Under the pieces are notes generated by a model. The model worked only from the letters and a program-made list of their open reading frames with translations, was not told the DNA's origin and did not search any database. A stretch of DNA of 64,000 nt. Origin: a virus (taxonomy: Duplodnaviria > Caudoviricetes). Positions 1-64,000 of this stretch are shown piece after piece. The stretch covers positions 2,338 through 66,337 of IMG/VR virus record IMGVR_UViG_3300031813_000016; one strand, 5' to 3'. Both the position numbers and the translations under genes were made by a program. Numbering within the stretch: the stretch's first letter is position 1; every line of letters begins with the position of its first letter.

Positions 1-81
1 CCAGCTGCTATACGAGATACAGCAGCTTCTGTAGAGGTTGTATATGATAATAAGATTAATAATATTAATAAATATTTCATA

Positions 82-2613
82 TTAAAATCCTTGTGTTACA
101 GCTATTAAGTCCCATTTTGTATCTGCTGCATTATATACAAATCCTAAATACATTGTCTTACTAATTACAGTAGTTGTAGGTAATGCTAAATCAGATGATG
201 CTCTATAAATGGCATTCCACGCTAATGTTTGCGCTGTAGTATTATCTTTTATTCTAATAATTAATTTTTGGCCATCAACAGGAGTCCCAGTAGGAGCTGC
301 AAAGGTAGCAGTAGCAGCTAATGCTGTTACAGTAAATTCATCAGTTGTATCTCCAGCAGGTGTTGGTGTTGAACTACTTGTAATAGTATTTACTCTAGGA
401 TTAATTCTCTGGCTAATCGTAGAAGATGATGTTAAGTTACCACTAGCAGTACCAGATAAAGCTCCAGTAAAAGTGGTAGCTGTTACTGAAGTAAATGAAG
501 GAGTTGATGACCAAGATGGAGCTACACCTACACCACCTGATACTAAAGCACTTCCAACTGCTACGTCTGCTAATTTTCCATAAGCAGTTGTTGAAGATGC
601 AATTGGAATATCACCAATAGCTTGCCCAGAAATAGTTAAATTAGATCCATCATTATTAGCTGCTGTATAAATTGAACCAGAACTTTGGTATTTTAAAGAA
701 CCACCATTACGAACCCATAAATTACCATCAGCAGCAGTTGGGTCAGAACTACTATTCCATAAATTAATTACTGGATTAGTACCTGTAGTTGTAATATTTC
801 CCGTTGTATTTATAGTACCTACACTAATATTGGGAACTCCAGTTAAACCTGCAGCAGTAGTTGCAGTAGCTGCATTCCCACTAATATTACCTGGGAATGT
901 TCCAGTTAAATTTGTGGCTGCAAATGTCGGAGCAGAACTCCAAGATGGAGCTGTTCCTATACCCCCACTTATTAATACACTTCCAACTGCCACATCTGCT
1001 AATTTTCCGTAAGCAGTTGTTGAAGATGCAACTGCTATATCTCCAATTGCTTGCCCAGAAATAGTTAAATTAGATCCATCATTAGCTGCTAATGTCTTTG
1101 ATACTCCAGGAAAACTATATGTTGCAGCACTAGTTCCTACAAAATTATATAATGCATAAGCAGGTACAACTCCAACTCCACCAGACATTAAGGGTCGTCC
1201 TGCTGCTACATCTGCATAGTTTGTAGGTGCACCAGAAGTTCCACCTACTATTAAATCACCAACCGCAGTCATTGGGTTAGTCATACCACTAGATGCAGAA
1301 GCAGATAAAGTTCCACTAGCAAAAGTTAAATTAGCTCCAATAGTCACATTACTAAAACCACCAGATCCATTACCATATAATAATGATGTTCCAGATGAAG
1401 GTGATAAAGTTTTTAATGCGCCAGCACTATAATATCTTAATGTCCCATCTTCTCTGACCCAGATATTTCCATTTACATAAGCAGGGTCTGCACCACTATT
1501 ATATGCCTGTATATATGGATTAGTTCCTGTTGTCGTAGCTGAAGCAAAGGTAACATCATTTGTTGACCCTAAACTTAAATCAGATGCTGTAACAGTCACA
1601 TTACTAGTTAAAGGATGATTGTTAATAGTTAAATTATTTCTAACAGCACTTCTAATTTGTGAAGCACTATAATCACCAAATACTGCTGATACAACACCTG
1701 ATCTACCAAATACTGATGTTACAGCTCCAGATGAAGGTGATAAAGTTTTTAATGCGCCAGCACTATAATATCTTAATGTCCCATCTTCTCTGACCCAGAT
1801 ATTTCCATTTACATAAGAAGGGTCAGAACCACTATCATATACTTGCACATACGGATTAGTTCCTGTTGTTGAAACTGATGTAACATTTAATGTACTTGAA
1901 TTTCCCCATGTGGTACCATTATAAACTAATAATTGATTAGTCAATGGTGTTGATAATGATACGTCTGTTAAACTTGCTAATGCTGTAACACTTGTAAATG
2001 GAGTATTAACTCCATTTTTGCATTGATATAAAGATCCACCAACCCAATCTAACCCATATGTTCCAGCTGTGCATGATGAAAAAGTAGTTGTATTTGTAGA
2101 TGTAGTCCATCCATAAGTTCCATCAGTTCCTGATCCTAATATAGAAATACTATTTAAATTAATACCAGTATCAGTAAATGAAAGTATTGGATTTGTAGTC
2201 AAATTCTTATCAACTGTTACAGTTCCATAATGAGAACCTATTGAAGATGGTTGGTATAATTGAATAGCGTTAGAACTATAAACTCTTTGTGGTGTGGCTA
2301 TACCAGATGTTTTGACAATATTATTTTTAAGAGCTGTAGATATATTTGTATAAGGCAAACTACCATTAACTTGAGCATTCATAGATGAAGATGATATATG
2401 AGTAAAAGTTGCATTTCTTTGAGCTAATTCAATTTTAGATGTAGATATTCCAATAAATACTCTATGAGTATCAGTAGTCATACCAAATTCACCCATCTTA
2501 AGTGTTGGTTTAGATGTAGATTGTAATCCCCTTTTTATTTGCAATGTCGGTAATGCAATTGATGTTATTGGAATTAATAGACATAAAATTAATAATAAAT
2601 ATTTTTTCTTCAT
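82..2613 (-). CDS. Tail fibre-like protein (Mtd_N-like N-terminus, fibre C-terminal domain) with apparent signal peptide
   Basis: 843 aa. MKKKYLLLILCLLIPITSIA precedes LQIKRG..PTLKMGEFGMTTDTHRVFIG (Mtd_N-like). T/S/G-rich beta-type body; C-terminus GQKLIIRIKD..TLAWNAIY..YLGFVYNAADTKWDLIAV is typical of phage fibres. Confidence 0.7.
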   Translation of the reverse strand: MKKKYLLLILCLLIPITSIALPTLQIKRGLQSTSKPTLKMGEFGMTTDTHRVFIGISTSKIELAQRNATFTHISSSSMNAQVNGSLPYTNISTALKNNIVKTSGIATPQRVYSSNAIQLYQPSSIGSHYGTVTVDKNLTTNPILSFTDTGINLNSISILGSGTDGTYGWTTSTNTTTFSSCTAGTYGLDWVGGSLYQCKNGVNTPFTSVTALASLTDVSLSTPLTNQLLVYNGTTWGNSSTLNVTSVSTTGTNPYVQVYDSGSDPSYVNGNIWVREDGTLRYYSAGALKTLSPSSGAVTSVFGRSGVVSAVFGDYSASQIRSAVRNNLTINNHPLTSNVTVTASDLSLGSTNDVTFASATTTGTNPYIQAYNSGADPAYVNGNIWVREDGTLRYYSAGALKTLSPSSGTSLLYGNGSGGFSNVTIGANLTFASGTLSASASSGMTNPMTAVGDLIVGGTSGAPTNYADVAAGRPLMSGGVGVVPAYALYNFVGTSAATYSFPGVSKTLAANDGSNLTISGQAIGDIAVASSTTAYGKLADVAVGSVLISGGIGTAPSWSSAPTFAATNLTGTFPGNISGNAATATTAAGLTGVPNISVGTINTTGNITTTGTNPVINLWNSSSDPTAADGNLWVRNGGSLKYQSSGSIYTAANNDGSNLTISGQAIGDIPIASSTTAYGKLADVAVGSALVSGGVGVAPSWSSTPSFTSVTATTFTGALSGTASGNLTSSSTISQRINPRVNTITSSSTPTPAGDTTDEFTVTALAATATFAAPTGTPVDGQKLIIRIKDNTTAQTLAWNAIYRASSDLALPTTTVISKTMYLGFVYNAADTKWDLIAVTQGF
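551..1089. repeat. Intragenic duplication (~110 bp copies at ~551-663 and ~980-1089)
   Basis: Both copies encode ANDGSNLTISGQAIGDI.(V/I)ASSTTAYGKLADVAVGS; DNA near-identical. Confidence 0.9.
1391..1817. repeat. Exact ~91 bp intragenic direct repeat (1391-1481 = 1727-1817)
   Basis: ccagatgaaggtgataaag...atttacataag occurs twice; encodes YVNGNIWVREDGTLRYYSAGALKTLSPSSG. Confidence 0.9.
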
Positions 2614-5328
2614 TTACCAACCTCCTAAGTCTATATTACTTGTCATATATGTAGTTAACTGAGTCTCAATAGAATTTACTGCAGTTGCACTAGCAGCAGT
2701 TGTACTACTAACTATAGAGGTAAGATTAGTTATTGCCGTTACAGTATTAGCATTATACGCTTGAACTGTTGTTCCTATAGCTGAAGTTAAAAGAACACTA
2801 TCAGTAATACCATACCCAGATAATGATGTAGGTTTTCCAGTTGTAATTTTAGACCAATCTAAATTTGGTATATCAGGTGCAGCTAAAGCCCTAAATGTAG
2901 GAACACCAGCAGAACCATTTGGTGAAGCTAAAATATAATTTGCTGTTTGACTTGTATAAGGAGATATATAATCAGTTCCGGCATTAGCACTGCTAAAACC
3001 ACCAGAACCATTACCTTTCAAAATATTTGTTCCTGATGTTAATGGAGCTTTAGCTGCTAAATCTGTTGTAAGATTTGTAACTTGGCTTTCAGTAATATTC
3101 ACAGTTAAACCAGCAGATTTACCAGTCGTATTAGCATTATTATCCGGTATATCAGTACTTACTAAAGTTGGTAATTGCGCATGTGGTAATTTAATTGTTG
3201 CATCTAAACTTGCATAACCATTAGTTACACCTTTATTGGATATATTCTCTGGAGTAAAACCCAATGAAGCTTGTCTTGATGCTATATCTGATACTAAGTT
3301 TGTAACTTGGCTTTCTGTAATGTTAGACGATAATCCTGCAGCGGTTCCAGTTGTATTAGCATTATTATTGGGTATATCAGTACTTAATAAAGTCGGTAAT
3401 TCAGAATGTTGAATTTTTGAATTAATATCTAAACTGGCATAGCCATTAGATACTCCCTTATTTAATACATTTTCTGGTGTAAATCCCAACGAGGGTTGTT
3501 TTGACGCTAAGTCTGTTGTTAAATTCGTAACTTGGTTTTCAATAATATTTGCAGATAAACCTCCAGAAGTTCCAGTTGTATTAGCACTATTATTGGGTAT
3601 ATCAGTACTTAATAAAGTTGGTAATCTTGAATGATTTAAAGTTCCACTTGATATATTTGAAGCATTTGTCGTATCAGTAAATGCCGAGTTAGAAAAACCT
3701 GTAGCTGAAAATGTATGTGTTCCATTTGATGTATTGGTAACAATTGAAATATTTGCACCTGCTACAAATGTCTGTGATCCAAGTGTAGCTCCATTTAATG
3801 AAATAACACCAGTTGAACCTGAATCTGTTTGGTCAGCAGTACATGTAAAATTACCAGTTGTTGCATCATAAGCTGAAAATTTATTAGTCCCACCACAAGT
3901 TAATGTAACTGGAATTATTACACCGCCAGATGATGGTATTAAATTAGTTGGAATTTTTCCAGTTGAGTCTAACCCAGCATAACCATTAGCTACACCTTTA
4001 TTAGATATATTTTCAGGAGTAAAACCTAATAAAACTTGTTTATTTGATAAGTCAGTTATAAGATTTGTAACCTGGCTCTCAGTTATATTTGCAGATAATC
4101 CTGCTGATGTACCAGTTGTATTAGCACTATTATTGGGTATATCAGAACTTAATAAAGTTGGTAAAGATGTATGATTTATTTTGCTATTAGAATCTAATCC
4201 AGCATAACCATTAGCAGAATTTTTATTAACTACATTTTCAGGAGTAAAACCTAATAAAACTTGTTTATTTGATAAGTCAGTTATAAGATTTGTAACCTGA
4301 CTTTCTGTAATATTAGATGATAACCCTCCAGCTGTTCCTGTTATATTTGATGCTGGAGACATATAATCAGTACCAACTATAGCTCTGCTTACATTACCAT
4401 TTCCATCCGCTTTTAATAAACCAACAATTGAGCCAGCTCCTCCATTTGAAGAAGATACAATTCCGACTGTTATATTATTAGCATTTAATTGAGAAAGACC
4501 AGAACCATTGCCATTAATATTAAGTTTAAAAGATAATGCATTATCAACATAATTTTTAACTGCATTTTGTGTTGGATAAAAAATATCAGAAGGTCCTAAT
4601 GTTATTGATGTTGATTTATTTGAAGTAATTTCTGATCCCAAACTATTAGCAGTAATAACTCCTTGTAACGTAGTATTTATATTATAAGGTTGAACATTTA
4701 CCCCAATATTTGAAGTTTGTAAATATGGAAGATTCCCTATCACTATTCTTTTCTTATTATTTCCATTTTCAGAATCTTCAATTAACAATAAATCATTATT
4801 AACTGGTACTGTTTTTAATGCAATTTGTGATATTTCATTAGATTGATTTATATGAATTGCATAAGTATCAATTGCCCCGCCAGTTGTTGCATCTTGGGTG
4901 CATAAAAAATTTCCATTAGCATCGAATGAAGATATATGAAATCCATTATTACATGTAATTGTATTTGGGATTCCAGGTTTATTTAATAAATCAATATAGC
5001 TTCCGCTAAATGCAACAGTTGATAAACTTGAAATATTGGCTTTATTATTTTGTAATTGTGTTATATCAAGTTGTCTATTAGATGAGTATAAAGAAAAGGA
5101 AGAAATAGTTTTATAGTTTCCATTAATAACTGGAGTTGATGAACTAACACCTATATTTTTTAATTGTGTTTGGGTCCATCTACTATTTTGAAATAATGGT
5201 AAAACTTCATTTCCAGTTAAGGGAATTACAGAAGGAGGAAAATTGATGGGATTTACTTCTGTTGCATAAACTGGATGAATTAAAATTATACCAGTTAATA
5301 CAAAATAAAAAAATTGTTTAAGTTTCAT
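2614..5328 (-). CDS. Repeat-rich tail fibre-like protein with apparent signal peptide
   Basis: Start moved to ATG 5328 (GGAGG RBS), 904 aa, N-terminus MKLKQFFYFVLTGIILIHPVYA. Phage-tail-repeat-like ITESQVTNL.TDL..K and KG.ANGYA.LD motifs; C-terminal KPTSLSGYGITD. Confidence 0.7.
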   Translation of the reverse strand: MKLKQFFYFVLTGIILIHPVYATEVNPINFPPSVIPLTGNEVLPLFQNSRWTQTQLKNIGVSSSTPVINGNYKTISSFSLYSSNRQLDITQLQNNKANISSLSTVAFSGSYIDLLNKPGIPNTITCNNGFHISSFDANGNFLCTQDATTGGAIDTYAIHINQSNEISQIALKTVPVNNDLLLIEDSENGNNKKRIVIGNLPYLQTSNIGVNVQPYNINTTLQGVITANSLGSEITSNKSTSITLGPSDIFYPTQNAVKNYVDNALSFKLNINGNGSGLSQLNANNITVGIVSSSNGGAGSIVGLLKADGNGNVSRAIVGTDYMSPASNITGTAGGLSSNITESQVTNLITDLSNKQVLLGFTPENVVNKNSANGYAGLDSNSKINHTSLPTLLSSDIPNNSANTTGTSAGLSANITESQVTNLITDLSNKQVLLGFTPENISNKGVANGYAGLDSTGKIPTNLIPSSGGVIIPVTLTCGGTNKFSAYDATTGNFTCTADQTDSGSTGVISLNGATLGSQTFVAGANISIVTNTSNGTHTFSATGFSNSAFTDTTNASNISSGTLNHSRLPTLLSTDIPNNSANTTGTSGGLSANIIENQVTNLTTDLASKQPSLGFTPENVLNKGVSNGYASLDINSKIQHSELPTLLSTDIPNNNANTTGTAAGLSSNITESQVTNLVSDIASRQASLGFTPENISNKGVTNGYASLDATIKLPHAQLPTLVSTDIPDNNANTTGKSAGLTVNITESQVTNLTTDLAAKAPLTSGTNILKGNGSGGFSSANAGTDYISPYTSQTANYILASPNGSAGVPTFRALAAPDIPNLDWSKITTGKPTSLSGYGITDSVLLTSAIGTTVQAYNANTVTAITNLTSIVSSTTAASATAVNSIETQLTTYMTSNIDLGGW
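3050..4340. repeat. Five copies (two partial) of a ~75-aa/225-bp fibre repeat
   Basis: Unit (T/K)(A/S)(A/G)GLS.NITESQVTNL..DL..KQ..LGFTPEN..NKG..NGYA.LD..KI.H..LPTLLS.DIPNN.ANTTG seen in translation and DNA. Confidence 0.9.
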
Positions 5329-5344
5329 ATTTTCCTCCATAAAT

Positions 5345-6190
5345 CTATTTAACTTCATCATTTTTAATACTATTTGTAAAATCTTTTATGCCTTGTATAA
5401 CTTGTCTATCTTTAATTATTATATCTCTAAAATATGACCTGACTGAATCAATATTATCTTTAAAAGTTATATCTTTTGTAATTGGAACACCTATACAAAA
5501 AATCCAATTTACAGTACTATTAATATATGAGTTAAACCATTTTACTGTTGAATAATTATCTTTAAATCCCACATCAATAGTTAATTCAGAATAAGATTTT
5601 TTATCTTCTATTATTTTTTGGTATTCATTTTTTGAAAGAGCTTTATCATATTTAGGAATATAATCATCCCATTTTTTACCTATAGCTATTTTTTCATCAT
5701 CAAACCCTATAACTTTTGATAAAGGCCAATTTATTAATTGAATTATAAAATCTCTATCAAATACTACAACATATATATTTGAATAATTCAATAGATCCCA
5801 TAAACTTGTCAATGCTTTAAATTTATAAGAATTTAATGTTAGATAACTACTTTCTATTTTTGATAAAATTCTAACTCTAGATGCTAATATTTCTCCAATA
5901 TATGGTTTAGTAATAAAGTCACATATAGTAAAAACATCAAAGACTTTAAAATCAAAATTATCTATTTTGCTAGTAAATATCATTAGGATTGGAGTTTTTA
6001 AAATTTTAGATATCTCTGGAAAATCTTTAACATATGTATCATCTATAATTAATAAATCATATTTAATATCATGTAAATCTTTATATTCTTTAATATTTTG
6101 AATGCTGAAACATAAATGACAAAGGGAATTTTTAACAAAATTAATAATTTCTTCATTATTAGTTAGAACTAAAATATTTTTATTTTCCAT
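5345..6190 (-). CDS. Receiver (REC) + PAS domain protein, no output domain
   Basis: KNILVLTNN..I..FVKNSL, DLLIIDD (phospho-Asp position), PILMIF, DFITKP; then PAS-like YVVVFDRDFIIQLIN..LSKVIGF....IGKKW..YIP...KWFNSYI...IFCIGVPIT. Confidence 0.75.
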   Translation of the reverse strand: MENKNILVLTNNEEIINFVKNSLCHLCFSIQNIKEYKDLHDIKYDLLIIDDTYVKDFPEISKILKTPILMIFTSKIDNFDFKVFDVFTICDFITKPYIGEILASRVRILSKIESSYLTLNSYKFKALTSLWDLLNYSNIYVVVFDRDFIIQLINWPLSKVIGFDDEKIAIGKKWDDYIPKYDKALSKNEYQKIIEDKKSYSELTIDVGFKDNYSTVKWFNSYINSTVNWIFCIGVPITKDITFKDNIDSVRSYFRDIIIKDRQVIQGIKDFTNSIKNDEVK

Positions 6191-6215
6191 TTTTATTCTC
6201 CGATTAAATTATACT

Positions 6216-6575
6216 CTATACACCTTTCATTAATATTGTAATTATAATAGTCACCATACCAACATATGAACCCCAAATTAAATTTTTTAATTCAGAATGG
6301 TTCTTAGTTATATCATTTTTAAAATCACTTTGTTCTTTAATTAATGTAGTATTTAAATCAGAGATTTTATCTGTCATTTTGACAATAGATTCATTTAATT
6401 TTATTGTATTTTGATTTAATAACAACATTGAATTTGCTAAATCTTTTTGGTTATCTATAATATGTTTAACTTGGTCAGATAAAGCTGTTGATAATTCAAC
6501 ATTATTTTTATAAGCTTCCATCAGTAGAGATAGATCTTGAACAGTGAATGATAACATATCTTTATTAATTGGCAT
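6216..6575 (-). CDS. Coiled-coil protein with C-terminal TM helix (holin/XhlA-like topology)
   Basis: Heptad-rich body followed by IWGSYVGMVTIIITILMKGV. Confidence 0.45.
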   Translation of the reverse strand: MPINKDMLSFTVQDLSLLMEAYKNNVELSTALSDQVKHIIDNQKDLANSMLLLNQNTIKLNESIVKMTDKISDLNTTLIKEQSDFKNDITKNHSELKNLIWGSYVGMVTIIITILMKGV

Positions 6576-6629
6576 AGAAGAACCTCCGGAAAAATTTAAA
6601 TCAGCACCATTCTTAACCTTTCTTTTTAA

Positions 6630-6637
6630 TTTGTTCT
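6630..6637 (-). promoter_or_regulatory. GAACAAA motif upstream of minus-strand genes (representative copy)
   Basis: Minus-strand (A/G)GAACA(A/T) at ~6630, 8829, 9662, 50797, 52346, 55892, 58799, 62326 and 63940, each shortly upstream of a minus-strand start codon. Confidence 0.6.
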
Positions 6638-6643
6638 TTATTT

Positions 6644-6940
6644 CTATTCTTTAAAAAATTTTGACGTACCATACCCGTCTGTATTATCATATAATTCTGA
6701 TAATTTATTACCTGGTAATTGTATTGTATCTCTAACATAACTTGATAAATTATTTTCTAATATTTTTAATTTTTCAACAAATTGATATATATTTTCTAAT
6801 AATCTTAATTCAGTAGATTCAGGATCTTCCTTGTTTTCTAATATTTCTATTAGAGATTGTAATGATTCAAATGTAAAAACTGAATCTTTAGAATGTAATG
6901 ATTCAATAAAAATTTTAGCTTGTTTACTAGATTGTAACAT
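6644..6940 (-). CDS. Hypothetical protein
   Basis: 98-aa ORF with GGAG RBS, co-oriented with neighbours. Confidence 0.7.
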   Translation of the reverse strand: MLQSSKQAKIFIESLHSKDSVFTFESLQSLIEILENKEDPESTELRLLENIYQFVEKLKILENNLSSYVRDTIQLPGNKLSELYDNTDGYGTSKFFKE

Positions 6941-6993
6941 TTAGTTTAGTCTCCATTTTAAAGTTTTATTTTTAATCATTACATTCTAAAATT

Positions 6994-8796
6994 TTAATAA
7001 TGTGGTATACCAACATCATTACTTTCTCTTTCTTCTATTGTTATTGATGCTACACATCTGCCACCAAATAAAGGGCTACCATTAATATCACCATTAATAT
7101 AAAAAGCACAACTTGTGTCTGCAACTCCAGCCCTAACATAATAAGTTTTTGGTGTTAAAGTTCCATTATTGATATCTATAAATTGTAATTGTGTATTAAA
7201 TGTAAATCCACTACTATATGTTCCTGCTAATTCTACTGAAATTGCATTTGCATCAGGATTAGATCCTCCACCTATTGTATTGCTAAATAGTGATAAAATA
7301 TGTAAGCCTCCATTTGCAGTATGAATCCCAGAAATATTAACTCTAATTATAAGTTTTGAATATAATTGTTTTGGTGTTATAGTAGCTTGAAGTATTTGTA
7401 TTCCTTCAGTACTTTGTGGAATAGTATTATCATATGGAATTAATGAGTTAACATAAATAACATTTTCATTAATTACATAAGATGTAGCAGTATAATCAGC
7501 AGCAGTTGCAATTGAATTAGTTGTTGCTAAAGCTTCAGCTGTAGCAAAATAACTGAGTATATTACCATCTAAAGTCCCTGCATTTTCTGCATATGTTACA
7601 CTTTGTTCAGCTATATTATCAGTATTGATAGCAGTAGATAAAAGTTGAAAAAATGCAGGAGGGTTTCCTCCTAAATTATCAGAATTAGAAACATGTTGTG
7701 AAGCTATATTTCCATTATTTATAGCTGAAGCTATAGGTTGATAAAATGATGCTGGTTGCCCACCAAGTTCATCAGAGTTTGTTGAGTTAGCAACACTTAT
7801 TGAAGTTAATGTATTAGGTTGTAACCAAATTTGTATACAACCATTAACTGCTATATTTGTAATTGCTTTCCCTATATATTGTATATAATAACTTCCACCT
7901 GGTGAAACATTAGTAAATGTTCCTGCAACATTTTTTGATAAGTAAAGTTTATCTCCTTTATTAATAGTAACACCTGGTTCAAATCTTGCTAAATGTATAT
8001 TTCCAACTAATTGGACCCATCCATTTTGAATTACAACACAGTCTGCTAATGATGTTCCATCTGTAGTTGATTTTGCATCTAAAACTTTTAAATTACCAGA
8101 TTGATTTACTAAATAACATAAATCTCCAACTTGGCAAGAACTTGTATCTACTGGGGTTACATCTGAAGATAAGTCGCTCCATGCTCCATTATTTCCAACA
8201 CTAAATCTTTTAGTATCTCTAGAATAAACTATTCTACCTTCAAAAATTGAATTCCATATTGGTAAAGTTGTACATGACCCTGCGAATGTGCTATTATATA
8301 TTCTTTGGTTAATTGTATTAGTTGAATCAAAGTCTGAAATTGAAGAAATTAACATATTAGGATTAGAATATGAAACAGTTATAGCTTTAAGAAAAATATA
8401 AGCAGTGGTATTAAATGAAGATATTTCATTTGGACTTAAGACTTGAATTGCAGCTTGAGGTGCTGGTCTAGATTTTGAATATGTGTAAGATAATACTACA
8501 TAATAAATACCTGTTTGATTAAATGTATCTGAAGGATTAATATAAAAACTACTATCAGATAGATCTACAGAAAAACTATTTGTAACTTGAATTAAAACAT
8601 CATCTTTAAAACAATTACCAGGTAAAACTGTTAATATTGTTCTAGATGTTCCATCCCAAGTTACATCAAGTGATGAATTTCCTAAAAGGCAGTTTGTTCC
8701 ATTTGTAATCATTCTTGTTAAAACATTTACAACATTACTATTATAGTTTGCAAATGGATCAACTGTTCTGATTTGAGCTGGAAATATGTTTGACAT
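6994..8796 (-). CDS. Virion structural/tail-associated protein
   Basis: 600 aa. DUF2190-like segment (GWVQL.G...GVTINKGDKLYLS...GTFT...IQYIGKAI), three N(S/A)D.LGG..AS.(F/Y) repeats, fibre-type C-terminus IPYDNTIPQSTEG..ITPK..SKLIIRV. Confidence 0.6.
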   Translation of the reverse strand: MSNIFPAQIRTVDPFANYNSNVVNVLTRMITNGTNCLLGNSSLDVTWDGTSRTILTVLPGNCFKDDVLIQVTNSFSVDLSDSSFYINPSDTFNQTGIYYVVLSYTYSKSRPAPQAAIQVLSPNEISSFNTTAYIFLKAITVSYSNPNMLISSISDFDSTNTINQRIYNSTFAGSCTTLPIWNSIFEGRIVYSRDTKRFSVGNNGAWSDLSSDVTPVDTSSCQVGDLCYLVNQSGNLKVLDAKSTTDGTSLADCVVIQNGWVQLVGNIHLARFEPGVTINKGDKLYLSKNVAGTFTNVSPGGSYYIQYIGKAITNIAVNGCIQIWLQPNTLTSISVANSTNSDELGGQPASFYQPIASAINNGNIASQHVSNSDNLGGNPPAFFQLLSTAINTDNIAEQSVTYAENAGTLDGNILSYFATAEALATTNSIATAADYTATSYVINENVIYVNSLIPYDNTIPQSTEGIQILQATITPKQLYSKLIIRVNISGIHTANGGLHILSLFSNTIGGGSNPDANAISVELAGTYSSGFTFNTQLQFIDINNGTLTPKTYYVRAGVADTSCAFYINGDINGSPLFGGRCVASITIEERESNDVGIPHY

Positions 8797-8899
8797 TCTT
8801 TTTAGTTCTCCTTTTTATTACTCAATTATTTTGTTCTTATACTCAAATCTTTATTATTTTTAGAAATGTTCTATAAAAAATTAAGGATTCTCAATACTA

Positions 8900-8915
8900 C
8901 TATATATATTAATTA
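8900..8915 (+). promoter_or_regulatory. Early-type promoter motif CTATATATATTAATTA
   Basis: Same 16-mer as at 25657, 26151 and 29715, with TTAAG ~15 nt upstream. Confidence 0.6.
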
Positions 8916-8966
8916 GTAAGGAATATAATAAATTGGTTGCCTTGACCAGATTATTTTTAAATAAAT

Positions 8967-9626
8967 TTAAATCAAATCTAAAGCTCTAATTATAACTTCA
9001 ATTTCATCTATATGTGGAGCACTTGAATTAAAGGTAATTATTTTCCAACCGTTCTCTTCTAATCTTTCCCTTCTAAAATGTCTATCATTAAATCCTTGAT
9101 TATGCCAGAATGTATTAGGAAATTCAAAGTCAATCATTTTAGATGGAATTGAAATATCAGTTATTACTTCATAAGTTATATGACCAGTTAAAGTTATATA
9201 TTTAAAATTATAATTATTAACAACATCTGAAAAATATTTTTTAAGAAAATTAATAATATTTAGTTTATCAGGATGAACTCCATAATAGTTTTCTTCAATT
9301 TTAATTTCTGGTTCTTTAGTTGTTTCAGGAACTAATTTTTTAGAATTATTTTTTAAAAGTTTTTCTAATTCATTATCAGAAATTTCATCTTGTATATCAT
9401 CAATTTCTGATTCTCCAGAAAAAATATCACCTTTACTAACATTTTGTTGTCTTGCTTTAAATGTTTTACCAGCAACTGGAGCACCTGGAAATTTAAGTTT
9501 ATACTCATTCATATTAGGAATATCATGAATTTTTTTCATATGAGTAGGAGTTAAAATTGAAAATGACTTTTTACATATTTGACATATAACTTCACCTGTT
9601 TCTGTATAATATTCTTCACTCATCAT
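8967..9626 (-). CDS. Zinc-finger + DUF559/Vsr-like PD-(D/E)xK endonuclease
   Basis: VICQICKKSF..LT.THMKKIH..Y..KFPGAP (C2H2 finger); C-terminus TDISIPSKMIDFEF...WH...RLEENGWKII. Confidence 0.55.
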   Translation of the reverse strand: MMSEEYYTETGEVICQICKKSFSILTPTHMKKIHDIPNMNEYKLKFPGAPVAGKTFKARQQNVSKGDIFSGESEIDDIQDEISDNELEKLLKNNSKKLVPETTKEPEIKIEENYYGVHPDKLNIINFLKKYFSDVVNNYNFKYITLTGHITYEVITDISIPSKMIDFEFPNTFWHNQGFNDRHFRRERLEENGWKIITFNSSAPHIDEIEVIIRALDLI

Positions 9627-9689
9627 TAAACTCCTTTTTCAAAATTAGTATGTCCATATTATTTTGTTCTTTTTACTCGGGAGGATCAA

Positions 9690-10040
9690 ATGTTTTATTA
9701 CATTTTTACAGTAGGTGTTAATGATATTCATTCAAAAAATCCAGGAGAATTATATTTAGATAACTTTTTTGAGTATACAAATGATACTGTAGATATATGT
9801 TTAGAAGCAAAATCTGTATTTGAAAATGAATTAATAAAAACTACACAAGATGAACTATTTAAATCTTTTGATATTAAAAAGATAATAAATGCTTTTCAAA
9901 TGATTAAACTTAGATCAGGTATTCAGAATACAATTATTTGTAAATGTAAATGTGAATATCAAATTGAAAGGGAGGTGTTAGAAACTCTAGTTAAATATTC
10001 AACTAAAGATGAGATTAAGAAATACCAAATTAAAATGTAA
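9690..10040 (+). CDS. Hypothetical protein
   Basis: 116-aa ORF with GGAGG RBS; first gene of the plus-strand island. Confidence 0.7.
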   Translation: MFYYIFTVGVNDIHSKNPGELYLDNFFEYTNDTVDICLEAKSVFENELIKTTQDELFKSFDIKKIINAFQMIKLRSGIQNTIICKCKCEYQIEREVLETLVKYSTKDEIKKYQIKM

Positions 10041-10065
10041 TTAAATTAAAAAGGAGAGAATTGTT

Positions 10066-10983
10066 ATGACAAGATTACTAAAGGATTTTATTTTATCTAA
10101 AATTGAAGATCACATTGGTAATAATTACATTTTTCAAATTCCTGTTATATACAAAGGTTTACCAGAAGATATATTAACATATGGCACATTAGTTGCAATT
10201 AAAACCATAGATAAAAATGTAACAGATTTATCTGGGCAGCATACTACAAGTTATTGGAGATGTAGTAATTCCACTAAAGCTATTAAACCAAATCTTACCC
10301 AAAAAGAAATTGGAGAAATAATACTATCTCATTTGGAAAAAAATGGAAATGTAATACCTACCAAATGGATAGAAGATATGAAGATTACATCTGGAATTAA
10401 AGGCATAGAAAAATTAGTAGAATTAAAAAGCTCTTTACCTATACAAAAAACAGATCCAATTCCAGCTAAAGATGAAACAAAAATGATAAAAGAATTTAGA
10501 AATAGATTAACTGGAAATGTTGAAGAATTTGATACAGGATATGTTTTTAATGCGTATCATGTTTGGTATAATAAAGGTGGATTTTTTATTAAAATTATAA
10601 TTCATTGCCATAGTTGTAAAAAAGAAATATATGGTATAAGACGTATTTATAGAGTAAATGGGAAATTCAGTTCGCCTCAAAAATTTGAACCAAATGATCC
10701 ATTAGTAGTACTAGTTAAAAAGAATTCAAGAAAATGGATTTGCCAATGTTCAAAAATAACTCATCCTGAACCAATTCAACAAGTTCCAAAAGAAGTTGAG
10801 AAATATACAATGTCTGAAATATCTGAAATAATTGTAGAATCAAGAGGATTTCAAAACTTAGAAAAATATGTAGAAGATATGTTTTATCCTGATTCTTCGT
10901 TTTCAGCTGAACATTCAAGAGCATCATATTATTTATTTAGAGCGTTTAAAAAAGTATTATCAGAAATTGGAGTGTTACAATAA
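10066..10983 (+). CDS. Hypothetical protein (HCHSC and ICQC Cys motifs)
   Basis: 305-aa ORF with AAGGAG RBS. Confidence 0.7.
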   Translation: MTRLLKDFILSKIEDHIGNNYIFQIPVIYKGLPEDILTYGTLVAIKTIDKNVTDLSGQHTTSYWRCSNSTKAIKPNLTQKEIGEIILSHLEKNGNVIPTKWIEDMKITSGIKGIEKLVELKSSLPIQKTDPIPAKDETKMIKEFRNRLTGNVEEFDTGYVFNAYHVWYNKGGFFIKIIIHCHSCKKEIYGIRRIYRVNGKFSSPQKFEPNDPLVVLVKKNSRKWICQCSKITHPEPIQQVPKEVEKYTMSEISEIIVESRGFQNLEKYVEDMFYPDSSFSAEHSRASYYLFRAFKKVLSEIGVLQ

Positions 10984-11051
10984 GAAGTTAAACCTTAACC
11001 AATTCTATACATTCAAATGTATAGATAAAATCAAACAAAAAGGAGATTCAA

Positions 11052-11858
11052 ATGACTCAGAAAAAAGTGGAATTATTCATCATTGACCCGCAGGTAGGTT
11101 TTTGTCAGCCAGGTAAACCGTTATTTGTTCCTGGAGCTGATACAGATATGACTCGTCTTGCAACAATGGTAAAAAGAATTAAAAATGATTTAAATGATAT
11201 TCACGTTACATTAGATAGCCATCATTATTTCGATATTTCACACCCATCTTTCTGGGTGGACCAAGCAGGTAAAGAACCTGGTTGGTTTACTCCTTTATCT
11301 CTGGAAGATTTTCTTAATGGAAAACTTCGTCCTAAATTTCCTCAATTTTATGATGAAGTTAAAAATTATCTTCAAGCTTTGAAAGATAATAACAGATATA
11401 TGCATATTATTTGGCCTCCGCATTGTCTTATTGGCTCTGACGAACATGCAGTTATTCCTGATTTATATGAAGCAATTCATACATGGGAAATGGAATCTGA
11501 TGGAGCATTTATAAACTTTGTTACAAAAGGATCTAATTATTTAAGAGAACACTATTCTGGAGTTAAAGCTGAAGTTGAAGATCCTAAAGATCCCACAACC
11601 AAATTAAATACAAAACTAATTCAAACAATGGAACAAGCAGATGAAATTCCTGTAGGTGGGCAGGCTTCAACTCATTGTGTTGCAAATACAATGAGAGATG
11701 TTGTTAAAAACTTTAATAGTGCATTATCAAAATTTGTTATACTTGAAGATGCAATGAGTCCTGTTCCTGGTTTTGAAAAAGAAGCTGATCTTTTCTTTAG
11801 CGAAATGAAAGCTCTTGGTGTAAGGTTCTGTAAAACAACTGACTACAGTGTTTATTAA
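11052..11858 (+). CDS. pncA: Nicotinamidase/pyrazinamidase (isochorismatase-like cysteine hydrolase)
   Basis: IIDPQVGF (catalytic Asp), TLDSH..SH (metal ligands), WPPHC..G, KG..EHYS, GQASTHCV (catalytic Cys). Confidence 0.85.
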   Translation: MTQKKVELFIIDPQVGFCQPGKPLFVPGADTDMTRLATMVKRIKNDLNDIHVTLDSHHYFDISHPSFWVDQAGKEPGWFTPLSLEDFLNGKLRPKFPQFYDEVKNYLQALKDNNRYMHIIWPPHCLIGSDEHAVIPDLYEAIHTWEMESDGAFINFVTKGSNYLREHYSGVKAEVEDPKDPTTKLNTKLIQTMEQADEIPVGGQASTHCVANTMRDVVKNFNSALSKFVILEDAMSPVPGFEKEADLFFSEMKALGVRFCKTTDYSVY

Positions 11859-11907
11859 TATATCATAGTTTCTTATATATGATATTAATTATATATGAGG
11901 GAAAATT

Positions 11908-12294
11908 ATGGAGGTATTTAAAGCAGGACAAAAAGTTAAATTAAAAACAATTGAAGAAATAGAACTAATTTTAAAAGGAAAAATATATCCTGGAGCAAGA
12001 CAATATTGTGGTTCAAGTTTTGTAATATTTATACAATCAAGACCAGGATATTGGATTTTACAAAATTGTCCTTATGAATGGCCTACTGCAGTAATAGAAC
12101 CAATAGTTGAAGACCTACCAAATAAAACTAAAAAAGTTGATATGACATGGCACCCAGAAGTTAAATCTATGATGGACATTATAAAAAATGATTTAAAAGA
12201 ACTTGGTTTTATTAATAATGAACCTGGAAGATATCATACATACGATGGACCAAGATTTGGTCATTACAGATTAAAAAAACATAAAGGAGATTAA
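11908..12294 (+). CDS. Hypothetical protein with SH3/KOW-like start (FKAGQKVKLK)
   Basis: 128-aa ORF inside the operon. Confidence 0.6.
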   Translation: MEVFKAGQKVKLKTIEEIELILKGKIYPGARQYCGSSFVIFIQSRPGYWILQNCPYEWPTAVIEPIVEDLPNKTKKVDMTWHPEVKSMMDIIKNDLKELGFINNEPGRYHTYDGPRFGHYRLKKHKGD

Positions 12295-12297
12295 CCA

Positions 12298-13053
12298 ATG
12301 CCTAAAATTCAATTGACTGACGAAACAATGATGATTAATACTGCTGCTGGTGTTGTGCAATATTCAGCAGTACATCCAGATCATCTTCAGGCAACCAAAT
12401 ATTGTCTGGCAACAATATGTGCTGATAATTCTTACAGTGTAAAACCTTTTAAAGATCTTCTTTTAACAGTTTACAAAGCTTCAGTGAATGCCTTAAAAGA
12501 AGATAAAGCTGTTGCAGCAAATATTTTAGTAAGAGCAACAACTTTTGAAGATAGTGATGTAACTGAAATTCATGGTTTTAGAATGCTTAAAACCATTAAT
12601 CCAGATACAGATTATAAACCTTTTGGGTGCAATGGTTCAACTCCATTGTTAGATGCAACATTTGATTCATTAACTTCTACTCTTGATTATGCAAAAACAT
12701 TGACTGATCAGGACTATACTGTTAATGGAATCATTTTTGTTATTACTGATGGATGTGAAAATTCATCAAAAATGATAAAAGACGTTTTAAAGATCAAAGA
12801 ACAATTGTCTAAAATAAAAGCAGATACAATTGAATCATTAAAAATGATTTTAATTCAAGTGAATGTTAATGACCAATATGTAAAAACTATCCTGGATAAA
12901 TTTTCAAAAGATGCAGGTTTTGATGATGTAATTGATGCTGGCGCAGCTGACCATAAATCAATTGCAAGGATCATAGGATTTATTCATAAATCCACATCTT
13001 CAACAAGTCAAGTAATCGGAACAGGAAGCGCTTCTCAACCCATAGCATTTTAA
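12298..13053 (+). CDS. vWA domain protein (TerY/YegL-like)
   Basis: MIDAS-type ADNSYSV, GSTPLLDA, FVITDGCENSS. Confidence 0.85.
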   Translation: MPKIQLTDETMMINTAAGVVQYSAVHPDHLQATKYCLATICADNSYSVKPFKDLLLTVYKASVNALKEDKAVAANILVRATTFEDSDVTEIHGFRMLKTINPDTDYKPFGCNGSTPLLDATFDSLTSTLDYAKTLTDQDYTVNGIIFVITDGCENSSKMIKDVLKIKEQLSKIKADTIESLKMILIQVNVNDQYVKTILDKFSKDAGFDDVIDAGAADHKSIARIIGFIHKSTSSTSQVIGTGSASQPIAF

Positions 13054-13063
13054 AATACCACAA

Positions 13064-13093
13064 GGAGAGGGAATCTTCAATGGTTCCCTCTCC
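13064..13093 (+). promoter_or_regulatory. GC-rich intergenic hairpin without U-tract
   Basis: ggagagggaa / ttccctctcc perfect 10-bp stem between the vWA and PP2C genes. Confidence 0.55.
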
Positions 13094-13106
13094 AAAGGAT
13101 AAATTT

Positions 13107-13970
13107 ATGATAAAAATTATTGAAGATTCTTTTTTCACAAGTGCTAAGAAACCTGAAAAGAATTGCCAAGATTATGTATTATCTGGTAATGACCCAATAC
13201 CTTATTTAATAGTCACTGATGGGTGTTCTGGGTCAAGATATACAGATGTAGGTGCTAGAATCATTGCACATAATGCTAAAAAATTTATTGAAAAAATTTT
13301 TAATAGAACTGATTTAGATCTTTTTGAGAATACCAAATTGACCCAAATGTTTTATGAAAATCTTGGTAACACTGTTATATTTAATTCAAAAAAAGCAACT
13401 GATAATATTCCAATTGAATGTTTAGATTCAACTTTAATTGTTGCTTTTGTTTATAATGATAAAGTTCATGTATTTATGTATGGTGATGGTGCAATTATAT
13501 ACCAATCTAATACTAAAGGATTAAATTCAATTATACCTGAATTTGAAGGTAATGCTCCTTATTATCTTTCTTATAAATGTAATATTAAAGCTGAAGCATT
13601 AATGGAAAGATTTGCCTCAACTTTTGAAGGTAGTAAAACATTAAAATACAATCTTAATTGTTATGATGTTGATATTAAATATAGTACTCAATTATTTCCA
13701 TATAATAATCCAAACATTTTTTCATTTGATGTTTCAGATCTTTCAATGTTGATGATTACTTCTGATGGTATTCTTTCATTTACTGATAGATGTAATAATC
13801 CAATTGATTTGAGTGATATAATTAAATTATTTACAGATATTAAAAGTAAAAATGGAGAATTTGTTAAAAGAAGATGTAATAAAGTTTTATCGAATTTAAA
13901 AGACCAAGATATTTTAAATTATGATGATTTAGCAGTTGCTACATTTTTGTTTACAGAGTTTCAACTTTAA
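13107..13970 (+). CDS. PP2C-family phosphatase (YegK-like)
   Basis: NCQDY, VTDGCSGS, DSTL, YGDG, ITSDGI, YDDLAV motifs. Start moved from 13080 to ATG 13107 (AAAGGA RBS). Confidence 0.85.
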   Translation: MIKIIEDSFFTSAKKPEKNCQDYVLSGNDPIPYLIVTDGCSGSRYTDVGARIIAHNAKKFIEKIFNRTDLDLFENTKLTQMFYENLGNTVIFNSKKATDNIPIECLDSTLIVAFVYNDKVHVFMYGDGAIIYQSNTKGLNSIIPEFEGNAPYYLSYKCNIKAEALMERFASTFEGSKTLKYNLNCYDVDIKYSTQLFPYNNPNIFSFDVSDLSMLMITSDGILSFTDRCNNPIDLSDIIKLFTDIKSKNGEFVKRRCNKVLSNLKDQDILNYDDLAVATFLFTEFQL

Positions 13971-13982
13971 AGGAGAATTAAA

Positions 13983-14169
13983 ATGGGATACAATTTAAAT
14001 TCAATGGATAAAGCAACATTAGTTGAAGTTGTAAATAATATGTATAAGAAATTAAAAGAAAAAAGTAAATACAAGTTTTAAATGTGAAGAATTAAGAAAA
14101 ATATGTATTGAATTAAAGCATAAACATTTTTTAGATACACCTTATTCAAGTTTTTATAAAACCTTATAA
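13983..14169 (+). pseudogene. Frameshifted paralogue of 14184..14372
   Basis: Strong RBS and ATG. One extra A in the A6 run at 14059-14064; after correction it reads ..KCEELRKICIELKHKHFLDTPYSSF, matching ..KRKDLERLIVKLKNTYFKDIPYTKL. Confidence 0.65.
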
Positions 14170-14183
14170 AAAGGAGAAATTAA

Positions 14184-14372
14184 ATGTCTGGAGGCTTTAA
14201 AGAAATTAATAAAGAAGCATTGATTGAGATAATTAATCATGTATATAGCGTATTAAAAACTGGAGAAAAAGTTTCATATAAATGGAAAAGAAAAGATTTA
14301 GAAAGACTGATTGTTAAATTAAAAAATACATATTTTAAAGATATTCCATACACTAAATTATTAGAATTATAA
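14184..14372 (+). CDS. Small hypothetical protein (tandem paralogue)
   Basis: 62 aa, AAGGAG RBS. Confidence 0.75.
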   Translation: MSGGFKEINKEALIEIINHVYSVLKTGEKVSYKWKRKDLERLIVKLKNTYFKDIPYTKLLEL

Positions 14373-14384
14373 AGGAGGCTAACA

Positions 14385-16094
14385 ATGCCTAAAGTGATTA
14401 TACAAGGTAAACCAAATGTAATTAATTTACATGATACAAATGACTTTAAAGCTTTAGGTGGAGAAGCCAAAATATATGAAAAAAATGGAATTATATATAA
14501 GATATATTTAGATCAATCTAAAATGATTCCAATGTCTAAAATACAAGAACTATCAGTTTTAGATCGTGAAAACATAGTAAAACCAAAAGATATTATTTTA
14601 AATGAAAAAAGTAGTGTAATTGGGTTTACAATGGATTATGTTAAAGGTTTGCCTATTGTAGCTTTATTTACTAATGATTTTAGAAATGATAACAATATTA
14701 CTCCAGAATCTACTTTAAAACTTGTTGAAAAAATACAAGAAGAAGTTGAATTTATACATAGTAAAAGATGTTTGGTTGTAGATTTAAATGAAATGAATAT
14801 ATTAGCAGATGAAAAGACTTATGAAAATCCATATTTTATAGATGTAAATTCATATCAAACTCCAAGTTTCAAAGCAACAGCAATAGCTCCTGGTATACGT
14901 GATTGGAAAACTAATACTTATAATACAAATACTGATTGGTTCTCATTTGCAATATTAGCATGTGAATTATTTATTGGCATTCATCCGTTTGAAGGAAGAC
15001 ATAATAAATATGATTCTACTCAATTTAAAGAAAGAGTTGTAGACTGTATTTCAATATTTAATAAAGATACAAGAGTTCCCAAAGCTACAAGAGATTTTAG
15101 TTTAATTCCAACTGAATATCAAAATTGGTTTATAAAACTATTTGAAAAAGGAGAAAGAATTCCTCCACCTACAATGGCTGGGTTAATGAATGTAACTCAA
15201 GTTAAAATACAAGTAATTCATTCTACTAATAATTTTATAATTCAATTTTTCAAAGAATATGATTCAGATATATATAAATATTTTACTTTTAATGGTAAAT
15301 CTGTCTCAACTCTGAAACATAAATTATATTTTGATAGATCTGAATATAACATTACTAGTCATAAAATTGATGTAATTTTTACACCAAAAATGTTAACTCC
15401 AATTCTATCAAAAATAGAAAATGGATATTTAGTTTTAAAAGATTTAACTACAAATAGTATTATTTCAACAAATACATTCTGTACCGAAAAATTTGTAATC
15501 AATAATGTTTTATTCTCAAGATTTGAAGGACAAGTTACTGAATGGAATATAGATCATTTTGGTGGAAATTTAATTTGTTCTGTTTCAACTATTTGGGGTA
15601 TAATGCCTAAATCTAGTCAGATTTTTGAAGGAACTATTTATCAAAATATTTTAGGAAATTCTTATTTCTTAATACCAGTTCCCATTCAAGGCAGTTCTAC
15701 ATCTTGTTATACTAAAGAAATAAAAGAATTAAATAATTACAAAATTTTAAATGCAAAACATGAAAATGGTTGTTTAATTGTAGTAGCAGATGATTTAAAA
15801 AATCAAAATCAATTTTATAAGAAATTAATTATAAGATTTGATAAGAACTATGATAACTATGATATCCGAGTAATTGATGTAAAAACTACTTTAATAAATT
15901 TTACAGTTCTTGATAATGGAGTTTGTGTAACAATACATGAGGATGACTCATTAGAAGTCTTCCATGTAAATATTGGATCTAAATTTACCAAAATTGAAGA
16001 TCCTGATATTAGCTCCAATATGATCTTGACAAAAAGTGGAGTAACTGTTATGTTTCATGTTCAAAATAAGTTGTATACTTTGAAAATGAAGTAG
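14385..16094 (+). CDS. Ser/Thr protein kinase (YegI-like) with C-terminal extension
   Basis: LGGEAKIY, YKIY, VVDLNEMNIL catalytic loop, IDVNSYQ, TDWFSFAIL..ELF.GIHPFEG. Confidence 0.85.
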   Translation: MPKVIIQGKPNVINLHDTNDFKALGGEAKIYEKNGIIYKIYLDQSKMIPMSKIQELSVLDRENIVKPKDIILNEKSSVIGFTMDYVKGLPIVALFTNDFRNDNNITPESTLKLVEKIQEEVEFIHSKRCLVVDLNEMNILADEKTYENPYFIDVNSYQTPSFKATAIAPGIRDWKTNTYNTNTDWFSFAILACELFIGIHPFEGRHNKYDSTQFKERVVDCISIFNKDTRVPKATRDFSLIPTEYQNWFIKLFEKGERIPPPTMAGLMNVTQVKIQVIHSTNNFIIQFFKEYDSDIYKYFTFNGKSVSTLKHKLYFDRSEYNITSHKIDVIFTPKMLTPILSKIENGYLVLKDLTTNSIISTNTFCTEKFVINNVLFSRFEGQVTEWNIDHFGGNLICSVSTIWGIMPKSSQIFEGTIYQNILGNSYFLIPVPIQGSSTSCYTKEIKELNNYKILNAKHENGCLIVVADDLKNQNQFYKKLIIRFDKNYDNYDIRVIDVKTTLINFTVLDNGVCVTIHEDDSLEVFHVNIGSKFTKIEDPDISSNMILTKSGVTVMFHVQNKLYTLKMK

Positions 16095-16102
16095 GAGGCA
16101 CA

Positions 16103-16381
16103 ATGGGTGAATTTGATTCCATTAAACAATTTTCAGTTAGATATAAATATGAAAATCTAATAGACGAATTTATTATGTTTAGACATAACCTTTCTAAAAA
16201 AAGAGACTTGCATGAAAAATGTAAAGGTTGTGGACATACTCATTATGAAGATGTAGATGGTATTATGAAAATTACTTGTAAATATTTTCAAACACCCTTA
16301 GTTGTAAAATTTCCATGTTTCTTTAGAGAAAATGTAATGCAAATTAATGAAATCAAGGAGAATAAAGATGACGTTATTTGA
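16103..16381 (+). CDS. Hypothetical protein (CKGC, TC, PC motifs)
   Basis: 92-aa ORF with GGAGG RBS. Confidence 0.65.
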   Translation: MGEFDSIKQFSVRYKYENLIDEFIMFRHNLSKKRDLHEKCKGCGHTHYEDVDGIMKITCKYFQTPLVVKFPCFFRENVMQINEIKENKDDVI

Positions 16382-16799
16382 AAGAATTAATATTGATAGA
16401 AAACAATGTTTAAAAGATGCTGATGTTGGAACTAGGCAATTACTTGGAATGGTAATTGCAAAAGCAACTTTAGTAAATAAAGTTCCAGAAGATGAGGTAG
16501 TTACTTCTGCAATTAGAAATTTAATAAAAGGAGCAAAAGAATTAATTGGAATTTTAGAAGTTAATCATAGTCCAGATAAAGAAGCTTTAGAAAAAGCAAT
16601 ATGGGAAATTCAAGTTCTTGAAGAATATCTACCTAAACAATATGATGAAGACACACTTAGTAAATTAATTAATAGGTCAATTCATTTATTAGGAAATAAA
16701 GATATTAAATCAATTATGAAATACTTAAATGAAAACCATAATGGATTATTTGATCGAGGTATGGCTTCTAAAATAATCAAAGAACAATTATCAAAATAA
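16368..16799 (+). CDS. GatB/YqeY domain protein
   Basis: LFERI..DRKQ.LK, DEVV..AIR..IK, EIQVLEEYLPKQ.DE..L, IMK.L...G..D.GMASKIIK. Confidence 0.85.
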   Translation: MTLFERINIDRKQCLKDADVGTRQLLGMVIAKATLVNKVPEDEVVTSAIRNLIKGAKELIGILEVNHSPDKEALEKAIWEIQVLEEYLPKQYDEDTLSKLINRSIHLLGNKDIKSIMKYLNENHNGLFDRGMASKIIKEQLSK

Positions 16800-16809
16800 G
16801 GATTAAGTT

Positions 16810-17280
16810 ATGTCTAAAATAGAAAGATTTGCAGGTAAATATGATTTTCTATCTAACTTTCCGTATGCATTAGTTTATTTAGATGATATTGCATATGATT
16901 CAGTTGAAAAAGGTTATCAAGCAGCAAAAACCTTTAATTTAGATTGGAGAAAAAAGATACAAAATTGTAGTAGTTCATGTTCAGCTAAAAGAATTGGAAG
17001 TCAAATAACTAAAAATGGTTTATTAAGACCTGATTGGTATGATGTAAATAAATCAATAATGAAAGAATTACTAATACAAAAATATGCATATCCAGAATTA
17101 CAAGAAAAACTTTTATTAACTAGAGGAAGGATTTTAATAGAAGGAAATTATTGGCATGATAACTTTTGGGGAGATTGTTATTGTGAAAAATGTAAAAATA
17201 TAAAAGGAGAAAATAATTTAGGAATATTAACTATGGAGGTATGTGAATTTTATTATAATAAGTTACCAAGAATTAAGTAA
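16810..17280 (+). CDS. NADAR family protein (YbiA-like)
   Basis: FLSNF, YDSVEKGYQAAK, AKRIG, RPDW..V..MKELL..KY, L.EKLL.T, LIEGN.WHDNFWG, G.N.LG.L.MEV. Confidence 0.9.
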   Translation: MSKIERFAGKYDFLSNFPYALVYLDDIAYDSVEKGYQAAKTFNLDWRKKIQNCSSSCSAKRIGSQITKNGLLRPDWYDVNKSIMKELLIQKYAYPELQEKLLLTRGRILIEGNYWHDNFWGDCYCEKCKNIKGENNLGILTMEVCEFYYNKLPRIK

Positions 17281-17304
17281 AGTTTTTAGGTTTAAAACTA
17301 ATTA

Positions 17305-17318
17305 CTATATATTAATTA
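17305..17318 (+). promoter_or_regulatory. Early-type promoter motif (CTATATATTAATTA variant) with downstream hairpin at 17346-17371
   Basis: One TA shorter than the consensus; tttaaa upstream; actgaggttcaa/ttgaatctcagt stem before the RBS. Confidence 0.55.
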
Positions 17319-17415
17319 TTGAATATATTAAATCGGCCATATTAAACTGAGGTTCAAAATTGAATCTCAGTCATCTTTGTTTTAATTTTTAAACTTATAC
17401 AAAGGAGAATAAATT

Positions 17416-17735
17416 ATGTTATATGGAGATAAACAAAAAATACTAAAAAATTTATATGAATTGTGAGTAGTATTATGAAATTAGAAATTATAGAGGACGA
17501 TATTAAAAAGGCTAAACTCAAATTCTCTCCAACATATGCATTTTTAAAAGTTCCATTGAATAGTAAACAAGAAGATATTGATAGATTGGTAAATCTTTCT
17601 ATATTTATAATTCAATCAATTCCTGATGTTATGACTACTCTTATGGGAAGATTTTATACCAAGAAAGGTAAATATATTACACAACTTCATAATGATTCAT
17701 TGACATATTATAGTAAAGTTTTTGAGGAAGAATAA
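17416..17735 (+). pseudogene. Apparently frameshifted ORF (MLYGDKQKILKNLYEL / VSSIMKLEII...)
   Basis: The strong RBS and ATG at 17416 hit TGA after 16 codons. The 90-aa frame at 17463 lacks an RBS and would join with one added base near 17462. Confidence 0.5.
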
Positions 17736-17830
17736 GAAAAATATATTAAATGACTCTAAATTTGACTTTCAACGTTCTATTAATTAAACTATATACCCTA
17801 AGTTAAACAAATATAAAAGGAGGATTAAAA

Positions 17831-17995
17831 ATGAAATTAAGTGAAGTTGATAACTTGTTGTTAAATATGACTGCTGGTTTGTTACCTGAAGATTTATCAC
17901 AAGATGAATGTCAACTTCTAAAAGAAAAATATGGAGAACATTGGTTCACTGAGTTAGGATATTCTGTGGTTACCCATAAACTTCCTAAATTCTAA
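17831..17995 (+). CDS. Small hypothetical protein (54 aa)
   Basis: AGGAGG RBS; MKLSEVDNLLLNMTAGLLPEDL...; not in the ORF track. Confidence 0.65.
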   Translation: MKLSEVDNLLLNMTAGLLPEDLSQDECQLLKEKYGEHWFTELGYSVVTHKLPKF

Positions 17996-18007
17996 AGGAG
18001 AAATAAT

Positions 18008-18904
18008 ATGAACTTTGATGGGATTAAAAAATTATTTGAGTCTGTAGATTTGCCATTAAAAATTATGAGTGAACCTTTTGTAAGAGGTGCTGGTTCTAAT
18101 ATAGTCCAAATGGATATTGATAGAACTTTAAAAGGAGCTAGGAGAACTGAAGTTTTTCGTATTTACCCAGGTCATTCTGATAATCTTTTACAGGTTATGA
18201 ACACTGATAATAAAGTTCATCAATTAGTTCTCCATGTTAAAGAGCCAAAAAGAAAATTTTTTGAAGATATATCATATAGTACCGAAACATTCATAAAAAG
18301 AAAATATGGAGTAGTAAGCGAAAATACAATCTCAACATATCTAGCAATTAGAAATATAAAAACAATTGTAAAAATTGGAGGAATTTGGAAGATAGAAAGA
18401 GAAACTTCTGGAAGATCTATGCTTTATTTAATGGGTCTCGATGAAAGACAATTGTTCATTGCAAGATTACCAAAAACAATTACAACAGTTGCAGAAGCAC
18501 ATAAGTCATTAAAATCATCAGAGGTTACATTTGCAGAAGGAAGAGCTCCAGGTAAAACAATTCGCCAAGGAGAATGGTTTTTTGTTAATACAACCGATGA
18601 AGAACAAGATTATCTTAATAAAGCTATTAAAGACCATCAGTTAATTATTAAAGTTAAATTTCCCATCGGCCATAATCATATTCAAGTTAATAGTCATGTT
18701 GCAGATGAAGCATTAGTAGTTCCTGCTAAATTATTGGTTCACGGTTTTCCTATAAGACAGACTACTGATACTTTTGTCAGAGGTTCAGTAAGACATCGTG
18801 ACCATGATACTGTTAAAATGAGTAAATGGAGAAGAGTTATTCGTAATGATGAGCCTGAATCAGTTGGTGGAGTTACAAGAGATGGAATGAATTGGGTTGA
18901 TTAA
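18008..18904 (+). CDS. Phage-type hypothetical protein (RQGEWFF motif family)
   Basis: LMGLDERQLFIA, IRQGEWFFV, HVADE, VRGSVRHRDH..V....WRRV.RN.E. Confidence 0.6.
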   Translation: MNFDGIKKLFESVDLPLKIMSEPFVRGAGSNIVQMDIDRTLKGARRTEVFRIYPGHSDNLLQVMNTDNKVHQLVLHVKEPKRKFFEDISYSTETFIKRKYGVVSENTISTYLAIRNIKTIVKIGGIWKIERETSGRSMLYLMGLDERQLFIARLPKTITTVAEAHKSLKSSEVTFAEGRAPGKTIRQGEWFFVNTTDEEQDYLNKAIKDHQLIIKVKFPIGHNHIQVNSHVADEALVVPAKLLVHGFPIRQTTDTFVRGSVRHRDHDTVKMSKWRRVIRNDEPESVGGVTRDGMNWVD

Positions 18905-18969
18905 TTTTAAAAGGGAATGATAAAAATCTAGAATTTATCATTCCCTGTTTATTTAAAAGGAGAAAAAGA

Positions 18970-19623
18970 ATGGGTATTTTTGATGCATTTGAAAAAGCAG
19001 CAATAAAATCAGGTATATGGATTCCTGATACCAAAGAAGCCCCTGTAACAAAACAAGATGATAGTATAAAAAATACAACAAGCCAAATACTTCCATTACA
19101 AACTCCTTCTTTTTCACAGGATTCACAAATTCCTGATGAAAATATTTTTAATGCTATTTTACAGAATATTAATAATTCAGTTAAAGATAATAAAGTTAAA
19201 ATATTATTAGATACTGCTGAAAAAATGAAGGTAAAGATACAAGACGAAGGAATGAGGCTCCAAGGTGCTGCAGCAGTATGTGGTTTAACATCAGATGATT
19301 TATTTTTAACACTTAAACAACTGGAAGATAGTTTACATGTTGAAGTATCAAATTTTACAGTAAATGAAATTCCAAGAATGGAAAATGAAGTCAAAAATAT
19401 GCAAAATAATCTTGAAGAAACAAAAGCAACAATTGAAGATTTAACTAATCAATTAGAAGAAGCTTCAAAAAAGCAAACTGAATTAATGCAATTAATTAGT
19501 TCTAAACAATCTGAAAATAATACTACTGTTAATATTTTTAAAGCAACTGCTGAAAAAGTTCATGATTATCTCACCCAAATTTCAAAGAAAGTTACTATCT
19601 ATATTCAGGAGGGTACAAAGTGA
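18970..19623 (+). CDS. Coiled-coil protein, first gene of the PspA/ABC operon
   Basis: 217 aa, long heptad C-terminus; overlaps the next gene (GTGA). Confidence 0.7.
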   Translation: MGIFDAFEKAAIKSGIWIPDTKEAPVTKQDDSIKNTTSQILPLQTPSFSQDSQIPDENIFNAILQNINNSVKDNKVKILLDTAEKMKVKIQDEGMRLQGAAAVCGLTSDDLFLTLKQLEDSLHVEVSNFTVNEIPRMENEVKNMQNNLEETKATIEDLTNQLEEASKKQTELMQLISSKQSENNTTVNIFKATAEKVHDYLTQISKKVTIYIQEGTK

Positions 19624-20633
19624 GTGATACCAATATTAATAGAAATTTTTGGGGAACTAATGAAGGCACATGGGCGATGATAATAGGGGTGCCTTTAGGA
19701 ATAGCATTCTTATTTGGGTTCATTTTTAAACTAGTTCCATTAATTATGGTTGGTCTTAAAATGGCTGCGATGGCTGGTTTCTATATGATTGCTATAGGAA
19801 TATTAGCGTTTATAGCAATCATACTTATTGCTGCTGCTCCATCAATTTATAAATATTTAATGTTTAGATATCAGCTTTTAATAACTGCGGCATATCGTTC
19901 TATTTGGGAAGAAAAACCAGAAGAAGTTTATGAGTATGCAACTAAAGAGATAGCAAAAAGGAGGGAAGTTCTTTCAGCTGGGCAAAGACAAGTAAAAGGA
20001 GTTATGAATAATAATGATTCAATTTTAGCTAACTTTTCTTTAGATTTTGACCAGAGAAAAGCAAAAGCTGAAAGATTGCAGCAAAATGGTGATATGCAGG
20101 GAGCTCAAGCTGAATTAGTTAGAATTGGTAAACTTATGGAAGCTGGAAAAAATATGGCTGAAGCAAACCAAAAAGTTAAAATGTTCTATGATAAATATGT
20201 AAGGGGATTAAAAGCTTTAGACCAAGTTGAAGAAGATGCAAAATTAGATTTTCAAATTTCTTCTGGTAATTACCAAGCTGGAAAAAGTTTATCAAAATCT
20301 TGGGGTATGATGAAACAAGCATTCAAAGGTCAAGCCTTTGAAGATGATTTAAGGTCAAACTCGTTACAATTTATGAAACAAGATTTCCAACGTAAAATGG
20401 CAAATGTTGATGTATGGTCTGAAGAATGTGAAACTACCATAAAGCATATTGAGGATAAGAATCTTGATTATGCTGATGGTGCTTTGGCTATGTTGAACAA
20501 AGTAAATTCAATGGATTTTGGTTCAATTATCAAAAAACCTGAGCAGATCCAATTTAGTTCAGCTCAAGTATTAGATGTAACACCAGTATCAACTTCAACA
20601 AGACCATATTCTGAGATGATTAATAAAAAATAA
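19620..20633 (+). CDS. Membrane-anchored PspA/IM30-like protein
   Basis: Two N-terminal TM helices, then a helical pattern (PEEVYEY..KEI, KAKA..QQNGD..AQAEL, FMK.D...KMA) resembling PspA. Confidence 0.55.
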   Translation: MSDTNINRNFWGTNEGTWAMIIGVPLGIAFLFGFIFKLVPLIMVGLKMAAMAGFYMIAIGILAFIAIILIAAAPSIYKYLMFRYQLLITAAYRSIWEEKPEEVYEYATKEIAKRREVLSAGQRQVKGVMNNNDSILANFSLDFDQRKAKAERLQQNGDMQGAQAELVRIGKLMEAGKNMAEANQKVKMFYDKYVRGLKALDQVEEDAKLDFQISSGNYQAGKSLSKSWGMMKQAFKGQAFEDDLRSNSLQFMKQDFQRKMANVDVWSEECETTIKHIEDKNLDYADGALAMLNKVNSMDFGSIIKKPEQIQFSSAQVLDVTPVSTSTRPYSEMINKK

Positions 20634-20650
20634 AAGGAGGTGTTATTTTT

Positions 20651-20767
20651 ATGGGTTGGGTAGTATTTGTACTGGTGTCGTTTGGAGGAATCCTTGGTTA
20701 TTGGATACGAGGTTGGGTTGATAAAAGGAGAGCTAAAAAGAAGGAAGAAATGGACAAGGAGAAATAA
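20651..20767 (+). CDS. Small single-TM protein (38 aa)
   Basis: GGAGG RBS; MGWVVFVLVSFGGILGYWIRGWVDKRRAKKKEEMDKEK. Confidence 0.65.
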   Translation: MGWVVFVLVSFGGILGYWIRGWVDKRRAKKKEEMDKEK

Positions 20768-21003
20768 TGCCAGAAATTTTTCATACTCCAAATAAACCAA
20801 CAAATGAAGAAGCAAGATCTGAATATATCATTTTTGATTTATGTTTTATAATTGCAACAGGAGGGTATATTCTTAGTAGTTTCAACCTTTACAAAGCAAT
20901 TCCACTAATGATTTTTCTTTTAGTTCTTGATTATTTCATTATTGGTTTCATAATTAAATTAATAAATAAAAAGAAAAATATAACAATTAAAGGAGATAAT
21001 TAA
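20767..21003 (+). CDS. Small two-TM membrane protein
   Basis: 78 aa with two hydrophobic segments. Confidence 0.65.
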   Translation: MPEIFHTPNKPTNEEARSEYIIFDLCFIIATGGYILSSFNLYKAIPLMIFLLVLDYFIIGFIIKLINKKKNITIKGDN

Positions 21004-21004
21004 A

Positions 21005-22909
21005 ATGGGGCTTAATCCAAACATATCTAAATTCGGAAAGTTGATTGGAATTGCAGCACTTGTTGGAGGTGTTGTTTTTTATGGAACAAGACCTGGTCAT
21101 TTCATGAGTATGGATTCAATAAAAGCAGTATTCCAGAAAAAAGTTGATCTTCCTAGTGTTGCTCCACTCAAAAATGTTACAAATGTTCCTCTCCTTCCTT
21201 TACCTTCAAAAAATGTTATTGGAACTGGTCCTAGCTACAGGGTTGAAGTTGCTCCTTGGAGTGCCCAAAATGGAGCATTCCTTGCTAATGGTGGACCTGT
21301 TACAACTGAGGGATCTATCCTTGCTGGTCTTGGTATTACCAATTTAAAATTCATTAGGCAGGATAGTTTTAAACAACAATCGGATGACCTTATTGCTTAT
21401 ATGAAAGAATGGAAATCAATGGGTGGTGGAAAAGCTAATCCCAATAAAGGTTGCCAATTTATATCTTTAATGGGTGATGGTTCTTCTTCATACCTAAGGG
21501 CAATCGTTGCTGAATTAACATCTGCTGGTTTTCATCCTCAAATAAAAGTTGCTCTTGGAAAGAGTGCAAATGAAGATGGATTCTGGGGTCCTAAAGAATG
21601 GAAAGATAAACCAAGTTCTATGAAAGGTGGAGTTGTTATTGGGGTGCTGTATGATGGGGATATGAACCTACCTTTGAAATATTGCCCGGATAATGATGTT
21701 CAAATGAATCCCAATATTAAGACATATGATCCTGATCGTATGAATATTATTCCTGCTCAAGATGATGATTTCCTAAAAGCAGTTGACCAATATAATGTTG
21801 GGGTTACAGAAGAACGTGAAATTTCACATAATGGAATTCTCACTGGAAAGAAAATTAAAATTACCACAGATAAATCAAAATCATCTACTACAAGTTTTAC
21901 TATAGCTTCAACTATTGGCGGTACACTTTATGTTGAAGCAGGTGTTGTTACATATACACCCGGAGACGTAAGAATTACAAAAGGAAAAGGTGGTCTTTTT
22001 CCAATTGTAACAACTTATGATTATTATTGGCAGATGCCTGATTTCCTTGTAACAACTAAAGAATGGGCAGATGCAAATCATAATGAAGTTAAGTCTATCA
22101 TCAAAGGTTTCTTACTTGGTGGTTCACAAGTCAAAGTTCATGATAAAGCTTTATTCAGAGCATGTGAAATTGCTTGTGATTTATATAAAGGAACTGGAGA
22201 AGAAGGAACTCCAAAATTCTGGTATACCAACTTTAAGAAACATGAAGTATCAAGTCCGGATGGTTCAGTTGATAAAGAAGGAAAACCTACAGGAAAAACT
22301 ATTCAAGTTAATGTAGGTGGGTCTATGAACTTCTCAATTGAGGATAACATTGTTGCATTTGGTCTTGAAAAAGGAGATGGTGGACCTGCTCAATCAACCT
22401 ATACAGTTTTTGCAGATAAAATGGTTGAATTATGGCCTGATAAGATGAAAGATTATCCTGCATTTCAAGATGTTTTTGATCCTTCATTCTTAAATGAAAT
22501 TACAAAAGAAACCACACTCAATCAAGAATTAACAATGAAACCTGATGTAGATGGTGCACCAATTCGTGAAACCATATCTACATCAAATAAGTCAATTCAA
22601 TTTATATCTGGAAGGTCTGAATTGACAGCAGAAGGTCGAAAGGAATGTAAAAAGCTTTTTAACGATGAGAATATTACCGGTCTTAAGCTTTTAATTACTG
22701 GGCATACTGACCGACATGGTTCTCATGAAACAAATATGAAACTTTCAAAAGATCGAGCAGAAACAGTTAAAAGGTTTTTGGCCAATCTTGGGTATAAAGA
22801 AGACTTAATTGATACCGATGCAAAAGGTGATACTGAGCTTCTTGACCCTGCAAATAATAGTACTGCTGATGCAAAGAATCGTCGAGTTGTGATCCAAATG
22901 GGTAGGTAG
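21005..22909 (+). CDS. ABC substrate-binding (NMT1/SsuA-like) + OmpA C-terminal domain fusion
   Basis: N-terminal anchor. SBP-like ..VTYTPGD..DFLVT.KEWADAN..VK.IIKG. OmpA motif IQFISGRSELT..LLITGHTDRHG....NMKLSKDRAETVK.FL...G...NRRVVI. Confidence 0.85.
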   Translation: MGLNPNISKFGKLIGIAALVGGVVFYGTRPGHFMSMDSIKAVFQKKVDLPSVAPLKNVTNVPLLPLPSKNVIGTGPSYRVEVAPWSAQNGAFLANGGPVTTEGSILAGLGITNLKFIRQDSFKQQSDDLIAYMKEWKSMGGGKANPNKGCQFISLMGDGSSSYLRAIVAELTSAGFHPQIKVALGKSANEDGFWGPKEWKDKPSSMKGGVVIGVLYDGDMNLPLKYCPDNDVQMNPNIKTYDPDRMNIIPAQDDDFLKAVDQYNVGVTEEREISHNGILTGKKIKITTDKSKSSTTSFTIASTIGGTLYVEAGVVTYTPGDVRITKGKGGLFPIVTTYDYYWQMPDFLVTTKEWADANHNEVKSIIKGFLLGGSQVKVHDKALFRACEIACDLYKGTGEEGTPKFWYTNFKKHEVSSPDGSVDKEGKPTGKTIQVNVGGSMNFSIEDNIVAFGLEKGDGGPAQSTYTVFADKMVELWPDKMKDYPAFQDVFDPSFLNEITKETTLNQELTMKPDVDGAPIRETISTSNKSIQFISGRSELTAEGRKECKKLFNDENITGLKLLITGHTDRHGSHETNMKLSKDRAETVKRFLANLGYKEDLIDTDAKGDTELLDPANNSTADAKNRRVVIQMGR

Positions 22910-22932
22910 TAAAATAACAAAAGGAGAATAAA

Positions 22933-23253
22933 ATGGGATTTCTTAAAGATGCAGCAGAAAAAGTTGAACAACTTGGTGGTAAAGTTGTAGAAGGAGCTCA
23001 AGCTCTTGGTGAAGCTGTGCAACATGGAGTAAATTCATTTAACGAAAAACTGCAAGAAAACCTGGGAGGGTCTATGGAAACCAACGAAGTTAAGGAAAGT
23101 GTAGCAAAATTCTGTTCACGTTGTGGCGGTGCTCTCAAAGATCGTCCGGAAGAAGTTGATGGGGATAAAGAATGCACAGTTTGCAGTCATATCTTCCATG
23201 AATGTGACTGTGGTTGCCACGGTCTTTGCGACAAGGGAATTAAACAAGCATAA
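22933..23253 (+). CDS. Hypothetical protein with C-terminal Cys/His zinc-ribbon cluster
   Basis: CSRCGG, CTVCSH, CDCGCHGLC. Confidence 0.65.
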   Translation: MGFLKDAAEKVEQLGGKVVEGAQALGEAVQHGVNSFNEKLQENLGGSMETNEVKESVAKFCSRCGGALKDRPEEVDGDKECTVCSHIFHECDCGCHGLCDKGIKQA

Positions 23254-23266
23254 TAAATAAACTGTC

Positions 23267-23298
23267 ATTGGGACTCCTGGGAAACTAGGAGTCCCAAT
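23267..23298 (+). promoter_or_regulatory. Intergenic GNRA-capped hairpin before the permease RBS
   Basis: attgggactcctgg-gaaa-ctaggagtcccaat, no U-tract, followed by GGAGG and a GTG start. Confidence 0.6.
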
Positions 23299-23308
23299 CG
23301 GAGGAATT

Positions 23309-24091
23309 GTGAAGTGGTTATTTATACCTAATACAAAGTTGAATCATAATCAATATATTTTAGTTAGAGTTTTCATTTACTCTATTATCCTTTTTATATG
23401 GTCTTTGAGCCATTCAACATTAATCCCTCCTATTCAAAAAATAATTTTTTCTTATCAATCTTTAGTAGTTCAAGATAAATTATTTCTTGAAATATTAACC
23501 AGCTCTATATTATTTGGAAAATGTCTTTTCTGGGTGATTTTAATTTCTTTTATATCTTCATATCTATCAGTAATTCCAATAATAAATCCTGTAGTACAAT
23601 TAGAAGCAAAGTTTAGAGCAATATCAATTGTAGGTATTCAATTGTTTTTTACCACAATAGCATCAGATGATTATCATTTAAAAATATGGATTATTGGTTT
23701 CTTTACAACACCATGGTTGATAACATCAATGCTTGATATAATTAAAAATATCCCACCCGAAGAATATGATCATGCAAGAACATTAAGATTTCCTGAATGG
23801 TATGTAACTTGGCATGTTGTAATTAGAGGTCAGTTTCATTTAGTTATGGATGCAATTATTCAAGTTTCATTAATGATTGTAGTATTCCTTCCTGTAGCTG
23901 AAAAAATTATTAAATCAGATGGAGGTATTGGATATCTTTTAACTAGTCTTGAAAGATTCCATGACAATACAAAGATCTATGCTATTGATATTTTATTAGT
24001 TATTTTAGTTTCATTATTAATAACTATTCTTAAATGGATTAGAGATTTGTTTTGCCCTTATGCTGAGAAAATTGAAGGAGTACAAAAATGA
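23309..24091 (+). CDS. ABC transporter permease (NitT/TauT, SsuC-like)
   Basis: Multiple TM helices; EAA-like IPPEEYDHARTL...W..V..HVVI; AEKI...DGGIGYL. Confidence 0.85.
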   Translation: MKWLFIPNTKLNHNQYILVRVFIYSIILFIWSLSHSTLIPPIQKIIFSYQSLVVQDKLFLEILTSSILFGKCLFWVILISFISSYLSVIPIINPVVQLEAKFRAISIVGIQLFFTTIASDDYHLKIWIIGFFTTPWLITSMLDIIKNIPPEEYDHARTLRFPEWYVTWHVVIRGQFHLVMDAIIQVSLMIVVFLPVAEKIIKSDGGIGYLLTSLERFHDNTKIYAIDILLVILVSLLITILKWIRDLFCPYAEKIEGVQK

Positions 24092-24876
24092 GTCAAACTC
24101 TTTTAAAAATAACTGACTTAAGACATAGTTTAGGTGGTAAAATAATATTAAAAAATTTCAATGGAAAAATAGAAACTGAAAAAATAGATGAAGGACATGG
24201 TGAAATTATAGCAATACTTGGGCCTTCTGGTGTAGGTAAAACTACATTATTTAAAATTCTTTCAGGTATTATATATCCAGATAAAGGAACTATTGAATTG
24301 TTGTCCAGAAAAGACAACATGAAATACATACATCCACGCCAAGGTGTTATGGGTGTTGTTGCTCAAAAATATCCTTTATTTAAACACTTAACAGTTTTAG
24401 ATAATTTAAAAGTTACAAAAAAATCAAAAGATGAATGTATTGAAATGTTGAAATCATTTGGTTTAGAAGAACATGTTGATAAATATCCATGTGAATTGTC
24501 TGGAGGCCAACAACAAAGAATTGCAATAGCTCAACAGATATTATGTAGCGATCAATTTTTATTATTAGATGAACCATTTTCAGGTGAAGATTTACTTTCA
24601 AAATGTGAAATTTGTAAAATGCTAAAACGTACTGCAGATTTAAATGAAACAAATACCATCATAGTTATAACACATGGTATAGATGAAGCAATAAAAGTTG
24701 CAAATAAAATTTGGCTAATTGGTAGAGATAGAGATGAGAAAAAAAATATTATACCAGGAGCATATATAAAAGAAGTAGTTGATATTGATGCAAAAGAAAT
24801 GTCACGAAAATGTTGTAGCACCCCACAATTAAGAGAAGTGTCAGATTACATAACTAATAAATTTAAGGATCTATAA
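24088..24876 (+). CDS. ABC transporter ATP-binding protein (TauB/SsuB-like)
   Basis: GPSGVGKT, VAQKYPLF, LSGGQQQR, LLLDEPFS, ITHG. Confidence 0.95.
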   Translation: MSQTLLKITDLRHSLGGKIILKNFNGKIETEKIDEGHGEIIAILGPSGVGKTTLFKILSGIIYPDKGTIELLSRKDNMKYIHPRQGVMGVVAQKYPLFKHLTVLDNLKVTKKSKDECIEMLKSFGLEEHVDKYPCELSGGQQQRIAIAQQILCSDQFLLLDEPFSGEDLLSKCEICKMLKRTADLNETNTIIVITHGIDEAIKVANKIWLIGRDRDEKKNIIPGAYIKEVVDIDAKEMSRKCCSTPQLREVSDYITNKFKDL

Positions 24877-24877
24877 T

Positions 24878-25027
24878 ATGAAATATCTTTTAATTCTTAT
24901 TATACTTTTATTATTATGTTACATTTGTTGGTATGATATAATACTTCTATTTTCATGTTTAATTGTTATATCATTTTTAGGATTTATTTGGCAATTTAAA
25001 AAATTAGGAAAAATTAAGGAGAAATAA
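24878..25027 (+). CDS. Small membrane protein (49 aa)
   Basis: MKYLLILIILLLLCYICWYDIILLFSCLIVISFLGFIWQFKK...; not in the ORF track. Confidence 0.5.
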   Translation: MKYLLILIILLLLCYICWYDIILLFSCLIVISFLGFIWQFKKLGKIKEK

Positions 25028-25030
25028 ATT

Positions 25031-25579
25031 ATGTGGTATCCATTGTTGGTATTTGGTAGTATTATATTTTGGATAGTTATTGGTCTTGATATTTTAGTTT
25101 CAATAATTTTTATCTATAACGAGAAACCTAAAGCATTAACATGTTATTTAATTGGAGTTATTGCATTCTTTCAACTATTTAGTAATGTAAATATTTGGAA
25201 ATTATTCGTAAATAATTGGTTTACTTGGGTATGTTATTTTGTAGTATATCTAATAGTAGGGTTTGTTTGGTCAATATTTAAATTTAAGATGAAAACTTTA
25301 GAACATAAAAAATTATTAGAAACTTCACAAATAACATCTCATTCAGCAGAATATCAATGTTCATTTGAAGCACTATCTTCTGATGTTGCTAGTTGGGTAA
25401 CATATTGGCCCTTTTATGTAATAGTGTTTTTAATTGAAGATTTTATAACAAAAATTATAACATTTGTTTGGGATGCATGTTTAGTTGGAATATTTAAAAG
25501 AATTTATAATAATGATGTAAACCCAATTTTAAGAGAAAGAATTAAAGAAAGAGACGAAAAAGGAAAAAGAAGAACATAG
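25031..25579 (+). CDS. Membrane protein
   Basis: 182 aa, 3-4 TM segments, W..YWPF motif. Confidence 0.7.
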   Translation: MWYPLLVFGSIIFWIVIGLDILVSIIFIYNEKPKALTCYLIGVIAFFQLFSNVNIWKLFVNNWFTWVCYFVVYLIVGFVWSIFKFKMKTLEHKKLLETSQITSHSAEYQCSFEALSSDVASWVTYWPFYVIVFLIEDFITKIITFVWDACLVGIFKRIYNNDVNPILRERIKERDEKGKRRT

Positions 25580-25606
25580 AATGAACAATAGAAGATAAGT
25601 TGTATT

Positions 25607-25639
25607 AAAATTGGGATAAGTCTTTCCCAATTTTTTTTT
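25607..25639 (+). terminator. Intrinsic terminator
   Basis: aaaattggga/tcccaatttt stem plus T9. Confidence 0.8.
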
Positions 25640-25656
25640 AAGTTTTATATCTTCTG

Positions 25657-25672
25657 CTATATATATTAATTA
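25657..25672 (+). promoter_or_regulatory. Early-type promoter motif CTATATATATTAATTA
   Basis: Exact 16-mer; tttaag upstream. Confidence 0.65.
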
Positions 25673-25725
25673 CTAGGAAGAAGTATCTGTTTGTAAAATT
25701 AAAAACAGGAAGAAAGGGAGAGTAA

Positions 25726-26076
25726 ATGCAAGTTCAAGGTATGAACCCACAGGAAGCAATGGTAGCTCGCAAGCTGGTGAACGAAATCATCAGGAATCAG
25801 TACAAGATCAGAGTCTTCGCAGAATTTGATCTTCGGTCATCTCGGGAGAGGTTGAGAAGTTATTCTTCATCTCCAAACACGATCTGCACCCTGTTTATTA
25901 ATAGGGTCGGAACAAAGTGTGTTGCAGTAGAGCCCGACGGGTCTATTACCATAATAGATCCGAAAAAGAATCTGATGGGAGAACCAGTGGAATCAATCGT
26001 TAATCACTTTCAAAACCTGATGATCGAAAAGATTCAAAAGTGGAACACTTACCTTAGTAGGGTTACAAAAAAATAG
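25726..26076 (+). CDS. Hypothetical protein, visibly more G+C-rich than its surroundings
   Basis: 116 aa; GGGAG RBS; has its own promoter motif and terminator. Confidence 0.75.
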   Translation: MQVQGMNPQEAMVARKLVNEIIRNQYKIRVFAEFDLRSSRERLRSYSSSPNTICTLFINRVGTKCVAVEPDGSITIIDPKKNLMGEPVESIVNHFQNLMIEKIQKWNTYLSRVTKK

Positions 26077-26091
26077 ATAACTGTTTAAGAG

Positions 26092-26118
26092 AATTGGGGC
26101 ATTAGCCTCAATTTTTTT
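26092..26118 (+). terminator. Intrinsic terminator
   Basis: aattggggc-atta-gcctcaatt plus T-run. Confidence 0.75.
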
Positions 26119-26150
26119 CTTCTATTTTATTTTAAGTTTTTTATTGTCTA

Positions 26151-26166
26151 CTATATATATTAATTA
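26151..26166 (+). promoter_or_regulatory. Early-type promoter motif CTATATATATTAATTA
   Basis: Exact 16-mer; tttaag upstream. Confidence 0.65.
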
Positions 26167-26295
26167 ATAGAAGGATTTAATTTGTTATTTTAAGGAGACA
26201 ATTATGTATTATGTTTATCTCCATGGTTACATCTACATTATTTTTAAACAATATTGTATAGAAGTTACTAATTTGGAATTTAATTGGAGATAATT

Positions 26296-26544
26296 ATGAA
26301 TATACAAATGACAGCATTTGATTGGTTATGGGAATTAAACCTTTCGTGTTGTGGATTTTTTAGTGTTGAACGACCAAAACAAAAAGAACGAGTTAGTAAC
26401 AGTGAAATGAGAAGATGGTTTAAAAATGGTTTTATACAAATGAATGAAAAAGTAATTTTAGATTGTAATGAAATAATTGATTCAATTGATACTATAACTT
26501 TGTTTTCAAATAAACGTAAAACATCTTTTAAATTTAAGGAGTAA
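26296..26544 (+). CDS. Stand-alone S4-like RNA-binding domain protein
   Basis: VSNSEMRRWFKNGFIQMNEKVILD....I....L..NKRK resembles the TyrRS C-terminal S4 domain (S.SEARR.I.QG.V.IN.....D...GKRK). Confidence 0.6.
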   Translation: MNIQMTAFDWLWELNLSCCGFFSVERPKQKERVSNSEMRRWFKNGFIQMNEKVILDCNEIIDSIDTITLFSNKRKTSFKFKE

Positions 26545-26548
26545 AAAT

Positions 26549-26743
26549 ATGAAAAAAGAAATATTAACTGAAATATTTGATTCTTCTATAACTCCAGCTG
26601 CTAAAAAGATAATTCACCAAATGAGAAGGTCAAAGCCAAATACAATGTTTAATATTGGTTCAACTTTATGGTTTATAAATAAACCTGATAAATTATCTGA
26701 AAAACCTCATGATATGTCTTTTTCATTATTTAGAATGTTATAA
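26549..26743 (+). CDS. Hypothetical protein
   Basis: 64 aa, AAGGAG RBS. Confidence 0.6.
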   Translation: MKKEILTEIFDSSITPAAKKIIHQMRRSKPNTMFNIGSTLWFINKPDKLSEKPHDMSFSLFRML

Positions 26744-26972
26744 GGAGATAATTAATAATGCCCAGATATAGTATAACTTGGATTGGTGGAAAAAAAGAAA
26801 TAATGAAAGGTGATAAATGATAAATACTAAAGAATTAACAAAAGATTTAAGTATTAAAGAATTAAGAAATTTAGTTTCAGAATTTGAGAAAGAACTATCT
26901 AAAAGATTACATAAAGATCATGTATTAACTCATTATAAAAATTTTCAATACCATGAATAAGGGATTTAAATT

Positions 26973-27263
26973 ATGATTCCAGATATAACTCACCCATTAG
27001 GAAAGAATATAGTTCAACCTGATAAAAATAAAATAGTTATTGATGAAACTCATGCCATTATGAGTACTAAGATATTAAATCAATTATCAGAATATTCTTC
27101 ATCTATACCTACTGGAGTTTATGAAGGAAAAATGTGGAAATGTAATGATAGAAAAGGAGGTTGGTTATTATGTTGGTTTGGTCCTTCTAAAGATCCAACA
27201 ATGTGTTCTATAAATAATAGAAAAATAATTATTGATGATTTAATTATTGGAGTTAATTTATGA
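26973..27263 (+). CDS. Phage-type hypothetical protein (YSSSIPTGVYEGKMWK motif)
   Basis: 96 aa; overlaps the next gene (ATGA). Confidence 0.65.
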   Translation: MIPDITHPLGKNIVQPDKNKIVIDETHAIMSTKILNQLSEYSSSIPTGVYEGKMWKCNDRKGGWLLCWFGPSKDPTMCSINNRKIIIDDLIIGVNL

Positions 27264-27466
27264 TAAAGAAAAATTATAGTCTCAGTTTACAAAATGAAAT
27301 GAAAGAAGAAATAAAGAAAATATCTCATTCTAATGGTAATAGTATTTTAGAAACAATTAGATCATTTATAAGAATTGGTTTATATTTACATAAAATGAAA
27401 GAACTAGATCCTAAAACTGAAATAATTATTAAATCTAAAGAAAAAGATCATCTTGTAATATTTTAA
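27260..27466 (+). CDS. Ribbon-helix-helix-like DNA-binding protein
   Basis: N-terminal beta strand NYSLSL, then helices EMKEEIKKIS..G.SILETIR..I..GL. Confidence 0.55.
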   Translation: MIKKNYSLSLQNEMKEEIKKISHSNGNSILETIRSFIRIGLYLHKMKELDPKTEIIIKSKEKDHLVIF

Positions 27467-27476
27467 AGGAGTAAAC

Positions 27477-27638
27477 ATGGAAATATATGAAGTTTATAAA
27501 GGATATGGTTTAAGATATGTTCAATTAGTTGGAACTTGTTTTATTGAATATAGTGGAGAAGTAATAGATTATACAAATGGAGGAATAAAATCTATTGAAG
27601 AAGCAAAGAAGCTTTTGACAAAGGAGAAATATAAATGA
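27477..27638 (+). CDS. Small hypothetical protein (53 aa)
   Basis: AAGGAG RBS; translationally coupled to the next gene. Confidence 0.6.
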   Translation: MEIYEVYKGYGLRYVQLVGTCFIEYSGEVIDYTNGGIKSIEEAKKLLTKEKYK

Positions 27639-27931
27639 GTATGTATGATGTTAAAGAAGATTCATATAAAGAAACAACAAATGAAATGGATGAAAGAGCG
27701 GCTTTAGCTATAAGAAAAACTTGGGAAAATATTAGTGGAGATTGGATGGATCTATTTGGTAAATCATCTATATCTAGAAAAGAAATGTTAGAAGGTGTTT
27801 TAGATGCAAATAGAATAGAAAATTATGGTGGTGATGTTGAAGCTGCAACATATATTTATTGGGTTGATAAATTTAGACCAAAAGAATTTAAAAAGTTTTG
27901 TACTATATATTTATCTAGAAGGTACTACTAA
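27635..27931 (+). CDS. Hypothetical protein
   Basis: 98 aa, coupled ORF. Confidence 0.7.
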   Translation: MSMYDVKEDSYKETTNEMDERAALAIRKTWENISGDWMDLFGKSSISRKEMLEGVLDANRIENYGGDVEAATYIYWVDKFRPKEFKKFCTIYLSRRYY

Positions 27932-28167
27932 TGAAAGAAAAACAAGAATTAATATCATATGTTATTATATATGGAATAATGGAAAAGTCACCAAATATTC
28001 AAAGTAGACTTTACGCAAATGCAGTTTTAAAATATAACATGATGGGTAAAAATTTACATGATCAATTAGCATATGTTATAATAAATTTATCTAGTTGGAA
28101 AGGAGAAGAAGCTAGAGAATCAAAAATAAAAATTAAATTATGGATGAAACAAAATGAGGTGAGATAA
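27931..28167 (+). CDS. Hypothetical protein (LYILSNL..WRG..AR..K-like motif)
   Basis: 78 aa; QLAYVIINLSSWKGEEARESK. Confidence 0.65.
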   Translation: MKEKQELISYVIIYGIMEKSPNIQSRLYANAVLKYNMMGKNLHDQLAYVIINLSSWKGEEARESKIKIKLWMKQNEVR

Positions 28168-28205
28168 TAGAAGTAGATTTTAATCTTGGTAAATCATAAA
28201 AAATA

Positions 28206-28248
28206 ATATAGATGTATTCAATTGATACTAAATTGAATACATCTATAT
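28206..28248. repeat. Perfect 18-bp inverted repeat, 7-nt loop
   Basis: atatagatgtattcaatt-gatacta-aattgaatacatctatat. Confidence 0.85.
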
Positions 28249-28267
28249 ATTTTTAAAGGAGATTTAT

Positions 28268-28498
28268 ATGAATAAAAAAAGAGTTAAAGGTGTTTATATA
28301 GGGCCAGTTAATATTCATAATATTAAAGATTTAGAACTATTAGAAATAAAAGATATTGATTCTTATAATTGCAAAGTTGAAGTGATACTTCAAAATAAAT
28401 TACAAGTTGGGTCAATCAATAGTTATAATATAAAAATTCTTGATCTTTCATATTTCAATTATTTTCCTCTTGAATTCGCGCCATGTGTATATTGTTAA
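28268..28498 (+). CDS. Hypothetical protein
   Basis: 76 aa with RBS. Confidence 0.6.
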   Translation: MNKKRVKGVYIGPVNIHNIKDLELLEIKDIDSYNCKVEVILQNKLQVGSINSYNIKILDLSYFNYFPLEFAPCVYC

Positions 28499-28523
28499 AC
28501 TAAATATTAAAGGAGATTAAATC

Positions 28524-28988
28524 ATGAATGAACTTCTTAAAAAAATAACAGAACTGATTATAAAATATGAAGATGATCATAATATAATATTGGGTTGTTT
28601 CTTAACTGAACCTAACGAAATAACATATGAATTTAATGGTGAAAGGTTTACTAAAATTAAAGAAGAAATTAAAAAATATACAAAAGAAGATACAAAGAAA
28701 ATGAACCATATGATGTATTTTATTAAAGAATCTATAAATGATCTAACAATTGAATTATTTGTTATGTCAAAATATTTAGATGATTCACTTTTTACAGTTT
28801 TAAATAATCATTCTTGTTATGGTTGTAATGAAACTACATTTTATAAATCATGGAAATATTTACGAAAAGATTATAGTAAAAATAACATGGGAGATATTAT
28901 TTCATTTATAATGCAATCTCATGGTTTTGAATTAGAACCTCATCCTGAAACTGCTGATTGGCTTCAATTAAAAATAAAGGTGATATAA
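28524..28988 (+). CDS. Hypothetical protein
   Basis: 154 aa, AAGGAG RBS. Confidence 0.7.
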   Translation: MNELLKKITELIIKYEDDHNIILGCFLTEPNEITYEFNGERFTKIKEEIKKYTKEDTKKMNHMMYFIKESINDLTIELFVMSKYLDDSLFTVLNNHSCYGCNETTFYKSWKYLRKDYSKNNMGDIISFIMQSHGFELEPHPETADWLQLKIKVI

Positions 28989-28989
28989 A

Positions 28990-29205
28990 ATGAATAATAC
29001 ATTATAACTTGGTGATTTTGTTAAAGTTTTTGGTATAAAAGGAATATTAATTGGAGAAGTATTATATATGGGCAAAGAAGATTCATATGATAAAATGTTA
29101 TATGTTGTTGAATTATTAGATTCTATGAAAGCAGAAAGTAAATCAGGACCAATAGGTATTGGGCATTTAGTAGCAACAAGAGAAAATATAGAAATAGATG
29201 AATAA
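28990..29205 (+). pseudogene. SH3/KOW-like small ORF with premature TAA at codon 6
   Basis: AAGGTG RBS; MNNTL*LGDFVKVFG..GEVLY...YVVELLD; the frame stays open for 65 more codons. Confidence 0.6.
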
Positions 29206-29220
29206 CTAAAAGGTGAAATA

Positions 29221-29652
29221 ATGAATAGCCAAACATTAGAGGAATTAAAAAATTTGAAGGAAAGAGTTGAAGGATTTTTAACAAAATATCCTGAGTTCTC
29301 TACTGATATATTATCATCAGTTTCAAAAGGATTAGAAAAATTTAGAGAAACAATGGAAAAACAAAAGAGCAATGAAGCAGATAAAGCCGTAATGTTTATG
29401 ATTGATTTAATTACAAGCAAAAGATTAAAAAGTAGAGAAAAAGCTATAAGATTATGTCATGTAATCCCATTTCATTTTCCTAATGGTTTTATTGGCGGAT
29501 ATTCAACTATGGAAATAGAATTTTTAAATAGTTTTTGTATTTTATATTTTAATGAACCAAATTTATTTGGAAGTGATTGGGAAGCTACTGTTATACATAA
29601 AAAAGAATATTTTATAATGTTGAAAAAACAATGGGATGAAAGACAAAAATAG
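29221..29652 (+). CDS. Hypothetical protein
   Basis: 143 aa with RBS. Confidence 0.7.
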   Translation: MNSQTLEELKNLKERVEGFLTKYPEFSTDILSSVSKGLEKFRETMEKQKSNEADKAVMFMIDLITSKRLKSREKAIRLCHVIPFHFPNGFIGGYSTMEIEFLNSFCILYFNEPNLFGSDWEATVIHKKEYFIMLKKQWDERQK

Positions 29653-29655
29653 AAT

Positions 29656-29693
29656 AAAAATAAATCCCATTTGTATTTGGGATTTATTTTTTT
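29656..29693 (+). terminator. Intrinsic terminator
   Basis: aaaaataaatccca/tgggatttattttt. Confidence 0.75.
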
Positions 29694-29714
29694 ATTTAGA
29701 TATTCTTTTGTATG

Positions 29715-29730
29715 CTATATATATTAATTA
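29715..29730 (+). promoter_or_regulatory. Early-type promoter motif CTATATATATTAATTA
   Basis: Exact 16-mer. Confidence 0.65.
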
Positions 29731-29774
29731 CTAATAAAGATTAATATATTTTTTATTACCAAAGGAGATATAAG

Positions 29775-29927
29775 ATGAAAATAAAATTTAAGATAACATA
29801 CAATAATGAAAATTCAGAAACAATTACAATTGAAGGGATCACAATTTTACAATGTTGGGTCTCACTGTATCCAGAACTTGGGCCTAAACTCAAAGATGTA
29901 ATAAGGATTGAAATAGATAAAAACTAA
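29775..29927 (+). CDS. Small hypothetical protein (50 aa)
   Basis: AAGGAG RBS. Confidence 0.55.
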   Translation: MKIKFKITYNNENSETITIEGITILQCWVSLYPELGPKLKDVIRIEIDKN

Positions 29928-29948
29928 ATTATTTAAAAGGAGATTATA

Positions 29949-30170
29949 ATGAAAAATATTAAAATGGTTATTATCATTATCATGGTTTCTTTCATTTCAG
30001 CATGTGGTTCTGAACAACAACCTGATCCTACTCCAGTCCCCAAACCTCACCATGGGACATTCGCAACTCAAGAAGATTATTCATCGGTAAATGCTAAAGA
30101 TCGTATTTTGGTATTTGCAAATACAACAACATCTGTAAAATTCAATAATGCAACCTCTAATTCAAAATAA
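29949..30170 (+). CDS. Small putative lipoprotein
   Basis: MKNIKMVIIIIMVSFISA-C-GS lipobox followed by a Pro-rich linker. Confidence 0.6.
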   Translation: MKNIKMVIIIIMVSFISACGSEQQPDPTPVPKPHHGTFATQEDYSSVNAKDRILVFANTTTSVKFNNATSNSK

Positions 30171-30174
30171 ACAT

Positions 30175-30232
30175 TGGTAATGATGAAAACTTTTCATTTT
30201 CATTTAATTATGATTAGTTTTCATCATTACCA
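30175..30232. repeat. 17-bp perfect inverted repeat, 24-nt spacer
   Basis: tggtaatgatgaaaact ... agttttcatcattacca. Confidence 0.85.
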
Positions 30233-30507
30233 CTAAAAATTAATTTTTAAAAGGAGATAATTTGTGAAAATTCCTAAATTGAATAAATGGATTCCATTTT
30301 GGTTAGGTTTCATTATTGTTTCTTTGTTGTGTTGGTCACTTCCGATTATGGCTATTTCTAGATTAATTAAACATTAAAAAAGGAAACCAAAATGAAAAAG
30401 GCAACTATTTACTGGAATTTTCATTACAATCAATGGTACATTTGGATTAGTTATAGCATTAAAAACATTATTAGAAAGGTATCTAATAAAATAAAAGGAG
30501 AATAATC

Positions 30508-30858
30508 ATGAAAACTGAAGAGAAAAATGTATACTTTCAACTAGTAGAACTGTTGGAAATCAAAAATCTTATCAAATTACAATTAACTCTTTCTTTAAAT
30601 TCTATGGAGGATTTTCCATTTTCAGAAAAACAGAAAAACGACTTCATCAATGCTATAGTAACCTGCCAGGATTTCTATGATGAAATTGTAGCAATATTCT
30701 TTCAGTATTACACTTACGAAGAAGTTGAACAACTTGTTGGGTTCTACAAAACTCCATTGGGAAAGAAAATCCTTATGCAGAATACAGTAGTTATAGAAAA
30801 ATCATATGATATTGGTATGAAATATGGAAATAAATTTGTAAATCTATTAACTGATTAA
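30508..30858 (+). CDS. DUF2059-like protein
   Basis: QYYTYEEVEQLVGFYKTPLGKKIL motif. Confidence 0.75.
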   Translation: MKTEEKNVYFQLVELLEIKNLIKLQLTLSLNSMEDFPFSEKQKNDFINAIVTCQDFYDEIVAIFFQYYTYEEVEQLVGFYKTPLGKKILMQNTVVIEKSYDIGMKYGNKFVNLLTD

Positions 30859-30869
30859 AAGGAGAGTGT

Positions 30870-31022
30870 ATGATCGTTAGAATTGAAATTACTCAAGGAG
30901 ATACAAAAGAAGAGCGAAGAATTGATATACCAGATGATGTTAATGAAGGAATAACTCCTTATATGGTGTACCTGTATTTAATAGGGGCGCTTTCTCAAGG
31001 GTTTAAAGGAGTAAAACCTTAA
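30870..31022 (+). CDS. Small hypothetical protein (50 aa)
   Basis: AAGGAG RBS. Confidence 0.55.
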   Translation: MIVRIEITQGDTKEERRIDIPDDVNEGITPYMVYLYLIGALSQGFKGVKP

Positions 31023-31033
31023 CTGATGGACTT

Positions 31034-31134
31034 TAGCTTCACCCAAATTATACAAACAATCCTTTGTAAAAAGAGGATTGGTCGGTTTCGAGTTGTAATC
31101 TCGAGATTGAACTGTATAATTTTGGGTGAAGCTA
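31034..31134 (+). ncRNA. Predicted three-way-junction structured RNA or cis-regulatory element
   Basis: Outer stem of 14+7 bp; hairpin 31057-31080; 11-bp hairpin 31082-31110 with three G.U pairs; both inner hairpins contain UUGUAA. Confidence 0.55.
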
Positions 31135-31135
31135 T

Positions 31136-32011
31136 GTGGGTGGGAATGGTGAGTTTTTTGGGTTTGAAGTTATGACTGGATGTAGATCATTTTTAAGATA
31201 TCATGATGGTGATAAAGAAAGATATCTTGAGCTTGATATGATAATACATTCAAAGAAAATCGCTATAGAATATTGTGGATTATATTATCATGAAGAGAAA
31301 ATATTAGATGATACAAGACCAATTCCTGGTAAAGATTTTCACTTAAAAAAATTACAATTAACTAACAATAAAGGATATAATTTAATTCAAATATTTGAAG
31401 ATGAATGGATATTAAAAGAAGACATTGTAAAACATAGATTATTACAGATATTAAATAAAAATGATAATATTAAAATTGGTGCTAGAAAATGTATTATAAA
31501 AGAAATAGATTCTAAAACTAAAAATGAATTTTTAGAGAAATATCACATTCAAGGTAAAGATTCAGCTATTATTAAATTAGGAGCTTTTTATGGTGAAACT
31601 TTAGTTTCAGTAATGACATTTTCAAAAGGATCTATTTCAAAGGGGTCTTATCATAAGGAAGGAGAATGGGAGTTAAATAGATTCTGTTCAAATTATGATT
31701 ATCATGTAATAGGAATAGCTAGTAAATTACTAAATTATTTTAAAATAAATTATGAATGGATCAAAATCTTTAGTTATGCAGATAGAAGATGGTCTATAGG
31801 TGATTTATATTATCAATTAGGTTTTAATTTAGAAAAAATTACTGATCAAAATTATTGGTATTCAAAAGGAATTAAAAGAATACATAGATTTAATCTTAGA
31901 AAAACAGAAGATGATCCAAAAGATAAAACAGAAGAGATGTTGAGGTTAGAACAAGGGTATAATAGAATATGGGATTGTGGAAATTTAAAATTTGTTTTAG
32001 AAAATAATTAA
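31136..32011 (+). CDS. Hef-like homing endonuclease (PD-(D/E)xK + GNAT-like), lacking the usual N-terminal DNA-binding repeats
   Basis: LELDM..HSKKIAIEYCGLYYH, IFEDEW, IGARKC, FLEKYHIQG, WELNRFC, GIASKLL, SYADRRWS.G.LY..LGF, RIWDCG. Confidence 0.75.
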   Translation: MGGNGEFFGFEVMTGCRSFLRYHDGDKERYLELDMIIHSKKIAIEYCGLYYHEEKILDDTRPIPGKDFHLKKLQLTNNKGYNLIQIFEDEWILKEDIVKHRLLQILNKNDNIKIGARKCIIKEIDSKTKNEFLEKYHIQGKDSAIIKLGAFYGETLVSVMTFSKGSISKGSYHKEGEWELNRFCSNYDYHVIGIASKLLNYFKINYEWIKIFSYADRRWSIGDLYYQLGFNLEKITDQNYWYSKGIKRIHRFNLRKTEDDPKDKTEEMLRLEQGYNRIWDCGNLKFVLENN

Positions 32012-32017
32012 TAGCGG

Positions 32018-32062
32018 AAAATGTAGCCTAAATATATTTCTATATTTAGGCTACATTTTTTT
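32018..32062. terminator. Bidirectional terminator between convergent blocks
   Basis: Perfect 19-bp stem aaaatgtagcctaaatata/tatatttaggctacatttt. Confidence 0.85.
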
Positions 32063-32088
32063 GTTTAAATTTTTAATCTAAATAAATA

Positions 32089-33540
32089 TTAAGCACCGAT
32101 AGTAAGAGTTGCAATCCCGTTGCTACGCACTAAGGCTGTTGCGTACCTACTAAGGATGGTAAGTGATGGAATGGCACCAAGAGGATAAGGATGAAGTACT
32201 GCTGGAACGTATGGGCTATAAAAGAATATGCTCTTTAATTCTTCTTGAGGTTTATAAATAAGAATCATCTGACCTTGAGAAACAACGCTCGAAGTAAGAA
32301 CTTTCCATTTCCCACCGGCTACTGTTGCTGAACGATATCCCACATCACCATCCAGACTAGAAGTACCGGTATAATTGAATCCCTGAAGGTCTTCAAGAAT
32401 AGCCACGTCAAGGGGGTTAGCAAGAATAGTGTTAGCTGCATCAATATTCGTATCAGTGTACACCTGAGCCGACAAGGTGTTCAGCACTGGGAGAATGTTT
32501 TCATGCCAATATTTGTTACCCCAACTATAACCAACAGGAGCAGTTCTATTGAATGAAGCAGTATGACTAGATGCATTCAATCTGTTATTTGCAGTAATTA
32601 AGGAGTTAATAAGTTCACGGTCAATATCAAGAGCAATCTGTTGACCTAAAAGGTTAACAATTTCTGCCTGCATGGAAACGTCAAACAGAGCTTTTAAATC
32701 TTGCTCCATATTGATGGTCCAGTTAGCAGAAATCTGACGATCCTTAGCATAGAGACGAATTTTATCAACAGTTAACTGGACAGTAGGATTGATCTTATTA
32801 TATTCCAGAGAAACAGAAGTCTGATAAGAAATCCATTTGGTTTTTCCAGTTGCAGAAAGGCAAGTCACTGTGCCAGAAAGATAATTAACAACACCAGAAA
32901 GAACGTCAGTATCGCTATTAGCATAAGTTACAGCTGCAGAAAACTGGCCTTCAACAGCAGGAACGATAGAGACGTTCATGAAGTTCGTACCATCTTCAGA
33001 AACTGAAAGAATCTGCCAATCTCTTTCTAAAGTTGCATTGCTGTTATTCTGACTCATTGCACCAAGAACGTCAAAGTTGGTAGAAGGAACTGCCATAGTA
33101 GCAGTAGTCTGAATACCCATAGTAGGGCCATTAGAAACGTCGCCAGTTACAGCAGGTGCAGGATACTGAGTACCATTAGTAGCTGCAAAAGTTGCACGAA
33201 TGAATGCCTTTACACATTCAGGTTTATCCATAGGAGAAACAGTTACTGCTTCTTTTGCAACAAGCTTAGGATAGAAAACTCTAAGAATAGGAAGAGTTAA
33301 ACTTTCATAAGGGTTAATAGCAAACATAGAGTTTTCAAGCAGGTTGATACGAGTATTTTCAGCTAACAGTTTGAATGTAGCTGCGTCTTTCTTGCTTTCA
33401 ATAGACTCAGCAAGACCATTAACGTAGCAAGTAAAGGATTTGTCATCAACAAGAATTTGTTTGAGGTTACCGGGCTTAGAAGGGTCTACACCAGAAACCT
33501 TTCGCACTGTGCGATAGACTTCAGTTAACATTTCTTTCAT
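32089..33540 (-). CDS. Major capsid protein (T4 gp23-like, HK97 fold)
   Basis: LPILRVFYPKLVAKEAVTVSPM..P; IRLYAKDRQISANWTINMEQDLKALFDVSMQAEIVNLLGQQIALDIDRELI; high-expression codon bias. Confidence 0.9.
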   Translation of the reverse strand: MKEMLTEVYRTVRKVSGVDPSKPGNLKQILVDDKSFTCYVNGLAESIESKKDAATFKLLAENTRINLLENSMFAINPYESLTLPILRVFYPKLVAKEAVTVSPMDKPECVKAFIRATFAATNGTQYPAPAVTGDVSNGPTMGIQTTATMAVPSTNFDVLGAMSQNNSNATLERDWQILSVSEDGTNFMNVSIVPAVEGQFSAAVTYANSDTDVLSGVVNYLSGTVTCLSATGKTKWISYQTSVSLEYNKINPTVQLTVDKIRLYAKDRQISANWTINMEQDLKALFDVSMQAEIVNLLGQQIALDIDRELINSLITANNRLNASSHTASFNRTAPVGYSWGNKYWHENILPVLNTLSAQVYTDTNIDAANTILANPLDVAILEDLQGFNYTGTSSLDGDVGYRSATVAGGKWKVLTSSVVSQGQMILIYKPQEELKSIFFYSPYVPAVLHPYPLGAIPSLTILSRYATALVRSNGIATLTIGA

Positions 33541-33588
33541 TTTAATTTTTCCTCCATTTAATTTATCTAGTTAAAAATTTATTTCAAC

Positions 33589-34011
33589 TTAGTTTGTAGT
33601 ATTATTGTTTAATCTTCTTACTAACATTTTATCAGACTCTTTAATATAAAAATCTATTTTATCATTTCCTAATTCGTCTACAGTATTTAAGATAGTAACA
33701 ATCTCATTCTTAGTATGTAGTGTAATAACTTTTAGAGAAAAAAGCTGAGAGAAATTACCAATTAATTTCTTTACTTTTTTCCTTCTTTCAAAATCAGTTG
33801 CTAATTTCTCTATAACTTTTTTTTCACTCAATACTTCTTGTTTCTTAATTAAATAATCTTCTTTTAATTTTTTAATTGTATTTATTTTTTCATTATACAC
33901 TTGATCTAATAATGGGGATACAAGCTTAATAATTTTATTAGCTAAATTTATTTTATTCTGACTTAAATCTTCATTATCCTTATCTTTAATATTCGTAGTA
34001 ATAATTCTCAT
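33589..34011 (-). CDS. Hypothetical coiled-coil protein
   Basis: 140 aa. Confidence 0.65.
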   Translation of the reverse strand: MRIITTNIKDKDNEDLSQNKINLANKIIKLVSPLLDQVYNEKINTIKKLKEDYLIKKQEVLSEKKVIEKLATDFERRKKVKKLIGNFSQLFSLKVITLHTKNEIVTILNTVDELGNDKIDFYIKESDKMLVRRLNNNTTN

Positions 34012-34014
34012 TTC

Positions 34015-34320
34015 TTAAAGTCCTTTATCTAAAGCTTCTAACAAATTTACTTTTGAATTAAAATTTTCAAGATCTAATTGAGAAGTCTTCTGACTATAAT
34101 CTTCTCTTATAGATTTTGCTTTAATTATTAATTCTTCTTGTTTAAATAATTTTTCTTTAATTTCATTTAACTCTTTATCTAGTATATCTATATTTTCTTT
34201 GTTATTAAAACTTTCATCTTTTTTTGCAATTGAAAATATAGAACCTATAATTTGGTTTATGTTTTCCTTCTTATTAATATGTTCCTGACTAAAATATAAA
34301 TCATTTCTCATTATTTTCAT
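34015..34320 (-). CDS. Hypothetical coiled-coil protein
   Basis: 101 aa. Confidence 0.6.
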   Translation of the reverse strand: MKIMRNDLYFSQEHINKKENINQIIGSIFSIAKKDESFNNKENIDILDKELNEIKEKLFKQEELIIKAKSIREDYSQKTSQLDLENFNSKVNLLEALDKGL

Positions 34321-34392
34321 AGTAATTTCCTAGTTCCTTTCTCATTATAGTTATTCTGATATTAGATCTGTTCTCATTATTACTTAGTTACT

Positions 34393-36297
34393 TTAGTTTG
34401 TTTCTAAATCTCCAACTATACCTTCAAACATTTGTTTAGACCATTCTATAATAGATTCCATTCTTGTACTTAAATTATCTTTATCACCAGTATCTAAAGA
34501 GAAGTTATATATATTTACATTTACATCTTGGCCTATTCTATGAACTCTACTATATGCTTGTTCATAATCAGTTATCCTCCAAGGTTTATTTAAAAATACA
34601 ACTGTATTTGCTTCGATTATTGTAACACCTGTTGATAAAGATTGAATGGTTGCTATTAAAGGATTATATTTATTATCTGTTTTAAATTTATCTAATAATT
34701 GTTTTACATTAGCATTTGTTTTTCCGTAAACTTCAATTGGTTTAAATCCTTCGCTTATAATATATTTACTAGTAACTTCAACTACATCAGTAAACGTAGT
34801 AAAACATAATGTTTTCTTTTCTGATTTATTTATAATATCAACTAATGGAGATCTAGGTATCATTTGCCCAAACATTTCAGATCTTAACTTGTTTAACAAA
34901 CCACCAATAACTTCTCCCATAATTTTTAACTCTACATATTTAATTACTGATTTAGAATAAATAAATCTCTTTTTTAATTCAGAAGGTAATAAAGGAATAA
35001 TATATTTCTTTTCGTAATCATTAGCCCATCTTGCATCTAAAGAGTCTTGTTGATCTCTAGATGAAAATCCATTTTTTTGAAACCTTTTAACTATTTTTTT
35101 ATATCTAATAAATTCTTCATCATTTTCAATTTTAGGATCTACATATCTAATAGCTTCATCAAAGTCTTTTTGGTATTTAACAAAATTCTTTTTATAATAC
35201 ATTTCTCTTTCTATAACAAAACTTTGAACCCTTTTTTTAACATTTTCTAAAGTATAATCATTTCCATTTGGTATTTTTATTTTAATATCGAAGAAGTTCT
35301 TATCTGGTAATTTTAATACTTCTGATTTCATCTTTCTAAACATCATTAAACCTAATCTATTTTTTAACACATCTAATGCAACTGGAACACTTAAACCAAA
35401 GACTTTACCAAATATATTTTTAGCATCTTCGTCAAATAAAGGATCTATAATTTGTAATGTAGGTATCATTTCTGAACCTAGTGCTTTAATGGGTGTTCCA
35501 CTTAATAATAAAATATCATTACATTTAGTTATTTTTGCTATACTTAATAATCTTATAACTCTTTGAGCATCTTTAGACCTAAAGTTATGACTTTCATCTA
35601 CAATAATACCAACCCTTCCTGAATGTTTTAAAACTTGTGAAATTATTTTACTAATCTTATCTAATGATTCATAATTAACAATATAAAATCTTGCATCTTT
35701 TGGTTCTTCCCCAACTAACCATATACTTTGCTTTTCTTTAAAAACTGTATTTATTTCATTAACCCATACAGATCTTAAAGTACTTTTTGGTGCTACTATT
35801 ATGACTGCTTCTTTTTTCATACCATGCATTAAAGATAAAGACGTAAAAGTTTTTCCTAACCCTTGTTCAAATGCTAATATATAACCATTTAAATTATATT
35901 TTTGTTTTTTATCATCATATAATTTTAAGAATTCTTCTTGATATGATTTTAATTTAAAATTTAAATCATCATTAATTAAACTTAAATTAACTAAAGAAGG
36001 ATAATTTTTTAAAGTTGAAACCATCCAAGTTTCATGTAAAATAATTGATTTTAATTCTCTATACTCCCTCCGCATTGGTAATTGTTCCATTATAAAAATA
36101 ACTTCTGGCAAGAAAAATTCATGTATAATTAAATTATCATAAAACCACATAAAAGTTTTTATAACTTCAAATATATTAGATAATCTTTTTGATTTAAATA
36201 CTCTCCTTACATCATGACTAAATTTTTGTATCGGAAAATTTTTGATCATTATATAATGATCTTTATATGGTTTAATAGAAATATCAAAAATAGACAT
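34393..36297 (-). CDS. SNF2-family (SF2) helicase/ATPase
   Basis: FEQGLGKT, IVDESH, LLSGTP, STGVTI..ANTVVF..PW..EQAYSRVHRIGQ. Confidence 0.9.
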   Translation of the reverse strand: MSIFDISIKPYKDHYIMIKNFPIQKFSHDVRRVFKSKRLSNIFEVIKTFMWFYDNLIIHEFFLPEVIFIMEQLPMRREYRELKSIILHETWMVSTLKNYPSLVNLSLINDDLNFKLKSYQEEFLKLYDDKKQKYNLNGYILAFEQGLGKTFTSLSLMHGMKKEAVIIVAPKSTLRSVWVNEINTVFKEKQSIWLVGEEPKDARFYIVNYESLDKISKIISQVLKHSGRVGIIVDESHNFRSKDAQRVIRLLSIAKITKCNDILLLSGTPIKALGSEMIPTLQIIDPLFDEDAKNIFGKVFGLSVPVALDVLKNRLGLMMFRKMKSEVLKLPDKNFFDIKIKIPNGNDYTLENVKKRVQSFVIEREMYYKKNFVKYQKDFDEAIRYVDPKIENDEEFIRYKKIVKRFQKNGFSSRDQQDSLDARWANDYEKKYIIPLLPSELKKRFIYSKSVIKYVELKIMGEVIGGLLNKLRSEMFGQMIPRSPLVDIINKSEKKTLCFTTFTDVVEVTSKYIISEGFKPIEVYGKTNANVKQLLDKFKTDNKYNPLIATIQSLSTGVTIIEANTVVFLNKPWRITDYEQAYSRVHRIGQDVNVNIYNFSLDTGDKDNLSTRMESIIEWSKQMFEGIVGDLETN

Positions 36298-36298
36298 A

Positions 36299-36634
36299 TT
36301 AAATCTCGATCTTCTTTACTTCTTCAAATCCTTTTTCGTAATAATCTTTCTCTTTAGGATCTAATGCAAATAATAATTTCATGAATTCGCCAATATGAAC
36401 TTTTTCTTCATCTGCTATATCTTGTACCACTTTTTGAACTAATTTATTATCAGTGGTCTCTACTAATTGTGTGTACATATGAACTGCTTCATGTTCACTA
36501 GCAATCATTTCTCTAATAGATCTTATAATTTCTTCAGTTGTTAATTTTCTATCTTGTTTTGTATATGGAAAGGTATCAGCAAATTGTACTTCATTTAATA
36601 TTTTTTTGGCTAAATCTTTTATAAATTTATCCAT
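36299..36634 (-). CDS. Ferritin-like (EncFtn/rubrerythrin-type) four-helix protein
   Basis: IASEHEAVHMYTQLVE.TD....KV..DIADEEKVHIGEF..LL..LDP.E. Confidence 0.8.
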   Translation of the reverse strand: MDKFIKDLAKKILNEVQFADTFPYTKQDRKLTTEEIIRSIREMIASEHEAVHMYTQLVETTDNKLVQKVVQDIADEEKVHIGEFMKLLFALDPKEKDYYEKGFEEVKKIEI

Positions 36635-36635
36635 T

Positions 36636-36998
36636 TTATTTAGTCTCCGACTTTAAATATCTCTGTCTAATTCCTACCCATTTATTTCTTAATCTCTCTA
36701 ATTTTCTTTGGCATTTTTCAGGATTAGATGTGGACTTGCATTTAGGGTATTCAGTATATACATTATTTAAAACATGATTAGCTGCAACTACATTACATTG
36801 TTTAATACAATCTTCATTATGTGTTTCTTTTGATTCTCTACATTTTCTATGGCATGTATCACTAATTTTTCTGTAATGATAATATACAGCCATTCCGATA
36901 GGCCCGGCAAAATTAGCAGCTAAAGAATAGTTTAAAAATTTACCGGACCTATTATCTGTCTCATTTAATGATTTTAGATAGTTCTCAACTAAATCCAT
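36636..36998 (-). CDS. Cys-rich putative virion protein
   Basis: MDLVENYLKSLNE N-terminus; repeated C...C helices. Confidence 0.55.
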   Translation of the reverse strand: MDLVENYLKSLNETDNRSGKFLNYSLAANFAGPIGMAVYYHYRKISDTCHRKCRESKETHNEDCIKQCNVVAANHVLNNVYTEYPKCKSTSNPEKCQRKLERLRNKWVGIRQRYLKSETK

Positions 36999-37021
36999 AA
37001 TTTATCTCCAATATTTAGAAA

Positions 37022-39214
37022 TTAATTATTAGGATTAACAATGGTATCAGTAGTTCTAATTGCAGAAATAGATGCACCATTATTTGTAACAGTTCCAGTA
37101 TTTTGGAAAGGAAGAATCCCAACTTGTCTTACCCTTGCAATAATAGGGAACGAAGAAACATAAGTCATATTTGGTGAAGTTATAGTTTGATTAGATAATG
37201 GTGTTGCTAAAGTCATAGATTCACTAGAAACAACTGCAGTAGGGTAAATAGAAAGTTGATAATTCCCAGTTCCACCAGACCCACTTGTTCCATTTGTTCC
37301 AAATGCTAAAATTGTTGTTCCTGTAGTTATTCCAACTCCGGTTAAAATTTGTCCAGCAACAATAGTACCAGTTGTTGCAGTAACATTTAATATACCATTA
37401 TCTGCAGCAGCTACAGTTGCAGTAATTGTAAATGATGAACTACCAGCAACTACCGTGTCAATAAGAGGAACATAGAAATAAGTTCCAGTTGGGTAATTTG
37501 TTGAATTTAAAGCTGGTGAACTACCAATTGGAGCAACTCCAGTAAATGTTGTTGCAGTAGTTCCAGTATACGAATATACATTATCACCAATTCTTAAAGT
37601 TGTATTTGAACCACTAGCTGAAGGTGTATCAGCAGGAACAGATGCAACTGTAATAACTCCACTACCAGCACCAGCTGTCATTTGAAATTCTGACTTATTT
37701 GGATCTGTAGTATCTCCACTCGTTGCTTTAGCAACAAATACTCTATCTCCAGAAGAAACTCCAGTAACAGAAACAGTCATTGTAACAGGAGGATTATGAA
37801 TAAGACCATTATTATCTTTCAACTGCATATTTTTTAAATCTGTAACTGTTCCTGCAAGGATCCAAACACCTTGTGCACCAAAGAATGTACTACCAGCAAA
37901 AGAACCAAATGGTGCAGCAGTAATTGGTGAATAGTTTTGAGCAGCTTGATAAAAACAACCTTCCACGGTTGTGCCAGTTCCAGTAGCGTTGGTGTTTAAT
38001 TTATTAGTAATATATTTTAAATATTGATAAACTTGAAGACATGTATTTCCATTACCATTAATAGTTACATAATATGGTTCTGCACCATCACCATCACCAA
38101 TATCATAATTTGATGGTGATCCTAAGAATGTGATTACAGGAGCATTTGCAAGATAAATTGATGCAGTCATTGCTTGGCTTGTTGCAGTAACAGTTGGGTT
38201 TATCGAGAGTTGATATGTACCCAATCCACCAGTACCTGTTGTACTATTAGTACCAAATGTTTGTATAACTGAGTTACCAGGAATATTAGTTCCTGTAATA
38301 AGTTGACCAGCTACAATTGGATTAGTTCCAACTCCAGTAACTGTTAAAACACCACCAGTAGTGCATGAAGCAATTATCATACTTCCAGTATCATTTATAT
38401 CAGATGAAGTTGCTAACGGAACCGGGTTACGACCACCTGTCGCGGTTGCTTGAACTTGGAAAGCTCCATACGTATCACCAAGATTTCTTAGATAAGCTGT
38501 TACGTTTTTGGAACTAATATCAGTACCAGCATTTGTAACTTTAATTAATTGGTCAATGTGACCATTTACATATCCAGTATAAGTTGCAACTGCACTTGTT
38601 CCTTGTTCCCAATAAACAACACCAGCAGTATCAATAGAACCCAAAGTATAAAAGTTTGCCCAAATATCATTACCACCACCTTTAATAACAATAATAGAAC
38701 CACCATAAAGATATTGAGTATCAGTTGAATCTGAGTTAAATGTCCAACCATTAATTAATTGATATTCTGTAGGAGTATTTGCTTGAATAGGAACAGTATC
38801 ATCCATTTCGGCAGCATTGGAAAATAAAGACATTAACCAAGAATATAATTCATTAACAGTATGTCTTGTTACACCAGTCATTGCTTCTGATGTAGTAATA
38901 GCAGTAATAGAAATATTAGAACTAGTTGTAATATTAATTAATTGATATGTTCCATTCCCACCAGTACCTGTTGTACTGCTAGCTCCAATTGCACCAACAA
39001 TAGTGCCATAAGGGATTCCATTACCATTAATAGTAGTTCCAGCTACTATATTTCCAGTAATAGATGATACTGTTAAAATACCAGCAGAGGTACATGTTCC
39101 AGTAAATGAAACTTGCCCAGCAACGTTAGTATTTTTAGATAATGTTTTAGACCCATAATTCAAAATCCATTCACTTGTTCCAGTTGTAATTCCATCACCT
39201 ATAATAGCTGCCAT
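37022..39214 (-). CDS. Virion structural protein with three G/T-rich repeat modules
   Basis: HTVNELYSWL..DDTVPI..TPTEY.LINGW; repeat GIL(T/N)V.....G.IVAG..(I/L).G..I...T.I.AFG...TTGTGG.G.YQL occurs three times. Confidence 0.6.
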   Translation of the reverse strand: MAAIIGDGITTGTSEWILNYGSKTLSKNTNVAGQVSFTGTCTSAGILTVSSITGNIVAGTTINGNGIPYGTIVGAIGASSTTGTGGNGTYQLINITTSSNISITAITTSEAMTGVTRHTVNELYSWLMSLFSNAAEMDDTVPIQANTPTEYQLINGWTFNSDSTDTQYLYGGSIIVIKGGGNDIWANFYTLGSIDTAGVVYWEQGTSAVATYTGYVNGHIDQLIKVTNAGTDISSKNVTAYLRNLGDTYGAFQVQATATGGRNPVPLATSSDINDTGSMIIASCTTGGVLTVTGVGTNPIVAGQLITGTNIPGNSVIQTFGTNSTTGTGGLGTYQLSINPTVTATSQAMTASIYLANAPVITFLGSPSNYDIGDGDGAEPYYVTINGNGNTCLQVYQYLKYITNKLNTNATGTGTTVEGCFYQAAQNYSPITAAPFGSFAGSTFFGAQGVWILAGTVTDLKNMQLKDNNGLIHNPPVTMTVSVTGVSSGDRVFVAKATSGDTTDPNKSEFQMTAGAGSGVITVASVPADTPSASGSNTTLRIGDNVYSYTGTTATTFTGVAPIGSSPALNSTNYPTGTYFYVPLIDTVVAGSSSFTITATVAAADNGILNVTATTGTIVAGQILTGVGITTGTTILAFGTNGTSGSGGTGNYQLSIYPTAVVSSESMTLATPLSNQTITSPNMTYVSSFPIIARVRQVGILPFQNTGTVTNNGASISAIRTTDTIVNPNN

Positions 39215-39225
39215 TTTTTATTCTC

Positions 39226-42132
39226 CTATATAGTATTTATAGTATCTAAAACTTGTGATACATTTAATGAAAATCCTGTTGAAGTTATTACACCTGTAGT
39301 TGAATATGGTAAATATGAAGGAAGACTGTTTCCTTTTCTAACATTAATTATAATTGGGATTGTTACTCCTGCATATAGATATGAAGCTGATACAGAAACT
39401 TGTGTTTCAGTAGTTCCAGTAGCAACTGTATTTAAAATAGAAACTGTTGGTGTTGCTGCAGCAGCAATATAACAAGAACTACCTACCCATACATTATTTA
39501 AAGTTATCCCCACTAATGAACCATTAACATCATTAACACCACCACCAAACCCACCAGAAGTTTTAGCAAAAGCTAAACCTATATTCCATGTTGTAAATGT
39601 TCCAGACCCACTAGAAGAGCTAATTGTTAATATTAAACTCGTACTTGTAGAACCAGAAGTAACAGTACCAATCATATAATTAGATGTATTAGCTGAATCT
39701 ACAACTTTCAATTGAACACCCACAATAAAACTAGAACCACCAGTTCCACTTATTGCAAAAGTTACATTTCCACTACTAACTATTGTATTACTAGTAGTCG
39801 ATGTAGTAAACCAACCAGTAGGTGTTAAATTTAAATTCTGAGTTGATAAAGCCGATATTGAATAACTGCTAACATTAATATTATATGTAGAACTATATGT
39901 TACACTATCAGATGTAGATAAAGCTGCATCATACGTAATATTAGATAATTGTGCTGCCCAGTACTGAGTATAATCATATAACTGTTGAATTGAAGCATTC
40001 CCTAGTAATGTTATAACTCTAGTAACTCCATTTATTGTAAATAAACTTGAATATCCTGCAGCAGTAGCTAATGATGCTGTAGTATAAGGATTAACTGATA
40101 ACATTATACCTTCATTAGATGTAGTTACTATAGTTTTTTGTTCTTTAAGAAATTGGTATCCGTAATATCTAACTGATAAGATAAAAGGATTAAACGAAGT
40201 AGTACCTTCTGCAAAATTAGTACTATTACCTGTATCAGGATCACCACTCCACATACAAACGAAATAAAAATTATATTCAGTAACAACGAAAGATGCTAAT
40301 ACTCCACCAGTCGTAGTTGTTGAATTTAAAATAATATTTCCAGCATTATCAATTAAATAGTAAGATACTCCAGTTAAACCATTAGAATTAATCCAGGTAC
40401 AAGTCCATTGTCTATTAACTGGCATTGATTGAACCCATGAACCATCACCACCACTACTAACATTAGGTTCGTTAAAATCGAATGCCCAATTATCAATATC
40501 ACAGTCTATAAAATTTCTAGTACTACCAAATAGAGCATATCCACTAGGAGCAGTTCCTCCTGTTAAATTGTTATCATTATCACCTAATAAACAAATCGAA
40601 CCTGTTTGATATAAAGAATTACTAGTTTGAGTATTAGTTGAATTTCTTAAATACAACCCTTTAATTTTTGCTGGTCCTTCGCTTATAATATAATAATTAG
40701 GTCCGTAAATTCTAATATTTTGCATTGTACCTTGACCGAAGTCAGCTATAACTGCTATAGCTCCAGGACTACCAAAAATTGCATTAATTAGAGTACCAGT
40801 TGGCGATGAGAACGCCACCTCACTATAAATATTATATGCTGTAATACTAGCAGAAATAGCTGGAGTAGTTGTTTGACCTGAGATAACTACTGGTACTACT
40901 GATGAAGAGTATAAGTTTATTTTACCTACAGCAGGAGCTTCAATTATTAGAGTACAACCTCCATTTGTATAATAATTAGTATTATTAACTAAATTTCCTA
41001 GTTGAAAAATTGAATTTGTTCCTGCATTTATTGAACTTGTAGTATTTCTTGTTTCTAATATTTTATCAGTATCTGCTAATATTGAATAATTTGTAGAACT
41101 TGTATAATTTAATCTTATACCTATAATACCCAAATAGTAATAATTACCTATTGCAGTAATTAAATTATCTACTAAATTTAAAACTTGTCCTGCTAAAGAA
41201 TTTTGTAAATAGTTATTTACTACATAAGTATTTCCATTAGAGGATAATATTTTAGTTCCTGCTGGTACAGTAATTCCAGTTACTAGTGGATTTCCAGTAG
41301 CTGTTCCTGTAATAGTACCAGTAATAGTATTACTAGTACTACTAGTGCATGTTAAAGTACCTACAGTAGATAAATCTGTTTGAAGTATATCATTTAAATT
41401 ATAAGAAATTGCAAAACTAGAACTAGCTGAAGGGTTGGTTAAAAAATTTATAGTGGATGTTATCACCGTAGCAGTATTTGATGCTATTTTACAAGTTTGA
41501 CTATTACTATTATTGGGATTAATCCATAACATTCTACCTGCATATTGAGGATAACAAATAGCTGCTGAATCATAAACTCCTATTGTCCATGCAGTATATG
41601 TTCCGGACCCTCCAGATGAAGTAATCGTAACTGTTAAAGACGTACCACTATTGGACGTTACTGTTCCGATCATATAATTAGCAGCATTTGCAGTATTTAC
41701 TATTCTAACTACTTTACTAGTAAAAGATGCATTTGATGCACTTAAAGTAAATACTTTACTACCACTACTTGCAATAGCAGATGAAGTTGTAGATGTTGTT
41801 ATCTGTTCAGCATCAGCTCCTGTAGAATAATATATAAATTGGTAGGCTGAAATTATTGTAATTACTACATAAGTCCCAATATAACAAGTATAACCAGTAG
41901 GATTAGTTGCACCAGTAGTAGTTACTGAGTCCCCTACTACCATACCATGTGGATTTAATGTAGTTAACATTACGTTATAACTACCATTTATTCCACCATT
42001 CCTCATCACTACAGGATTAGAAATTGATGCCATCGTGACTGTATTAGAGGTAGAACTAACTACAGTTCCATTTAATTTTGAACCTAATATATCAAAACTA
42101 GGACCAGTTGCATTATATGTTATAGAACCCAT
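39226..42132 (-). CDS. Large virion structural/tail protein
   Basis: 968 aa, T/S/N-rich; duplicated TTSTTS..I.SSG...F......NYMIGTVTS.S...L..I.SS.GSGT(Y/F)T.W.IG module. Confidence 0.6.
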   Translation of the reverse strand: MGSITYNATGPSFDILGSKLNGTVVSSTSNTVTMASISNPVVMRNGGINGSYNVMLTTLNPHGMVVGDSVTTTGATNPTGYTCYIGTYVVITIISAYQFIYYSTGADAEQITTSTTSSAIASSGSKVFTLSASNASFTSKVVRIVNTANAANYMIGTVTSNSGTSLTVTITSSGGSGTYTAWTIGVYDSAAICYPQYAGRMLWINPNNSNSQTCKIASNTATVITSTINFLTNPSASSSFAISYNLNDILQTDLSTVGTLTCTSSTSNTITGTITGTATGNPLVTGITVPAGTKILSSNGNTYVVNNYLQNSLAGQVLNLVDNLITAIGNYYYLGIIGIRLNYTSSTNYSILADTDKILETRNTTSSINAGTNSIFQLGNLVNNTNYYTNGGCTLIIEAPAVGKINLYSSSVVPVVISGQTTTPAISASITAYNIYSEVAFSSPTGTLINAIFGSPGAIAVIADFGQGTMQNIRIYGPNYYIISEGPAKIKGLYLRNSTNTQTSNSLYQTGSICLLGDNDNNLTGGTAPSGYALFGSTRNFIDCDIDNWAFDFNEPNVSSGGDGSWVQSMPVNRQWTCTWINSNGLTGVSYYLIDNAGNIILNSTTTTGGVLASFVVTEYNFYFVCMWSGDPDTGNSTNFAEGTTSFNPFILSVRYYGYQFLKEQKTIVTTSNEGIMLSVNPYTTASLATAAGYSSLFTINGVTRVITLLGNASIQQLYDYTQYWAAQLSNITYDAALSTSDSVTYSSTYNINVSSYSISALSTQNLNLTPTGWFTTSTTSNTIVSSGNVTFAISGTGGSSFIVGVQLKVVDSANTSNYMIGTVTSGSTSTSLILTISSSSGSGTFTTWNIGLAFAKTSGGFGGGVNDVNGSLVGITLNNVWVGSSCYIAAAATPTVSILNTVATGTTETQVSVSASYLYAGVTIPIIINVRKGNSLPSYLPYSTTGVITSTGFSLNVSQVLDTINTI

Positions 42133-42157
42133 AAATTAATTCCTTTATCAGTAAATT

Positions 42158-42877
42158 TCACTTTGTAGGTTTATATGTTTTATAAAATTTTGAAACTTCT
42201 TCAAATATCTTAGATTTATTATCACCAACTTTATTTTGACATTGTTCATAAATCATTTTTTGAACACTTTTACTAGTCGTTCCTTTAATTTCCATCATCT
42301 TATATATATGAGCATCAGTAATAGTTTTCTTTGTTACATTTGTAAAGTCTACATTATTAGATTCAAATACTGGGTCAGTATCTTCTTTTCTATTTAATAT
42401 ATCTTCTCTTAATTCTTCAAAAGTTTTATCTTTTTTAACTATTTCAGGTTTAACATTTTGAATTTTCTTTTCTTGTATTGGTGATTCAAATATTTTAGTT
42501 TTATTAGTTTTAATTTCTCTCTTTTCCTCACCTAATATAGCACTAGCTTTAACTGTTGATTTTTCAACAATTTTAGCTTCTGCTTGTACTGGACTTCTAA
42601 CTTCAAATTCTCCAACCCAAGGACTTAAATAAAATCCCTCACCATTTATAGATAATTTAGAATTTATTTTTTCACCATGATTTATTTCTCTTTTAACTAT
42701 ATTTTTCAATGGTGGAATTTCCACTGAAACTGAATTTTCAGAAATTGTAATAGGAAAGCCATATTCAACTCCATCAAGTTCTAAAATCATACTACCATTA
42801 ATATTCTTATAATCAATTCCAGTTACTTGTAATTCAAAAGTTAAAGATTTTTTTTGACTAATATTTATTTCTAACAT
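42158..42877 (-). CDS. Hypothetical protein (head-region)
   Basis: 239 aa. Confidence 0.7.
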   Translation of the reverse strand: MLEINISQKKSLTFELQVTGIDYKNINGSMILELDGVEYGFPITISENSVSVEIPPLKNIVKREINHGEKINSKLSINGEGFYLSPWVGEFEVRSPVQAEAKIVEKSTVKASAILGEEKREIKTNKTKIFESPIQEKKIQNVKPEIVKKDKTFEELREDILNRKEDTDPVFESNNVDFTNVTKKTITDAHIYKMMEIKGTTSKSVQKMIYEQCQNKVGDNKSKIFEEVSKFYKTYKPTK

Positions 42878-42882
42878 TATAT

Positions 42883-43092
42883 TTATCCTCGCAACCGGAC
42901 ATTAATTTTAATTTTCCCTTCATTTATTTGTTCTACAACTTTTTTATCGTTATCAGTAAATCTTAAAATAATACAAGTTGGTTTTTCTTCTTTATGTATT
43001 AAACCTGCTCCACCACCTCCACCATATGTTATATTTTCAACAGGTGTTGGAGATACAGATTCTTCAAGCATTAACCAATCAGGATATATCAT
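42883..43092 (-). CDS. Hypothetical protein
   Basis: 69 aa. Confidence 0.55.
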   Translation of the reverse strand: MIYPDWLMLEESVSPTPVENITYGGGGGAGLIHKEEKPTCIILRFTDNDKKVVEQINEGKIKINVRLRG

Positions 43093-43099
43093 ATTTCAC

Positions 43100-43699
43100 C
43101 TATGCCGGTATTCTTTGTTTTTGATCACTACTAATATTAAACACTTGTAGTATTGATATTCCATCATCATCATAAATTAAAACATTTCTTCCATCATCTG
43201 AAACAACTGCTTTATTTGTTTGCATTTTTCTTGCAAGTGATGCTTGATTTAAAGCATTTAATGCATTAGTATTAGCATTATTAGCAGCTACTAAAGCCTG
43301 ACTAAGATTTGAATCTTGTGTTGTAGATAAACCAGATCCAGTACTTTGTAATACAACAGTTGATGCTGCGGATTGAAGCAATAGAACTTGAACACCTGGA
43401 GAATACGCTATTGGGTCTCCACCTGGTCCTCCGACGAGATTACCACCACCGACTGTAACGATGTACTGTCCTGGATAAAAATAGATCTGCCAATTGTCCA
43501 ATAATTCGACGGTGATACCGATATAAATGTCGTTCCCGAGAGGCTCCTTCCCAGAGGCTGTTGCGATACTCCCATATGTTATCCCCTGTGTAGTATATTC
43601 AATATCTCTAATATCATTTATTAAATCTTGCATTACTACTGTTGTTATCCCTGCTGGTATACTTATCAATTGATTCACAAAATCATAATCATATAACAT
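43100..43699 (-). CDS. Putative virion protein
   Basis: 199 aa; IYDDDG..IL..F C-terminus. Confidence 0.6.
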   Translation of the reverse strand: MLYDYDFVNQLISIPAGITTVVMQDLINDIRDIEYTTQGITYGSIATASGKEPLGNDIYIGITVELLDNWQIYFYPGQYIVTVGGGNLVGGPGGDPIAYSPGVQVLLLQSAASTVVLQSTGSGLSTTQDSNLSQALVAANNANTNALNALNQASLARKMQTNKAVVSDDGRNVLIYDDDGISILQVFNISSDQKQRIPA

Positions 43700-43711
43700 A
43701 TTTGTTAACCC

Positions 43712-44041
43712 CTAATTCTTTGATGGAGTTGGATTCGGCAAACTCATAAATAAACTATAAAGTTGTATTTCTAACATTGTATGACTACCGCCATTAGGAT
43801 CTAAAACACTACCATCATTTGGATTTAATAATGGATAACTTACAGTTGGATCGTAATTTACAACTACTATAGATTTAGGAATAGTACCAGTAACTATTCC
43901 ATTTGTTGTGGTTACAGTCTGAACTTCAAATACTATTTGTGGATTTGCATTATACGTATTGTCAATTCTGACTTTGTTAGCTCTATCCCATGAAACTATA
44001 GTTGCAGTTTGTGTAACTTGATTTAATACTCCATTTGCCAT
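43712..44041 (-). CDS. Hypothetical protein
   Basis: 109 aa. Confidence 0.65.
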   Translation of the reverse strand: MANGVLNQVTQTATIVSWDRANKVRIDNTYNANPQIVFEVQTVTTTNGIVTGTIPKSIVVVNYDPTVSYPLLNPNDGSVLDPNGGSHTMLEIQLYSLFMSLPNPTPSKN

Positions 44042-44077
44042 TTTATTAGTCTCCTAATTAATATTTGTATTAGGATT

Positions 44078-44740
44078 TTATACCCATCTATCAAAGAATG
44101 TAATAACTTTATTTTCAACTAATTTATCAAAATAATTAGGAAGAAAACATTTTCCACCAACACAAATTTGATTAACACTTTCAGTTATCATTTTAGCTTC
44201 AAATTTCATTTCATTAAAATCTACAACTGCAGCAGCATGACTTGGTAAAGAGACTGCATCATAACCAATTATTAATAATGGACCTTTAACATAATTAGCT
44301 CCATCACGTCTTTCTAATTCAGCCATACCTCTCATAGACATACCAATACCAGATCTATCAGTCAATAAACCTAATAGATTTCTTCCATTAATAGTTGAAC
44401 ATGTTTCCAATTCTCCTATTAATTTGTTCCCTTCAAAATAATAGTCCACAATTATATGTGAGACTTCTTTTAAAGAAACCGTAGTTTGTCTAACTGTATC
44501 AAATTCATGATTACCTTGCGGAAATGGATGATCTAATTCTCCATAGAATGCTCTTCTTTTCATTCTAGCTCTACAATCATCTAACCCATCTTCCATCACA
44601 TTTCTAGGATAGACTCTTTTATTTTGATTTCTTTCATCTACAGTTTGTAGAATCATTTTGAATCTAGCTTTATTTGATGTTTGTCTTAATATTTCAGCTT
44701 CCTGAAATAGAGTAGATTCCATAATAAAATGTGACGACAT
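44078..44740 (-). CDS. Prohead protease (T4 gp21-like)
   Basis: LQTVDERNQNKRVYP, FYGELDHP, VSHII, LIGELET..T..G..L..LL, IGMSMRG. Confidence 0.9.
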   Translation of the reverse strand: MSSHFIMESTLFQEAEILRQTSNKARFKMILQTVDERNQNKRVYPRNVMEDGLDDCRARMKRRAFYGELDHPFPQGNHEFDTVRQTTVSLKEVSHIIVDYYFEGNKLIGELETCSTINGRNLLGLLTDRSGIGMSMRGMAELERRDGANYVKGPLLIIGYDAVSLPSHAAAVVDFNEMKFEAKMITESVNQICVGGKCFLPNYFDKLVENKVITFFDRWV

Positions 44741-44758
44741 AATACCTCCACGACTTAT

Positions 44759-45478
44759 TTATTTTTTATCCTTTTCATCACCAACTTTATCTTTTTCTAA
44801 GTTATAATATTTCTTTAATATAATATATGTCTTTCTTAAGAACTGATAAAACATAACTATAATTTCATCTGTTCTATCTCTAAATGCTGTAATGTTATCT
44901 ATCATAATTTTGAATAAATCAATTACCTTAACTACATATGTTCTTAATAATAATAACTCTTCATTTGAACTTGTAGATAAGAAAGTTTCTATTGAAACTA
45001 ATCTCGAAAATATTTTCTTTAATTCATATATTCTACCAATTTCAACATCTGTTTTTTGAGGCATGCCTGTTAAAGGATCTACTTCTCCTTGATCTGTAGG
45101 CATACCAGTATTTGCATCTATTTGACTTCCTGGATTATCTTTTGCTTCTGCATCTTCATCTGCAATATCTTCTTTTTCGGCATCATCATCTATAGTTTTA
45201 TCAGCAGGATCTTCAACTTTTTTATTTTCAGGATCCTCTTCATCATTTGCTTCATCTAATGGATAATATGTATTATATGTTTTATCCACAACATTTGGAA
45301 CATCTATAGTTGAATTAAATGAATCATCAGTTACTAAATTTTGTTCATCTTGCATCTTAGGAAATATAGATTTTCTTTTTACAATAATTAATTTATCACA
45401 ATTTTGTTTCTCACCATCTTTTGGGAGATCATTAATTACTCCTTTAATCTTATTTAAAAATTCATCTATTTTATCCAT
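44759..45478 (-). CDS. Acidic head-region protein
   Basis: 239 aa with an acidic linker. Confidence 0.65.
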   Translation of the reverse strand: MDKIDEFLNKIKGVINDLPKDGEKQNCDKLIIVKRKSIFPKMQDEQNLVTDDSFNSTIDVPNVVDKTYNTYYPLDEANDEEDPENKKVEDPADKTIDDDAEKEDIADEDAEAKDNPGSQIDANTGMPTDQGEVDPLTGMPQKTDVEIGRIYELKKIFSRLVSIETFLSTSSNEELLLLRTYVVKVIDLFKIMIDNITAFRDRTDEIIVMFYQFLRKTYIILKKYYNLEKDKVGDEKDKK

Positions 45479-45483
45479 TTAGG

Positions 45484-46806
45484 TTATCCTCTATAATTAA
45501 CAATTATCTTTACCATTTCTTTCCATGAAAGTGGATTTCCAATTCTAACATCAACAGAAGTTTTAAATGTTCTAAAATCTAAATTAATATGTTTATCTTT
45601 TGAATATAATTCTAATATATAATTATATACTTCCATTTTAATTTCATCAGAAACTTCTGGATTTATATAATGTAACATCTTTTTAATATTATCAATTATT
45701 TCAGTCATACTATACCTAACTTCATATACAGGAATACGACTTAATAAAGCTGTGTCTATATCTTTTCTTGCTAAGTTAGTAATTATTAAAATTTTACCTC
45801 TAAATTCAAATTTTTGTGGGACCGCAGAAACATTACCACCTGTTTCAACTGTATCTAATTTTCTTTCTGTAGGCATAGATACTATTCTTTTTCCATAGGA
45901 ATCTGTAATTGATTTTAATAAGTTAACTGTATTTTCATTTCTTAAAGGAGTATCAAAGTCATCTAATATTAATATTCTATCTTTATTGTAATATAATAAT
46001 GCAAATACATCTGATAAATCTAAAGCTGCACCTTTTTCAATTGAATAATCTTTTCTTGGTTTCAAACCTTCAAAATGCAAAGTTCTTCTTACAATATAAG
46101 TTTTTGAAGTTCCAGGAGGACCGCATATCATAAATGCAGGACTCTTTTCTCTAGTCGTATATTTAATAAATTCAATTAAACCATAATACATTTTAAATGC
46201 TGGTTCTTCTTTCTTTTGACTATTAAATAGTTTATCATTTATTTCTTGTTCTAATGGCCCAGATACATATCTTTCATACAACCAATTTTTAAATTTAGTA
46301 AAGTAATATCTATATTTCCACATTACATTCAATGCAATAAGAAACCCATATACTCCACCAAATATTTTTACTTCTGGAGGCATTCCTTTTGTATCACCTA
46401 AACCAGGTATCATAAATTCATCTAATGGGGTATTATATTTTTCTTGTAAAAAATTATCTCTCTTTAAATTTAAATGTTCTCTTAAAGGTTTAACTTTAGA
46501 TGTAGCACCTATTTCACCAAAAAATTCTATAAATTTATCTATAGGCATTTTACCATCAAATACAAAACCAGATGCAGGTTCCATTTTTTGATTATAAATA
46601 TCCATACCATAAATTTGAGTAAAACTATTTGTCTTAGATGTAACTCTAACTACTAATGGAATTTTATTAAAATCATTATGAATAAAATATTTAACACCAT
46701 ATAATTTAGCAATATCCTTTGTAGAAAATTCTTCAATACCAGGTATCTTAATTATTTTTGTAATACCTTCAAACTTTAATTTATCTAAATTTAATATTTT
46801 ATTCAT
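45484..46806 (-). CDS. AAA+ ATPase with N-terminal extension
   Basis: ICGPPGTSKT, ILILDDFD, FEFRGKILIITN, ALLSR. Confidence 0.8.
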   Translation of the reverse strand: MNKILNLDKLKFEGITKIIKIPGIEEFSTKDIAKLYGVKYFIHNDFNKIPLVVRVTSKTNSFTQIYGMDIYNQKMEPASGFVFDGKMPIDKFIEFFGEIGATSKVKPLREHLNLKRDNFLQEKYNTPLDEFMIPGLGDTKGMPPEVKIFGGVYGFLIALNVMWKYRYYFTKFKNWLYERYVSGPLEQEINDKLFNSQKKEEPAFKMYYGLIEFIKYTTREKSPAFMICGPPGTSKTYIVRRTLHFEGLKPRKDYSIEKGAALDLSDVFALLYYNKDRILILDDFDTPLRNENTVNLLKSITDSYGKRIVSMPTERKLDTVETGGNVSAVPQKFEFRGKILIITNLARKDIDTALLSRIPVYEVRYSMTEIIDNIKKMLHYINPEVSDEIKMEVYNYILELYSKDKHINLDFRTFKTSVDVRIGNPLSWKEMVKIIVNYRG

Positions 46807-46827
46807 AATGATCTCCCTTAAATACTA

Positions 46828-48801
46828 TTAGAATGTACCGCCCATACCTCCGCCGCCCATACCTGACATATCAGGCCCCATACCCATTCCACCAAGACCT
46901 CCCATACCCATTCCACCTTGTTGGTCTTGTTGTGCAATAGCTGGGTCCAAATTCTTTTCAATTTTTTGGTCAACTTCATATTTTTCAACATCATCCCAAT
47001 CAATATTAGTAAGATATTTCTTTTTGCTCCATTCACGTGGAACTCCTACCTCTTCAAGCGAACGTATAAGGTTACAGAGATCAGAAATATGCTTACTTTC
47101 TTGTTCATATTGTAACGCTCTAGGTGTTGCTAAATTAATTGTGCAATCATCTAAAAGTGTAAGAGCTTCTTCGGGATTTATTAAATTATGTATTTTTTGA
47201 ATTAATTCCGAAATATATTCTGATAAATATTTTTGATGAAAAATAATTGTCCTAGCAAAAATTACAGATTCTTCTGATAAAGTGGCTTTAGCATTAATTC
47301 CTTCTTCAATTCCTAAATATGCTGGAGTAACTCCTAGACTTGATATTAGTTGATCTCTAAGCATCTTTATTTCATCACTCTTAGCATGAGTATCTACATT
47401 ACCATCTGTCATTGTTTGAATATCAACAAATGGTTTTCCATCTTTTTGAGGAATAAACACATCCTCAAAAGTCCCTACCATACTCGGAATTGTATCAATA
47501 GTTCCATAACTATCTAAAGAAACTTTTCTTTTCTTTAACTGTTCCTTAAGATGCTCTATCATCTTCTTAGCGTCTCTAGGAAGTCCAATTTCAACCATAA
47601 CTTTTCTTTTTTCAGTTGATCTACTAAGTCTCTGTACTACTAATGCTGTTTCCATAGCAATTATCATTTTAGCAGTAAAATGACATGATTCAAATATTGA
47701 TTCACCATATGGATAAAATTTAGTTGAAGGAACTTTAAAATGTTGCATTCTATCAGGTGAAACATACCTAACATTTATAGATCTAGAATAATCAGAATTA
47801 GCAAGCATTGCAGTAATAATATTTCTTATTTCTCCTTCTGCGTCTCCTAATTCTTTAATCTCAGGAATCTTAGTTTTAATTTTTTGTAATATAGATAAAC
47901 AAATTGAATTTATAGCTTGGTCTTGAACTGAAATCCCAGGATTTATTGCCATCTTTGGAAATACTAAATAACCAAAACAAACTGGAAATAACTCAGTTTG
48001 TAATTTAATAACTTGGCTTGGTTGATAATATAATAAATTAATATTATCAATAGCCATTTTCTCATCTTTTTCAGCATGAAGAGAAACAGATCCACCTTTA
48101 GTGTCATATGATAATTCTTGTAATGTACTAAAATCAAGATTTATTTTTACTGATTTATTTTCTCCAATTCTTTGTTCAAAAGAAACAATACCCGAATCAA
48201 TTGGTTTATCACCATGCATCTTAATTCTTAAACCTTCTGAAACAATAGACTTACTTGTTAATGCAGTTTTAGCATCTGCAATTTCACAGAAGAAATCTCC
48301 ATCTTGTAATGTATTTCTAACAATTAAAGGTAAATTCTTTTCAATTTTTAATTTAGAAATTGTTTCTTGTATAGCAGTACATTTAGAACTAGTACTAGAT
48401 TCACCTTCTAAATATGTTTTAGGTTTAACTTCAAGAGATATTTTTGTAATATCATCTGGTGATAAAATATTATCTACTAAAACACTTAATGCTCTAAAAC
48501 AATAATTGATATAATAAACAATTGCTTCATATGATTTATATCTAGCAAGTCTACCTTGTTGACCAAATGACGCAGGTGATGAAATACCTTGACCAAATAG
48601 ACCTTGATTTCCAGATTCAATGTTTACATCGTTAGTTTGTGAAATAATATGTTTCATCAAATTAATATAAGAATTTCTATTAGCTTGGGATCTGTACAAT
48701 GATATATCTTTAACAGCTTGATCTAACTTAGAGTCAATACTTGTAGTTTTAACACCTACAACTGTAGTTCTAAGTTTATCGAACGTATCTCGTAAGCTCA
48801 T
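46828..48801 (-). CDS. Portal protein (T4 gp20-like)
   Basis: YGESIFE, METALVVQRLSRSTEKRKVMVEIGLP, EDVFIP, QLISSLGV...YL; Gly/Met-rich tail. Confidence 0.85.
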   Translation of the reverse strand: MSLRDTFDKLRTTVVGVKTTSIDSKLDQAVKDISLYRSQANRNSYINLMKHIISQTNDVNIESGNQGLFGQGISSPASFGQQGRLARYKSYEAIVYYINYCFRALSVLVDNILSPDDITKISLEVKPKTYLEGESSTSSKCTAIQETISKLKIEKNLPLIVRNTLQDGDFFCEIADAKTALTSKSIVSEGLRIKMHGDKPIDSGIVSFEQRIGENKSVKINLDFSTLQELSYDTKGGSVSLHAEKDEKMAIDNINLLYYQPSQVIKLQTELFPVCFGYLVFPKMAINPGISVQDQAINSICLSILQKIKTKIPEIKELGDAEGEIRNIITAMLANSDYSRSINVRYVSPDRMQHFKVPSTKFYPYGESIFESCHFTAKMIIAMETALVVQRLSRSTEKRKVMVEIGLPRDAKKMIEHLKEQLKKRKVSLDSYGTIDTIPSMVGTFEDVFIPQKDGKPFVDIQTMTDGNVDTHAKSDEIKMLRDQLISSLGVTPAYLGIEEGINAKATLSEESVIFARTIIFHQKYLSEYISELIQKIHNLINPEEALTLLDDCTINLATPRALQYEQESKHISDLCNLIRSLEEVGVPREWSKKKYLTNIDWDDVEKYEVDQKIEKNLDPAIAQQDQQGGMGMGGLGGMGMGPDMSGMGGGGMGGTF

Positions 48802-48804
48802 TTA

Positions 48805-49251
48805 TTAAGACTCCTTCTCATCTAACTCATTCTTATTATTCATCAAATTATCAGTTGCATTTCTTCTCACTTCATCACCTTCATAAGTGGTATTGAAATA
48901 TTCTGCAATATTAAAAAGTAAATTTTCTTCATCTCCAAAGAAATCAATTAATTCTTTTTTTAATGAAGGTCCTAAAAACTTTAATGTTAAATTAATAAAA
49001 TCTTTTAATGCAGCTTGATACTCATGTTCTTGTAACATTGTAGATTCAAGAGAATAAATCAATATACGATCTTTATGTATAATCTCATATGATTTTTTCA
49101 TTACAAATTCTAAAAGAATCATATATGTTTCAAAATTTTTAATCTGAAATTTTTTATGAATTGAATTAATTTCTTGTTTCTTTAATTGTAATAATTGATA
49201 AATAAATACTGATACTATTATCAAACCACTAACCATACATACATAATTCAT
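48805..49251 (-). CDS. Hypothetical protein with N-terminal TM helix
   Basis: 148 aa. Confidence 0.65.
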   Translation of the reverse strand: MNYVCMVSGLIIVSVFIYQLLQLKKQEINSIHKKFQIKNFETYMILLEFVMKKSYEIIHKDRILIYSLESTMLQEHEYQAALKDFINLTLKFLGPSLKKELIDFFGDEENLLFNIAEYFNTTYEGDEVRRNATDNLMNNKNELDEKES

Positions 49252-49265
49252 TTATTCACTCTCCT

Positions 49266-49520
49266 TTATAAATCACTTATAACATCTTCTTGTATAAACA
49301 TTACTCTTTCTTCCTTAAGTATTTGTTCTTCACAAACCTTAATACCTAAAATTTTTGTAGGACGTAAGATTAAACATCCCTCAGATGTTTCTATAATTGT
49401 AACATTATCTGATTCCATTAAACTACTTATTTCTTTAGTATATTCTTGAATATCTTTATTATCACTATCCTTAATTTCAATTGGTTCAACACCGTTCTGA
49501 TATATAATTATTTTTTTCAT
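49266..49520 (-). CDS. Hypothetical protein
   Basis: Start moved to ATG 49520 (AAAGGA RBS). Confidence 0.65.
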   Translation of the reverse strand: MKKIIIYQNGVEPIEIKDSDNKDIQEYTKEISSLMESDNVTIIETSEGCLILRPTKILGIKVCEEQILKEERVMFIQEDVISDL

Positions 49521-49545
49521 TCTCAATTCCTTTTTTATATTAGAT

Positions 49546-49725
49546 TTACTCTTTTCCAACAACGACGGATGAGAATTCAATATTTACACCCAATGATTTA
49601 ACTCTAGTTTTAATCTGTTGTAATTCATGTTCAGTAATATTAACAACGGTAAATGGGCTTCTTGTTGCTTTACCTTTAATAAAGAAAAATAGATTAGGAG
49701 TTTTAACTTCTACATTATATAACAT
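49546..49725 (-). CDS. Small hypothetical protein (59 aa)
   Basis: MLYNVEVKTPNLFFFIKGKATRSPF...; AAGGA RBS; not in the ORF track. Confidence 0.55.
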   Translation of the reverse strand: MLYNVEVKTPNLFFFIKGKATRSPFTVVNITEHELQQIKTRVKSLGVNIEFSSVVVGKE

Positions 49726-49751
49726 GATTGAGTTATTCCTTTTTGTTGTGC

Positions 49752-49794
49752 AAAAATGACCCCTTCTTAAAAATAAATTTAAGAAGGGGTCATT
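49752..49794 (-). terminator. Intrinsic terminator after the scaffold-like gene
   Basis: aatgaccccttcttaaa/tttaagaaggggtcatt with a minus-strand U-run. Confidence 0.75.
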
Positions 49795-49817
49795 GTAAAT
49801 AAAGAATAAACTATTTG

Positions 49818-50738
49818 TTACATTTTAATAATTCTTTTCTTAGTTGTAAATTTGAGACCTTCTTTTACTTCTTCCTCTCCTTCATCTTCCTCATCTTCTT
49901 TCTTATCTTCTGGATCCTCAAGATCCTCATCTTCATCTAATTCTGCGGTAGGTGATTCATCATCGTCACCTTCAATTTCGTCTTTCATATCAAAATCATC
50001 ATCTTTTTTATCATCATCTTCCATGAAGAGTCTTAAAGCTTCTTTACATTGTTCAAGTTCACCTTCGTCATATTCTCCCATTTGACTAGGTGAAGCAGGA
50101 ATTTTACTTTCACCTAATTTTTCATCTACATCTAATTCATCTTCTTCACCTTCCTTACTATCTTCAGGATCTTCTTCATCTTCCATTTCCTGAATAAGTC
50201 TTTCAATTACAGACTTTTCAACATCATCACCAACGATGTCGTCTTCCAAATCATCAATTGACGGTAAATCCTGGCCACCAGCTTCTTCATTTTCAGGGTC
50301 ATGCATTTCCTGCTCATTTAATTCATCACCATCTTCGTCATCTTCTTTGTCATCTTTAGAATCTTCAGTCTGTTCCCTAAAGATTCTGAATGCTTCTTTA
50401 ACATCAACAATATCTTCACCTGGATCATCAATTTCTTGGCCACCAGCTTCTTCATTGCCCGGATCTTCCATTTCCTGCTCTTTTAATTCTTCTTCATCAC
50501 ACTCATCACCATCCGGCTCTTTCTTATCATCAACTTCAACTTGTTTGTCTTCATCTTCCATGAAGTAATATCTTTCAAGAATAGAACCAGCATCCTTAGC
50601 ATCCCTATGGGTTTCCATTTCGCCATCACCCTTATATGCAAGGATTTTACCAACCATTGGACCCTTTTCTAAATCAGATGCATCATATTCGTTAAGAGCC
50701 TCTTTCAGTAAATCAACATAAGAAACACGCTTTGCCAT
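49818..50738 (-). CDS. Highly acidic scaffold/prohead-core-like protein
   Basis: D/E-rich; many (L/I/F/V)-x-E sites; internal duplication ELKEQEMEDPGNEEAGGQ / ELNEQEMHDPENEEAGGQ. Confidence 0.55.
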   Translation of the reverse strand: MAKRVSYVDLLKEALNEYDASDLEKGPMVGKILAYKGDGEMETHRDAKDAGSILERYYFMEDEDKQVEVDDKKEPDGDECDEEELKEQEMEDPGNEEAGGQEIDDPGEDIVDVKEAFRIFREQTEDSKDDKEDDEDGDELNEQEMHDPENEEAGGQDLPSIDDLEDDIVGDDVEKSVIERLIQEMEDEEDPEDSKEGEEDELDVDEKLGESKIPASPSQMGEYDEGELEQCKEALRLFMEDDDKKDDDFDMKDEIEGDDDESPTAELDEDEDLEDPEDKKEDEEDEGEEEVKEGLKFTTKKRIIKM

Positions 50739-50838
50739 TAGTAAATCCTCCTGATGAATAGAAGTGAATTTAACACTTCCTTTTATTTATATTAGTATTT
50801 TGTTCTTTATAGAATTTATTATAAAAATGAGAACCGAT

Positions 50839-52323
50839 CTATAAACTACTACCAAGACCATCAAATCCTAATAAATTTTCACTAGTAACATCTTGCTTTT
50901 TATCATTAGAAACTTTACCTACACTTAAGAATCTAAATGTTGTAAAGTCAACTTTAAAATCAACATTAACATTTGACTTTCCATTTCTATTTTTTGCAAC
51001 TTTTCCATGAACTATATCCTGGGTTATAGAATCTCTTATCATTAAAAATACAAAGTCAGCATGTTCAACTTTCTTTATAGATTCTGACATTTGATCTAAA
51101 TTCAAATCTTTTGATTCTTGTACTCTATATGCAGATCTACCTAACTGTGTAACTGTTACAATTGGTATATTATAAAATACCGCTAAACTTTTCAACGAAA
51201 CTGTTATTTGCCCTAACTCTAATCTCAATGCATCATATTTTAAATCACTAGATAACAAATCAAGATAATCTAAATATAAACCTCTTATTGAGTCTTTACC
51301 ATAATCTGAAATTATATCATCAAGACACATTGTTAAGTCTAGTGGACTTATTGTCATGGGCCTAAAATATTTAATAATTATTGTAGAATTAGTTTTATTC
51401 AATTCAGCCGCTATAGATTCAGCAATATTGGCTCCACTTATTACATCATTTAAAGCTTGATTTAAACTATACCCTTTTATTTTTTGATATAACCTTAATA
51501 ATGTTTCATCAATTGTATTTTCTAATGTTATATAGATATAAACATTTTTTGTATTTTCTTTTCCATTTGATAAAACTGGTAAATTATTTAAACTCATTGC
51601 TGAATTTAAAATAAAGTTAGCTAATAATGTAGATTTACCAGAACCAGAACCTCCACCCAATATATATAATCTTGAAGGTTCAAACCCTCCATTTAAAATT
51701 TCATTATCAAATATACTAAAACCAGTTGAAGTTGTATTGCCTTTTGAATATTTACTTTTGATTAGTTCCATTACAGAACTACCATTATCTTTACATATAT
51801 CTAATGAACTTGCAGCTTCAATTGCAGTATTCCTATTATTGTCCATTAAATTTGAATATAAGTTTTTAACTACATCTTCATAATCTAATACTACATCATC
51901 TAATGATTCAAATGTACCATCTTTAACTGTTTCTAAAAATTTAGTTAATTTATCATAATTTGAAAATAATGAATTTAATTTTTTTCTTAATCTAATTTGC
52001 TTTACATTATCAAATAAAACTATATCATTTATTTCTTCTGTTATTTTTTGATTTAAAAAATCAGTGTATTGTTTATACTTTTCAGTTAAACATAAACTGT
52101 CCAATATATTCTCATTTGTCTTATCTCCTAATTTCATGTCACATACTTTTAGAAGACATTCAACTTTATTCTGCATTGTGACTGGAATAGTTATTTTTTC
52201 TTTTTTAACATAGAAATTAACTGTTTCTAATATATCTCTAAATAAAGCCTTATCTTTCTTAACACTAGAACTTTTACATAATACAACTGAGAAACAACTG
52301 TTTAGGAAAGAATCTGTTATCAT
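50839..52323 (-). CDS. DnaB-like replicative helicase (T4 gp41-like)
   Basis: STGFS.FD...GGFE..RLYILGGGSGSGKST, YITLE, LYLDYLDL, IVTVTQLGR, MSESIKKVEHADF, KNRNG. Confidence 0.9.
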   Translation of the reverse strand: MITDSFLNSCFSVVLCKSSSVKKDKALFRDILETVNFYVKKEKITIPVTMQNKVECLLKVCDMKLGDKTNENILDSLCLTEKYKQYTDFLNQKITEEINDIVLFDNVKQIRLRKKLNSLFSNYDKLTKFLETVKDGTFESLDDVVLDYEDVVKNLYSNLMDNNRNTAIEAASSLDICKDNGSSVMELIKSKYSKGNTTSTGFSIFDNEILNGGFEPSRLYILGGGSGSGKSTLLANFILNSAMSLNNLPVLSNGKENTKNVYIYITLENTIDETLLRLYQKIKGYSLNQALNDVISGANIAESIAAELNKTNSTIIIKYFRPMTISPLDLTMCLDDIISDYGKDSIRGLYLDYLDLLSSDLKYDALRLELGQITVSLKSLAVFYNIPIVTVTQLGRSAYRVQESKDLNLDQMSESIKKVEHADFVFLMIRDSITQDIVHGKVAKNRNGKSNVNVDFKVDFTTFRFLSVGKVSNDKKQDVTSENLLGFDGLGSSL

Positions 52324-52371
52324 CCAATCCCTCCTTTTTATAATATGTTCCTATCAACATTTATTAAATCC

Positions 52372-52683
52372 TTATTTAGAATTTAATTTTATAGCATTTT
52401 CATTAATGATTTTAAGTTGATCGTCTAATTTTTGTTTTTCTGCCTTTAATGATCTTAATTCATTTTCTAAATTAGGGTCAGGTTTTTTATTATTAGCACT
52501 TCGATCTTGATAATTCCATATTCTCTCTTGTAACTGGTCTGATCTATCTGAAATTATTTTTTGATCAAGTCTCATTTCTAAATTTTTCATTTCAAATGAA
52601 TGCGCATATCTATCATCTATTGCTACATATGCTCCACCTAATGCTATAATAATTCCCAATATAGTAAGTATTCGTGTTATCAT
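52372..52683 (-). CDS. N-terminal TM + coiled-coil protein
   Basis: ILTILGIIIALGGAYVAI, then heptads. Confidence 0.6.
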   Translation of the reverse strand: MITRILTILGIIIALGGAYVAIDDRYAHSFEMKNLEMRLDQKIISDRSDQLQERIWNYQDRSANNKKPDPNLENELRSLKAEKQKLDDQLKIINENAIKLNSK

Positions 52684-52686
52684 TTA

Positions 52687-53115
52687 TTATTCTCCTTCTT
52701 TAATATTTGTAGATCCATAACCATTAATTCCTCTTTCTGAGTCTGATAATTCTTCAACTACTTCAAATTCTATTTTACGATATGGTATAATAATCATTTG
52801 ACCAATTCTATCACCTACATTATATTTTTCTCCAAAATCTAAATATTTGAAGCGAAAGGTTATTGGACCACGATATCCGCTATCAACCACCCCAACAGAG
52901 TTTGCTAAAATTAATCCCTTATCAGATATAGAACTTCTTGGAAATAATAACCCAACATACCCATACGGGACTTCTATAGCTATACCGGTTTCATATTCAA
53001 TATAATTTAATTTTTCATTAACTTTGATACAAGTAAAATCTAAACCAGCATCGCCAGGTTTTGCATATTTTGGCGTAATTGCATCTTGGTGTAATTTCTT
53101 TATTTTAACCTTCAT
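52687..53115 (-). CDS. dut: Trimeric dUTPase
   Basis: AGLDF, TGIA, LFPRSS, GVVDSGYRG, RIGQMII, RG.NGYGST. Confidence 0.95.
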   Translation of the reverse strand: MKVKIKKLHQDAITPKYAKPGDAGLDFTCIKVNEKLNYIEYETGIAIEVPYGYVGLLFPRSSISDKGLILANSVGVVDSGYRGPITFRFKYLDFGEKYNVGDRIGQMIIIPYRKIEFEVVEELSDSERGINGYGSTNIKEGE

Positions 53116-53256
53116 TTTTAATCTCCATTTTATTCATATAAATTCTAATTCGTTCTATAAGTTCTTCTCTAGTTCCTGTTGTTTCTAACCTACAGTTTCA
53201 CATATATTTTTAAATTCTTCTGTTGGTATAAAATCAAGAGCTTGTATAGTTTTCAT
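53105..53256 (-). pseudogene. Frameshifted SAP-domain-like ORF
   Basis: MKTIQALDFIPTEEFKNICETVG then TAG; one added base gives LETTGTREELIERIRIY (SAP consensus GL...G.K.ELI.RL). Confidence 0.5.
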
Positions 53257-53258
53257 TT

Positions 53259-53642
53259 TTATTCATCCTTATAATTTAACTTTTCTAAATTAATATTATC
53301 TTGAACTTCTCTATTTTCTTTCTCTCTAAGAATTAATTCTAATTCAGCTAATGCATTCCAAGCCTCATGTGCTTTATGTAAAAATCCACTATCTCTATCA
53401 TTTTCTTCAATTGCACCATACAGAATATGTCTGTTCTTCGCATCATTATATCTTTCAATACCATTTGGAACTTCTAACCATCCATGAGCTGTATATTTAT
53501 TAGCTCCAAAAGTACATATCTTTGAAACTTCTAAAAGAGCTCTAGCAAAATCATTGAATAAAAGTCCAACTCTTAACTTACCTGCATCTACTTTAGCTCC
53601 TGTTTCATGCTGATCTTTTCCATGTGGGTCTTTTTCTTCCAT
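53259..53642 (-). CDS. dATP/dGTP diphosphohydrolase (DUF5664 family)
   Basis: GAKVDAGKLRVGLL..ALLEVSKI.TFGANKY...W...RY..A..RH...DSG.LH.AH.AWN.LA.LEL. Confidence 0.85.
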   Translation of the reverse strand: MEEKDPHGKDQHETGAKVDAGKLRVGLLFNDFARALLEVSKICTFGANKYTAHGWLEVPNGIERYNDAKNRHILYGAIEENDRDSGFLHKAHEAWNALAELELILREKENREVQDNINLEKLNYKDE

Positions 53643-53646
53643 CTAT

Positions 53647-53949
53647 TTATTCTCCTCTTTTCTTTTGAAATAACATTACTATAACTTCTCTTGTTAATTC
53701 CATTGGATATTCTTTAGTCAATTCTTTAAATTCATTTTGAATATTTATTATTTCAATTAATTTTTTTAATTCCTTAAAATTAGTACATGGTTTATTATCA
53801 TTATTAACATATAATGATTCTGTTATTAAATCTATTCCATATTTAGTAACTAAATCTTGTAATTTACATTTTATATCATCTCTAGCCATAACTTCATTAA
53901 ATTTAATCATATCTTTATGAGCTAGTTGTTTCCTTTCATATTCAGTCAT
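53647..53949 (-). CDS. Hypothetical protein
   Basis: 100 aa. Confidence 0.65.
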   Translation of the reverse strand: MTEYERKQLAHKDMIKFNEVMARDDIKCKLQDLVTKYGIDLITESLYVNNDNKPCTNFKELKKLIEIINIQNEFKELTKEYPMELTREVIVMLFQKKRGE

Positions 53950-54217
53950 TTATATTTTTCTCCTTAAATATTTCTTCTAATACTTCTTGTTTCATTTTAC
54001 TAGGATAACTACTTGTCATATCAAACCAATCATTATGTATTTTATATAAAATTTCACCTTCATGTTCATCATATTCATAACAACCATAATAATTTGATAA
54101 TACTAAATATATTTTTTCTTCACTACAACTTGATAATAGTAATAATATCTCATAACAATTTCTAATTTCTTTTTTACCTCTTTCAATGTTATCTTTGACC
54201 CATTGTTCTTCTTCCAT
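53942..54217 (-). CDS. Hypothetical protein
   Basis: 91 aa. Confidence 0.6.
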   Translation of the reverse strand: MEEEQWVKDNIERGKKEIRNCYEILLLLSSCSEEKIYLVLSNYYGCYEYDEHEGEILYKIHNDWFDMTSSYPSKMKQEVLEEIFKEKNIND

Positions 54218-54246
54218 AATTTAAATAACCCTTAAACATTCTGTCC

Positions 54247-55731
54247 TTAAACTAATTTAATTTCTAAAAATTTTAAAACTAAATTAGAGTGCATTACAGA
54301 GAATAATTGCTCTTTACTTGGATGACTAGAACTTAAATTATTCAAGTACATAGCCTTAACCAATTGTTTTGCTTCTAAAAAACTTTGTTTTCCATAATCT
54401 TTTGATTCTTCTAAGAAGAGGCAAAATTCAACTTTAAGCCAATTTAATTGTCTAAAAGAAATTCTTTTAACATTAGAAATTGCTCTACAATGTTCTAAGA
54501 TTCTCTTATTAAACTTTTCTATTAAATTAGTTTTATCTTTCAATCTAGAATAAATTGTTTTTCTTAAAATATTTAAAGCACCATTTACATCTGAATGTAT
54601 AACAACATCTTTTACTTTAAATAATCCCCTTGTGATTCTTTTTCCTTCATAAATTTTATGTTTATTTATTTCTTCTAATATAATTGATGAACACTTACTA
54701 GTATACCACTCAGATATTTCATAAACGGATATTGAATTTTTATTCCCTTGAAATTTTAAATAATTTTTAAAATAACTAAATGGAATCATATTCCAAAGTT
54801 TTCTAATTCCTTTACTTAATTGATTTTTTGTCATTATTGATTTTACATTTCCAATACTCAATCTATTTATTCCTAAATTTTTTAAATATTGTATAATTCT
54901 TATGGCTATTAATTTTAGTTGAGATTTAAAATTATTTTTAACTTTTTGTCTATAAACTTTATATTTTTCTTCACTTTTATATTTACTAGATTTTTTAAAC
55001 AATTTTAAATTTTCATAAACTAATTCCTTCAAATCAAATAATATTGGTTTAAAGTTTATATCATCTATTAAACAAATATTATCTAACCCAATATCAATAG
55101 AAGCAAATTTTAAATCTTCGTTTTTTATAACTTTTTTATATTTAATTTCTTTTTGTTTCATAAAGTAAATAAACCATTTACCTTGTAAATATCTAAATTC
55201 TAAATAAAATTTATCACTAGTTTCTCTTATATATTTTAACATTTTTTGATTTAATTGGAATTCTATTCCTCTTGGAAATTTTCTATCTTTAATTTTTTGA
55301 ATATTACAAATATATAATTTTCCATCATCTTTGATTATAAATCCCTGGCTATTAGGATCTACAACCGTAAAACCTCTGAATTCAATTTCGTGGTGATATT
55401 GTTTATGCGGACTTAAAATTATACTTTTAGCATTTTGAATAGCTTGTGGTAATATATTCATAGAAATTCTAGTTGGTAATTTATCATAATGATATCTAAA
55501 AATTCTTGTTGGAATTTCACATGGTATCTTTTTTCCAATAAAATTACTAATATTATCAAAGTATTTTTCTAATGTTTTCTTATTTCCACCATAATTTCTA
55601 TATCCAAAATAAACTAACCATTTTGTTAATTGATTAAAAGCTCTTTGATAATGGTGTGAGTAGTACGTAAGATATGCATCTTGATAAGAATTAGTCCTTA
55701 ATTTTTGAATAGAAACAGAATTAACTTTCAT
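54247..55731 (-). mobile_element. tnpB: TnpB-family RNA-guided endonuclease (IS200/IS605/IS607 OrfB) with rearranged RuvC-II; no transposase nearby
   Basis: RuvC-I SIDIG, LSIGN at the canonical Glu site, EWYTSKC, RITRGLF, HSDVNGALNILRK. ATG 55731 overlaps the RHH stop. Confidence 0.85.
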
Positions 55732-55855
55732 ATTTTTTAATAAGATCCTTAATTGCCTCTTCAATTAAACATTTAATTTTCATACCTTTTTTATTAGCTA
55801 TTTCTTTTAATTTTTCATGAAGATTTTCATCTAAATAACTTGTAAAAAGTTTCAT
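55721..55855 (-). CDS. Ribbon-helix-helix protein (44 aa), translationally coupled to tnpB
   Basis: MKLFTSYLDENLHEKLKEIANKKGMKIKCLIEEAIKDLIKKYES; AAGGAG RBS; not in the ORF track. Confidence 0.8.
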   Translation of the reverse strand: MKLFTSYLDENLHEKLKEIANKKGMKIKCLIEEAIKDLIKKYES

Positions 55856-55914
55856 AATTCTCCTTTAAATATAAAATATTTTATTTATATATTTGTTCTA
55901 TATTAAAGTACATA

Positions 55915-57288
55915 TTAGATCTTTAATGTACGATGTTGATCCATCATCTCAGTAAATTCATCTTTAGCTAAGAATTTTTCTACTAAATATTTACAAAAAT
56001 CTTCGTCTAAATTAGTTAGCATATCTAATGATCTTAATACACTATTTGACTTGCTTGTTTGTTTTCTTGTGATCTTTCCACTATTTAAACATTGGGTCAC
56101 AAATTGAATCTTGTTATGTAATAATTCGTTATCACTAGATTCATAAATATCATAAATTTCTTGAGCTTTAACTTTTAGTAATTTTTCAACTTGATTATAA
56201 ATATCTAAAATATATAACAAAGAATAAACTCTTATTTCAGAAAAAAATGTTCCTGTTTTTTTATCATATATTTCATTCATTTCTAATTCTCTGAAGTTAT
56301 GATTTTTAGCCATAATATTTATTTTTTCTTTATAAATATCAATAACTTTTTTCTCGCTATGATGTCTTAAATTTAAAAAATCACTTCTTAAGTTTATTTT
56401 TTTTATTTTTTCGTCATCCAACACATGTAACATTCTTCCAACCATTAATCCTTTAAACATGCCGGAAGAATCAAATGTTATATTCAATTCAATACCATGT
56501 ACTTTTAATACATGTAATTTGAATAACTCATAAAATAAAATATCTCTAAATGTTGCTCCACCTAATATATGGAAATGTAAAAAATTTCTACCAAACTTTT
56601 TAGCTTGATTTATTAATGGAATTAATGGTAAACAATATATAATACAAGGTATAGCAGAGTCGGATGACATATTAGCAACAATACCACCAGTTGCATGATA
56701 TTGAAATTGATTAAACATATCATCTTCATTTAAAATCTTTGTATAAATTTCCCATAATTTAGGAGTTCTAAAATGATGAATGTATATTATTTTATCTCTC
56801 ACATTTTTTGGTAAATTCATTGCTTCAGTATATGATGATTTATTCAAATTAAATACATCATCAAAGTCTCTAAATACTGTACAATTTGGACCTGGCGGTA
56901 AATCTAAAATAAAAGCTCTGTCATAACAATCATTATGGTCAACTAAAAAATGATAATAAATATCTTTCAATATTTCCATTTCTCTTCTATTTAATAAACC
57001 AATAGAAACTTGGAATGCACCACTATCAACATAAAATAAACTTTTATTGAAGAAATCAAATCTTCTACATTTGTTAAATACTTCTGCTTCTTTTTCACTA
57101 TAATTGGTATATGATTTTCGACCAGGAAAGTTTTGTCCAAAAGAATGAAGAAATTTATTAGAACTATTTAAGAAAAAATTATCAATAATAGGTCTATCAA
57201 AATGATTCTTATTTTCATCACTTCTAATAAATTTATCAAGTATACTTCCTAAGGTCTCAAATCCTGCACATATATAACTAGACGTCAT
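55915..57288 (-). CDS. tRNA-guanine transglycosylase-fold protein, DpdA-like
   Basis: FYVDSGAFQ, FILDLP, HATGG, HFHILG, TFDSS in TGT motif order. Confidence 0.65.
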   Translation of the reverse strand: MTSSYICAGFETLGSILDKFIRSDENKNHFDRPIIDNFFLNSSNKFLHSFGQNFPGRKSYTNYSEKEAEVFNKCRRFDFFNKSLFYVDSGAFQVSIGLLNRREMEILKDIYYHFLVDHNDCYDRAFILDLPPGPNCTVFRDFDDVFNLNKSSYTEAMNLPKNVRDKIIYIHHFRTPKLWEIYTKILNEDDMFNQFQYHATGGIVANMSSDSAIPCIIYCLPLIPLINQAKKFGRNFLHFHILGGATFRDILFYELFKLHVLKVHGIELNITFDSSGMFKGLMVGRMLHVLDDEKIKKINLRSDFLNLRHHSEKKVIDIYKEKINIMAKNHNFRELEMNEIYDKKTGTFFSEIRVYSLLYILDIYNQVEKLLKVKAQEIYDIYESSDNELLHNKIQFVTQCLNSGKITRKQTSKSNSVLRSLDMLTNLDEDFCKYLVEKFLAKDEFTEMMDQHRTLKI

Positions 57289-57297
57289 CTTATACTC

Positions 57298-57492
57298 CTA
57301 TCCTATTTTTAATTCACATTCCAACAAACCATCAATAAAAAATAATGGTATATTATATGTATTTATATTACATTTACAAATACTATAACTAAGTAGTTCA
57401 TCTCCTATTATCTGATTCTTACAACATATCATATTAAAATCACACATGATATTAGCTATTCGCTTACTTTCTGTAAATTCAATTGAAGTCAT
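57298..57492 (-). CDS. Small Cys-rich hypothetical protein
   Basis: 64 aa. Confidence 0.55.
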   Translation of the reverse strand: MTSIEFTESKRIANIMCDFNMICCKNQIIGDELLSYSICKCNINTYNIPLFFIDGLLECELKIG

Positions 57493-57564
57493 AAATTCAC
57501 CTTTAAATCACTCTATGAACTTTTTAAATCCATAGAGTGATATTTTAAAAATAATTTAAACTAT

Positions 57565-57840
57565 TTATTCTGGAGCTAAAACACCATAAACTTCTCCAGC
57601 ATGCATACATCTATATTCTTCATTATCAAGAAGAATAACTTGCCCTGCTCTACTATGAAATGTAATTGTATCTCCTTCTTTAATACACTCAATTTCAGGC
57701 GCTACACTAGAGACTATTCCATACCCTTGAGGAAGAGAAGTAATTGAGGTTGGCAAAACAATTCCACCTTTAGTTGTATTCTCAATTTCTTTCAACACTT
57801 TAACAATAACCATATCAAATACAGCATTAATCTTTCTCAT
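57565..57840 (-). CDS. groES: Co-chaperonin GroES
   Basis: INAVFDMVIVK...TTKGGIVLP...G.V.SV...IKEGD.I.F...G..I..D.EEY......V.GV; start moved to 57840. Confidence 0.9.
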   Translation of the reverse strand: MRKINAVFDMVIVKVLKEIENTTKGGIVLPTSITSLPQGYGIVSSVAPEIECIKEGDTITFHSRAGQVILLDNEEYRCMHAGEVYGVLAPE

Positions 57841-58099
57841 TGTGCTTTCTCTCCCTTGTAGACTGTAATTTCTCTTTTTTAATTTCTTCAAGTTTACATC
57901 TTTGAATTGCTTCTTTTCTTTTATTCCTTCTTCTAACACTTGGTTTAATATAAAATTCTCTAGCTTTCAATTCTTTCAAAATTCCACTATTATTTACTTT
58001 CTTTCTAAACCTTCTTATTAGTGATTCACCTGATTCGCCTTCTTTTGGGTATACTTCAATTTCAATAGAATCTCTTTGCTGTTGCCTTTTAAACGCCAT
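57827..58099 (-). CDS. rpsU: 30S ribosomal protein bS21
   Basis: EGESGESLIRRFRKKVNNSGILKELKAREFYIKPSVRRR.K; start moved to 58099 (GGAGGA RBS). Confidence 0.9.
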   Translation of the reverse strand: MAFKRQQQRDSIEIEVYPKEGESGESLIRRFRKKVNNSGILKELKAREFYIKPSVRRRNKRKEAIQRCKLEEIKKEKLQSTRERKHNEKD

Positions 58100-58112
58100 C
58101 ACTTCCTCCAAT

Positions 58113-58772
58113 TCAAACAAAGTTATAAATTATGTGGTCTCTACTTGAAAAATTGAATTTATATTTTTCTGCCATATCAAATACAAATCCTGAATTTTCT
58201 AATAGTTTTTCTCTTGTTGTTCCTTCTGGCATTAAAAATATCTTTTCATTCATAAAATTAAGATTAGATAAAAATTCTAAAAAATCTATAATTTTTGAAT
58301 CATTTTCACAAACTAATTTAATATAAACATTTCCTTTATCAAAAACTTTAGTAATCAAATTTTTATAAAATACAACATCTTCATCTGTAAATAATTTTGG
58401 AGATAGTATATATTTAACATATACTTCTTTCTTTACTTTGCTTATTAATTCTTCTAATCCAGTTCCATTAGTTTCGACATTTGCAAAATTAAAATCTAGT
58501 TTGTTTAATAATGTTGCAGTTTGATTTAAATTTAAAGACCATGTTGGTTCTCCACCTGTTATCATCAATGCCACTTTTTGTTCATCAATAATTAATTGTA
58601 AATCATGTAAAGAATAATCACTTTCCATTGCATTTCTCATACGGACTTGTGTGTCGCACCAGGAACAATTTCTATCACATCTTTTAAATCTTAACATTAA
58701 CATTCTTCGTCCAGAATCTGGGCCTTCTCCTTGCCAGGTTATACATGACTCTATTAACTTAACACTATTCAT
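58113..58772 (-). CDS. queE: 7-carboxy-7-deazaguanine synthase QueE-like radical SAM protein
   Basis: TWQGEG...G...LRF..CDRNCSWCDT, MITGGEP, NVETNG, SPK, LMPEG. Confidence 0.85.
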   Translation of the reverse strand: MNSVKLIESCITWQGEGPDSGRRMLMLRFKRCDRNCSWCDTQVRMRNAMESDYSLHDLQLIIDEQKVALMITGGEPTWSLNLNQTATLLNKLDFNFANVETNGTGLEELISKVKKEVYVKYILSPKLFTDEDVVFYKNLITKVFDKGNVYIKLVCENDSKIIDFLEFLSNLNFMNEKIFLMPEGTTREKLLENSGFVFDMAEKYKFNFSSRDHIIYNFV

Positions 58773-58826
58773 TTCATTTATCACCCCTTTTTTTATTATT
58801 TTGTTCCTTAAAAGTTAATAAGATTC

Positions 58827-59072
58827 TTAAATTTCTTTTTTATGAAATACTGGAAATATTCCTTGCATTCTTATAAATTCTAATTTATTAAAATCTTCAA
58901 TTTCCTCTTCTGGTAATGTTTTCATATCTAATATACATTTAATATTATCAGTATCACCTTTTATTGGACATTTTAATGTTTCATCTTTTTCAAATCTTTC
59001 CAATATATAAAAAAATTTATGACCATCTTTTCGTATTGCTATTTGTTCTTTAAAAATTTCTGTTAATTTCAT
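58827..59072 (-). CDS. Hypothetical protein
   Basis: 81 aa. Confidence 0.65.
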   Translation of the reverse strand: MKLTEIFKEQIAIRKDGHKFFYILERFEKDETLKCPIKGDTDNIKCILDMKTLPEEEIEDFNKLEFIRMQGIFPVFHKKEI

Positions 59073-59080
59073 AATTCCTC

Positions 59081-62000
59081 CTAAAAAGTTAATACTTGGG
59101 TATCTTTACCAATAATAGGTTCTAATAGTAATTCATACCGATCTTTCCACGCAAACTCTAACATTGCCTTAACATTAACACTATAATATTTCGGTAAACT
59201 CAATTCTTCATCTGGTAGAGAAATCACCTCCAATTTTGTCCCTTTAGAAAGGAATTCATTATTATACTTTTCTAAAACTTCCTTTGGTGCTATGTCTTGT
59301 TTAATACCATTAATCTTGAAAAGGTATCCTTTACTTCCATGAGCAAATATATTATATTCTAGATTATTCCAATTTATCATTGAATGAACATTTTGTGATA
59401 TTACTTTGTAATCATCTACATCTTTAGTAAATGATGCTGGTTTTGCAACTGACTTATCTCCATTTTGAATTCTAATAATAAATTCTTTTTCTCTATTCTC
59501 TATAAATTGTCTAACTCTAGATGGTGAAAAATTCTCACTCTTTAAAATTAATTCAATTAATTCAGTTAAACATTCTTTAGTATATCTTGAAAAGTCAGAT
59601 CTCTTTACATCTAATCCCATACTTTTTATTGTATCCATTTGTACACCTTCGTTTGATATAATATGAAGGGCATAATGTTTCTTAGATACAAATAAACCAC
59701 GTTGTATAATTAATTCATTCTTTAAAAATAATTTATTATTTTCAGGTTTAACATTATGAATTAATGTTAGTTTCTCAATAATATCTTTATTTAAGAAATT
59801 TTGTAATAATACACAATATTCATTAACTTGTTTAACTTTATCTTCTTGACTCATTTTTTTATTAATAATTTTTCCATATGTAACAAACAAACTGTCAGTA
59901 TCGCCTGTTATAATATATTCTGTATTTCTGGATAAATTCCCATACATTTCTTGTTTAGTTATTAATTCAGGTAAAATATGGTTTTTAGTTTTCCATGAAT
60001 CAACCATATTATTTGCTGCCATAATTGAAAATTTAAGAGCTTCCTGCCCAGTTAATGTAATTGATTCAGCTAAGTCAACATTGAAAAACCTAAATGCTTT
60101 ATTACCCTGAACTCCATATATCGCATTTGCGAGTACTTTATATACCAATTGACGTACGTTATATAGTGATACACTTTCATCGTCTTTGACCTTCTCAGCC
60201 TCGAACATCTTATTCTTATATACCTTCCTAGACTTTAAAAGGTACTCTTCAATTTCATTATAAAAAGATTTTTTGTAATCATGTTGATAATAAAAACAAC
60301 CATTAATTGTCATAATTAAATCATCTTTTTCTTGTAATTTTTTAACATCTTGTTTAGTAAGTCTTTTTTCAATAGCTGTAAAATCCGGATCTATAATAAT
60401 ATCAACTTCATCTGGTAAATTATTAAAGTCATATAAATAATCATAACCGTGTGTTTTATCTTTAAATTTAAAAACAAAACTATCAGGACCAATATTCATA
60501 GTCATCATTATACTTGGGTATAGTGATGTAAAGTCAAAGTCAACAATCCATTCATGTAACCCAGTAATTGTTTCTTTAACAAAAGCACCAGCAAATTTTT
60601 GTTCTACTCCATGTATATCTGCATTTCTTGAAACTAAACCTTTTCTCTTTAGATATGAAACAATAATTGAATCAACTTTTCCCATTTCATTTGCTGCTGA
60701 ATTAAATGTTCCATTTGTAATTTCTCTCATTTCATTCATGAGAAAAATATGTTTTAATTTCTTATCCAAATCAACAAGAAGTGATACGTCTCTCACGTTA
60801 TATCGTATTGACTGATTTACATTTTCTTTAAACAATTTTCCAAAATTAGATCCACTATCTAATTTATCTTGTTTTAATTCAAATAACCCTACAGTCCCTA
60901 ATCTATTATTCTCTGGTTTTTTCTGAGAATAATTTTTATATAGATCTAACATATCTAAACATATAAATCCAGATATATCACAAAATCTTCTATCTGCATC
61001 TACATATATTTCTCCATATTTAGAAAATGAAGCTGGGATTATTCCTAACTTAGCAGCTCTATTTATAATGTATGGGAAGTCAAATCCAATGCTATTCCAG
61101 CCCGACAGTATGTCTGGATCTAATTTTAATAAATCATCTCTAAATCTTGTTATTAATTCTTTTTCTGATTTACATAATATTGCACTTTCTGTAACATTTT
61201 CAGCATTTGGGTCTTTTAACAAAATTTTATTATCAATCATATATGTAACATATTTACCATTTAACCAATATGTTATCATTGCTAATATATCTTTAACATC
61301 AACTGCATTTGAATATGATTTAGATTCACAAAATGTTTCAATATCTAGATGCATAATATTTAATGGTACGTTAGCCTCACCCTTATTAAGAAAATAATAA
61401 TCATGAGCATGTTTAACTGGTAATTTTATATCTCCATCATATGTTATTGAGGGATCTAATATTGCTTTTTCTTTGTATTTAACCATTACTTGCTTAATTT
61501 CATCAAATTTTAAAACTTTTTTATTTGGAATTCCTTCTTTTGGTTGATAGCAATAATAATCATCATTCTCTTCATGATAAATTTTCTTATTGTTTTTATC
61601 TCTAAAAATATATAAAACTTTATTAGCTTTATTCAACATTTGAATATCAACTAATTTATATTCATCTGTATAAAATTTATCGGGTATTTTATAATAATGT
61701 ATTCCTTCATTGCCTAAAATACTTTGATTAATTTTTTCTTCTCCTTTAATAGTCGACCCTAAAATAAACTCAGCTGCTTTTTTAATATCTTCTTCAAATT
61801 TTTCTTCTAATGTTTTTTGCTTATTAATAAACGATGGATTCAAAGTTAATAGAACATCGTAATTTTCCCATTTAAAAAAGTTACCTCTAATATTAACTAT
61901 ATTTGAATTTTTAGGAAGGACTTGAAATGTATTAGCTGGAATATCTCCCATTAATACAATTAGTTTAGGTTTACATGTTTTTATAAAATTAAAACAATTT

Positions 62001-62296
62001 TCTTTACAATTCTCAATTACATTTAATTCAGGTATTTCAGTTTGGCATAATATATTATTAGTCAATAAATATTTCATATCATTTATTTTATATTTTTCAA
62101 AATACTTTCTGAATAAAATATTAGATTTTCCAGATAGTGGTTTTTCTTTTTTAATTTCGTCTTTTGACGGAAACTCTGATATAAAGATAATTTCAACATC
62201 TTCTAAATCTTTACAATTAGTTTCTAATATACAGGAGGGTTCATTCAGGAGGGAACAAGACATACAATCTGCAAATGATTTTTTAATACTGAACAT
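59081..62296 (-). CDS. Family B DNA polymerase with N-terminal UDG family-4-like domain
   Basis: Exonuclease LDIET, GWNS..FD.PY, RYN..DV; polymerase DFDFTSLYPS, KVLANAIYG, TGDTDS, KKHY. N-terminus C..C.L, SEFPS, TN...C, C..FI...KPKLIVLMG, RG, TLNPS. Confidence 0.9.
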   Translation of the reverse strand: MFSIKKSFADCMSCSLLNEPSCILETNCKDLEDVEIIFISEFPSKDEIKKEKPLSGKSNILFRKYFEKYKINDMKYLLTNNILCQTEIPELNVIENCKENCFNFIKTCKPKLIVLMGDIPANTFQVLPKNSNIVNIRGNFFKWENYDVLLTLNPSFINKQKTLEEKFEEDIKKAAEFILGSTIKGEEKINQSILGNEGIHYYKIPDKFYTDEYKLVDIQMLNKANKVLYIFRDKNNKKIYHEENDDYYCYQPKEGIPNKKVLKFDEIKQVMVKYKEKAILDPSITYDGDIKLPVKHAHDYYFLNKGEANVPLNIMHLDIETFCESKSYSNAVDVKDILAMITYWLNGKYVTYMIDNKILLKDPNAENVTESAILCKSEKELITRFRDDLLKLDPDILSGWNSIGFDFPYIINRAAKLGIIPASFSKYGEIYVDADRRFCDISGFICLDMLDLYKNYSQKKPENNRLGTVGLFELKQDKLDSGSNFGKLFKENVNQSIRYNVRDVSLLVDLDKKLKHIFLMNEMREITNGTFNSAANEMGKVDSIIVSYLKRKGLVSRNADIHGVEQKFAGAFVKETITGLHEWIVDFDFTSLYPSIMMTMNIGPDSFVFKFKDKTHGYDYLYDFNNLPDEVDIIIDPDFTAIEKRLTKQDVKKLQEKDDLIMTINGCFYYQHDYKKSFYNEIEEYLLKSRKVYKNKMFEAEKVKDDESVSLYNVRQLVYKVLANAIYGVQGNKAFRFFNVDLAESITLTGQEALKFSIMAANNMVDSWKTKNHILPELITKQEMYGNLSRNTEYIITGDTDSLFVTYGKIINKKMSQEDKVKQVNEYCVLLQNFLNKDIIEKLTLIHNVKPENNKLFLKNELIIQRGLFVSKKHYALHIISNEGVQMDTIKSMGLDVKRSDFSRYTKECLTELIELILKSENFSPSRVRQFIENREKEFIIRIQNGDKSVAKPASFTKDVDDYKVISQNVHSMINWNNLEYNIFAHGSKGYLFKINGIKQDIAPKEVLEKYNNEFLSKGTKLEVISLPDEELSLPKYYSVNVKAMLEFAWKDRYELLLEPIIGKDTQVLTF

Positions 62297-62363
62297 ATCT
62301 ATTCCTTTCGTTTTATTTATAATTATTTGTTCCTTATTTTATTTAAAGTATCTTTTGGATTAA

Positions 62364-62378
62364 TATATATATTAATTA
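62364..62378 (+). promoter_or_regulatory. Early-type promoter motif TATATATATTAATTA
   Basis: Motif with tttaaag upstream, heading the plus-strand island. Confidence 0.6.
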
Positions 62379-62416
62379 TTAAGATATAAAATTTATTTAA
62401 AGGGGGATTATTTTAT

Positions 62417-62581
62417 ATGGAAATTGTTGAATTAAATAAAAAATTAAGTAAATTAGCAAAAGAAGTAGCTAATGAATATTTTATAAATCCAACAGAAAAA
62501 GAAATATTAATTGTTCAATGTATATTAAATAAAGGTTATAAATTAGCAATAGAAGAAGGTATTAAAATAATTAAAAGATAA
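62417..62581 (+). CDS. Small hypothetical protein (54 aa)
   Basis: GGGGG RBS; not in the ORF track. Confidence 0.55.
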   Translation: MEIVELNKKLSKLAKEVANEYFINPTEKEILIVQCILNKGYKLAIEEGIKIIKR

Positions 62582-62594
62582 AGGAGATTAAATT

Positions 62595-62756
62595 ATGAAT
62601 AATCTAATTTTACATTCATTTTCATACAGAAAATACTGGTTTAAAAATTATCAAGATATAACAAAAGCCACTAAAATATATCTTAATACAACATTTCCAA
62701 CTAGGTTTGAAGATGCATTATTGGAACAAAAAATTTGGTTTAAAAGAGAATCATAA
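62595..62756 (+). CDS. Small hypothetical protein (53 aa)
   Basis: AAGGAG RBS. Confidence 0.55.
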   Translation: MNNLILHSFSYRKYWFKNYQDITKATKIYLNTTFPTRFEDALLEQKIWFKRES

Positions 62757-62774
62757 TAAAAGGGGGTTTAATAA

Positions 62775-63053
62775 ATGTATAAAAATTATAGAGTAACAGA
62801 AGAGATAATTAAAATTAAATCAGAAGAATTTTCAAAGATGTTAAAGTATGGAAATGTTGTTACAAATTTCTGTAGAAAGAATTTAGTTGTAGTAAATACA
62901 GAATCAAGTATGTACATATTATATGATGGAATGGATTTAAGGCTTAGTTCTTGAGTAACCTTTCAAACTCGTTCATTTTTAGAATTCTGTGGAAATGAAA
63001 AAATAATCTTAAACAAAGATATGTTAGCTACAATACGAGTTATAAAAAACTAA
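62775..63053 (+). pseudogene. Small ORF with in-frame TGA at 62952-62954
   Basis: 59 codons to TGA, then the same frame stays open 32 more codons to TAA just before the next RBS. Confidence 0.4.
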
Positions 63054-63064
63054 AGGAAAAATAA

Positions 63065-63337
63065 ATGATAAAAAGAAAACAATATGAATTAGATAGTTTT
63101 TTAAAAGGATTTTTAATTTCTAAAATAACTCAAGAGCTTTCAAATAAAAGATTAACTCAAATTGAATGTATGAAAATAACCGGAATTTCTCAACCTAAAA
63201 TTAGTAGATTATTTAATAATAATAGTTATGGGTTTTCAATATTTAAACTTTATACTATTCTAAATAGATTAGGATATGATATAAATATACAAATTAAAAT
63301 TAGTAAAAATAATATTGGAAAAATTTCAATAATTTAA
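63065..63337 (+). CDS. XRE-family HTH regulator (HigA2-like)
   Basis: LTQ.E...ITG.SQPKISRL......FSI.KL...L..LG.DI.I.I. Confidence 0.85.
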   Translation: MIKRKQYELDSFLKGFLISKITQELSNKRLTQIECMKITGISQPKISRLFNNNSYGFSIFKLYTILNRLGYDINIQIKISKNNIGKISII

Positions 63338-63339
63338 TT

Positions 63340-63366
63340 ATAGGAGGGACTAATAATCCCTCCTAT
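63340..63366. terminator. Hairpin between convergent genes
   Basis: ataggaggga/tccctcctat. Confidence 0.65.
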
Positions 63367-63372
63367 ATATAA

Positions 63373-63918
63373 TTAAGACTTCAATAATGAAAAATTTTTT
63401 TCTAAATATTTTTTTACGTTAGTCTCTTTAACTTCACTTCTATCTGATAATTTTTTTTGTTTGACCTTCTCTGGTTTTTCTAAATTAAGTGAATGATAAA
63501 TGAGACTTTTTTCTTCTTCATTTCTATCTATTAAATCACATAACAAATCAACATCATAATTTTTTAAAGTTGGTATTCTCTTTCTTAATACCGTATAAAG
63601 CTTTGTATCTTTTTTTGAACGATTTATATATGGTATTGAATTCCTTTGAATTTTGTAATCTTTAATACATTTTTTTATAAATAGAAGTAGTTCCTCTTTT
63701 TCAATATAATAAGTGCTTGAATTATTTAACCAAGTATTTAAAAATAAATTTAAGGGTCCATTTAAAATAAATAATGGTAATAAATAATTAACATTTATGG
63801 GGCTATTATACTTTAAAATATTTATTTTTTCTTTACCATTTTCATCAATAATTGGCTTAGGAAGAGGTAATTTTTGATCTGATGAAAAAGCCCAATCAAG
63901 AAATTGTTTGTAAGGCAC
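63373..63918 (-). CDS. Hypothetical protein, possibly clamp-loader small-subunit-like
   Basis: 181 aa upstream of the polymerase block; only a loose resemblance. Confidence 0.35.
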   Translation of the reverse strand: MPYKQFLDWAFSSDQKLPLPKPIIDENGKEKINILKYNSPINVNYLLPLFILNGPLNLFLNTWLNNSSTYYIEKEELLLFIKKCIKDYKIQRNSIPYINRSKKDTKLYTVLRKRIPTLKNYDVDLLCDLIDRNEEEKSLIYHSLNLEKPEKVKQKKLSDRSEVKETNVKKYLEKNFSLLKS

Positions 63919-64000
63919 TTATATCTCCTTTTATATTAATGTTCTATTCAACAATAATATCATCAAATATAATAGGAATACAATTTTTAAACTCTTCTAA

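Follow-up and report, generated by a model that had tools for sequence, protein, structure and literature searches.

The window, a 64,000-nucleotide stretch of DNA, comes from an uncultured very large phage represented in IMG/VR by a fragment of 66 kb with a CheckV completeness of 21%. The fragment also encodes portal, tail, DnaB, and PolB genes. Positions 11052–16094 of the plus strand are occupied by a four-gene unit, hereafter the cassette, which encodes a nicotinamidase (X), a TerY-like vWA protein, a PP2C_2 phosphatase, and a YegI-type Ser/Thr kinase. The four open reading frames code for 268, 251, 296, and 569 residues, and their coordinates agree with the original prediction. The features of the locus are as follows:

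11005..11024, plus strand: perfect 8+8 inverted repeat CTATACAT-TCAA-ATGTATAG, with no second exact copy in the window
11052..11858, plus strand: X, a PncA-type nicotinamidase of 268 aa with an isochorismatase fold, assigned from active-site residues and the family profile
11908..12294, plus strand: ORF of 128 aa between the X and vWA genes, no family match
12298..13053, plus strand: TerY-like vWA protein of 251 aa, assigned from the MIDAS, AlphaFold and Foldseek, and hhalign to YegL
13080..13970, plus strand: PP2C_2 Ser/Thr phosphatase of 296 aa, assigned from Pfam and invariant metal-binding Asp residues
14184..14372, plus strand: ORF of 62 aa between the PP2C and kinase genes, no match, coding status uncertain
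14385..16094, plus strand: Ser/Thr kinase with a propeller-like domain, 569 aa, assigned from Pfam, hhalign to YegI, and the structure model
16347–16799, plus strand: YqeY-like gene, downstream of the cassette and in the same direction
16810–17280, plus strand: NADAR gene, downstream of the cassette and in the same direction
17346..17371, plus strand: terminator-like hairpin after NADAR, from a consensus scan only

The two small ORFs that interrupt the cassette (128 aa and 62 aa) were left out of the original prediction. The 128-aa ORF has a homologue in none of the related loci, is absent from the close relative L006, and joins no protein cluster. Since it also lacks a family match, it is probably a lineage-specific insertion that does not belong to the cassette. 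The NADAR gene is found near the cassette in only about ten loci and is therefore counted as loosely associated with the cassette and not among its core genes. It is possible that the hairpin after NADAR marks the end of a co-directional block of genes that begins at position 9690.

The inverted repeat is positioned about 30 nt 5' of the start of X, immediately ahead of an AAGGAGA ribosome-binding site, and could serve as an operator or form a 5' hairpin. In L006, the equivalent position is taken by a 7+7 palindrome of a different sequence. The repeat was compared with the operator of NrtR, the core of which is GT-N7-AC (PMC2330246), and does not fit this core.

X has the complete active site of a nicotinamidase. 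The catalytic triad D12/K159/C209 and the metal site D55/H57/H64 are invariant in 36 relatives, as are W121, H124, and C125 of the WPPHC motif. The triad aligns with that of the nicotinamidases 3pl1 and 2h0r, and the motif aligns with WPPHC of Mycobacterium tuberculosis PncA. A search of the PDB with the family profile of X identified yeast Pnc1 (2h0r, E 1.4e-17); of the ten matches, eight are named nicotinamidase or pyrazinamidase. As a single sequence, X scores 16.3 bits against Pfam PF00857, under the cut-off of 27 bits, and has a weak phmmer match (E 0.006). The protein is approximately 50–80 residues longer than nicotinamidases of known structure, and the stretch from the metal site to WPPHC is longer by about 50 residues. 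No residue column among those compared distinguishes X of the cassette from stand-alone X or X of the pncA-pncB type, which indicates that they are the same enzyme. The substrate of X is presumably nicotinamide. The earlier assignment of a nicotinamidase gene in front of the other three is borne out by the profile and the intact active site.

The vWA protein has no match in Pfam. Its AlphaFold model has a pLDDT of 87.5, and the top Foldseek matches are all vWA or integrin I domains. The MIDAS is formed of D43-x-S-x-S47, T115, and D151; in 31 relatives, D43, S47, T115, and D151 do not vary. The ADNSYS motif noticed previously is present, and the MIDAS is intact. The C-terminal tail is rich in serine (S230–S237, followed by GTG and a terminal F), is kept across the family, and is predicted to be disordered. 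Alignment to E. coli YegL by hhalign (78–82%, E 1e-5) takes in the Ser-rich tail. The phosphatase belongs to PP2C_2 (PF13672, E 1.9e-12, passing the Pfam cut-off), the family that also includes E. coli PphC, and direct alignment of the two proteins by hhalign is weak (30%). Its metal-binding aspartates D31, D47, D136, D229, D282, and D283 are invariant among relatives.

The kinase can be divided into a YegI-type Hanks domain (residues 1–270) and a C-terminal domain. The kinase domain passes the Pfam Pkinase cut-off (E 1e-11), aligns with YegI across 250 columns (hhalign, 98.5%, E 1.9e-15), and is matched in the structure model to the kinase fold with a Z-score of 18.4. The motifs GGEA, DLNEMN, and IDVNSY named in the original prediction are all present, and the catalytic residues G25, G26, K39, D133, N138, and D153 are invariant among relatives. 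The remaining approximately 290 residues (278–569) form an all-beta domain with 29 predicted strands, found only as a fusion to this kinase and without a match in Pfam. In a BFVD structure search with the kinase model, the matches other than kinases are beta-propellers, and judging from the model the domain looks like a beta-propeller. A zinc ribbon (TerY-C) as the C-terminus of the kinase was rejected because residues 278–569 contain no CxxC pairs, have 29 beta-strands, and give propeller matches.

The distribution of the cassette was determined in a survey of loci that was seeded on X alone, with the cassette counted as complete if all four genes were located within 7 kb. Of the 83 viral loci, 70 carried a complete cassette, as did 25 of the 80 genome loci. 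The co-occurrence of the four genes in these approximately 95 loci is far above chance. The order X-vWA-PP2C-kinase is present in 90 of the 95 loci and PP2C-kinase-X-vWA in the other five; this single rearrangement keeps the X-vWA and PP2C-kinase pairs together. The gap between the X and vWA genes has a median of 35–47 nt. The co-conservation persists at sequence identities as low as 39% for X and 20% for the kinase, and tolerates many independent insertions of genes into the cassette. The same cassette is present in complete chromosomes of Armatimonadota, among housekeeping genes and pncB, and these copies form one clade nested within loci that are mostly from huge phages. In Desulfobacterales-type contigs, the X-vWA pair is kept even where PP2C and kinase are missing from the flank. 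X also occurs in many bacteria alone or paired with pncB. The nicotinamidase had been regarded as an addition in front of the triad; its position is as described, but X anchors the cassette and varies least in its presence. A large part of the synteny among viral loci may stem from one ancestor.

The other recurrent neighbors of X are NAPRTase/PncB (35 loci), NAD synthase (NadE, 14 loci), and NrtR-type Nudix-wHTH proteins (13 loci), which indicates NAD salvage and not a defense island. Within 7 kb, the NAD link is frequent and not universal, as PncB is located in that range in only 18 of 84 viral loci. In chromosomes of Capsulimonadaceae, the triad is placed between pncA and pncB. Five complete phage genomes of 436–479 kb contain the cassette; all five encode NAD synthase and CTP_transf_like enzymes of the NadD/NMNAT type, and four encode NAPRTase-family enzymes. 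In one of the five, NAPRTase-like and NadE genes are positioned directly 5' of X. Genes pncB, nadE, and nrtR were not found in the window or in the 66-kb fragment, which represents only about 21% of the genome. Within the original prediction, the link to NAD and nicotinamide status has the best support.

Beside these observations, namely the four protein identities, the intact catalytic sites, the conservation of the cassette, and its genomic link to NAD salvage, we set a reading that is tentative and that we hold as quite possibly correct. The genes would be a conserved cassette belonging to the Preiss–Handler NAD+ salvage gene set of huge phages and some bacteria, in which the entry enzyme is coupled to a TerY-P-like phospho-switch. 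That the cassette recurs in roughly one hundred loci of huge phages and bacteria, frequently next to other NAD-salvage genes, makes a signal-linked NAD-recycling unit likelier than a borrowed anti-phage system. We infer the coupling of X to the triad, including who phosphorylates whom and the contact between vWA and X, as follows. X would deamidate nicotinamide, released by NAD-consuming enzymes including NADase defense effectors, to nicotinate, which PncB, NadD, and NadE encoded by the phage or the host would convert to NAD+. The kinase may sense a ligand or protein with its propeller-like domain and phosphorylate the vWA protein on its Ser-rich tail, from which PP2C would remove the phosphate. 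The MIDAS-containing vWA protein, nearly always encoded directly after X, could bind X or control its activity, metal loading, or assembly. The phage would benefit by keeping up NAD+ during infection, possibly against NAD-depleting immunity. A more specific version, which we regard as unlikely, is that huge phages rebuild NAD+ by the Preiss–Handler route with entry gated by a kinase-PP2C-vWA switch that senses the NAD+ collapse or nicotinamide release of NADase immunity, a counter-defense distinct from NARP1-3. If true, a TerY-P-type triad would for the first time be tied to a concrete metabolic output.

The four genes may have no functional coupling; their arrangement may go back to a common ancestor and have been transferred as a block. 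Most of the loci belong to a single broad group of huge phages, the Armatimonadota copies form a single nested clade, X occurs elsewhere alone or with pncB, and no residue sets the cassette-linked X apart. However, the adjacency of the genes outlasts deep divergence, many independent insertions, and a rearrangement that keeps the pairs, and X-vWA pairs persist in Desulfobacterales-type contigs without PP2C and kinase in the flank, so that this explanation is also unlikely.

It is rather improbable that the phage carries the cassette as a genuine TerY-P-type anti-phage system for superinfection exclusion against competitors, with the nicotinamidase a mere neighbor or accessory. The composition and order of yegL-pphC-yegI and the YegI-like kinase speak for it, as does the protection that TerY-P-like modules provide against T7-like phages (Gao et al. 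2020, as summarized in PMC7699616 and PMC11090510). However, the triad is constantly partnered by a metabolic enzyme, and its recurrent neighbors belong to NAD salvage, not defense. Furthermore, the modeled kinase tail is not the zinc ribbon of TerY-P kinases and is probably not their OB fold either; the structure searches with the whole kinase model mostly return kinase-domain matches. The original prediction had also placed the genes in an early island and suggested superinfection exclusion or a decoy for host TerY-P; the analysis gave no indication of any of these.

Phage-encoded kinases are known, and the kinase could be a host-takeover enzyme like T7 Gp0.7, limited or timed by PP2C, with the vWA protein as a targeting adaptor and the NAD genes unrelated. 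The conserved residues suggest that both enzymes, kinase and phosphatase, are active, and the propeller-like domain may bind proteins or ligands. This role is improbable to a considerable degree: it leaves the fixed X-vWA adjacency unexplained, and it would make no sense in the complete Armatimonadota chromosomes, where the cassette lies beside housekeeping genes and pncB. It is very improbable that X hydrolyses another amide, such as a nicotinamide-containing nucleotide or a signaling molecule, and that the role of the cassette is to produce or remove a signal; although X is longer than solved nicotinamidases and its single sequence is under the Pfam isochorismatase cut-off, the family profile points to nicotinamidases, the metal site is full, the WPxHC signature is present, and the direct pairing of the pncA-pncB type with NrtR neighbors fits classical salvage I operons (PMC2330246).

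A description of the four-gene cassette was not found within the searchable literature. The TerY-P triad consists of a TerY-like vWA protein, a PP2C, and a Ser/Thr kinase (Anantharaman, Iyer, Aravind 2012, as summarized in PMC11090510). The phage genes match the three components of E. coli yegL-pphC-yegI and their order, and the two systems have in common a vWA MIDAS with a Ser-rich tail (YegL), PP2C_2 (PphC), and a YegI-like kinase domain. TerY-P kinases are reported to have a zinc-ribbon tail in classical and CoCoNuT-linked triads and an OB fold in anti-phage modules. In contrast, the C-terminus of the phage kinase is propeller-like instead of a zinc ribbon and shows no sequence relationship to the tail of YegI. 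The cassette has a nicotinamidase as a fixed fourth gene, and its context is NAD salvage, whereas TerY-P is found with Ter, restriction, or CoCoNuT systems. The reading of the genes as a TerY-P-like triad therefore stands for composition, order, and the kinase domain, but not for the zinc-ribbon tail or the context. No TerY-P model of DefenseFinder or PADLOC matched the phage proteins even at E 10, and the E. coli YegL, PphC, and YegI controls were equally unmatched, so that this result weighs neither for nor against a TerY-P identity.

The stand-alone anti-phage TerY-P-like system of Gao et al. 2020 with a kinase-OB fold protein, as described in PMC11090510 and PMC7699616, follows a similar three-enzyme logic and is probably also a phosphorylation switch. 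The cassette differs in that it is phage-borne and has another kinase tail and an extra metabolic enzyme.

The Foldseek matches of the vWA model include 5a8j and 8s05 among many vWA matches. In the archaellum network of Sulfolobus, vWA proteins of the archaeal ArnB type are under the control of Ser/Thr kinases and a phosphatase. They resemble the cassette in the use of a cytoplasmic vWA adaptor under kinase and phosphatase control, a general likeness of logic and fold, but they belong to other families, have other partners, and lack an NAD link.

Bacterial nicotinamide salvage I operons contain pncA-pncB, often with nadD or nadE, under the control of NrtR (Rodionov et al. 2008, PMC2330246). 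Similarly, X, a nicotinamidase by profile and active site, adjoins pncB, nadE, and NrtR-type genes in relatives. However, the vWA-PP2C-kinase genes directly follow pncA, in some chromosomes between pncA and pncB, and neither an NrtR gene nor an NrtR-like operator was found in the phage window.

Phages are known to reconstitute NAD+ by NARP1 (Adps and Namat) and NARP2 (Nampt and NMNAT) (bioRxiv 10.1101/2024.02.11.579819), and by NARP3 (PnuC and NadR) (PMC13464706, which names all three pathways). The NARP1/NARP2 preprint does not mention nicotinamidase, PncA, PncB, NadE, Preiss, or nicotinic acid, and a full-text search found no paper joining phage, PncA, PncB, and NAD depletion. A kinase, phosphatase, and vWA module is not known to be described with any NARP. 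The cassette resembles the NARPs in that phage enzymes start from NAD breakdown products, and the later steps to NAD+ are encoded in complete genomes of related huge phages. In contrast to NARP1-3, the route predicted from the genes of the cassette would be the deamidated Preiss–Handler pathway through PncA, PncB, NadD, and NadE.

The record codes for a portal, a tail, a DnaB-type helicase, and a family-B polymerase. Its length of 66 kb, almost all of which is covered by the window, and CheckV completeness of 21% imply a full genome of roughly 300 kb. The window has a G+C content of ~27% and no DNA-level match to known phages. The open reading frames and motifs of the original prediction are correct according to ORF calls and translated sequences, and the proposed triad of vWA, PP2C, and kinase is real, and is the closest measurable counterpart of E. 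coli yegL-pphC-yegI. The features of the locus are as follows:

From 9690, plus strand: co-directional block containing the cassette, beginning after a divergent junction
11005-11024: perfect 8+8 inverted repeat, ~30 nt 5' of the start of X
11052-11858, plus strand: X, isochorismatase-like, a nicotinamidase by family profile
11908-12294: 128-aa ORF between the X and vWA genes
12298-13053, plus strand: vWA protein, no Pfam hit, fold from an AlphaFold model
13080-13970, plus strand: PP2C, above the PF13672 cut-off
14385-16094, plus strand: kinase, above the Pkinase cut-off, with a Hanks kinase fold (Z 18.4)
17346-17371: terminator-like hairpin after the cassette block

A search of NCBIfam added nothing to these annotations.

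As a single sequence, X is weakly isochorismatase-like, with a Pfam score of 16.3 bits, which is under the cut-off, and a phmmer E-value of 0.006 against M. tuberculosis PncA. When 36 relatives are combined into a profile, there are few matches other than to nicotinamidases of solved structure (yeast Pnc1, E 1.4e-17), and the 36 relatives share an invariant Asp-Lys-Cys triad (D12, K159, C209), Asp/His/His metal site (D55, H57, H64), and WPxHC motif. The activity of X on a different substrate has lower odds than that of a nicotinamidase. No alignment columns set the cassette-linked X apart from other X, and in some other bacteria pncB directly follows X, or X stands alone amid unrelated genes. 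Judged from sequence, X therefore appears to be an ordinary, if long, nicotinamidase, to which the triad is probably an add-on.

The family profile of the vWA protein has no hit among PDB sequences at E 0.01; its identity was settled instead by the AlphaFold model (pLDDT 87.5), the structure matches of which are vWA and integrin I-domains only. Homologues retain D-x-S-x-S, T115, and D151. The alignment of the profile with E. coli YegL spans nearly the whole protein and takes in a Ser-rich tail, which is conserved and predicted to be disordered. The metal-binding aspartates of the PP2C are invariant across relatives. In two Armatimonadota MAGs, vWA and PP2C form one open reading frame (L101:7908-9746 and L104:7342-9423), and in the closely related locus L110 they are separate genes. 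The single frame could be a true fusion, or result from a lost stop codon or an assembly error.

Residues K39, D133, N138, and D153 of the kinase are kept across relatives, and the kinase domain is specifically YegI-like (hhalign 98.5%, E 1.9e-15). YegI itself (E. coli K-12 locus L003, 5040-6986, minus strand) is not recognised by Pfam Pkinase at E 0.001 and shows a weak HhH match only, in contrast to the phage kinase, which passes the Pfam Pkinase threshold. For residues 278-569, the structure prediction shows ~29 beta strands at high confidence. This C-terminal domain has no informative sequence relative in the PDB, no neighbour in the ESM Atlas, and no similarity to the YegI tail. The result list of a whole-model VIA structure search was filled by kinases, and the BFVD search of viral models was the sole one to give propeller-like matches, its non-kinase matches being seven-bladed propellers, COG3391, and RCC1 proteins. 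The domain was found fused to this type of kinase only and does not occur in other architectures.

The neighbourhoods of three distant vWA homologues contain all four cassette genes, arranged in two different orders. A single-sequence search for kinase loci in viral contigs found nothing, whereas seeding on X with a profile succeeded. The survey loci were seeded on X only, and HMMs of vWA, PP2C, and kinase were then run over their flanks. All four genes lie within 7 kb in 70 of the 83 viral loci, most of the incomplete ones being cut by a contig end or the flank limit, and in 25 of the 80 loci from species-representative genomes. The order X-vWA-PP2C-kinase was found in 90 loci and PP2C-kinase-X-vWA in five; X and vWA are typically separated by 35-47 nt. 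In phages, unrelated ORFs are often inserted between members of the cassette. The 128-aa ORF of the window is one such insertion, since it has no homologue anywhere in the locus set and is missing from L006, the closest relative (75% identical). With ~100 loci, from huge phages to chromosomes of Armatimonadota, the cassette is not a curiosity of one genome, whatever its role.

Within a public phage collection, the cassette is present in only three uncultured genomes of 462-595 kb and one gut fragment, and in none of the cultured phages. Some of the loci from species-representative genomes belong to complete Capsulimonadaceae and Chthonomonadaceae chromosomes, and one comes from a Paraliomyxa isolate; these have a G+C content of 57-71% and housekeeping flanks. 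Nine of the ten chromosomal copies from Armatimonadota form one well-supported clade in the kinase tree, nested within viral copies of far greater diversity, and the remaining one (L130) has a viral copy as its partner. The tree was calculated with FastTree and rooted at the midpoint, and thus only suggests the direction of transfer.

Two loci labelled as cellular, L138 from a Thermoplasmatales archaeon MAG (37.7 kb, 31% G+C) and L113 from a Deltaproteobacteria MAG (~31% G+C), appear to be phage contigs that ended up in cellular MAGs during binning. Their kinases belong to the same sub-branch as that of the window, among viral copies, and L138 has in common with the window phage the cassette and the upstream gene clusters c57, c58, and c34. 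L113 also encodes a large hybrid histidine kinase with the domains HisKA-HATPase-REC-Hpt (11073-13907). Desulfobacterales-type contigs (L113, L114, L116, L127, L147) repeatedly have such a kinase next to the cassette or to the X-vWA pair.

Flanking genes of all loci were clustered, and the recurrent clusters were named by Pfam. They include nicotinate phosphoribosyltransferase (35 loci, viral and cellular), NAD synthase (14 loci), and NrtR-type Nudix-wHTH regulators (13 loci). Several Capsulimonadaceae chromosomes have the order pncA-vWA-PP2C-kinase-pncB. Five complete or near-complete cassette phage genomes of 436-479 kb all encode NAD synthase and a member of the NadD/NMNAT-type nucleotidyltransferase family, and four of them a NAPRTase-family enzyme; in one, NAPRTase-like and NadE genes are positioned directly 5' of X. 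The 66-kb fragment of the window phage, 21% of its genome, contains no NAPRTase, NAD synthase, or NadD/NMNAT-type genes, an absence that carries no weight at this completeness.

The palindrome 5' of X has a counterpart in L006, a different 7+7 palindrome at ~9103-9121 in the same place. Because the position is kept and the sequence is not, the element could be an operator that evolves quickly or a hairpin in the RNA. Control of the window copy by NrtR was rejected, as the record has no NrtR gene and the palindrome does not fit the GT-N7-AC core (PMC2330246). Sigma-70 promoter scores in the AT-rich window DNA are no better than those of shuffled sequence. A NADAR-domain gene (16810-17280) and a YqeY-like gene are located 3' of the kinase; NADAR is near the cassette in only ~10 of ~160 loci, and is therefore a loose associate of it with an NAD/ADP-ribose theme. 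Downstream of the block, Pfam agrees with the separately predicted transporter-like operon, formed of an OmpA-domain protein (21005-22909), an ABC permease (23309-24091), and an ABC ATPase (24088-24876).

Since the constant anchor is a salvage enzyme in a recurrent NAD-salvage context, the cassette can be read as the entry step of the Preiss-Handler pathway putatively coupled, as its genomic context suggests, to a TerY-P-like phospho-switch. Inherited adjacency alone of X and the triad has lower odds than this coupling, as does a role of the kinase in host takeover. The observations provide a parts list and genomic coupling, from which we infer the wiring among the four proteins: the Ser-rich vWA tail would likely be the target of the kinase and PP2C, and X that of the MIDAS-bearing vWA protein.

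NAD+ depletion is a major theme in bacterial immunity, and phage pathways of NAD+ reconstitution were found only recently. A huge-phage route that starts from a nicotinamidase and is apparently controlled by a signal would, if true, widen this picture. NARP1/2 (bioRxiv 10.1101/2024.02.11.579819) and, according to an abstract naming NARP1-3 only, NARP3 (PMC13464706) are named phage routes for rebuilding NAD+. The NARP1/2 preprint does not mention nicotinamidase, PncA, PncB, NadE, Preiss, or nicotinic acid, and a full-text literature search found no paper on phage PncA and PncB with NAD depletion. The main text of a huge-phage survey contains no kinase, NAD, nicotin-, von Willebrand, or phosphatase (PMC7162821). 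A PncA-like gene of unknown role was noted in phage G (PMC12484599). No description of a nicotinamidase with vWA, PP2C, and kinase was found in the literature searched.

[quoted passage not shown] A phage-borne defence system has lower odds here than the regulated Preiss-Handler step. PADLOC TerY-P models do not match the window proteins, which carries no weight against the likeness because the E. coli yegL/pphC/yegI controls are equally without a match. TerY-P kinases are reported to have a zinc-ribbon tail, whereas the window kinase is without one; its C-terminal domain may be a propeller or an OB-fold. The tails of triad kinases are evidently variable. In the cassette, a close architectural variant of TerY-P is linked to one particular enzyme and pathway, so that its output can be tested directly.

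Follow-up and report, generated by a model that had tools for sequence, protein, structure and literature searches.

Modules in which a PspA-like protein is encoded beside a complete ABC transporter are already in the literature. Ravi et al. (2024, mSystems; PMC11237479) reported such an operon in bacteria, exemplified by OGG56892.1 of Candidatus Handelsmanbacteria, in which the gene order is PspA, PBPB+OmpA, permease, ATPase, TM-Snf7 and double AAA+. In a preprint, Yuan and Chen (2026; bioRxiv 10.64898/2026.10.24.761521) described PspA encoded by large-genome phages, proposed that its role there is the relief of membrane stress, and found a complete ABC transporter, consisting of substrate-binding protein (SBP), permease and ATPase, adjoining 15 of 189 phage pspA genes. 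The 64,000-nucleotide stretch of a large freshwater phage contig analyzed here (IMG/VR record IMGVR_UViG_3300031813_000016, positions 2,338 to 66,337; hereafter the window) carries an intact, phage-borne copy of a conserved envelope module of this kind, which is common to many large phages and several bacterial phyla.

Gene Content and Organization of the Module

All of the module genes lie on the + strand between positions 18970 and 24876, as the initial annotation had reported, and adjacent ORFs either overlap by 4 nt or are separated by short gaps with Shine-Dalgarno-like sequences, in agreement with its description of a tightly coupled run. Its parts list, comprising a TM-anchored protein of the PspA/ESCRT-III superfamily, an SBP-OmpA fusion and a complete SsuC/TauC-type importer, was also correct. 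A stem-loop followed by a T-rich tail (18912..18946, +; RNA fold -16.8 kcal/mol, z -3.15), situated between a gene for a 298-aa protein and the first module gene, is the likely upstream boundary of the unit. Close-packed 3' of the ATPase gene are a 49-aa ORF with a single TM helix (24878..25027, +) and a gene for a 182-aa multi-TM protein (25031..25579, +), which is specific to the window, with no counterpart in related loci by BLAST. The latter is the final gene ahead of a terminator-like hairpin with a T run (25607..25634, +), where the transcription unit likely ends.

The first gene (18970..19623, +), the stop of which overlaps the start of the next, encodes a 217-aa cytoplasmic coiled-coil protein with no predicted TM helix. 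It belongs to a conserved family (165 matches, with members of ~230 aa) named only "hypothetical," is homologous to a 223-aa neighbor protein from Xanthocytophaga (E 7e-5), and returned nothing beyond generic coiled-coil matches in a Pfam search. In 98 of the loci surveyed, its gene adjoins that for the TM-PspA-like protein.

The 337-aa product of the second gene (19620..20633, +) has two TM helices near its N terminus (residues 26-44 and 54-72), followed by a cytoplasm-facing helical hairpin resembling PspA/IM30 of the ESCRT-III superfamily. Among members of its family, for which there are 1420 representatives, 18 of 67 matched Pfam PspA_IM30 (PF04012; best E 2e-5), and two Hymenobacter orthologues scored 40.1 and 33.1 bits against a curated cut-off of 33.9. 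The best 14 Foldseek matches for the family were all Vipp1/PspA, the hairpin aligned with PspA structure 4whe at Z 12.7, and an invariant proline of the family (P100) aligns with the conserved EDP in PspA helix 1. Counting against a PspA reading, the protein in the window has no direct Pfam PspA match of its own, unrelated coiled-coil hairpins (IpaB and CT398) equal PspA in Z, indicating that the hairpin fold is non-specific, and profile-profile comparison with four canonical PspA sequences was weak. The PspA-like assignment made in the initial annotation is nevertheless supported, at the level of the family rather than by a Pfam match of the window copy: the family's Pfam and Foldseek matches, together with the Hymenobacter orthologue above the cut-off, point to a PspA-like fold.

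Two small membrane proteins follow, as had been claimed. The first, a 38-aa ORF with one TM helix (20651..20767, +), falls under the length limit of the program-made ORF list, but has a strong Shine-Dalgarno sequence, and its stop overlaps the start of the second, a 78-aa protein with two TM helices (20767..21003, +) for which BLAST found no homologue among the related loci examined.

The largest product of the module is a 634-aa envelope protein (21005..22909, +) in which an N-terminal TM anchor (residues 5-27) and a linker precede a substrate-binding domain of the TauA/SsuA/NrtA fold (~76-505) and an OmpA-like peptidoglycan-binding domain (~520-634). The OmpA-like domain was identified by Pfam (OmpA, 51.8 bits, 1.1e-13) and retains the invariant D569 and R584 of the OmpA motif. 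The SBP fold went undetected by Pfam but is clear in an AF2 model (pLDDT 88.8), which drew Foldseek matches to NrtA, CmpA and TauA. VIA structure comparison of the same model gave TauA Z 25.6, CmpA Z 23.2, SsuA Z 22.3 and NrtA Z 22, as well as TagL/OmpA Z 18.

Downstream is a 106-aa cytoplasmic Cys-rich protein (22933..23253, +) with no BLAST match in related loci, its conservation being confined to the closest relatives. Its Cys pattern agrees with the Zn-ribbon identity first given to it, although the Pfam match is weak (Zn_Ribbon_1, E 0.0017), and we refer to it as Zn-ribbon-like. The permease gene (23309..24091, +) encodes a 260-aa type I ABC importer protein of the NitT/TauT type (SsuC/TauC/CmpB-like), with TM windows and an EAA-like loop, EEYDHARTL. 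It exceeds the Pfam BPD_transp_1 cut-off (29.8 bits vs. 26.4), and the sole PDB match to its family profile was CmpB (9u9z, E 2.2e-4), consistent with its earlier description as SsuC-like. The last gene (24088..24876, +) encodes a 262-aa ABC ATPase of TauB/SsuB length (Pfam ABC_tran, 1.9e-31), residues 6-257 of which align with the NCBIfam taurine ATPase. Direct reading confirmed that its catalytic motifs are all intact, including Walker A (GPSGVGKT), Q-loop, signature (LSGGQ), Walker B (LLLDE) and H-loop (ITH).

The capsid-like codon bias that had been noted for the SBP gene is real: among 40 genes ranked for capsid-like codon use, SBP-OmpA was fifth and the gene for the 106-aa protein third, whereas the permease and ATPase genes ranked low. 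Between these two groups, separating the 106-aa gene from the permease gene, is a perfect 14-bp stem-loop without a T tract (23267..23298, +; -27.7 kcal/mol, z -6.87). Because codon bias contrasts between the genes 5' and 3' of this hairpin, we infer that it could be an mRNA stabilizer or attenuator that sets a high ratio of SBP to permease and ATPase.

Distribution, Synteny and Phylogeny

The initial annotation considered such a gene set unusual for a phage, but the module recurs in large phages and in several bacterial phyla. The SBP-OmpA gene was present in at least 129 IMG/VR contigs, and in most of the 80 that were sampled the order was coiled-coil, TM-PspA-like, SBP-OmpA, permease and ATPase. 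The same order was found in the huge phage LR756500.1, which is syntenic with the window (identities of 29% for the SBP, 32% for the permease and 40% for the ATPase), and in certain members of the Bacteroidota, Gemmatimonadota and other bacterial groups. The coiled-coil gene accompanies the transporter in 71 viral and 27 bacterial loci; for the TM-PspA-like gene the counts are 74 viral and 32 bacterial, and both genes invariably lie 5' of SBP-OmpA, permease and ATPase, in the same orientation.

The nearest relatives of the window copy share 50% identity with it and belong to other phage-like contigs, whereas bacterial copies reach at most 36%. In the tree, viral and bacterial labels changed 8 times, compared with ~51 expected by chance, and the window copy fell within a deep, viral-only branch of 34 sequences; it is therefore not a recent host insertion.

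Upstream of the module, and outside it, is a triad of genes (12298..16094, +) encoding vWA-like (251 aa), PP2C (296 aa) and Ser/Thr kinase (569 aa) proteins. Pfam identified the latter two (PP2C_2, 1.9e-12; Pkinase, 1e-11) and found nothing in the first, the assignment of which comes solely from homology to a weak VWA gene at locus L010. Five further viral loci have the same triad beside the module.

Possible Roles During Infection

The data do not discriminate among envelope stabilization, nutrient scavenging and superinfection exclusion, the putative roles raised in the initial annotation. On balance it seems somewhat probable that the module would be a wall-tethered importer beside a membrane-stabilizing PspA-like polymer, active during infection. 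In an infected host, probably a diderm, the 634-aa protein would span the periplasm, with its N terminus in the inner membrane and its C terminus on the wall, and would pass a small solute to the permease and ATPase for import, while the TM-anchored PspA-like protein and its coiled-coil partner would assemble near the transporter on the cytoplasmic face and stabilize or repair the inner membrane. The cell might thereby stay energized through infection. Judging by codon use and the internal hairpin, more of the binding protein may be produced than of the permease and ATPase.

A plainer reading would make the module a nutrient-scavenging auxiliary gene set, importing, in the manner of TauABC or NrtABC, a solute akin to sulfonate, nitrate or bicarbonate on which phage replication would draw, with the PspA-like and coiled-coil genes as mere neighbors. 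The SBP, permease and ATPase are all of the NitT/TauT importer class, the closest phage relatives carry a second, free NMT1_3 binding protein, and the transporter appears able to work without the PspA-like pair, since many bacterial loci hold SBP-OmpA, permease and ATPase alone. We consider this reading unlikely, however, as the pair is present, in constant order, in ~85-90% of viral loci from several distinct clades, and a wall tether is of no obvious use to a nutrient SBP. Nor does it seem likely that the module works as a sensor and actuator instead of importing a solute; in that case the wall-tethered binding domain would report envelope state or a periplasmic signal and the ABC ATPase, substituting for the AAA+ ATPase of related bacterial operons, would drive assembly or disassembly of the PspA-like polymer. 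That AAA+ ATPase, part of the published bacterial operon (PMC11237479), is absent from the window module, a doubly tethered SBP would be unusual as a receptor for a diffusing solute, and NrtA-like domains are regulatory in CmpC and NrtC (structure matches 9uak and 8wm7). The fold of the permease, by contrast, is that of a conventional type I importer, and its EAA loop is present. To our knowledge there is also no precedent for a type I importer that remodels an ESCRT-III-like polymer, which further counts against a sensor.

We think it improbable that the module is a superinfection-exclusion or inter-phage conflict device, in which an altered envelope would block injection by later phages and the adjacent triad might act as the switch. 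Six viral loci, representing at least 4 SBP clades, have the triad no more than 10 kb from the module, compared with 0 of 75 bacterial loci, the SBP-OmpA gene appears from its codon use to be highly expressed, and Zorya, through a match to ZorB, also has OmpA/MotB-like wall anchors; but PADLOC yielded domain-level matches and called no system, the triad is found in a minority of loci, and free-living bacteria hold the module chromosomally amid housekeeping neighbors. Very improbable indeed is an assembly artefact or a recent host-derived insertion, to which one might attribute the GC of the module (0.33, slightly above that of its flanks), and a few IMG/VR "viral" contigs are in fact identical to bacterial chromosomes (e.g., L017 and Hymenobacter mucosus). 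GC3 across the module nevertheless remains phage-like (0.12-0.21), its closer relatives are on phage-like contigs, as described above, and phage structural and replication genes, including those for major head protein, portal, tail fibre and DNA polymerase, flank it on both sides, establishing the phage origin of the contig. Identical short contigs also tile the module and its flanks at even, matching depth in metagenomes from an independent study, which, with the viral-only branch, argues against a chimeric host insertion.

Comparison With Known Systems

By kinds of parts, the module resembles the operon of Ravi et al. (PMC11237479) in having a membrane-anchored, divergent PspA/Snf7-like protein, a protein that joins a signal or TM segment to binding and OmpA domains, a permease and an ABC ATPase. 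It differs in gene order, with the coiled-coil and TM-PspA-like genes leading, in lacking an AAA+ ATPase and a recognizable soluble PspA, and in being carried by a phage. The preprint of Yuan and Chen does not mention the OmpA-tethered SBP, the TM anchor or the coiled-coil partner, all of which are present in the window, and whereas they found a transporter beside a small share of phage pspA genes, the module occurred in most of the IMG/VR loci we sampled.

The PspA-like protein shares with canonical PspA and Vipp1 (IM30) the hairpin core, family-level PF04012 matches and a conserved proline at the start of helix 1, but has two TM helices in place of amphipathic helix alpha-0, lacks PspB/C/F partners, and has diverged so far in the window that Pfam does not match it directly. 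The transporter resembles TauABC, SsuABC, NrtABCD and CmpABCD (NitT/TauT, TC 3.A.1.16-17) in its SBP fold, CmpB-matching permease and TauB/SsuB-like ATPase, although sequence identity is 9-13%, and unlike those importers its SBP is TM-anchored and carries a fused OmpA-like domain for wall binding, and its genes are linked to PspA-like genes. In having an N-terminal inner-membrane anchor and a C-terminal OmpA-like domain with conserved Asp and Arg, the 634-aa protein is like those of the MotB, PomB, TssL and YiaD type, from which it is distinguished by the ~430-residue substrate-binding domain placed between the two.

Genomic context and gene organization

The window covers nearly the entire 66-kb IMG/VR viral record, the completeness of which is estimated by CheckV at 21%, and has a GC content of 22-36%. 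Matches to PHROG families identified a major head protein (32089-33540), a portal (46828-48801) and tail-fibre-like proteins (82-5361), as well as a helicase and a family B DNA polymerase. Since all of these genes are found in the window, the module sits within a phage genome and is flanked by phage genes on both sides.

The module is a tightly packed run of genes, all on the plus strand, as the initial annotation had described. The 217-aa coiled-coil gene (18970-19623) overlaps the 337-aa PspA-like gene (19620-20633) by 4 nt, and the latter is followed by a 38-aa ORF (20651-20767) that was found by eye and has an ATG start and a strong Shine-Dalgarno sequence, a 78-aa gene (20767-21003), the 634-aa SBP-OmpA gene (21005-22909), a 106-aa gene (22933-23253), the 260-aa permease gene (23309-24091), and the 262-aa ATPase gene (24088-24876), which overlaps the permease gene by 4 nt. 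Directly after the ATPase gene come ORFs of 49 aa (24878-25027) and 182 aa (25031-25579) on the same strand. A stem-loop with a T-rich tail (18912-18946) lies just 5' of the 217-aa gene and a terminator-like hairpin with a T run (25607-25634) lies 3' of the 182-aa ORF; the transcription unit probably extends from about 18950 to 25634, slightly past position 24876, where the run had previously been taken to end. An alternative 42-aa ORF with a TTG start (20667-20795) was rejected as a gene because it is not hydrophobic and overlaps the better 38-aa ORF with its Shine-Dalgarno sequence. Homologues of the 78-, 106-, 49- and 182-aa ORFs, and of a 298-aa ORF, were absent from 170 related loci; the 298-aa protein has no family assignment and its Atlas model is poor.

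Synonymous codon use resembling that of the capsid gene, previously remarked upon for the SBP-OmpA gene, held up in a comparison of 40 genes in the window, where that gene ranked fifth and the 106-aa gene third, with low values for the permease and ATPase genes. Between the 106-aa gene and the permease gene is a perfect 14-bp stem-loop on the plus strand (23267-23298; -27.7 kcal/mol, z -6.9) that lacks a T tract. By analogy with operons for binding proteins, in which the upstream part of the message is kept more stable, the hairpin may act in a similar way. The closest relative, locus L005 of our survey, lacks it; there the gene in the 106-aa position and the permease gene overlap.

Beyond the module, a 116-aa ORF on the plus strand (25726-26076) has a GC3 of 0.47, compared to the 0.10-0.15 usual in this genome, and ranks second in the window for capsid-like codon use. 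It is bracketed by terminator-like hairpins (25607-25634 and 26087-26118) and matches no Pfam family. These features suggest a single-gene unit with very high expression.

The transporter proteins

Pfam detected the C-terminal OmpA domain alone in the 634-aa protein (51.8 bits), and residues 40-520, used as a query, retrieved 164 full-length relatives, each about 600 aa long. In the AlphaFold2 model, which used an alignment of 44 relatives (pLDDT 88.8, pTM 0.86), an N-terminal hydrophobic helix (residues 5-27) is joined by a linker of low confidence to a two-lobe alpha/beta domain (about 76-505), which the OmpA domain follows. Foldseek matched the model to NrtA, CmpA and TauA, and VIA-align gave Z scores for the two-lobe domain of 25.6 to TauA (6ssy; 290 of 297 residues aligned), 23.2 to CmpA, 22.3 to SsuA and 21.9 to NrtA, at sequence identities of 9-13% to the solved binding proteins. 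Weak Pfam NMT1 matches were found in 5 of the 44 relatives. On its modelled structure, the protein is a class II periplasmic binding protein of the TauA/SsuA/NrtA fold.

The C-terminal domain aligned with TagL, OmpA and Pal (Z 17-18.5, rmsd 1.5-1.8), and D569 and R584 of the OmpA motif, which we take to be the peptide-stem contact residues of OmpA and Pal structures, are invariant in the 44 relatives. The fold and the conserved Asp/Arg pair identify it as an OmpA-like peptidoglycan-binding domain, and the OmpA match together with the TauA alignment of the model confirms that this gene encodes the SBP-OmpA fusion reported earlier. In the predicted topology, one end of the protein should be anchored in the inner membrane and the other should bind the cell wall.

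The permease passes the Pfam BPD_transp_1 cut-off (29.8 bits versus 26.4), and A, R, T and L of its EAA loop, EEYDHARTL, are invariant across seven homologues. A profile of seven permease sequences matched a single PDB entry, the bicarbonate transporter permease CmpB (E 2.2e-4), which is of the same transporter family as the structural neighbours of the binding protein. The ATPase matches Pfam ABC_tran at 1.9e-31, has the length of TauB and SsuB, and could be aligned over residues 6-257 with a taurine ATPase model; Walker A, Q-loop, LSGGQ, Walker B and H-loop motifs could all be read in the translation. Permease and ATPase are thus predicted to be components of a NitT/TauT-type type I ABC importer.

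The PspA-like and coiled-coil proteins

The 337-aa protein itself had no sequence match in Pfam, PHROG, NCBIfam or PDB. It has two strong transmembrane windows (residues 26-44 and 54-72), and because of the positive charges that follow the second, the remainder of the protein is predicted to be cytoplasmic. A profile built from seven syntenic homologues recovered 1420 representative proteins of uniform length (about 340 aa), a family of which the window protein is a full-length member. PspA_IM30 (PF04012) was matched by 18 of 67 diverse members of this family (E <= 0.05, best 2e-5), far above any other Pfam family. Six-frame searches of two Hymenobacter genomes with PF04012 found both a canonical pspA and an orthologue of the 337-aa protein, the latter encoded directly upstream of the SBP-OmpA gene and scoring 40.1 bits (curated cut-off 33.9) in one genome and 33.1 bits in the other, over profile positions 23-139. 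These family-level matches support the PspA-like call originally made for the protein starting at 19620.

The AlphaFold2 model (pLDDT 72.6 overall, 80-98 in the hairpin) predicts a long hairpin of helices 100-155 and 159-235, followed by a helix at 264-297. The top 14 Foldseek matches were all Vipp1 or PspA. An exhaustive VIA search ranked PspA (4whe) third (Z 12.7) and Vipp1 fifth (Z 12.4, model residues 77-232 on Vipp1 2-157), tied with unrelated coiled-coil hairpins, and the fold alone is therefore not diagnostic of PspA. P100, an invariant proline of the family, falls on the conserved EDP with which PspA helix 1 begins; hhalign of the family against four canonical PspA sequences gave a probability of 1.6%, although it did align the DP motif. 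Searched against PDB, the family profile returned weak Vipp1 and CHMP matches (E 0.08-1.5) among coiled coils. The amphipathic helix alpha-0 of PspA was not found in the 337-aa protein, which has two hydrophobic transmembrane helices in its place, the same variation as in the 'TM+Snf7' type (PMC11237479). Taken together, profile matches and predicted structure suggest an integral-membrane protein that is related to PspA/IM30 but divergent, as opposed to a canonical PspA.

The 217-aa protein is one of a conserved family of proteins about 230 aa long, which are named only "hypothetical", and is homologous to a Xanthocytophaga gene in the same position (E 7e-5). Searches of Pfam, PDB and Atlas gave generic coiled-coil or unnamed clusters only, and hhalign of this family against the 337-aa family gave a probability of 7%. 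A weak match to the TIGR02977 PspA model (E 0.007) had no backing, and these searches gave no specific PspA signal. From its sequence it is best described as a coiled-coil protein.

Distribution and origin

A tblastn search of 50,697 deposited phage records found one full-length relative, in the uncultured huge phage LR756500.1 (462 kb), with the same gene order. A search with a single protein found no related viral loci, but an alignment-based scan did, locating the SBP-OmpA gene in at least 129 IMG/VR contigs and in at least 579 GTDB species genomes, including Hymenobacter, Emticicia, Fibrella, Saprospiraceae, Chitinophagales, Armatimonadota, Longimicrobiaceae and Acidobacteriota. The interpretation in the initial annotation is supported in part: the fusion, the PspA-like call and the codon bias stand, and the claim that such a module is unusual in phages does not.

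Component HMMs were scanned over the best 80 of these viral loci and the best 80 of the bacterial loci. The core of SBP-OmpA, permease and ATPase genes, in that order, was nearly universal. Among the viral loci, 71 had the coiled-coil gene and 74 the TM-PspA-like gene, compared to 27 and 32 among the bacterial loci, and both genes always lay on the upstream side of the core and in the same orientation. Most viral contigs thus have the full five-gene form, which a minority of the sampled bacteria share. IMG/VR lists two large carriers, contigs of 436 kb and 479 kb, as complete on account of their direct terminal repeats. The capsid protein of the window and Terminase_6N had no match in five large module-carrying IMG/VR records, two of them in the direct-terminal-repeat class, and this result is uninformative.

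In a FastTree phylogeny of 155 SBP-OmpA proteins, the viral/bacterial label required 8 changes, versus about 51 in shuffles. The window protein clusters with those of three phage-like contigs at about 50% identity, in a group adjoining a 30-member viral-only clade that includes LR756500.1 (the deep order is unsure because of long branches), and bacterial copies are at most 36% identical to it. Near-identical sequence was found in metagenomes of four studies, and the phage occurs at lake and bioanode sites. Sequencing runs from an independent study yield short contigs, free of errors, that cover the module together with its two flanks, and their depth matches throughout. The module genes have a phage-like GC3 (0.12-0.21). 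With this evidence, it is very unlikely that the module is chimeric or was recently inserted from a host, one of the possibilities that would have undone the original interpretation; the tree agrees.

At two points near the YqeY gene, 15846 and 16933, contigs from independent metagenomes part from the window sequence, and one contig runs directly from 26172 to 29715, leaving out 3.5 kb. Such differences are strain variation of the phage in accessory regions flanking the module. Two survey loci illustrate that viral and bacterial labels need care in such work. L017, labelled viral in IMG/VR, has an SBP-OmpA gene identical to the chromosomal copy of Hymenobacter mucosus (L166), which probably makes it a provirus call or else a false positive. 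L101, a contig of a bacterial MAG, is nearly identical to the viral contig L012, and is probably a phage contig binned into the MAG.

Genes linked to the module

About 3 kb upstream of the module, with YqeY, NADAR and other genes in between, is a plus-strand triad (12298-16094) of a vWA-like gene, a PP2C gene (13080-13970) and a Ser/Thr kinase gene (14385-16094). The PP2C and kinase assignments were confirmed by Pfam, and the vWA-like assignment comes from similarity to the weak VWA gene of viral locus L010. Such TerY-P-like triads occur within 10 kb of the module in the window and in L010, L011, L012, L028 and L040, six viral loci that span four or more SBP clades; no triad lies that close in any of 75 bacterial loci. 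The triad is possibly a phage-specific regulator of the module.

The module also varies internally. In the closest phage relatives (L005, 9006-9893; L009, 5454-6350; L011), an extra gene encoding a free NMT1_3 binding protein separates the PspA-like gene from the SBP-OmpA gene, a position where the window has only the 38- and 78-aa transmembrane ORFs. In L009, a 434-aa Band_7/SPFH gene (10285-11589) directly follows the ATPase gene. At the former position some Bacteroidota (L004, 6835-7866; L099, L096 and L160) have a 343-aa Ppx-GppA-like gene of the ASKHA fold, with a weak Pfam match, that is missing in the phage copies. PADLOC gave only domain-level matches.

Potential function

The predicted topology suggests a transporter that would be fixed in place, with the binding protein held between the inner membrane and the wall. 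It would sit over a CmpB/SsuC-type permease dimer energised by the ATPase, and the TM-PspA-like protein and its coiled-coil partner may assemble nearby on the cytoplasmic face. Strict co-conservation argues that the transporter half and the PspA-like half work together. From topology and co-conservation, we lean toward a wall-tethered importer beside a membrane-keeping PspA-like assembly, and a sealed, energised inner membrane is a plausible benefit to a phage with a large genome. That the transporter core serves as a plain nutrient importer seems improbable, and a sensor or actuator in which the ABC ATPase takes the place of an AAA+ ATPase seems just as improbable; a superinfection-exclusion device is less probable again.

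The wall-tethered importer beside a PspA-like assembly could be part of a broader picture, which we offer tentatively and consider doubtful in its full extent. The module would be a self-contained membrane-maintenance machine of huge phages, a TM-anchored ESCRT-III/PspA-like polymer physically coupled to the wall-tethered ABC importer, switched by the triad in some lineages, long diverged from the host form, and required for a host envelope that stays intact and energised, or shut to rival phages, in long infections.

PspA/ESCRT-III proteins are the membrane-repair polymers of the cell, and the module bears on the question of what recruits and regulates them beyond the classic Psp system. It is a compact, widely conserved case in which the polymer-like protein is itself predicted to be membrane-anchored and its gene is locked to that of a wall-tethered transporter. 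The frequency of the module in large phages and its viral-only clades suggest that huge phages regularly manage the envelope of their hosts. Each of the five module proteins is small enough for direct expression and testing.

Comparison with known systems

As far as the literature could be searched, it holds no experiments on this kind of module. The kind is already known from comparative genomics, in two reports. Yuan and Chen counted 189 huge-phage PspA genes, of which 15 neighbour a complete ABC transporter (preprint, October 2026, bioRxiv 10.64898/2026.10.24.761521). Ravi et al. (2024; PMC11237479) proposed a tie between membrane remodelling and solute transport from a bacterial operon class that combines a membrane-anchored PspA/Snf7-like protein with PBPB+OmpA, a permease and an ABC ATPase, and the window module belongs to this class. 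Their example differs in gene order and includes an AAA+ ATPase (PMC11237479). The double AAA+ ATPase and soluble PspA of that class were not found in the window, where 17-26 kb contains no AAA+ gene and the 217-aa protein carries no specific PspA signal, and the phage module is therefore a reduced variant of the class described by Ravi et al.

Follow-up and report, generated by a model that had tools for sequence, protein, structure and literature searches.

The described enzyme family closest to the one analyzed here is DpdA2 of the Vibrio phages nt-1 (YP_008125322, 464 aa) and VH7D (Hutinet 2019, PMC6884629; Cui 2023, PMC10516641). In E. coli, the nt-1 and VH7D enzymes insert preQ0 or preQ1 into DNA (PMC10516641), and loss of a conserved active-site His is a DpdA2 trait (PMC6884629). 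The window analyzed here is a stretch of 64,000 nucleotides within the 66-kb record of an uncultured phage whose genome is roughly 300 kb. The record represents ~21% of the genome (CheckV). An earlier note assigned the span 53259-58772 to a candidate 7-deazaguanine DNA modification system composed of a DpdA-like enzyme, QueE and DUF5664. All genes of the span lie on the minus strand, and their coordinates agree with that note. The span also contains genes that the note did not list, namely those for S21 and GroES, a TnpB-like insertion and three small ORFs.

The central gene (55915-57288, minus strand) encodes a 457-aa TGT-fold enzyme that is a candidate DNA 7-deazaguanine transglycosylase based on its AF2 fold, a profile-profile match to DpdA2 and its invariant residues. 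The AF2 model (pLDDT 87.9, pTM 0.88) has a TGT-type (beta/alpha)8 barrel including the C-terminal subdomain. A Foldseek-seeded run gave a VIA Z of 18.9 to QTRT1/TGT with an rmsd of 3.7 over 314 residues. A wide, Foldseek-independent search of 48,161 PDB cluster representatives placed five TGT superfamily members at the top: arcTGT (Z = 17.9), bacterial TGT (16.7), QTRT2 (15.4), DpdA 7ui4 (14.5) and Cap10 (13.6). Generic TIM barrels reached Z ≤ 12.5, which is 1-5 Z units below these five. The confident model predicts that the protein is a TGT-superfamily barrel, and nt-1 DpdA2 is its second-best viral structural match.

Two other readings are raised by this ranking. The tRNA TGTs score slightly above bacterial DpdA (top Z of 17.9-18.9 versus 14.5), which counts against a DNA substrate and favors a tRNA-guanine transglycosylase that would place 7-deazaguanine in phage or host tRNAs, in GUN anticodons or elsewhere, as a means of tuning translation. 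The neighboring S21 and GroES genes would then be accompanying host-takeover functions. We regard this account as unlikely, in view of the profile, structural and synteny data given below. The appearance of Cap10 and QTRT2 in the top five is consistent with a TGT-fold enzyme having a non-nucleic-acid target, like CBASS Cap10, which puts deazaguanine onto protein, or with a silent partner like QTRT2. This possibility is highly improbable: the full catalytic Asp set is invariant, unlike that of a dead subunit, Cap10 scores lower than the true TGTs, the neighboring genes examined include no Cap9-like or CD-NTase partner, and the constant partners are QueE, PolB and DnaB.

The five ordered motifs reported in the earlier note are all present in the 457-aa ORF as DSGAFQ (88-93), LDLP (128-131), TGGIVA (200-205), HILGG (240-244) and FDSS (272-275). 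Residues D88, Q93, D129, H240, L242, G243 and D273 are invariant in 55 family members, and conservation reaches at least 90% for S89, G91, F126, N149, H172, G201 and G202. The motifs are not a chance occurrence because the key residues are invariant even though identity among the 55 members falls to 19-25%. In the AF2 model, the active-site residues lie one after another at the C-terminal ends of successive beta-strands. The family has the complete catalytic set consisting of the Asp general acid/base, the Asp for base recognition, the Gly-Gly loop and the Asp nucleophile. D88, D129 and D273 align to the DpdA2 invariants D76, D112 and D266 and correspond, by motif order, to D95, D130 and D256 of bacterial DpdA, whose D95/F99/D130/H181/G206-G207/D256 series (PMC10164549) has the same residue order. 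The GG and LG elements align to E. coli TGT in the profile alignment.

The TGT-superfamily zinc site (CxCxxC...H) is missing from the family. The CxCxxC motif is found in 0 of 225 full-length members, whereas CDCYTC is present at residue 302 of E. coli TGT, and the C-terminal half of the family contains no conserved Cys or His. The model begins at barrel strand 1 and lacks the TGT N-terminal lid, as does DpdA. The absence of both lid and zinc site argues against a tRNA substrate. The long C-terminal extension described in the earlier note is not an add-on. Approximately 185 residues follow the nucleophile Asp, compared to 198 in nt-1 DpdA2 and 157 in bacterial DpdA, and part of this region superposes on the TGT C-terminal subdomain; the oddity is the absent zinc site. 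The C-terminal 160 residues have no recognizable DNA-binding fold, which counts against the DNA assignment.

Searches of Pfam, PHROG, PADLOC, NCBIfam and PDB sequence profiles gave no match to the 457-aa protein, and GenBank phages contain no BLAST-level homologue. PF01702 (TGT) did not detect the window protein at E ≤ 0.01, any of the 55 members at E ≤ 1, or any protein in 17 related records. No match was obtained with the bacterial DpdA models of Pfam (PF23859), PADLOC (E ≤ 10) or NCBIfam (E ≤ 10). DUF6610/DpdA4 (PF20314) matched neither the protein nor its 55 relatives in the Pfam scan, assuming that the copy used contains the model. A profile of the 55-member family compared by hhalign with the DpdA2 family of Vibrio phage nt-1 scored 97.2% (E = 3.6e-11) over 254 columns starting at residue 3; the same comparison with the TGT profile scored 44% over 49 columns. 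The stronger match to a DNA-acting family argues against a tRNA enzyme. The two families are linked by profile-profile comparison alone, and sequence-level membership in DpdA2 is not found. The 457-aa family HMM gives no hit at E ≤ 10 when run on the nt-1 genome, and unfiltered HMM cross-scores between the families are 20-25 bits, compared to >50 to 540 within each family, a further point against the DNA assignment. The family is separate and not a recognized DpdA because every existing TGT/DpdA profile fails to detect it, a failure that also counts against the DNA assignment. The window protein serves here as the first example of a large family, lacking annotation, that is sister to phage DpdA2. 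"DpdA-like" holds for the TGT fold, the intact catalytic set and DpdA2 as the nearest known family, but not for recognition by any TGT or DpdA model.

Gene order was compared across 37 related viral contigs or loci, and in 34 of them it runs PolB, QueE, usually S21 and GroES, the TGT-like gene, then DnaB. PolB is upstream of QueE in 34/37, QueE is upstream of the TGT-like gene in 34/37, and DnaB follows the TGT-like gene in 35/37. The window PolB (59081-62296, minus strand; phrog_262, E = 1e-118, residues 219-979) has ~218 extra N-terminal residues and marks the upstream edge of the conserved block. The DnaB-like replicative helicase (50839-52323, minus strand; phrog_19, E = 6e-46) marks the downstream edge. 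Two metagenome records encode complete QueE+TGT-like fusion proteins. A single metagenome record, P0189, has a TGT-like+DnaB fusion, which might instead reflect read-through between neighboring genes. The earlier grouping of QueE with the TGT-like gene is borne out by conserved synteny and gene fusion. A TGT-like gene fixed between PolB and DnaB, and once fused to DnaB, argues against the tRNA alternative.

Between QueE and the TGT-like gene lies a phage-encoded ribosomal protein S21 (57827-58120, minus strand; PF01165, E = 1e-17), which occupies this position in 27/37 loci. A ribosomal protein gene at this site favors a role in translation; S21 is probably outside the modification chemistry. 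The GroES-like co-chaperonin gene (57565-57939, minus strand; PF00166, E = 1e-12) keeps its position in 31/37 loci, and translation probably begins at the ATG near 57840, since the Cpn10 domain spans residues 36-120. A 64-aa Cys-rich ORF from the ORF list (57298-57492, minus strand) directly upstream of the TGT-like gene has no PHROG match and no counterpart in the 37 loci. The TnpB-like gene (54247-55764, minus strand; IS200/605 OrfB/Cas12f-like TNB, PF07282 E = 6e-7, weak PF01385) is found in 0/37 loci. It is specific to the window, where it separates the TGT-like gene from DnaB as an insertion, and it lies outside the system.

The QueE-like radical SAM enzyme (7-carboxy-7-deazaguanine synthase; minus strand; phrog_2076, E = 1.5e-29) was previously given an end at 58772. 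This is an internal ATG and the likely start codon; the full ORF runs from 58113 to 58784. The protein has QGEG and CxxxCxWCDT motifs in a QueE-type N-terminus, and both the radical SAM CxxxCxxC and the family profile identify it as QueE. Its only PDB sequence matches are B. subtilis and E. coli QueE (5tgs, 6nhl). It matches 152 GenBank phages with known deazaguanine clusters at 25-30% identity and scores ≤54 bits against the NCBIfam QueE equivalogs, far under their cut-offs of 200-300.

FolE, QueD and QueC are absent from the window, as the earlier note had it, and from the whole 66-kb record. Extending the search to 17 long relatives located QueE in 16, QueD in 11 and QueC in 10. None of the 17 has QueF, which is needed for preQ1/queuosine, and this argues against a tRNA pathway, as does the use of all phage-encoded preQ0 pathways studied to date to serve DNA (PMC6884629, PMC10516641). 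No canonical TGT or DpdA gene occurs elsewhere in the 17 records. QueE and the TGT-like enzyme are the invariant unit of the clade and the sole pathway genes in the complete 312-kb relative, G001. The pathway in G001 is host-dependent or different because this genome lacks QueC, QueD and FolE, a gap that counts against the DNA assignment. G001 encodes tRNA-His(GTG) and tRNA-Asp(GTC), possible TGT substrates that count against the DNA assignment and for a tRNA enzyme, but the tRNA cluster is ~120 kb away.

The stand-alone DUF5664 protein (53259-53642, minus strand; PF18909) scores 81 bits against a cut-off of 27 and covers 96/99 model positions. DUF5664 is a genuine dATP/dGTP/dUTP pyrophosphohydrolase family, with biochemistry on a stand-alone homologue (PMC12884076), and the window protein, a member of it, probably has this activity. 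The family assignment in the earlier note was right, but the gene falls outside the conserved module. DUF5664 occurs in 0/37 TGT-like neighborhoods and in 5/17 long records. Its place in the window is a site of variable insertions, and a dUTPase (52687-53115, minus strand; PF00692, E = 2.7e-19), found in 0/37 neighborhoods, is in the same variable slot. DUF5664 is accessory, and its link to the TGT-like/QueE module is loose.

These genes bear on a pre-replicative scheme in which the exchange would occur on free dGMP or dGTP, DUF5664 and dUTPase would clear competing dNTPs, and PolB would incorporate the modified nucleotide. The adjacency of both enzymes to the module in the window fits this scheme, as do DUF5664 directly after QueC in one relative (G005) and ≤10 kb from QueC in three more, and the ThyA-like, kinase-like, HD and PurM-like nucleotide-metabolism genes that many relatives carry in the interval upstream of the TGT-like gene. 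Such a scheme is nevertheless very unlikely. Among the TGT-superfamily enzymes named in the papers and PDB entries consulted, none acts on free nucleotides, DUF5664 is missing from 12/17 long records, including the complete one, as well as from 37/37 neighborhoods, and the field views all 7-deazaguanine DNA marks as post-replicative (PMC10516641).

The observed fold, conserved residues, DpdA2 kinship, synteny, fusions and pathway counts suggest that the 457-aa protein probably represents a new DpdA subfamily, whose most likely activity would be the exchange of guanine for 7-deazaguanine in the phage's DNA. By analogy with TGT and bacterial DpdA, a guanine of the phage DNA would be flipped into the barrel. 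D273 would attack C1' and give an intermediate in which enzyme and DNA are covalently linked, with D88 as the general acid/base. The guanine would then be replaced by a free 7-deazaguanine base that D129, H172 and the G201-G202 loop hold in position. QueE, whose gene lies 0.8 kb upstream of that for the TGT-like enzyme, would make the 7-deazapurine ring (CDG) from CPH4, and a host FolE-dependent route to preQ0 would be completed in most relatives by QueD and QueC encoded at other genomic sites. The likely base is therefore preQ0, or CDG in lineages without QueC. The gene's constant position between PolB and DnaB points to co-expression with the replisome, an arrangement by which newly made phage DNA would be modified and shielded from restriction.

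A more tentative and rather doubtful extension of the DNA-modification model starts from the invariant QueE/TGT-like unit, which is sometimes a single polypeptide and has no other pathway genes beside it in G001. The enzyme would take CDG directly from QueE and insert 7-carboxy-7-deazaguanine or a derivative produced on the DNA itself. The DnaB fusion hints that it might even move along with the replisome. If true, this route to deazaguanine in DNA would skip preQ0 and be tied to replication, and it could account for the very high replacement levels in some phages.

Phages and archaeal viruses also encode DpdA1, DpdA3 and DpdA4 (DUF6610), which belong to the same superfamily and, next to Que genes, presumably play the same role. 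Actinophage DpdA1 (Foldseek E ~1e-4) and phiST DpdA3 (2e-2) are among the weaker viral structural matches, compared to 2.6e-8 for DpdA2, and hhalign to the single Saguaro DpdA1 sequence gave no signal. The family is set apart from DpdA3 by Foldseek and from DpdA4 by the Pfam scan rather than by profile comparison. The tRNA TGTs (bacterial TGT, arcTGT, QTRT1; PF01702) are the best structural matches (Z = 16.7-18.9, 305-328 residues). Their GG and (L/M)G motifs align with those of the 457-aa family and the catalytic Asp residues are kept by motif order, but the 457-aa family lacks their lid and zinc site and has a DNA replication context. Bacterial DpdA (S. Montevideo, PDB 7UI4, PF23859) is likewise a TIM-barrel transglycosylase without the TGT N-terminal lid. 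It has the same ordered set of an Asp acid/base, Asp and His for base recognition, Gly-Gly and an Asp nucleophile, superposes with an rmsd of 4.6 over 298 residues, and shares a long post-nucleophile region. It differs in having a CXCX2CX22H zinc site and in its location within a Dpd restriction-modification island rather than a phage replication module. The general annotation of the phage genes showed no dpdB/dpdC partners.

DpdA2 resembles the 457-aa family most closely. Both are ~460 aa with Y-V-x-(A/S)-G at the barrel start, and DpdA2 has the matching motifs DSGG(F/L)Q, (L/F)D..P, H.LG and YDS(S/T). Both lack the CxCxxC zinc site, are missed by Pfam TGT, and come from large myovirus-type phages that also carry Que genes. 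The C-terminal 170 residues of the 457-aa protein have no detectable homology to DpdA2. The 457-aa family retains the His lost from DpdA2 as H172 (HHFR, at least 90% of members), where the DpdA2 consensus has Q/G-N in the hhalign alignment. The 457-aa gene resides in a replisome block, whereas the DpdA2 gene resides in a FolE-QueD-QueC cluster.

The window covers positions 2338-66337 of an IMG/VR record 66,337 bp long, and GC content is ~28%. CheckV scores the record as 21% complete, which places the genome size near 300 kb. The minus strand carries every gene between 62296 and 50839. This block starts at 62296 with a family B DNA polymerase whose profile match begins at residue 219, leaving the first ~218 N-terminal residues (61640-62296, minus strand) outside the match. 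An 81-aa ORF (gene 2), a QueE-like radical SAM protein (gene 3), ribosomal protein S21 and a GroES homologue (genes 4 and 5, together spanning 57565-58120) and a 64-aa ORF (gene 6) follow, the last directly before the 457-aa TGT-like protein (gene 7, 55915-57288). Downstream are a TnpB-like gene with a Cas12f-like TNB domain (gene 8; 54247-55899 together with a short ORF that precedes it), two small ORFs (genes 9 and 10), a stand-alone 127-aa DUF5664 protein (gene 11), a dUTPase (gene 12), a 103-aa ORF (gene 13) and a DnaB-like helicase that closes the block at 50839. A promoter and terminator scan of this AT-rich DNA returned what is expected from shuffled sequence.

The earlier note had read the region as a candidate 7-deazaguanine DNA modification locus built on a DpdA-like enzyme, and the five motifs it quoted are present in the 457-aa protein at residues 88-93, 128-131, 200-205, 240-244 and 272-275. 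Searches with the single sequence and with a profile against Pfam, PHROGs, PADLOC, NCBIfam and PDB sequences gave no meaningful match; the sole library hit, to an acyl-carrier-protein at E = 0.01, was attributed to chance. In Pfam, 55 diverse relatives gave no match to TGT, to DpdA or to other common families with the cut-off relaxed to E ≤ 1, and tblastn against 50,697 GenBank phage records gave zero matches. The family is nevertheless large. A word-indexed search recovered at least 559 clusters at 90% identity, nearly always 455-465 aa long and always labeled hypothetical, and a full HMMER scan resolved the family into 236 clusters at 50% identity. The encoding contigs reach 308 kb.

An AlphaFold2 model built from 24 homologues was confident (pLDDT 87.9, pTM 0.88), and its best Foldseek matches in the PDB were arcTGT and bacterial TGT. 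VIA-align applied to the Foldseek list gave Z = 17.4-18.9 and rmsd 3.7-4.2 over 300-328 residues for eukaryotic, bacterial and archaeal TGTs. A second VIA-align search, independent of Foldseek and covering 48,161 representatives, ranked arcTGT (Z = 17.9), TGT (16.7) and QTRT2 (15.4) ahead of the DNA preQ0 insertase DpdA (7ui4; 14.5) and CBASS Cap10 (13.6), with unrelated TIM barrels at 12.5 or less. A Cap10-like protein-modifier reading was rejected on context. The slightly higher structural scores to TGTs favor tRNA as the target. Residue 1 of the model pairs with TGT residue 37-40 but with DpdA residue 2, which means that the model has no counterpart of the N-terminal lid seen in tRNA enzymes. 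Bacterial DpdA likewise has no TGT N-terminal lid (PMC10164549).

Conservation was measured in an alignment of 55 members with identities down to 19-25%. D88, Q93, D129, H240, L242, G243 and D273 are invariant, and S89, G91, F126, N149, H172, G201 and G202 are at least 90% conserved. In the model the conserved active-site residues sit one after another at the C-terminal ends of successive strands. Bacterial DpdA uses D95 as general acid/base, F99 for stacking, D130 and H181 for base recognition, a loop at G206-G207, and D256 as the nucleophile (PMC10164549). The conserved residues of the TGT-like family have the order and spacing of this set.

The second-best match in a viral structure library was a Vibrio phage nt-1 protein of 464 aa, located in the genome as YP_008125322. 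It is the protein on which Hutinet et al. (PMC6884629) founded DpdA2, and its expression in E. coli puts preQ0 into DNA (PMC10516641). Alignment of the 55-member family profile to a 36-member DpdA2 profile with hhalign gave 97.2% probability and E = 3.6e-11 over 254 columns, from a common N-terminal Y-V-x-A/S-G up to and including the nucleophile motif. The same family profile against 80 gammaproteobacterial TGTs, a set of low diversity, gave 44% over 49 columns. Single-sequence hhalign scores against E. coli TGT, Saguaro DpdA1, two HCTV-16 and three Campylobacter phage proteins were too weak for ranking. The family HMM had no match in the nt-1 genome.

The long C-terminal extension proposed previously did not hold up: the length is normal for DpdA-type enzymes, and part of the region can be superposed on the C-terminal subdomain of TGT. 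A model of the last 162 residues by themselves scored pLDDT 80.8; its best structural match had Z = 5.7, and the search gave no match that assigns a fold. No homology to the DpdA2 C terminus was found in the last 170 residues. An H2TH match in one family member was not reproduced.

An IMG/VR pattern scan recovered 37 loci with identities of 36-57%, and many of them come from contigs 180-312 kb long. The order PolB, QueE, TGT-like gene, DnaB is kept in 34 of them, with GroES (31/37) and S21 (27/37) between QueE and the TGT-like gene. The TGT-like family is a constant component of the replication module in a widespread clade of ~200-310-kb uncultured phages. The gap 5' of the TGT-like gene is often filled by nucleotide-metabolism genes. 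In 19 of the 37 loci a divergent thymidylate-synthase-like protein of ~270 aa lies between GroES and the TGT-like gene (L003:8130-8948, L004:7109-7948 and 17 others), matching PF00303 over its C-terminal half only (E = 1e-10). This protein, which has no homologue in the window, could act as a pyrimidine-modifying enzyme. Kinase-like, HD and PurM-like proteins and thioredoxin also occur in the gap. In the window, the stretch from the TGT-like gene to DnaB is a variable slot that holds TnpB, DUF5664 and dUTPase. None of the three lies near the TGT-like gene in any of the 37 related loci, and TnpB, being specific to the window, was rejected as a system component. A short ORF starting near 55854 precedes the TnpB-like gene and resembles a ribbon-helix-helix protein.

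Among the longer, metagenomic family members, natural fusions join the TGT-like domain to its neighbors. In a 706-aa JGI protein (P0392) a complete QueE runs straight into the TGT-like domain, which starts at its residue 1, and a 528-aa ENA protein that ends at a contig edge (P0261) likewise carries a complete QueE followed by the domain from residue 1. In one ENA record a 969-aa protein (P0189) consists of a complete TGT-like domain and then a complete DnaB. The QueE and DnaB fusion members share only 24-27% identity with the window protein, so the links to QueE and the helicase reach far outside the close clade. The DnaB fusion could be a read-through because the partner genes are normally adjacent; the QueE fusion unites genes ordinarily kept apart by S21 and GroES. 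The scan of IMG/VR and JGI metagenomes did not find the single distant members or the fusion protein. One further record (P0174) has the TGT-like domain fused to a GP88 domain (PF17338).

The QueE assignment is based on a PHROG match, on QueE as the sole PDB match, on the QGEG and C.WCDT signatures, and on 152 phages known for deazaguanine that match the protein at 25-30% identity; its scores fall far under the NCBIfam equivalog cut-offs. Among 17 long related records, QueE occurs in 16, QueD in 11, QueC in 10 and FolE in one, and neither QueF nor a canonical TGT or DpdA was found in any. The pathway genes are dispersed over the genomes. These counts and the scattering fit a host-FolE-dependent route to preQ0. 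The complete 312-kb relative G001, which has terminal repeats, carries QueE and the TGT-like gene, and QueC, QueD and FolE were not found in it by Pfam or by tblastn with the relatives' proteins. Together with the QueE fusion, this gene content leaves open direct use of CDG, which the enzyme may be capable of. A weak QueC match in G001 proved to be NAD synthase, and at locus L137 of this genome an NAD synthase gene adjoins an HNH/NUMOD homing endonuclease.

The DUF5664 part of the proposal survived in part. The 127-aa protein clearly belongs to PF18909, and a free-standing homologue encoded by Arthrobacter phage Wayne converts dATP, dUTP and dGTP to monophosphates (PMC12884076), but DUF5664 is not conserved in the module, being present in 5/17 long records and 0/37 neighborhoods. 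QueC and DUF5664 are adjacent on the same strand in one record (G005:C1:139004-139857, QueC first, 30-base gap) and 2-9 kb apart in three others (G004, G006 and G008). This proximity, in mutually related records, hints at a functional tie.

DNA is the probable target of the enzyme. Kinship to DpdA2, loss of the N-terminal lid as in DpdA, the replisome gene context, the DnaB fusion and the absence of QueF all point to DNA, as does precedent: the phage preQ0 pathways studied so far all modify DNA (PMC6884629, PMC10516641). Action on tRNA would suit the adjacent S21 gene and the tRNA-His(GTG) and tRNA-Asp(GTC) genes of G001, which lie in an eight-tRNA cluster (L150:7718-11252; Ser-TGA, His-GTG, Lys-TTT, Asp-GTC, Leu-CAA, Trp-CCA, Ile-TAT, Glu-TTC), but is unlikely. 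A nucleotide-level route is quite improbable, and other targets are more improbable still.

Elsewhere in the window, a 291-aa protein (31136-32011, plus strand) has a sub-threshold match to the Mom DNA-modification family (PF25680, E = 1.4e-5; 25.3 bits, cut-off 27.1) and may be a second DNA-modification gene of the same phage. The plus strand also encodes a PP2C phosphatase with a Ser/Thr kinase (13080-16094) and an OmpA-domain protein with ABC permease and ATPase (21005-24876).

Phage DNA that carries 7-deazaguanine marks withstands restriction enzymes and some CRISPR nucleases. Present surveys detect such marks through five DpdA subfamilies, and the TGT-like family evades every current profile, so this lineage goes unnoticed when modified phage genomes are surveyed. 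Should the function be confirmed, a sixth subfamily would be gained, the QueE and DnaB fusions would become testable leads on the inserted base and on replication coupling, and metagenomic phages of the clade would likely resist standard restriction-based and some sequencing-based handling.

Comparison with the known enzymes separates the TGT-like family from its closest relative. Unfiltered HMM cross-scores with DpdA2 are 20-25 bits, compared to >50 to 540 inside either family, and the TGT-like family retains an active-site His that DpdA2 has lost. By sequence the two are distinct families. The structural zinc site CxCxxC...H is kept in TGTs and bacterial DpdA but is missing from all 225 full-length TGT-like family members; it was also absent from all 118 DpdA2 relatives, and the E. 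coli TGT control scored positive. The literature consulted names bDpdA and DpdA1-4 (PMC10516641), with no mention of a DpdA5 or of the TGT-like family. With profile comparisons covering DpdA2 and TGT, the TGT-like family is a candidate sixth DpdA subfamily, zinc-less and situated within the replication module of a clade of huge uncultured phages.

Follow-up and report, generated by a model that had tools for sequence, protein, structure and literature searches.

A transposase-less TnpB cassette with an Arc-like RHH gene in a large freshwater phage

Pairing of an Arc gene with tnpB has been described, including elements that carry arc and tnpB only (bioRxiv 10.1101/2023.11.20.567912; 10.64898/2026.09.24.754181). 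Repression of IS605-family elements by Arc has also been published (Moon, Zedaveinyte, Wiegand and Sternberg, bioRxiv 10.64898/2026.09.24.754181). TnpBs with a rearranged RuvC site are known as well. In clade RIIr-5 (Altae-Tran et al. 2023, PMC10691335) a Glu is changed to Gly and a second Glu compensates for it, and the relocated Glu corresponds to the 'Ealt' that Yoon et al. 2023 (PMC10711439) describe in Fanzors and pro-Fanzors. Virus-borne rearranged TnpBs are found in the same literature (PMC10691335; both bioRxiv preprints).

The locus compared with these systems here is a cassette of 1.7 kb from a large lake-water phage, which comprises an RHH gene, tnpB and an apparent guide-RNA terminus. 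It lies in a 64-kb stretch of DNA (hereafter the window, 28% GC) that was analysed out of a 66,337-bp IMG/VR virus record with a CheckV completeness of ~21%. The cassette resembles the Arc-containing IS605/IS607 elements and IStrons of Zedaveinyte et al. in the RHH gene beside tnpB, the short leader before arc and the putative scaffold at the tnpB 3' end. However, arc is co-directional with tnpB here and overlaps its start, whereas in many published elements arc and tnpA run divergently from tnpB. The host differs too, being a phage; none of six relatives within the TnpB subfamily has an RHH gene upstream of tnpB, and the likeness is one at the level of the RHH family.

Comparisons with IS607 elements encoding TnpA_S, TnpB and omega-RNA, such as the C. 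botulinum CboIStron and the related loci L013, L018, L019 and L020, showed a conserved right end and scaffold terminus, GTTTAAG..CAG. The four related loci share the full-length TnpB subfamily with the window, and in both the upstream gene overlaps the tnpB start. In contrast to these elements, the window shows no serine transposase, no recognisable left end and no group I intron, and the cassette is present as a single copy in the available DNA.

T4-like phages carry free-standing homing endonucleases of the Seg and Mob types. Like these, the cassette is a selfish nuclease gene located between conserved replication/nucleotide-metabolism genes and absent from sister phages. However, the nuclease here is predicted to be RNA-guided, with a target set by the flank that templates the guide, and its homing is a proposal drawn from related systems. 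With moderate confidence, we read the cassette as an IS607-family TnpB/omega-RNA element that lacks a transposase and has an Arc-like RHH gene in its place, and that is retained because alleles without the cassette are cut under RNA guidance and recombination then copies the cassette into them.

The TnpB protein and its relatives

The tnpB frame can be read from two start codons (Table 1). The ATG fits the N-termini of relatives better and is also the start of the database copy of the protein (P0001, 494 aa). The protein passes the cut-off of the Pfam family PF07282, Cas12f1-like_TNB (29.9 bits against 26.3), and matches the NCBIfam model guided_TnpB at 5e-14, yet below the family cut-off. A phmmer search of the PDB with the window TnpB alone gave no match and a profile was needed; the profile of 79 homologues matched ISDra2 TnpB and Cas12f at 1e-17 to 1e-22. 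The AF2 model of the protein has a pLDDT of 82.9 and a pTM of 0.78. A Foldseek search with the model retrieved AsCas12f (7e-13), the mimivirus Fanzor2 (9b0l), the ISFba1 TnpB (8iaz) and the ISDra2 TnpB (8h1j), with matches that span the model's whole length. By profile, fold and Asp-Glu-Asp triad, the window protein belongs to the TnpB/Cas12 superfamily, and RNA-guided cleavage is predicted for it.

Alignments of 15 and 79 homologues showed that D224, E352 and D392 are invariant and that G305 is nearly so. In profile alignments to solved Cas12f structures, G305 aligns with the RuvC-II Glu (QMEDL in AsCas12f, QIENL in SpCas12f1), and E352 (SEWYTSKC) aligns with the Pro of the usual DPxYTS. An earlier note, made from the DNA alone, had recognised Gly at the canonical RuvC-II position, Glu before YTSK and both Asp residues intact, and the 79-homologue alignment bears this out. 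The protein resembles the RIIr-5/'Ealt' TnpBs in having Gly for the RuvC-II Glu and a Glu directly before YTS, a likeness by motifs rather than by tree. However, its RuvC-I reads D224-I-G where pro-Fanzors and Fanzors have DPG, a single Cys (C358) is left of the C4 zinc finger between E352 and D392, and an extension of ~100 residues is present. Thus the alternative Glu at the Fanzor-type 'Ealt' position stands from the earlier description of a Fanzor-related TnpB, whereas a Fanzor relationship in the strict sense does not.

In the extension that follows RuvC-III, conservation at the protein level reaches to about residue 458 in P0142, P0143 and P0148. The AF2 model shows helices in this region with a pLDDT of 86-92 and is confident to about residue 478. 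Judged from these alignments, the ~100 residues after RuvC-III are a trait of the subfamily. The frame of 505 codons stays open in DNA of 22% GC and all catalytic residues are kept, which argues for purifying selection on the protein.

A phmmer search over 1.84 billion representatives retrieved 1,270 TnpBs. Among these, beyond its own copy P0001, the window protein could be aligned over its full length only with P0142, P0143 and P0148 (28-35% identity), and the other matches span only residues about 215-405. The nearest relatives are 33-35% identical to the window TnpB. A metagenome scan yielded three more members of the subfamily (L018, L019 and L020), and a further word-index protein search with the subfamily alignment added none. 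The subfamily is rare and very divergent. In four of the six related loci (L013, which encodes P0143, L018, L019 and L020), a TnpA_S gene with HTH_17/MerR-type and Resolvase domains overlaps the tnpB start, indicating that the TnpB subfamily belongs to the IS607 family.

Two further observations were made on the related loci. L013, L018 and L019 are IS607-type elements from marine or vent metagenomes in which each flank starts with A after ...GAGCAG, and their right ends provide a usable set for defining the TAM and the guide of the TnpB subfamily. In addition, the 10-mer GGTTTACAAT is common to L012 (5992-6001) and L013 (713-722) despite their strongly diverged TnpBs. It is located ~50 nt upstream of tnpA in L013 and abuts the tnpB start codon in L012, so that L012 looks as if tnpA had been deleted and the left end fused to tnpB. 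In both loci GG precedes TTTACAAT, which recalls the GG core of IS607.

Phage context, RHH gene and leader

The phage is of a large, AT-rich, freshwater type. The gene order PolB(UDG), radical SAM, S21, Cpn10, 457-aa gene, variable genes and DnaB is common to related phage contigs. The cassette occupies a variable gap with the conserved 457-aa phage gene on one side and replication/nucleotide-metabolism genes on the other, and 29 nt separate tnpB from the next gene (start codon at 54215-54217). The RHH gene and tnpB are absent from the five related-phage loci examined (L005-L010; flanking protein 57-74% identical). In the closest phage (L005; flanking protein 74% identical), a 442-aa protein begins 20 nt after the 457-aa gene, and only its last ~120 residues match the 127-aa dATP/dGTP-diphosphohydrolase-like gene of the window. 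A clean empty site was not found, as the nearest phage has other genes in the gap, and a metagenome search aimed at an empty site through relatives of the downstream 91-aa gene gave no match. Peptide patterns of the 457-aa gene likewise gave no match in IMG/VR, and hundreds of its relatives are in the protein database.

Table 1. Features of the cassette and its surroundings, with positions counted from the first letter of the window
Feature	Position	Strand	Remarks
RHH gene (Arc/CopG-like), 44 aa	55721..55855	-	ORF; Pfam RHH_3 2e-8; PHROG Arc-like repressor 2.5e-10
Ribosome-binding site AGGAG	55860-55864		upstream of the RHH gene
Perfect 14-bp palindrome ATAAAATATTTTAT, candidate RHH operator	55871..55884	.	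between the GAACAAA motif and the ribosome-binding site
GAACAAA promoter-like motif	55892..55898	-	36 nt upstream of the RHH start codon; intergenic enrichment
tnpB	54247..55764	-	505 aa with the TTG start at 55764; the ATG start at 55731 (494 aa) is more likely
D224 codon	55093-55095	-	catalytic
G305 codon	54850-54852	-	canonical RuvC-II Glu site
E352 codon	54709-54711	-	alternative Glu, catalytic
D392 codon	54589-54591	-	catalytic
C-terminal extension after RuvC-III, residues about 403-505	54247..54558	-	protein-coding and overlapping the guide-RNA scaffold
omega-RNA-like scaffold, terminal domain	54241..54346	-	AAAGAG box, closing stem CUGU/ACAG, 13-bp AU hairpin, 3' end GUUUAAGGACAG
Scaffold 3' end / right end, 12-mer GTTTAAGGACAG	54241-54252	-	identical to L012; contains the tnpB stop codon
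Putative guide template AATGTTTAAGGGTTATTTAA	54221..54240	-	flank just 3' of the right end; covers the 29-nt spacer/leader of the next gene; 20-nt length assumed

The surroundings of the cassette have several features of their own. The 127-aa dATP/dGTP-diphosphohydrolase-N-like protein (53259-53642, minus strand) is a stand-alone version of the C-terminal 120 residues (70% identical) of the 442-aa protein of L005 (7398-8726); the N-terminal ~318 residues of the latter are replaced in the window by the RHH gene, tnpB and two small ORFs. The 457-aa protein (55915-57288, minus strand) matches nothing in Pfam, PHROG or NCBIfam and no PDB sequence. More than 550 homologues of 50-74% identity exist in a large phage group, always located after PolB, radical SAM, S21 and Cpn10. 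Ribosomal protein S21 (Pfam 1e-17; 57827-58120, minus strand) and a Cpn10/GroES homologue (57565-57939, minus strand) are syntenic in every related contig examined. The family B DNA polymerase (59081-62296, minus strand) has an N-terminal UDG-superfamily domain (Pfam UDG 3e-11), and this fusion is kept in L005 and L008.

The RHH gene occupies the slot of tnpA_S in the TnpB relatives, and it may belong to the element or to the phage. Its overlap with the tnpB start, reported in the earlier note, was found as described and amounts to 11 nt when tnpB is read from its ATG, as is typical of coupled genes. It is the single RHH gene in the 66-kb record. A tblastn search with the RHH protein gave no match in phages, and in plasmids it retrieved only generic RHH or CopG-like genes with E values of 0.007 or weaker. 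Neither a Y1 nor a serine transposase is present in the 66-kb record, which represents ~21% of the phage genome, and PF00239, the serine recombinase family of TnpA_S, has no match in it. Within this scope the cassette indeed comes without a transposase, as the earlier note had stated. The record contains one tnpB and no second copy, and searches of IMG/VR with peptide patterns and with the exact right-end 18-mer found no near-identical copy of the cassette. A group I intron or IStron was also considered and rejected, as an Rfam scan of 53000-57000 at E values up to 1 returned no family.

The leader between the RHH gene and the 457-aa gene carries a GAACAAA motif. The window contains 27 copies of GAACAAA compared with 18.8 expected, a weak enrichment overall. 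Seven of the 27 are located in the intergenic 7.5% of the window. All seven share the orientation of the gene that follows (P about 0.003), in most cases at a distance of 15-60 nt from its start, and a promoter-like role of the motif is plausible. The earlier note had assigned the motif to the phage. The motif is present as described, whereas its ownership was not confirmed: the left ends of L013 and L018 have GAACACA ahead of tnpA, so that GAACAAA here may belong to the phage but could also be the element's own. The perfect palindrome further downstream is suggestive of an RHH operator by its position within the 59-nt leader; 14-bp palindromes in the window number 11 against a chance level of 11.5. 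By likeness to the published Arc repressors of IS605-family elements, autoregulation of the cassette by the RHH protein is plausible.

In base composition, tnpB and the RHH gene, with GC3 values of 0.119 and 0.089, match the phage genes (0.09-0.15), and the values of the relatives are much higher (0.22-0.36). Thus, the cassette is not a recent arrival from a GC-richer source. Such residence in an AT-rich lineage would also suit a domesticated phage nuclease, as suggested in the earlier note, which has lost its mobility and, under a phage promoter, has become a weapon in the competition with other phages, or a regulator, with the RHH protein setting the timing. The GAACAAA motif, common to six other phage leaders, the single copy in the record, the tight packing against the next gene and a left end that is unrecognisable while the RNA 3' end is kept exactly are all consistent with domestication. 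However, the absence of the cassette from the L005-L010 loci argues against a conserved phage function, and the GAACACA in the left ends of IS607 relatives weakens the case for a phage promoter. The single copy refers to ~21% of the genome. In addition, the subfamily is an ordinary IS607-family one with a serine TnpA and copies in different flanks, the right end of the transposon is kept, and what stands at the guide position is just the local flank, as would be so for every resident element. Domestication as originally stated was therefore not upheld, and no observation separates it from plain homing; we regard it as unlikely.

The right end and the predicted guide-RNA scaffold

Analysis of the relatives showed that the last ~230 nt up to their right end fold far better than shuffled sequences (z = -6.8 and -5.95). 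The RNAalifold consensus of L012, L013, L018, L019 and L020 has 44 pairs, in which 95.7% of the cells are paired, compared with 30-38% in controls with slid partners. Compensatory changes are seen in 12 of the pairs. Three versions of the 7-bp terminal stem exist, each of them fully complementary: CUGUCCU/AGGACAG, CUGCUCU/AGAGCAG and CGUACCU/AGGUACG. The scaffold of the relatives overlaps the tnpB 3' end and terminates in GTTTAAG..CAG/ACG. L013, L018 and L019 are near-identical elements whose flanks differ, and they diverge from one another immediately past ...GAGCAG. This places the right end, and with it the boundary between scaffold and guide, directly after ...CAG.

In the window, the terminal 12-mer is identical to that of L012 (12/12) and matches that of L013 in 10 of 12 positions at the homologous place. 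In L012 the same 12-mer is located downstream of the stop codon and is non-coding, so that its conservation cannot be put down to coding constraint. When a covariance model was built with the window left out, its best match within 53000-57000 was at the terminal domain listed in Table 1 (17.9 bits, E about 8e-5, filters off). The match covers the terminal domain alone, and with default filters the model gave no match in the whole window. Four of the seven pairs of the terminal stem are kept (CUGU/ACAG). The 3' region of the window folds no better than shuffles (z = -1.46 and -0.45), and the upstream helices of the relatives, including H1 and H5, are not recognisable in it. Taken together, the scaffold end appears to be conserved in the window and the remainder diverged or decayed; the RNA itself is predicted. 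The conserved 3' end and terminal hairpin lie where the earlier note had placed an overlap between the ~100 residues after RuvC-III and the guide-RNA scaffold.

The ends of the element were settled in part. The right end is set by the divergence of L013, L018 and L019, whereas neither a left end nor an empty site was found: in the 59-nt leader nothing resembling the relatives' left end could be recognised, local alignment scores being at the level of shuffles. Repeats around the cassette were set aside. Examples are stretches at the left edge that match the C-terminal region in 13/14 and 13/16 positions, and GTTTAAGG, which recurs 15 nt into the flank; such repeats are as frequent as expected in AT-rich DNA.

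The putative guide has no second site in the window. Its 18-mer has three matches in IMG/VR, which are located in unrelated contexts and were taken as chance. The guide target search proposed in the earlier note, covering IMG/VR and the window, thus gave no target elsewhere beyond chance matches.

The loss of structure raises the alternative of a decaying relic, that is, a stranded element with a degenerating omega-RNA whose protein is no longer an RNA-guided nuclease. Consistent with decay, the terminal stem is down to 4 bp, H1 and H5 were not found, folding is no better than that of shuffles, and the TnpB is just 33-35% identical to its nearest relatives. However, the 505-codon frame is still open in very AT-rich DNA, the protein retains all three catalytic residues together with the subfamily motifs and has a confident structure model, and the 12-nt RNA end is exact. 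A relic is accordingly quite improbable, and the transposase-less IS607-family element remains the preferred reading.

Proposed mechanism and persistence of the cassette

In the preferred reading, the RHH gene and tnpB would be co-transcribed from the 59-nt leader and, by the 11-nt overlap observed between them, translationally coupled. An RHH dimer would bind the leader and repress the cassette, in analogy to Arc in IS605-family elements, the palindrome being a guess at the operator. The 3' part of the tnpB mRNA would give rise to an omega-RNA scaffold ending ...GUUUAAGGACAG, as suggested by the conservation of the scaffold end and hairpin, and the next ~16-20 nt of the flank would serve as the guide. 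From published TnpB biology we infer that TnpB cuts TAM-bearing DNA next to the flank sequence by means of D224, the relocated E352 and D392. The target would be an allele without the cassette, carried by the genome of a sister phage or a co-infecting one, into which recombinational repair would then copy the cassette. This logic of homing and retention is borrowed from published work on IS605/IS607 elements (bioRxiv 10.1101/2023.11.20.567912). As TnpA is missing, the element cannot transpose alone.

A toxin-antitoxin-like pair, in which the RHH protein binds and blocks TnpB directly as proposed for an archaeal RHH/MazE-TnpB clade, would agree with the small, translationally coupled RHH gene directly upstream and has been published as a hypothesis for that other TnpB clade (PMC10691335), but it is very improbable here: the RHH/MazE clade (RIIIr-4) is defined by a RuvC-III Asp-to-His change and has a long 3' untranslated region, whereas D392 is kept and only 29 nt follow tnpB in the window, which weakens the proposal, and in IS605-family elements Arc has been shown to work at promoters (bioRxiv 10.64898/2026.09.24.754181).

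The reading as a transposase-less IS607-family element can be carried further. In this phage lineage, a repressor gene may have taken the place of the transposase gene in an IS607-type element, which would now persist solely as an RNA-guided homing cassette under a phage-type promoter, with the whole scaffold inside the reading frame and the guide templated by the leader of the next gene. It would spread between co-infecting phages like a free-standing homing endonuclease. This more specific scenario is put forward tentatively and is possible rather than probable.

All parts of the cassette are of already described kinds, and it is a well-documented new example rather than a new system. Specific to this locus are the rarity and divergence of the subfamily, the position of the RHH gene exactly in the tnpA_S slot, the full compositional match to the phage, and a predicted scaffold wholly inside the reading frame with the stop codon within its last 12 nt.

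The cassette leaves current concepts unchanged. It provides a clear natural example of a phage TnpB element without a transposase and with an Arc-like gene in the tnpA_S slot. It also defines a rare, very divergent TnpB subfamily in which the Glu is relocated, the zinc finger is absent, the C-terminal domain is long and a fully coding-embedded scaffold ends in GTTTAAG..CAG. As a compact editor scaffold, the subfamily could be of interest. If homing from phage to phage is true, the cassette would support the view that transposase-less TnpB cassettes are RNA-guided counterparts of phage homing endonucleases.
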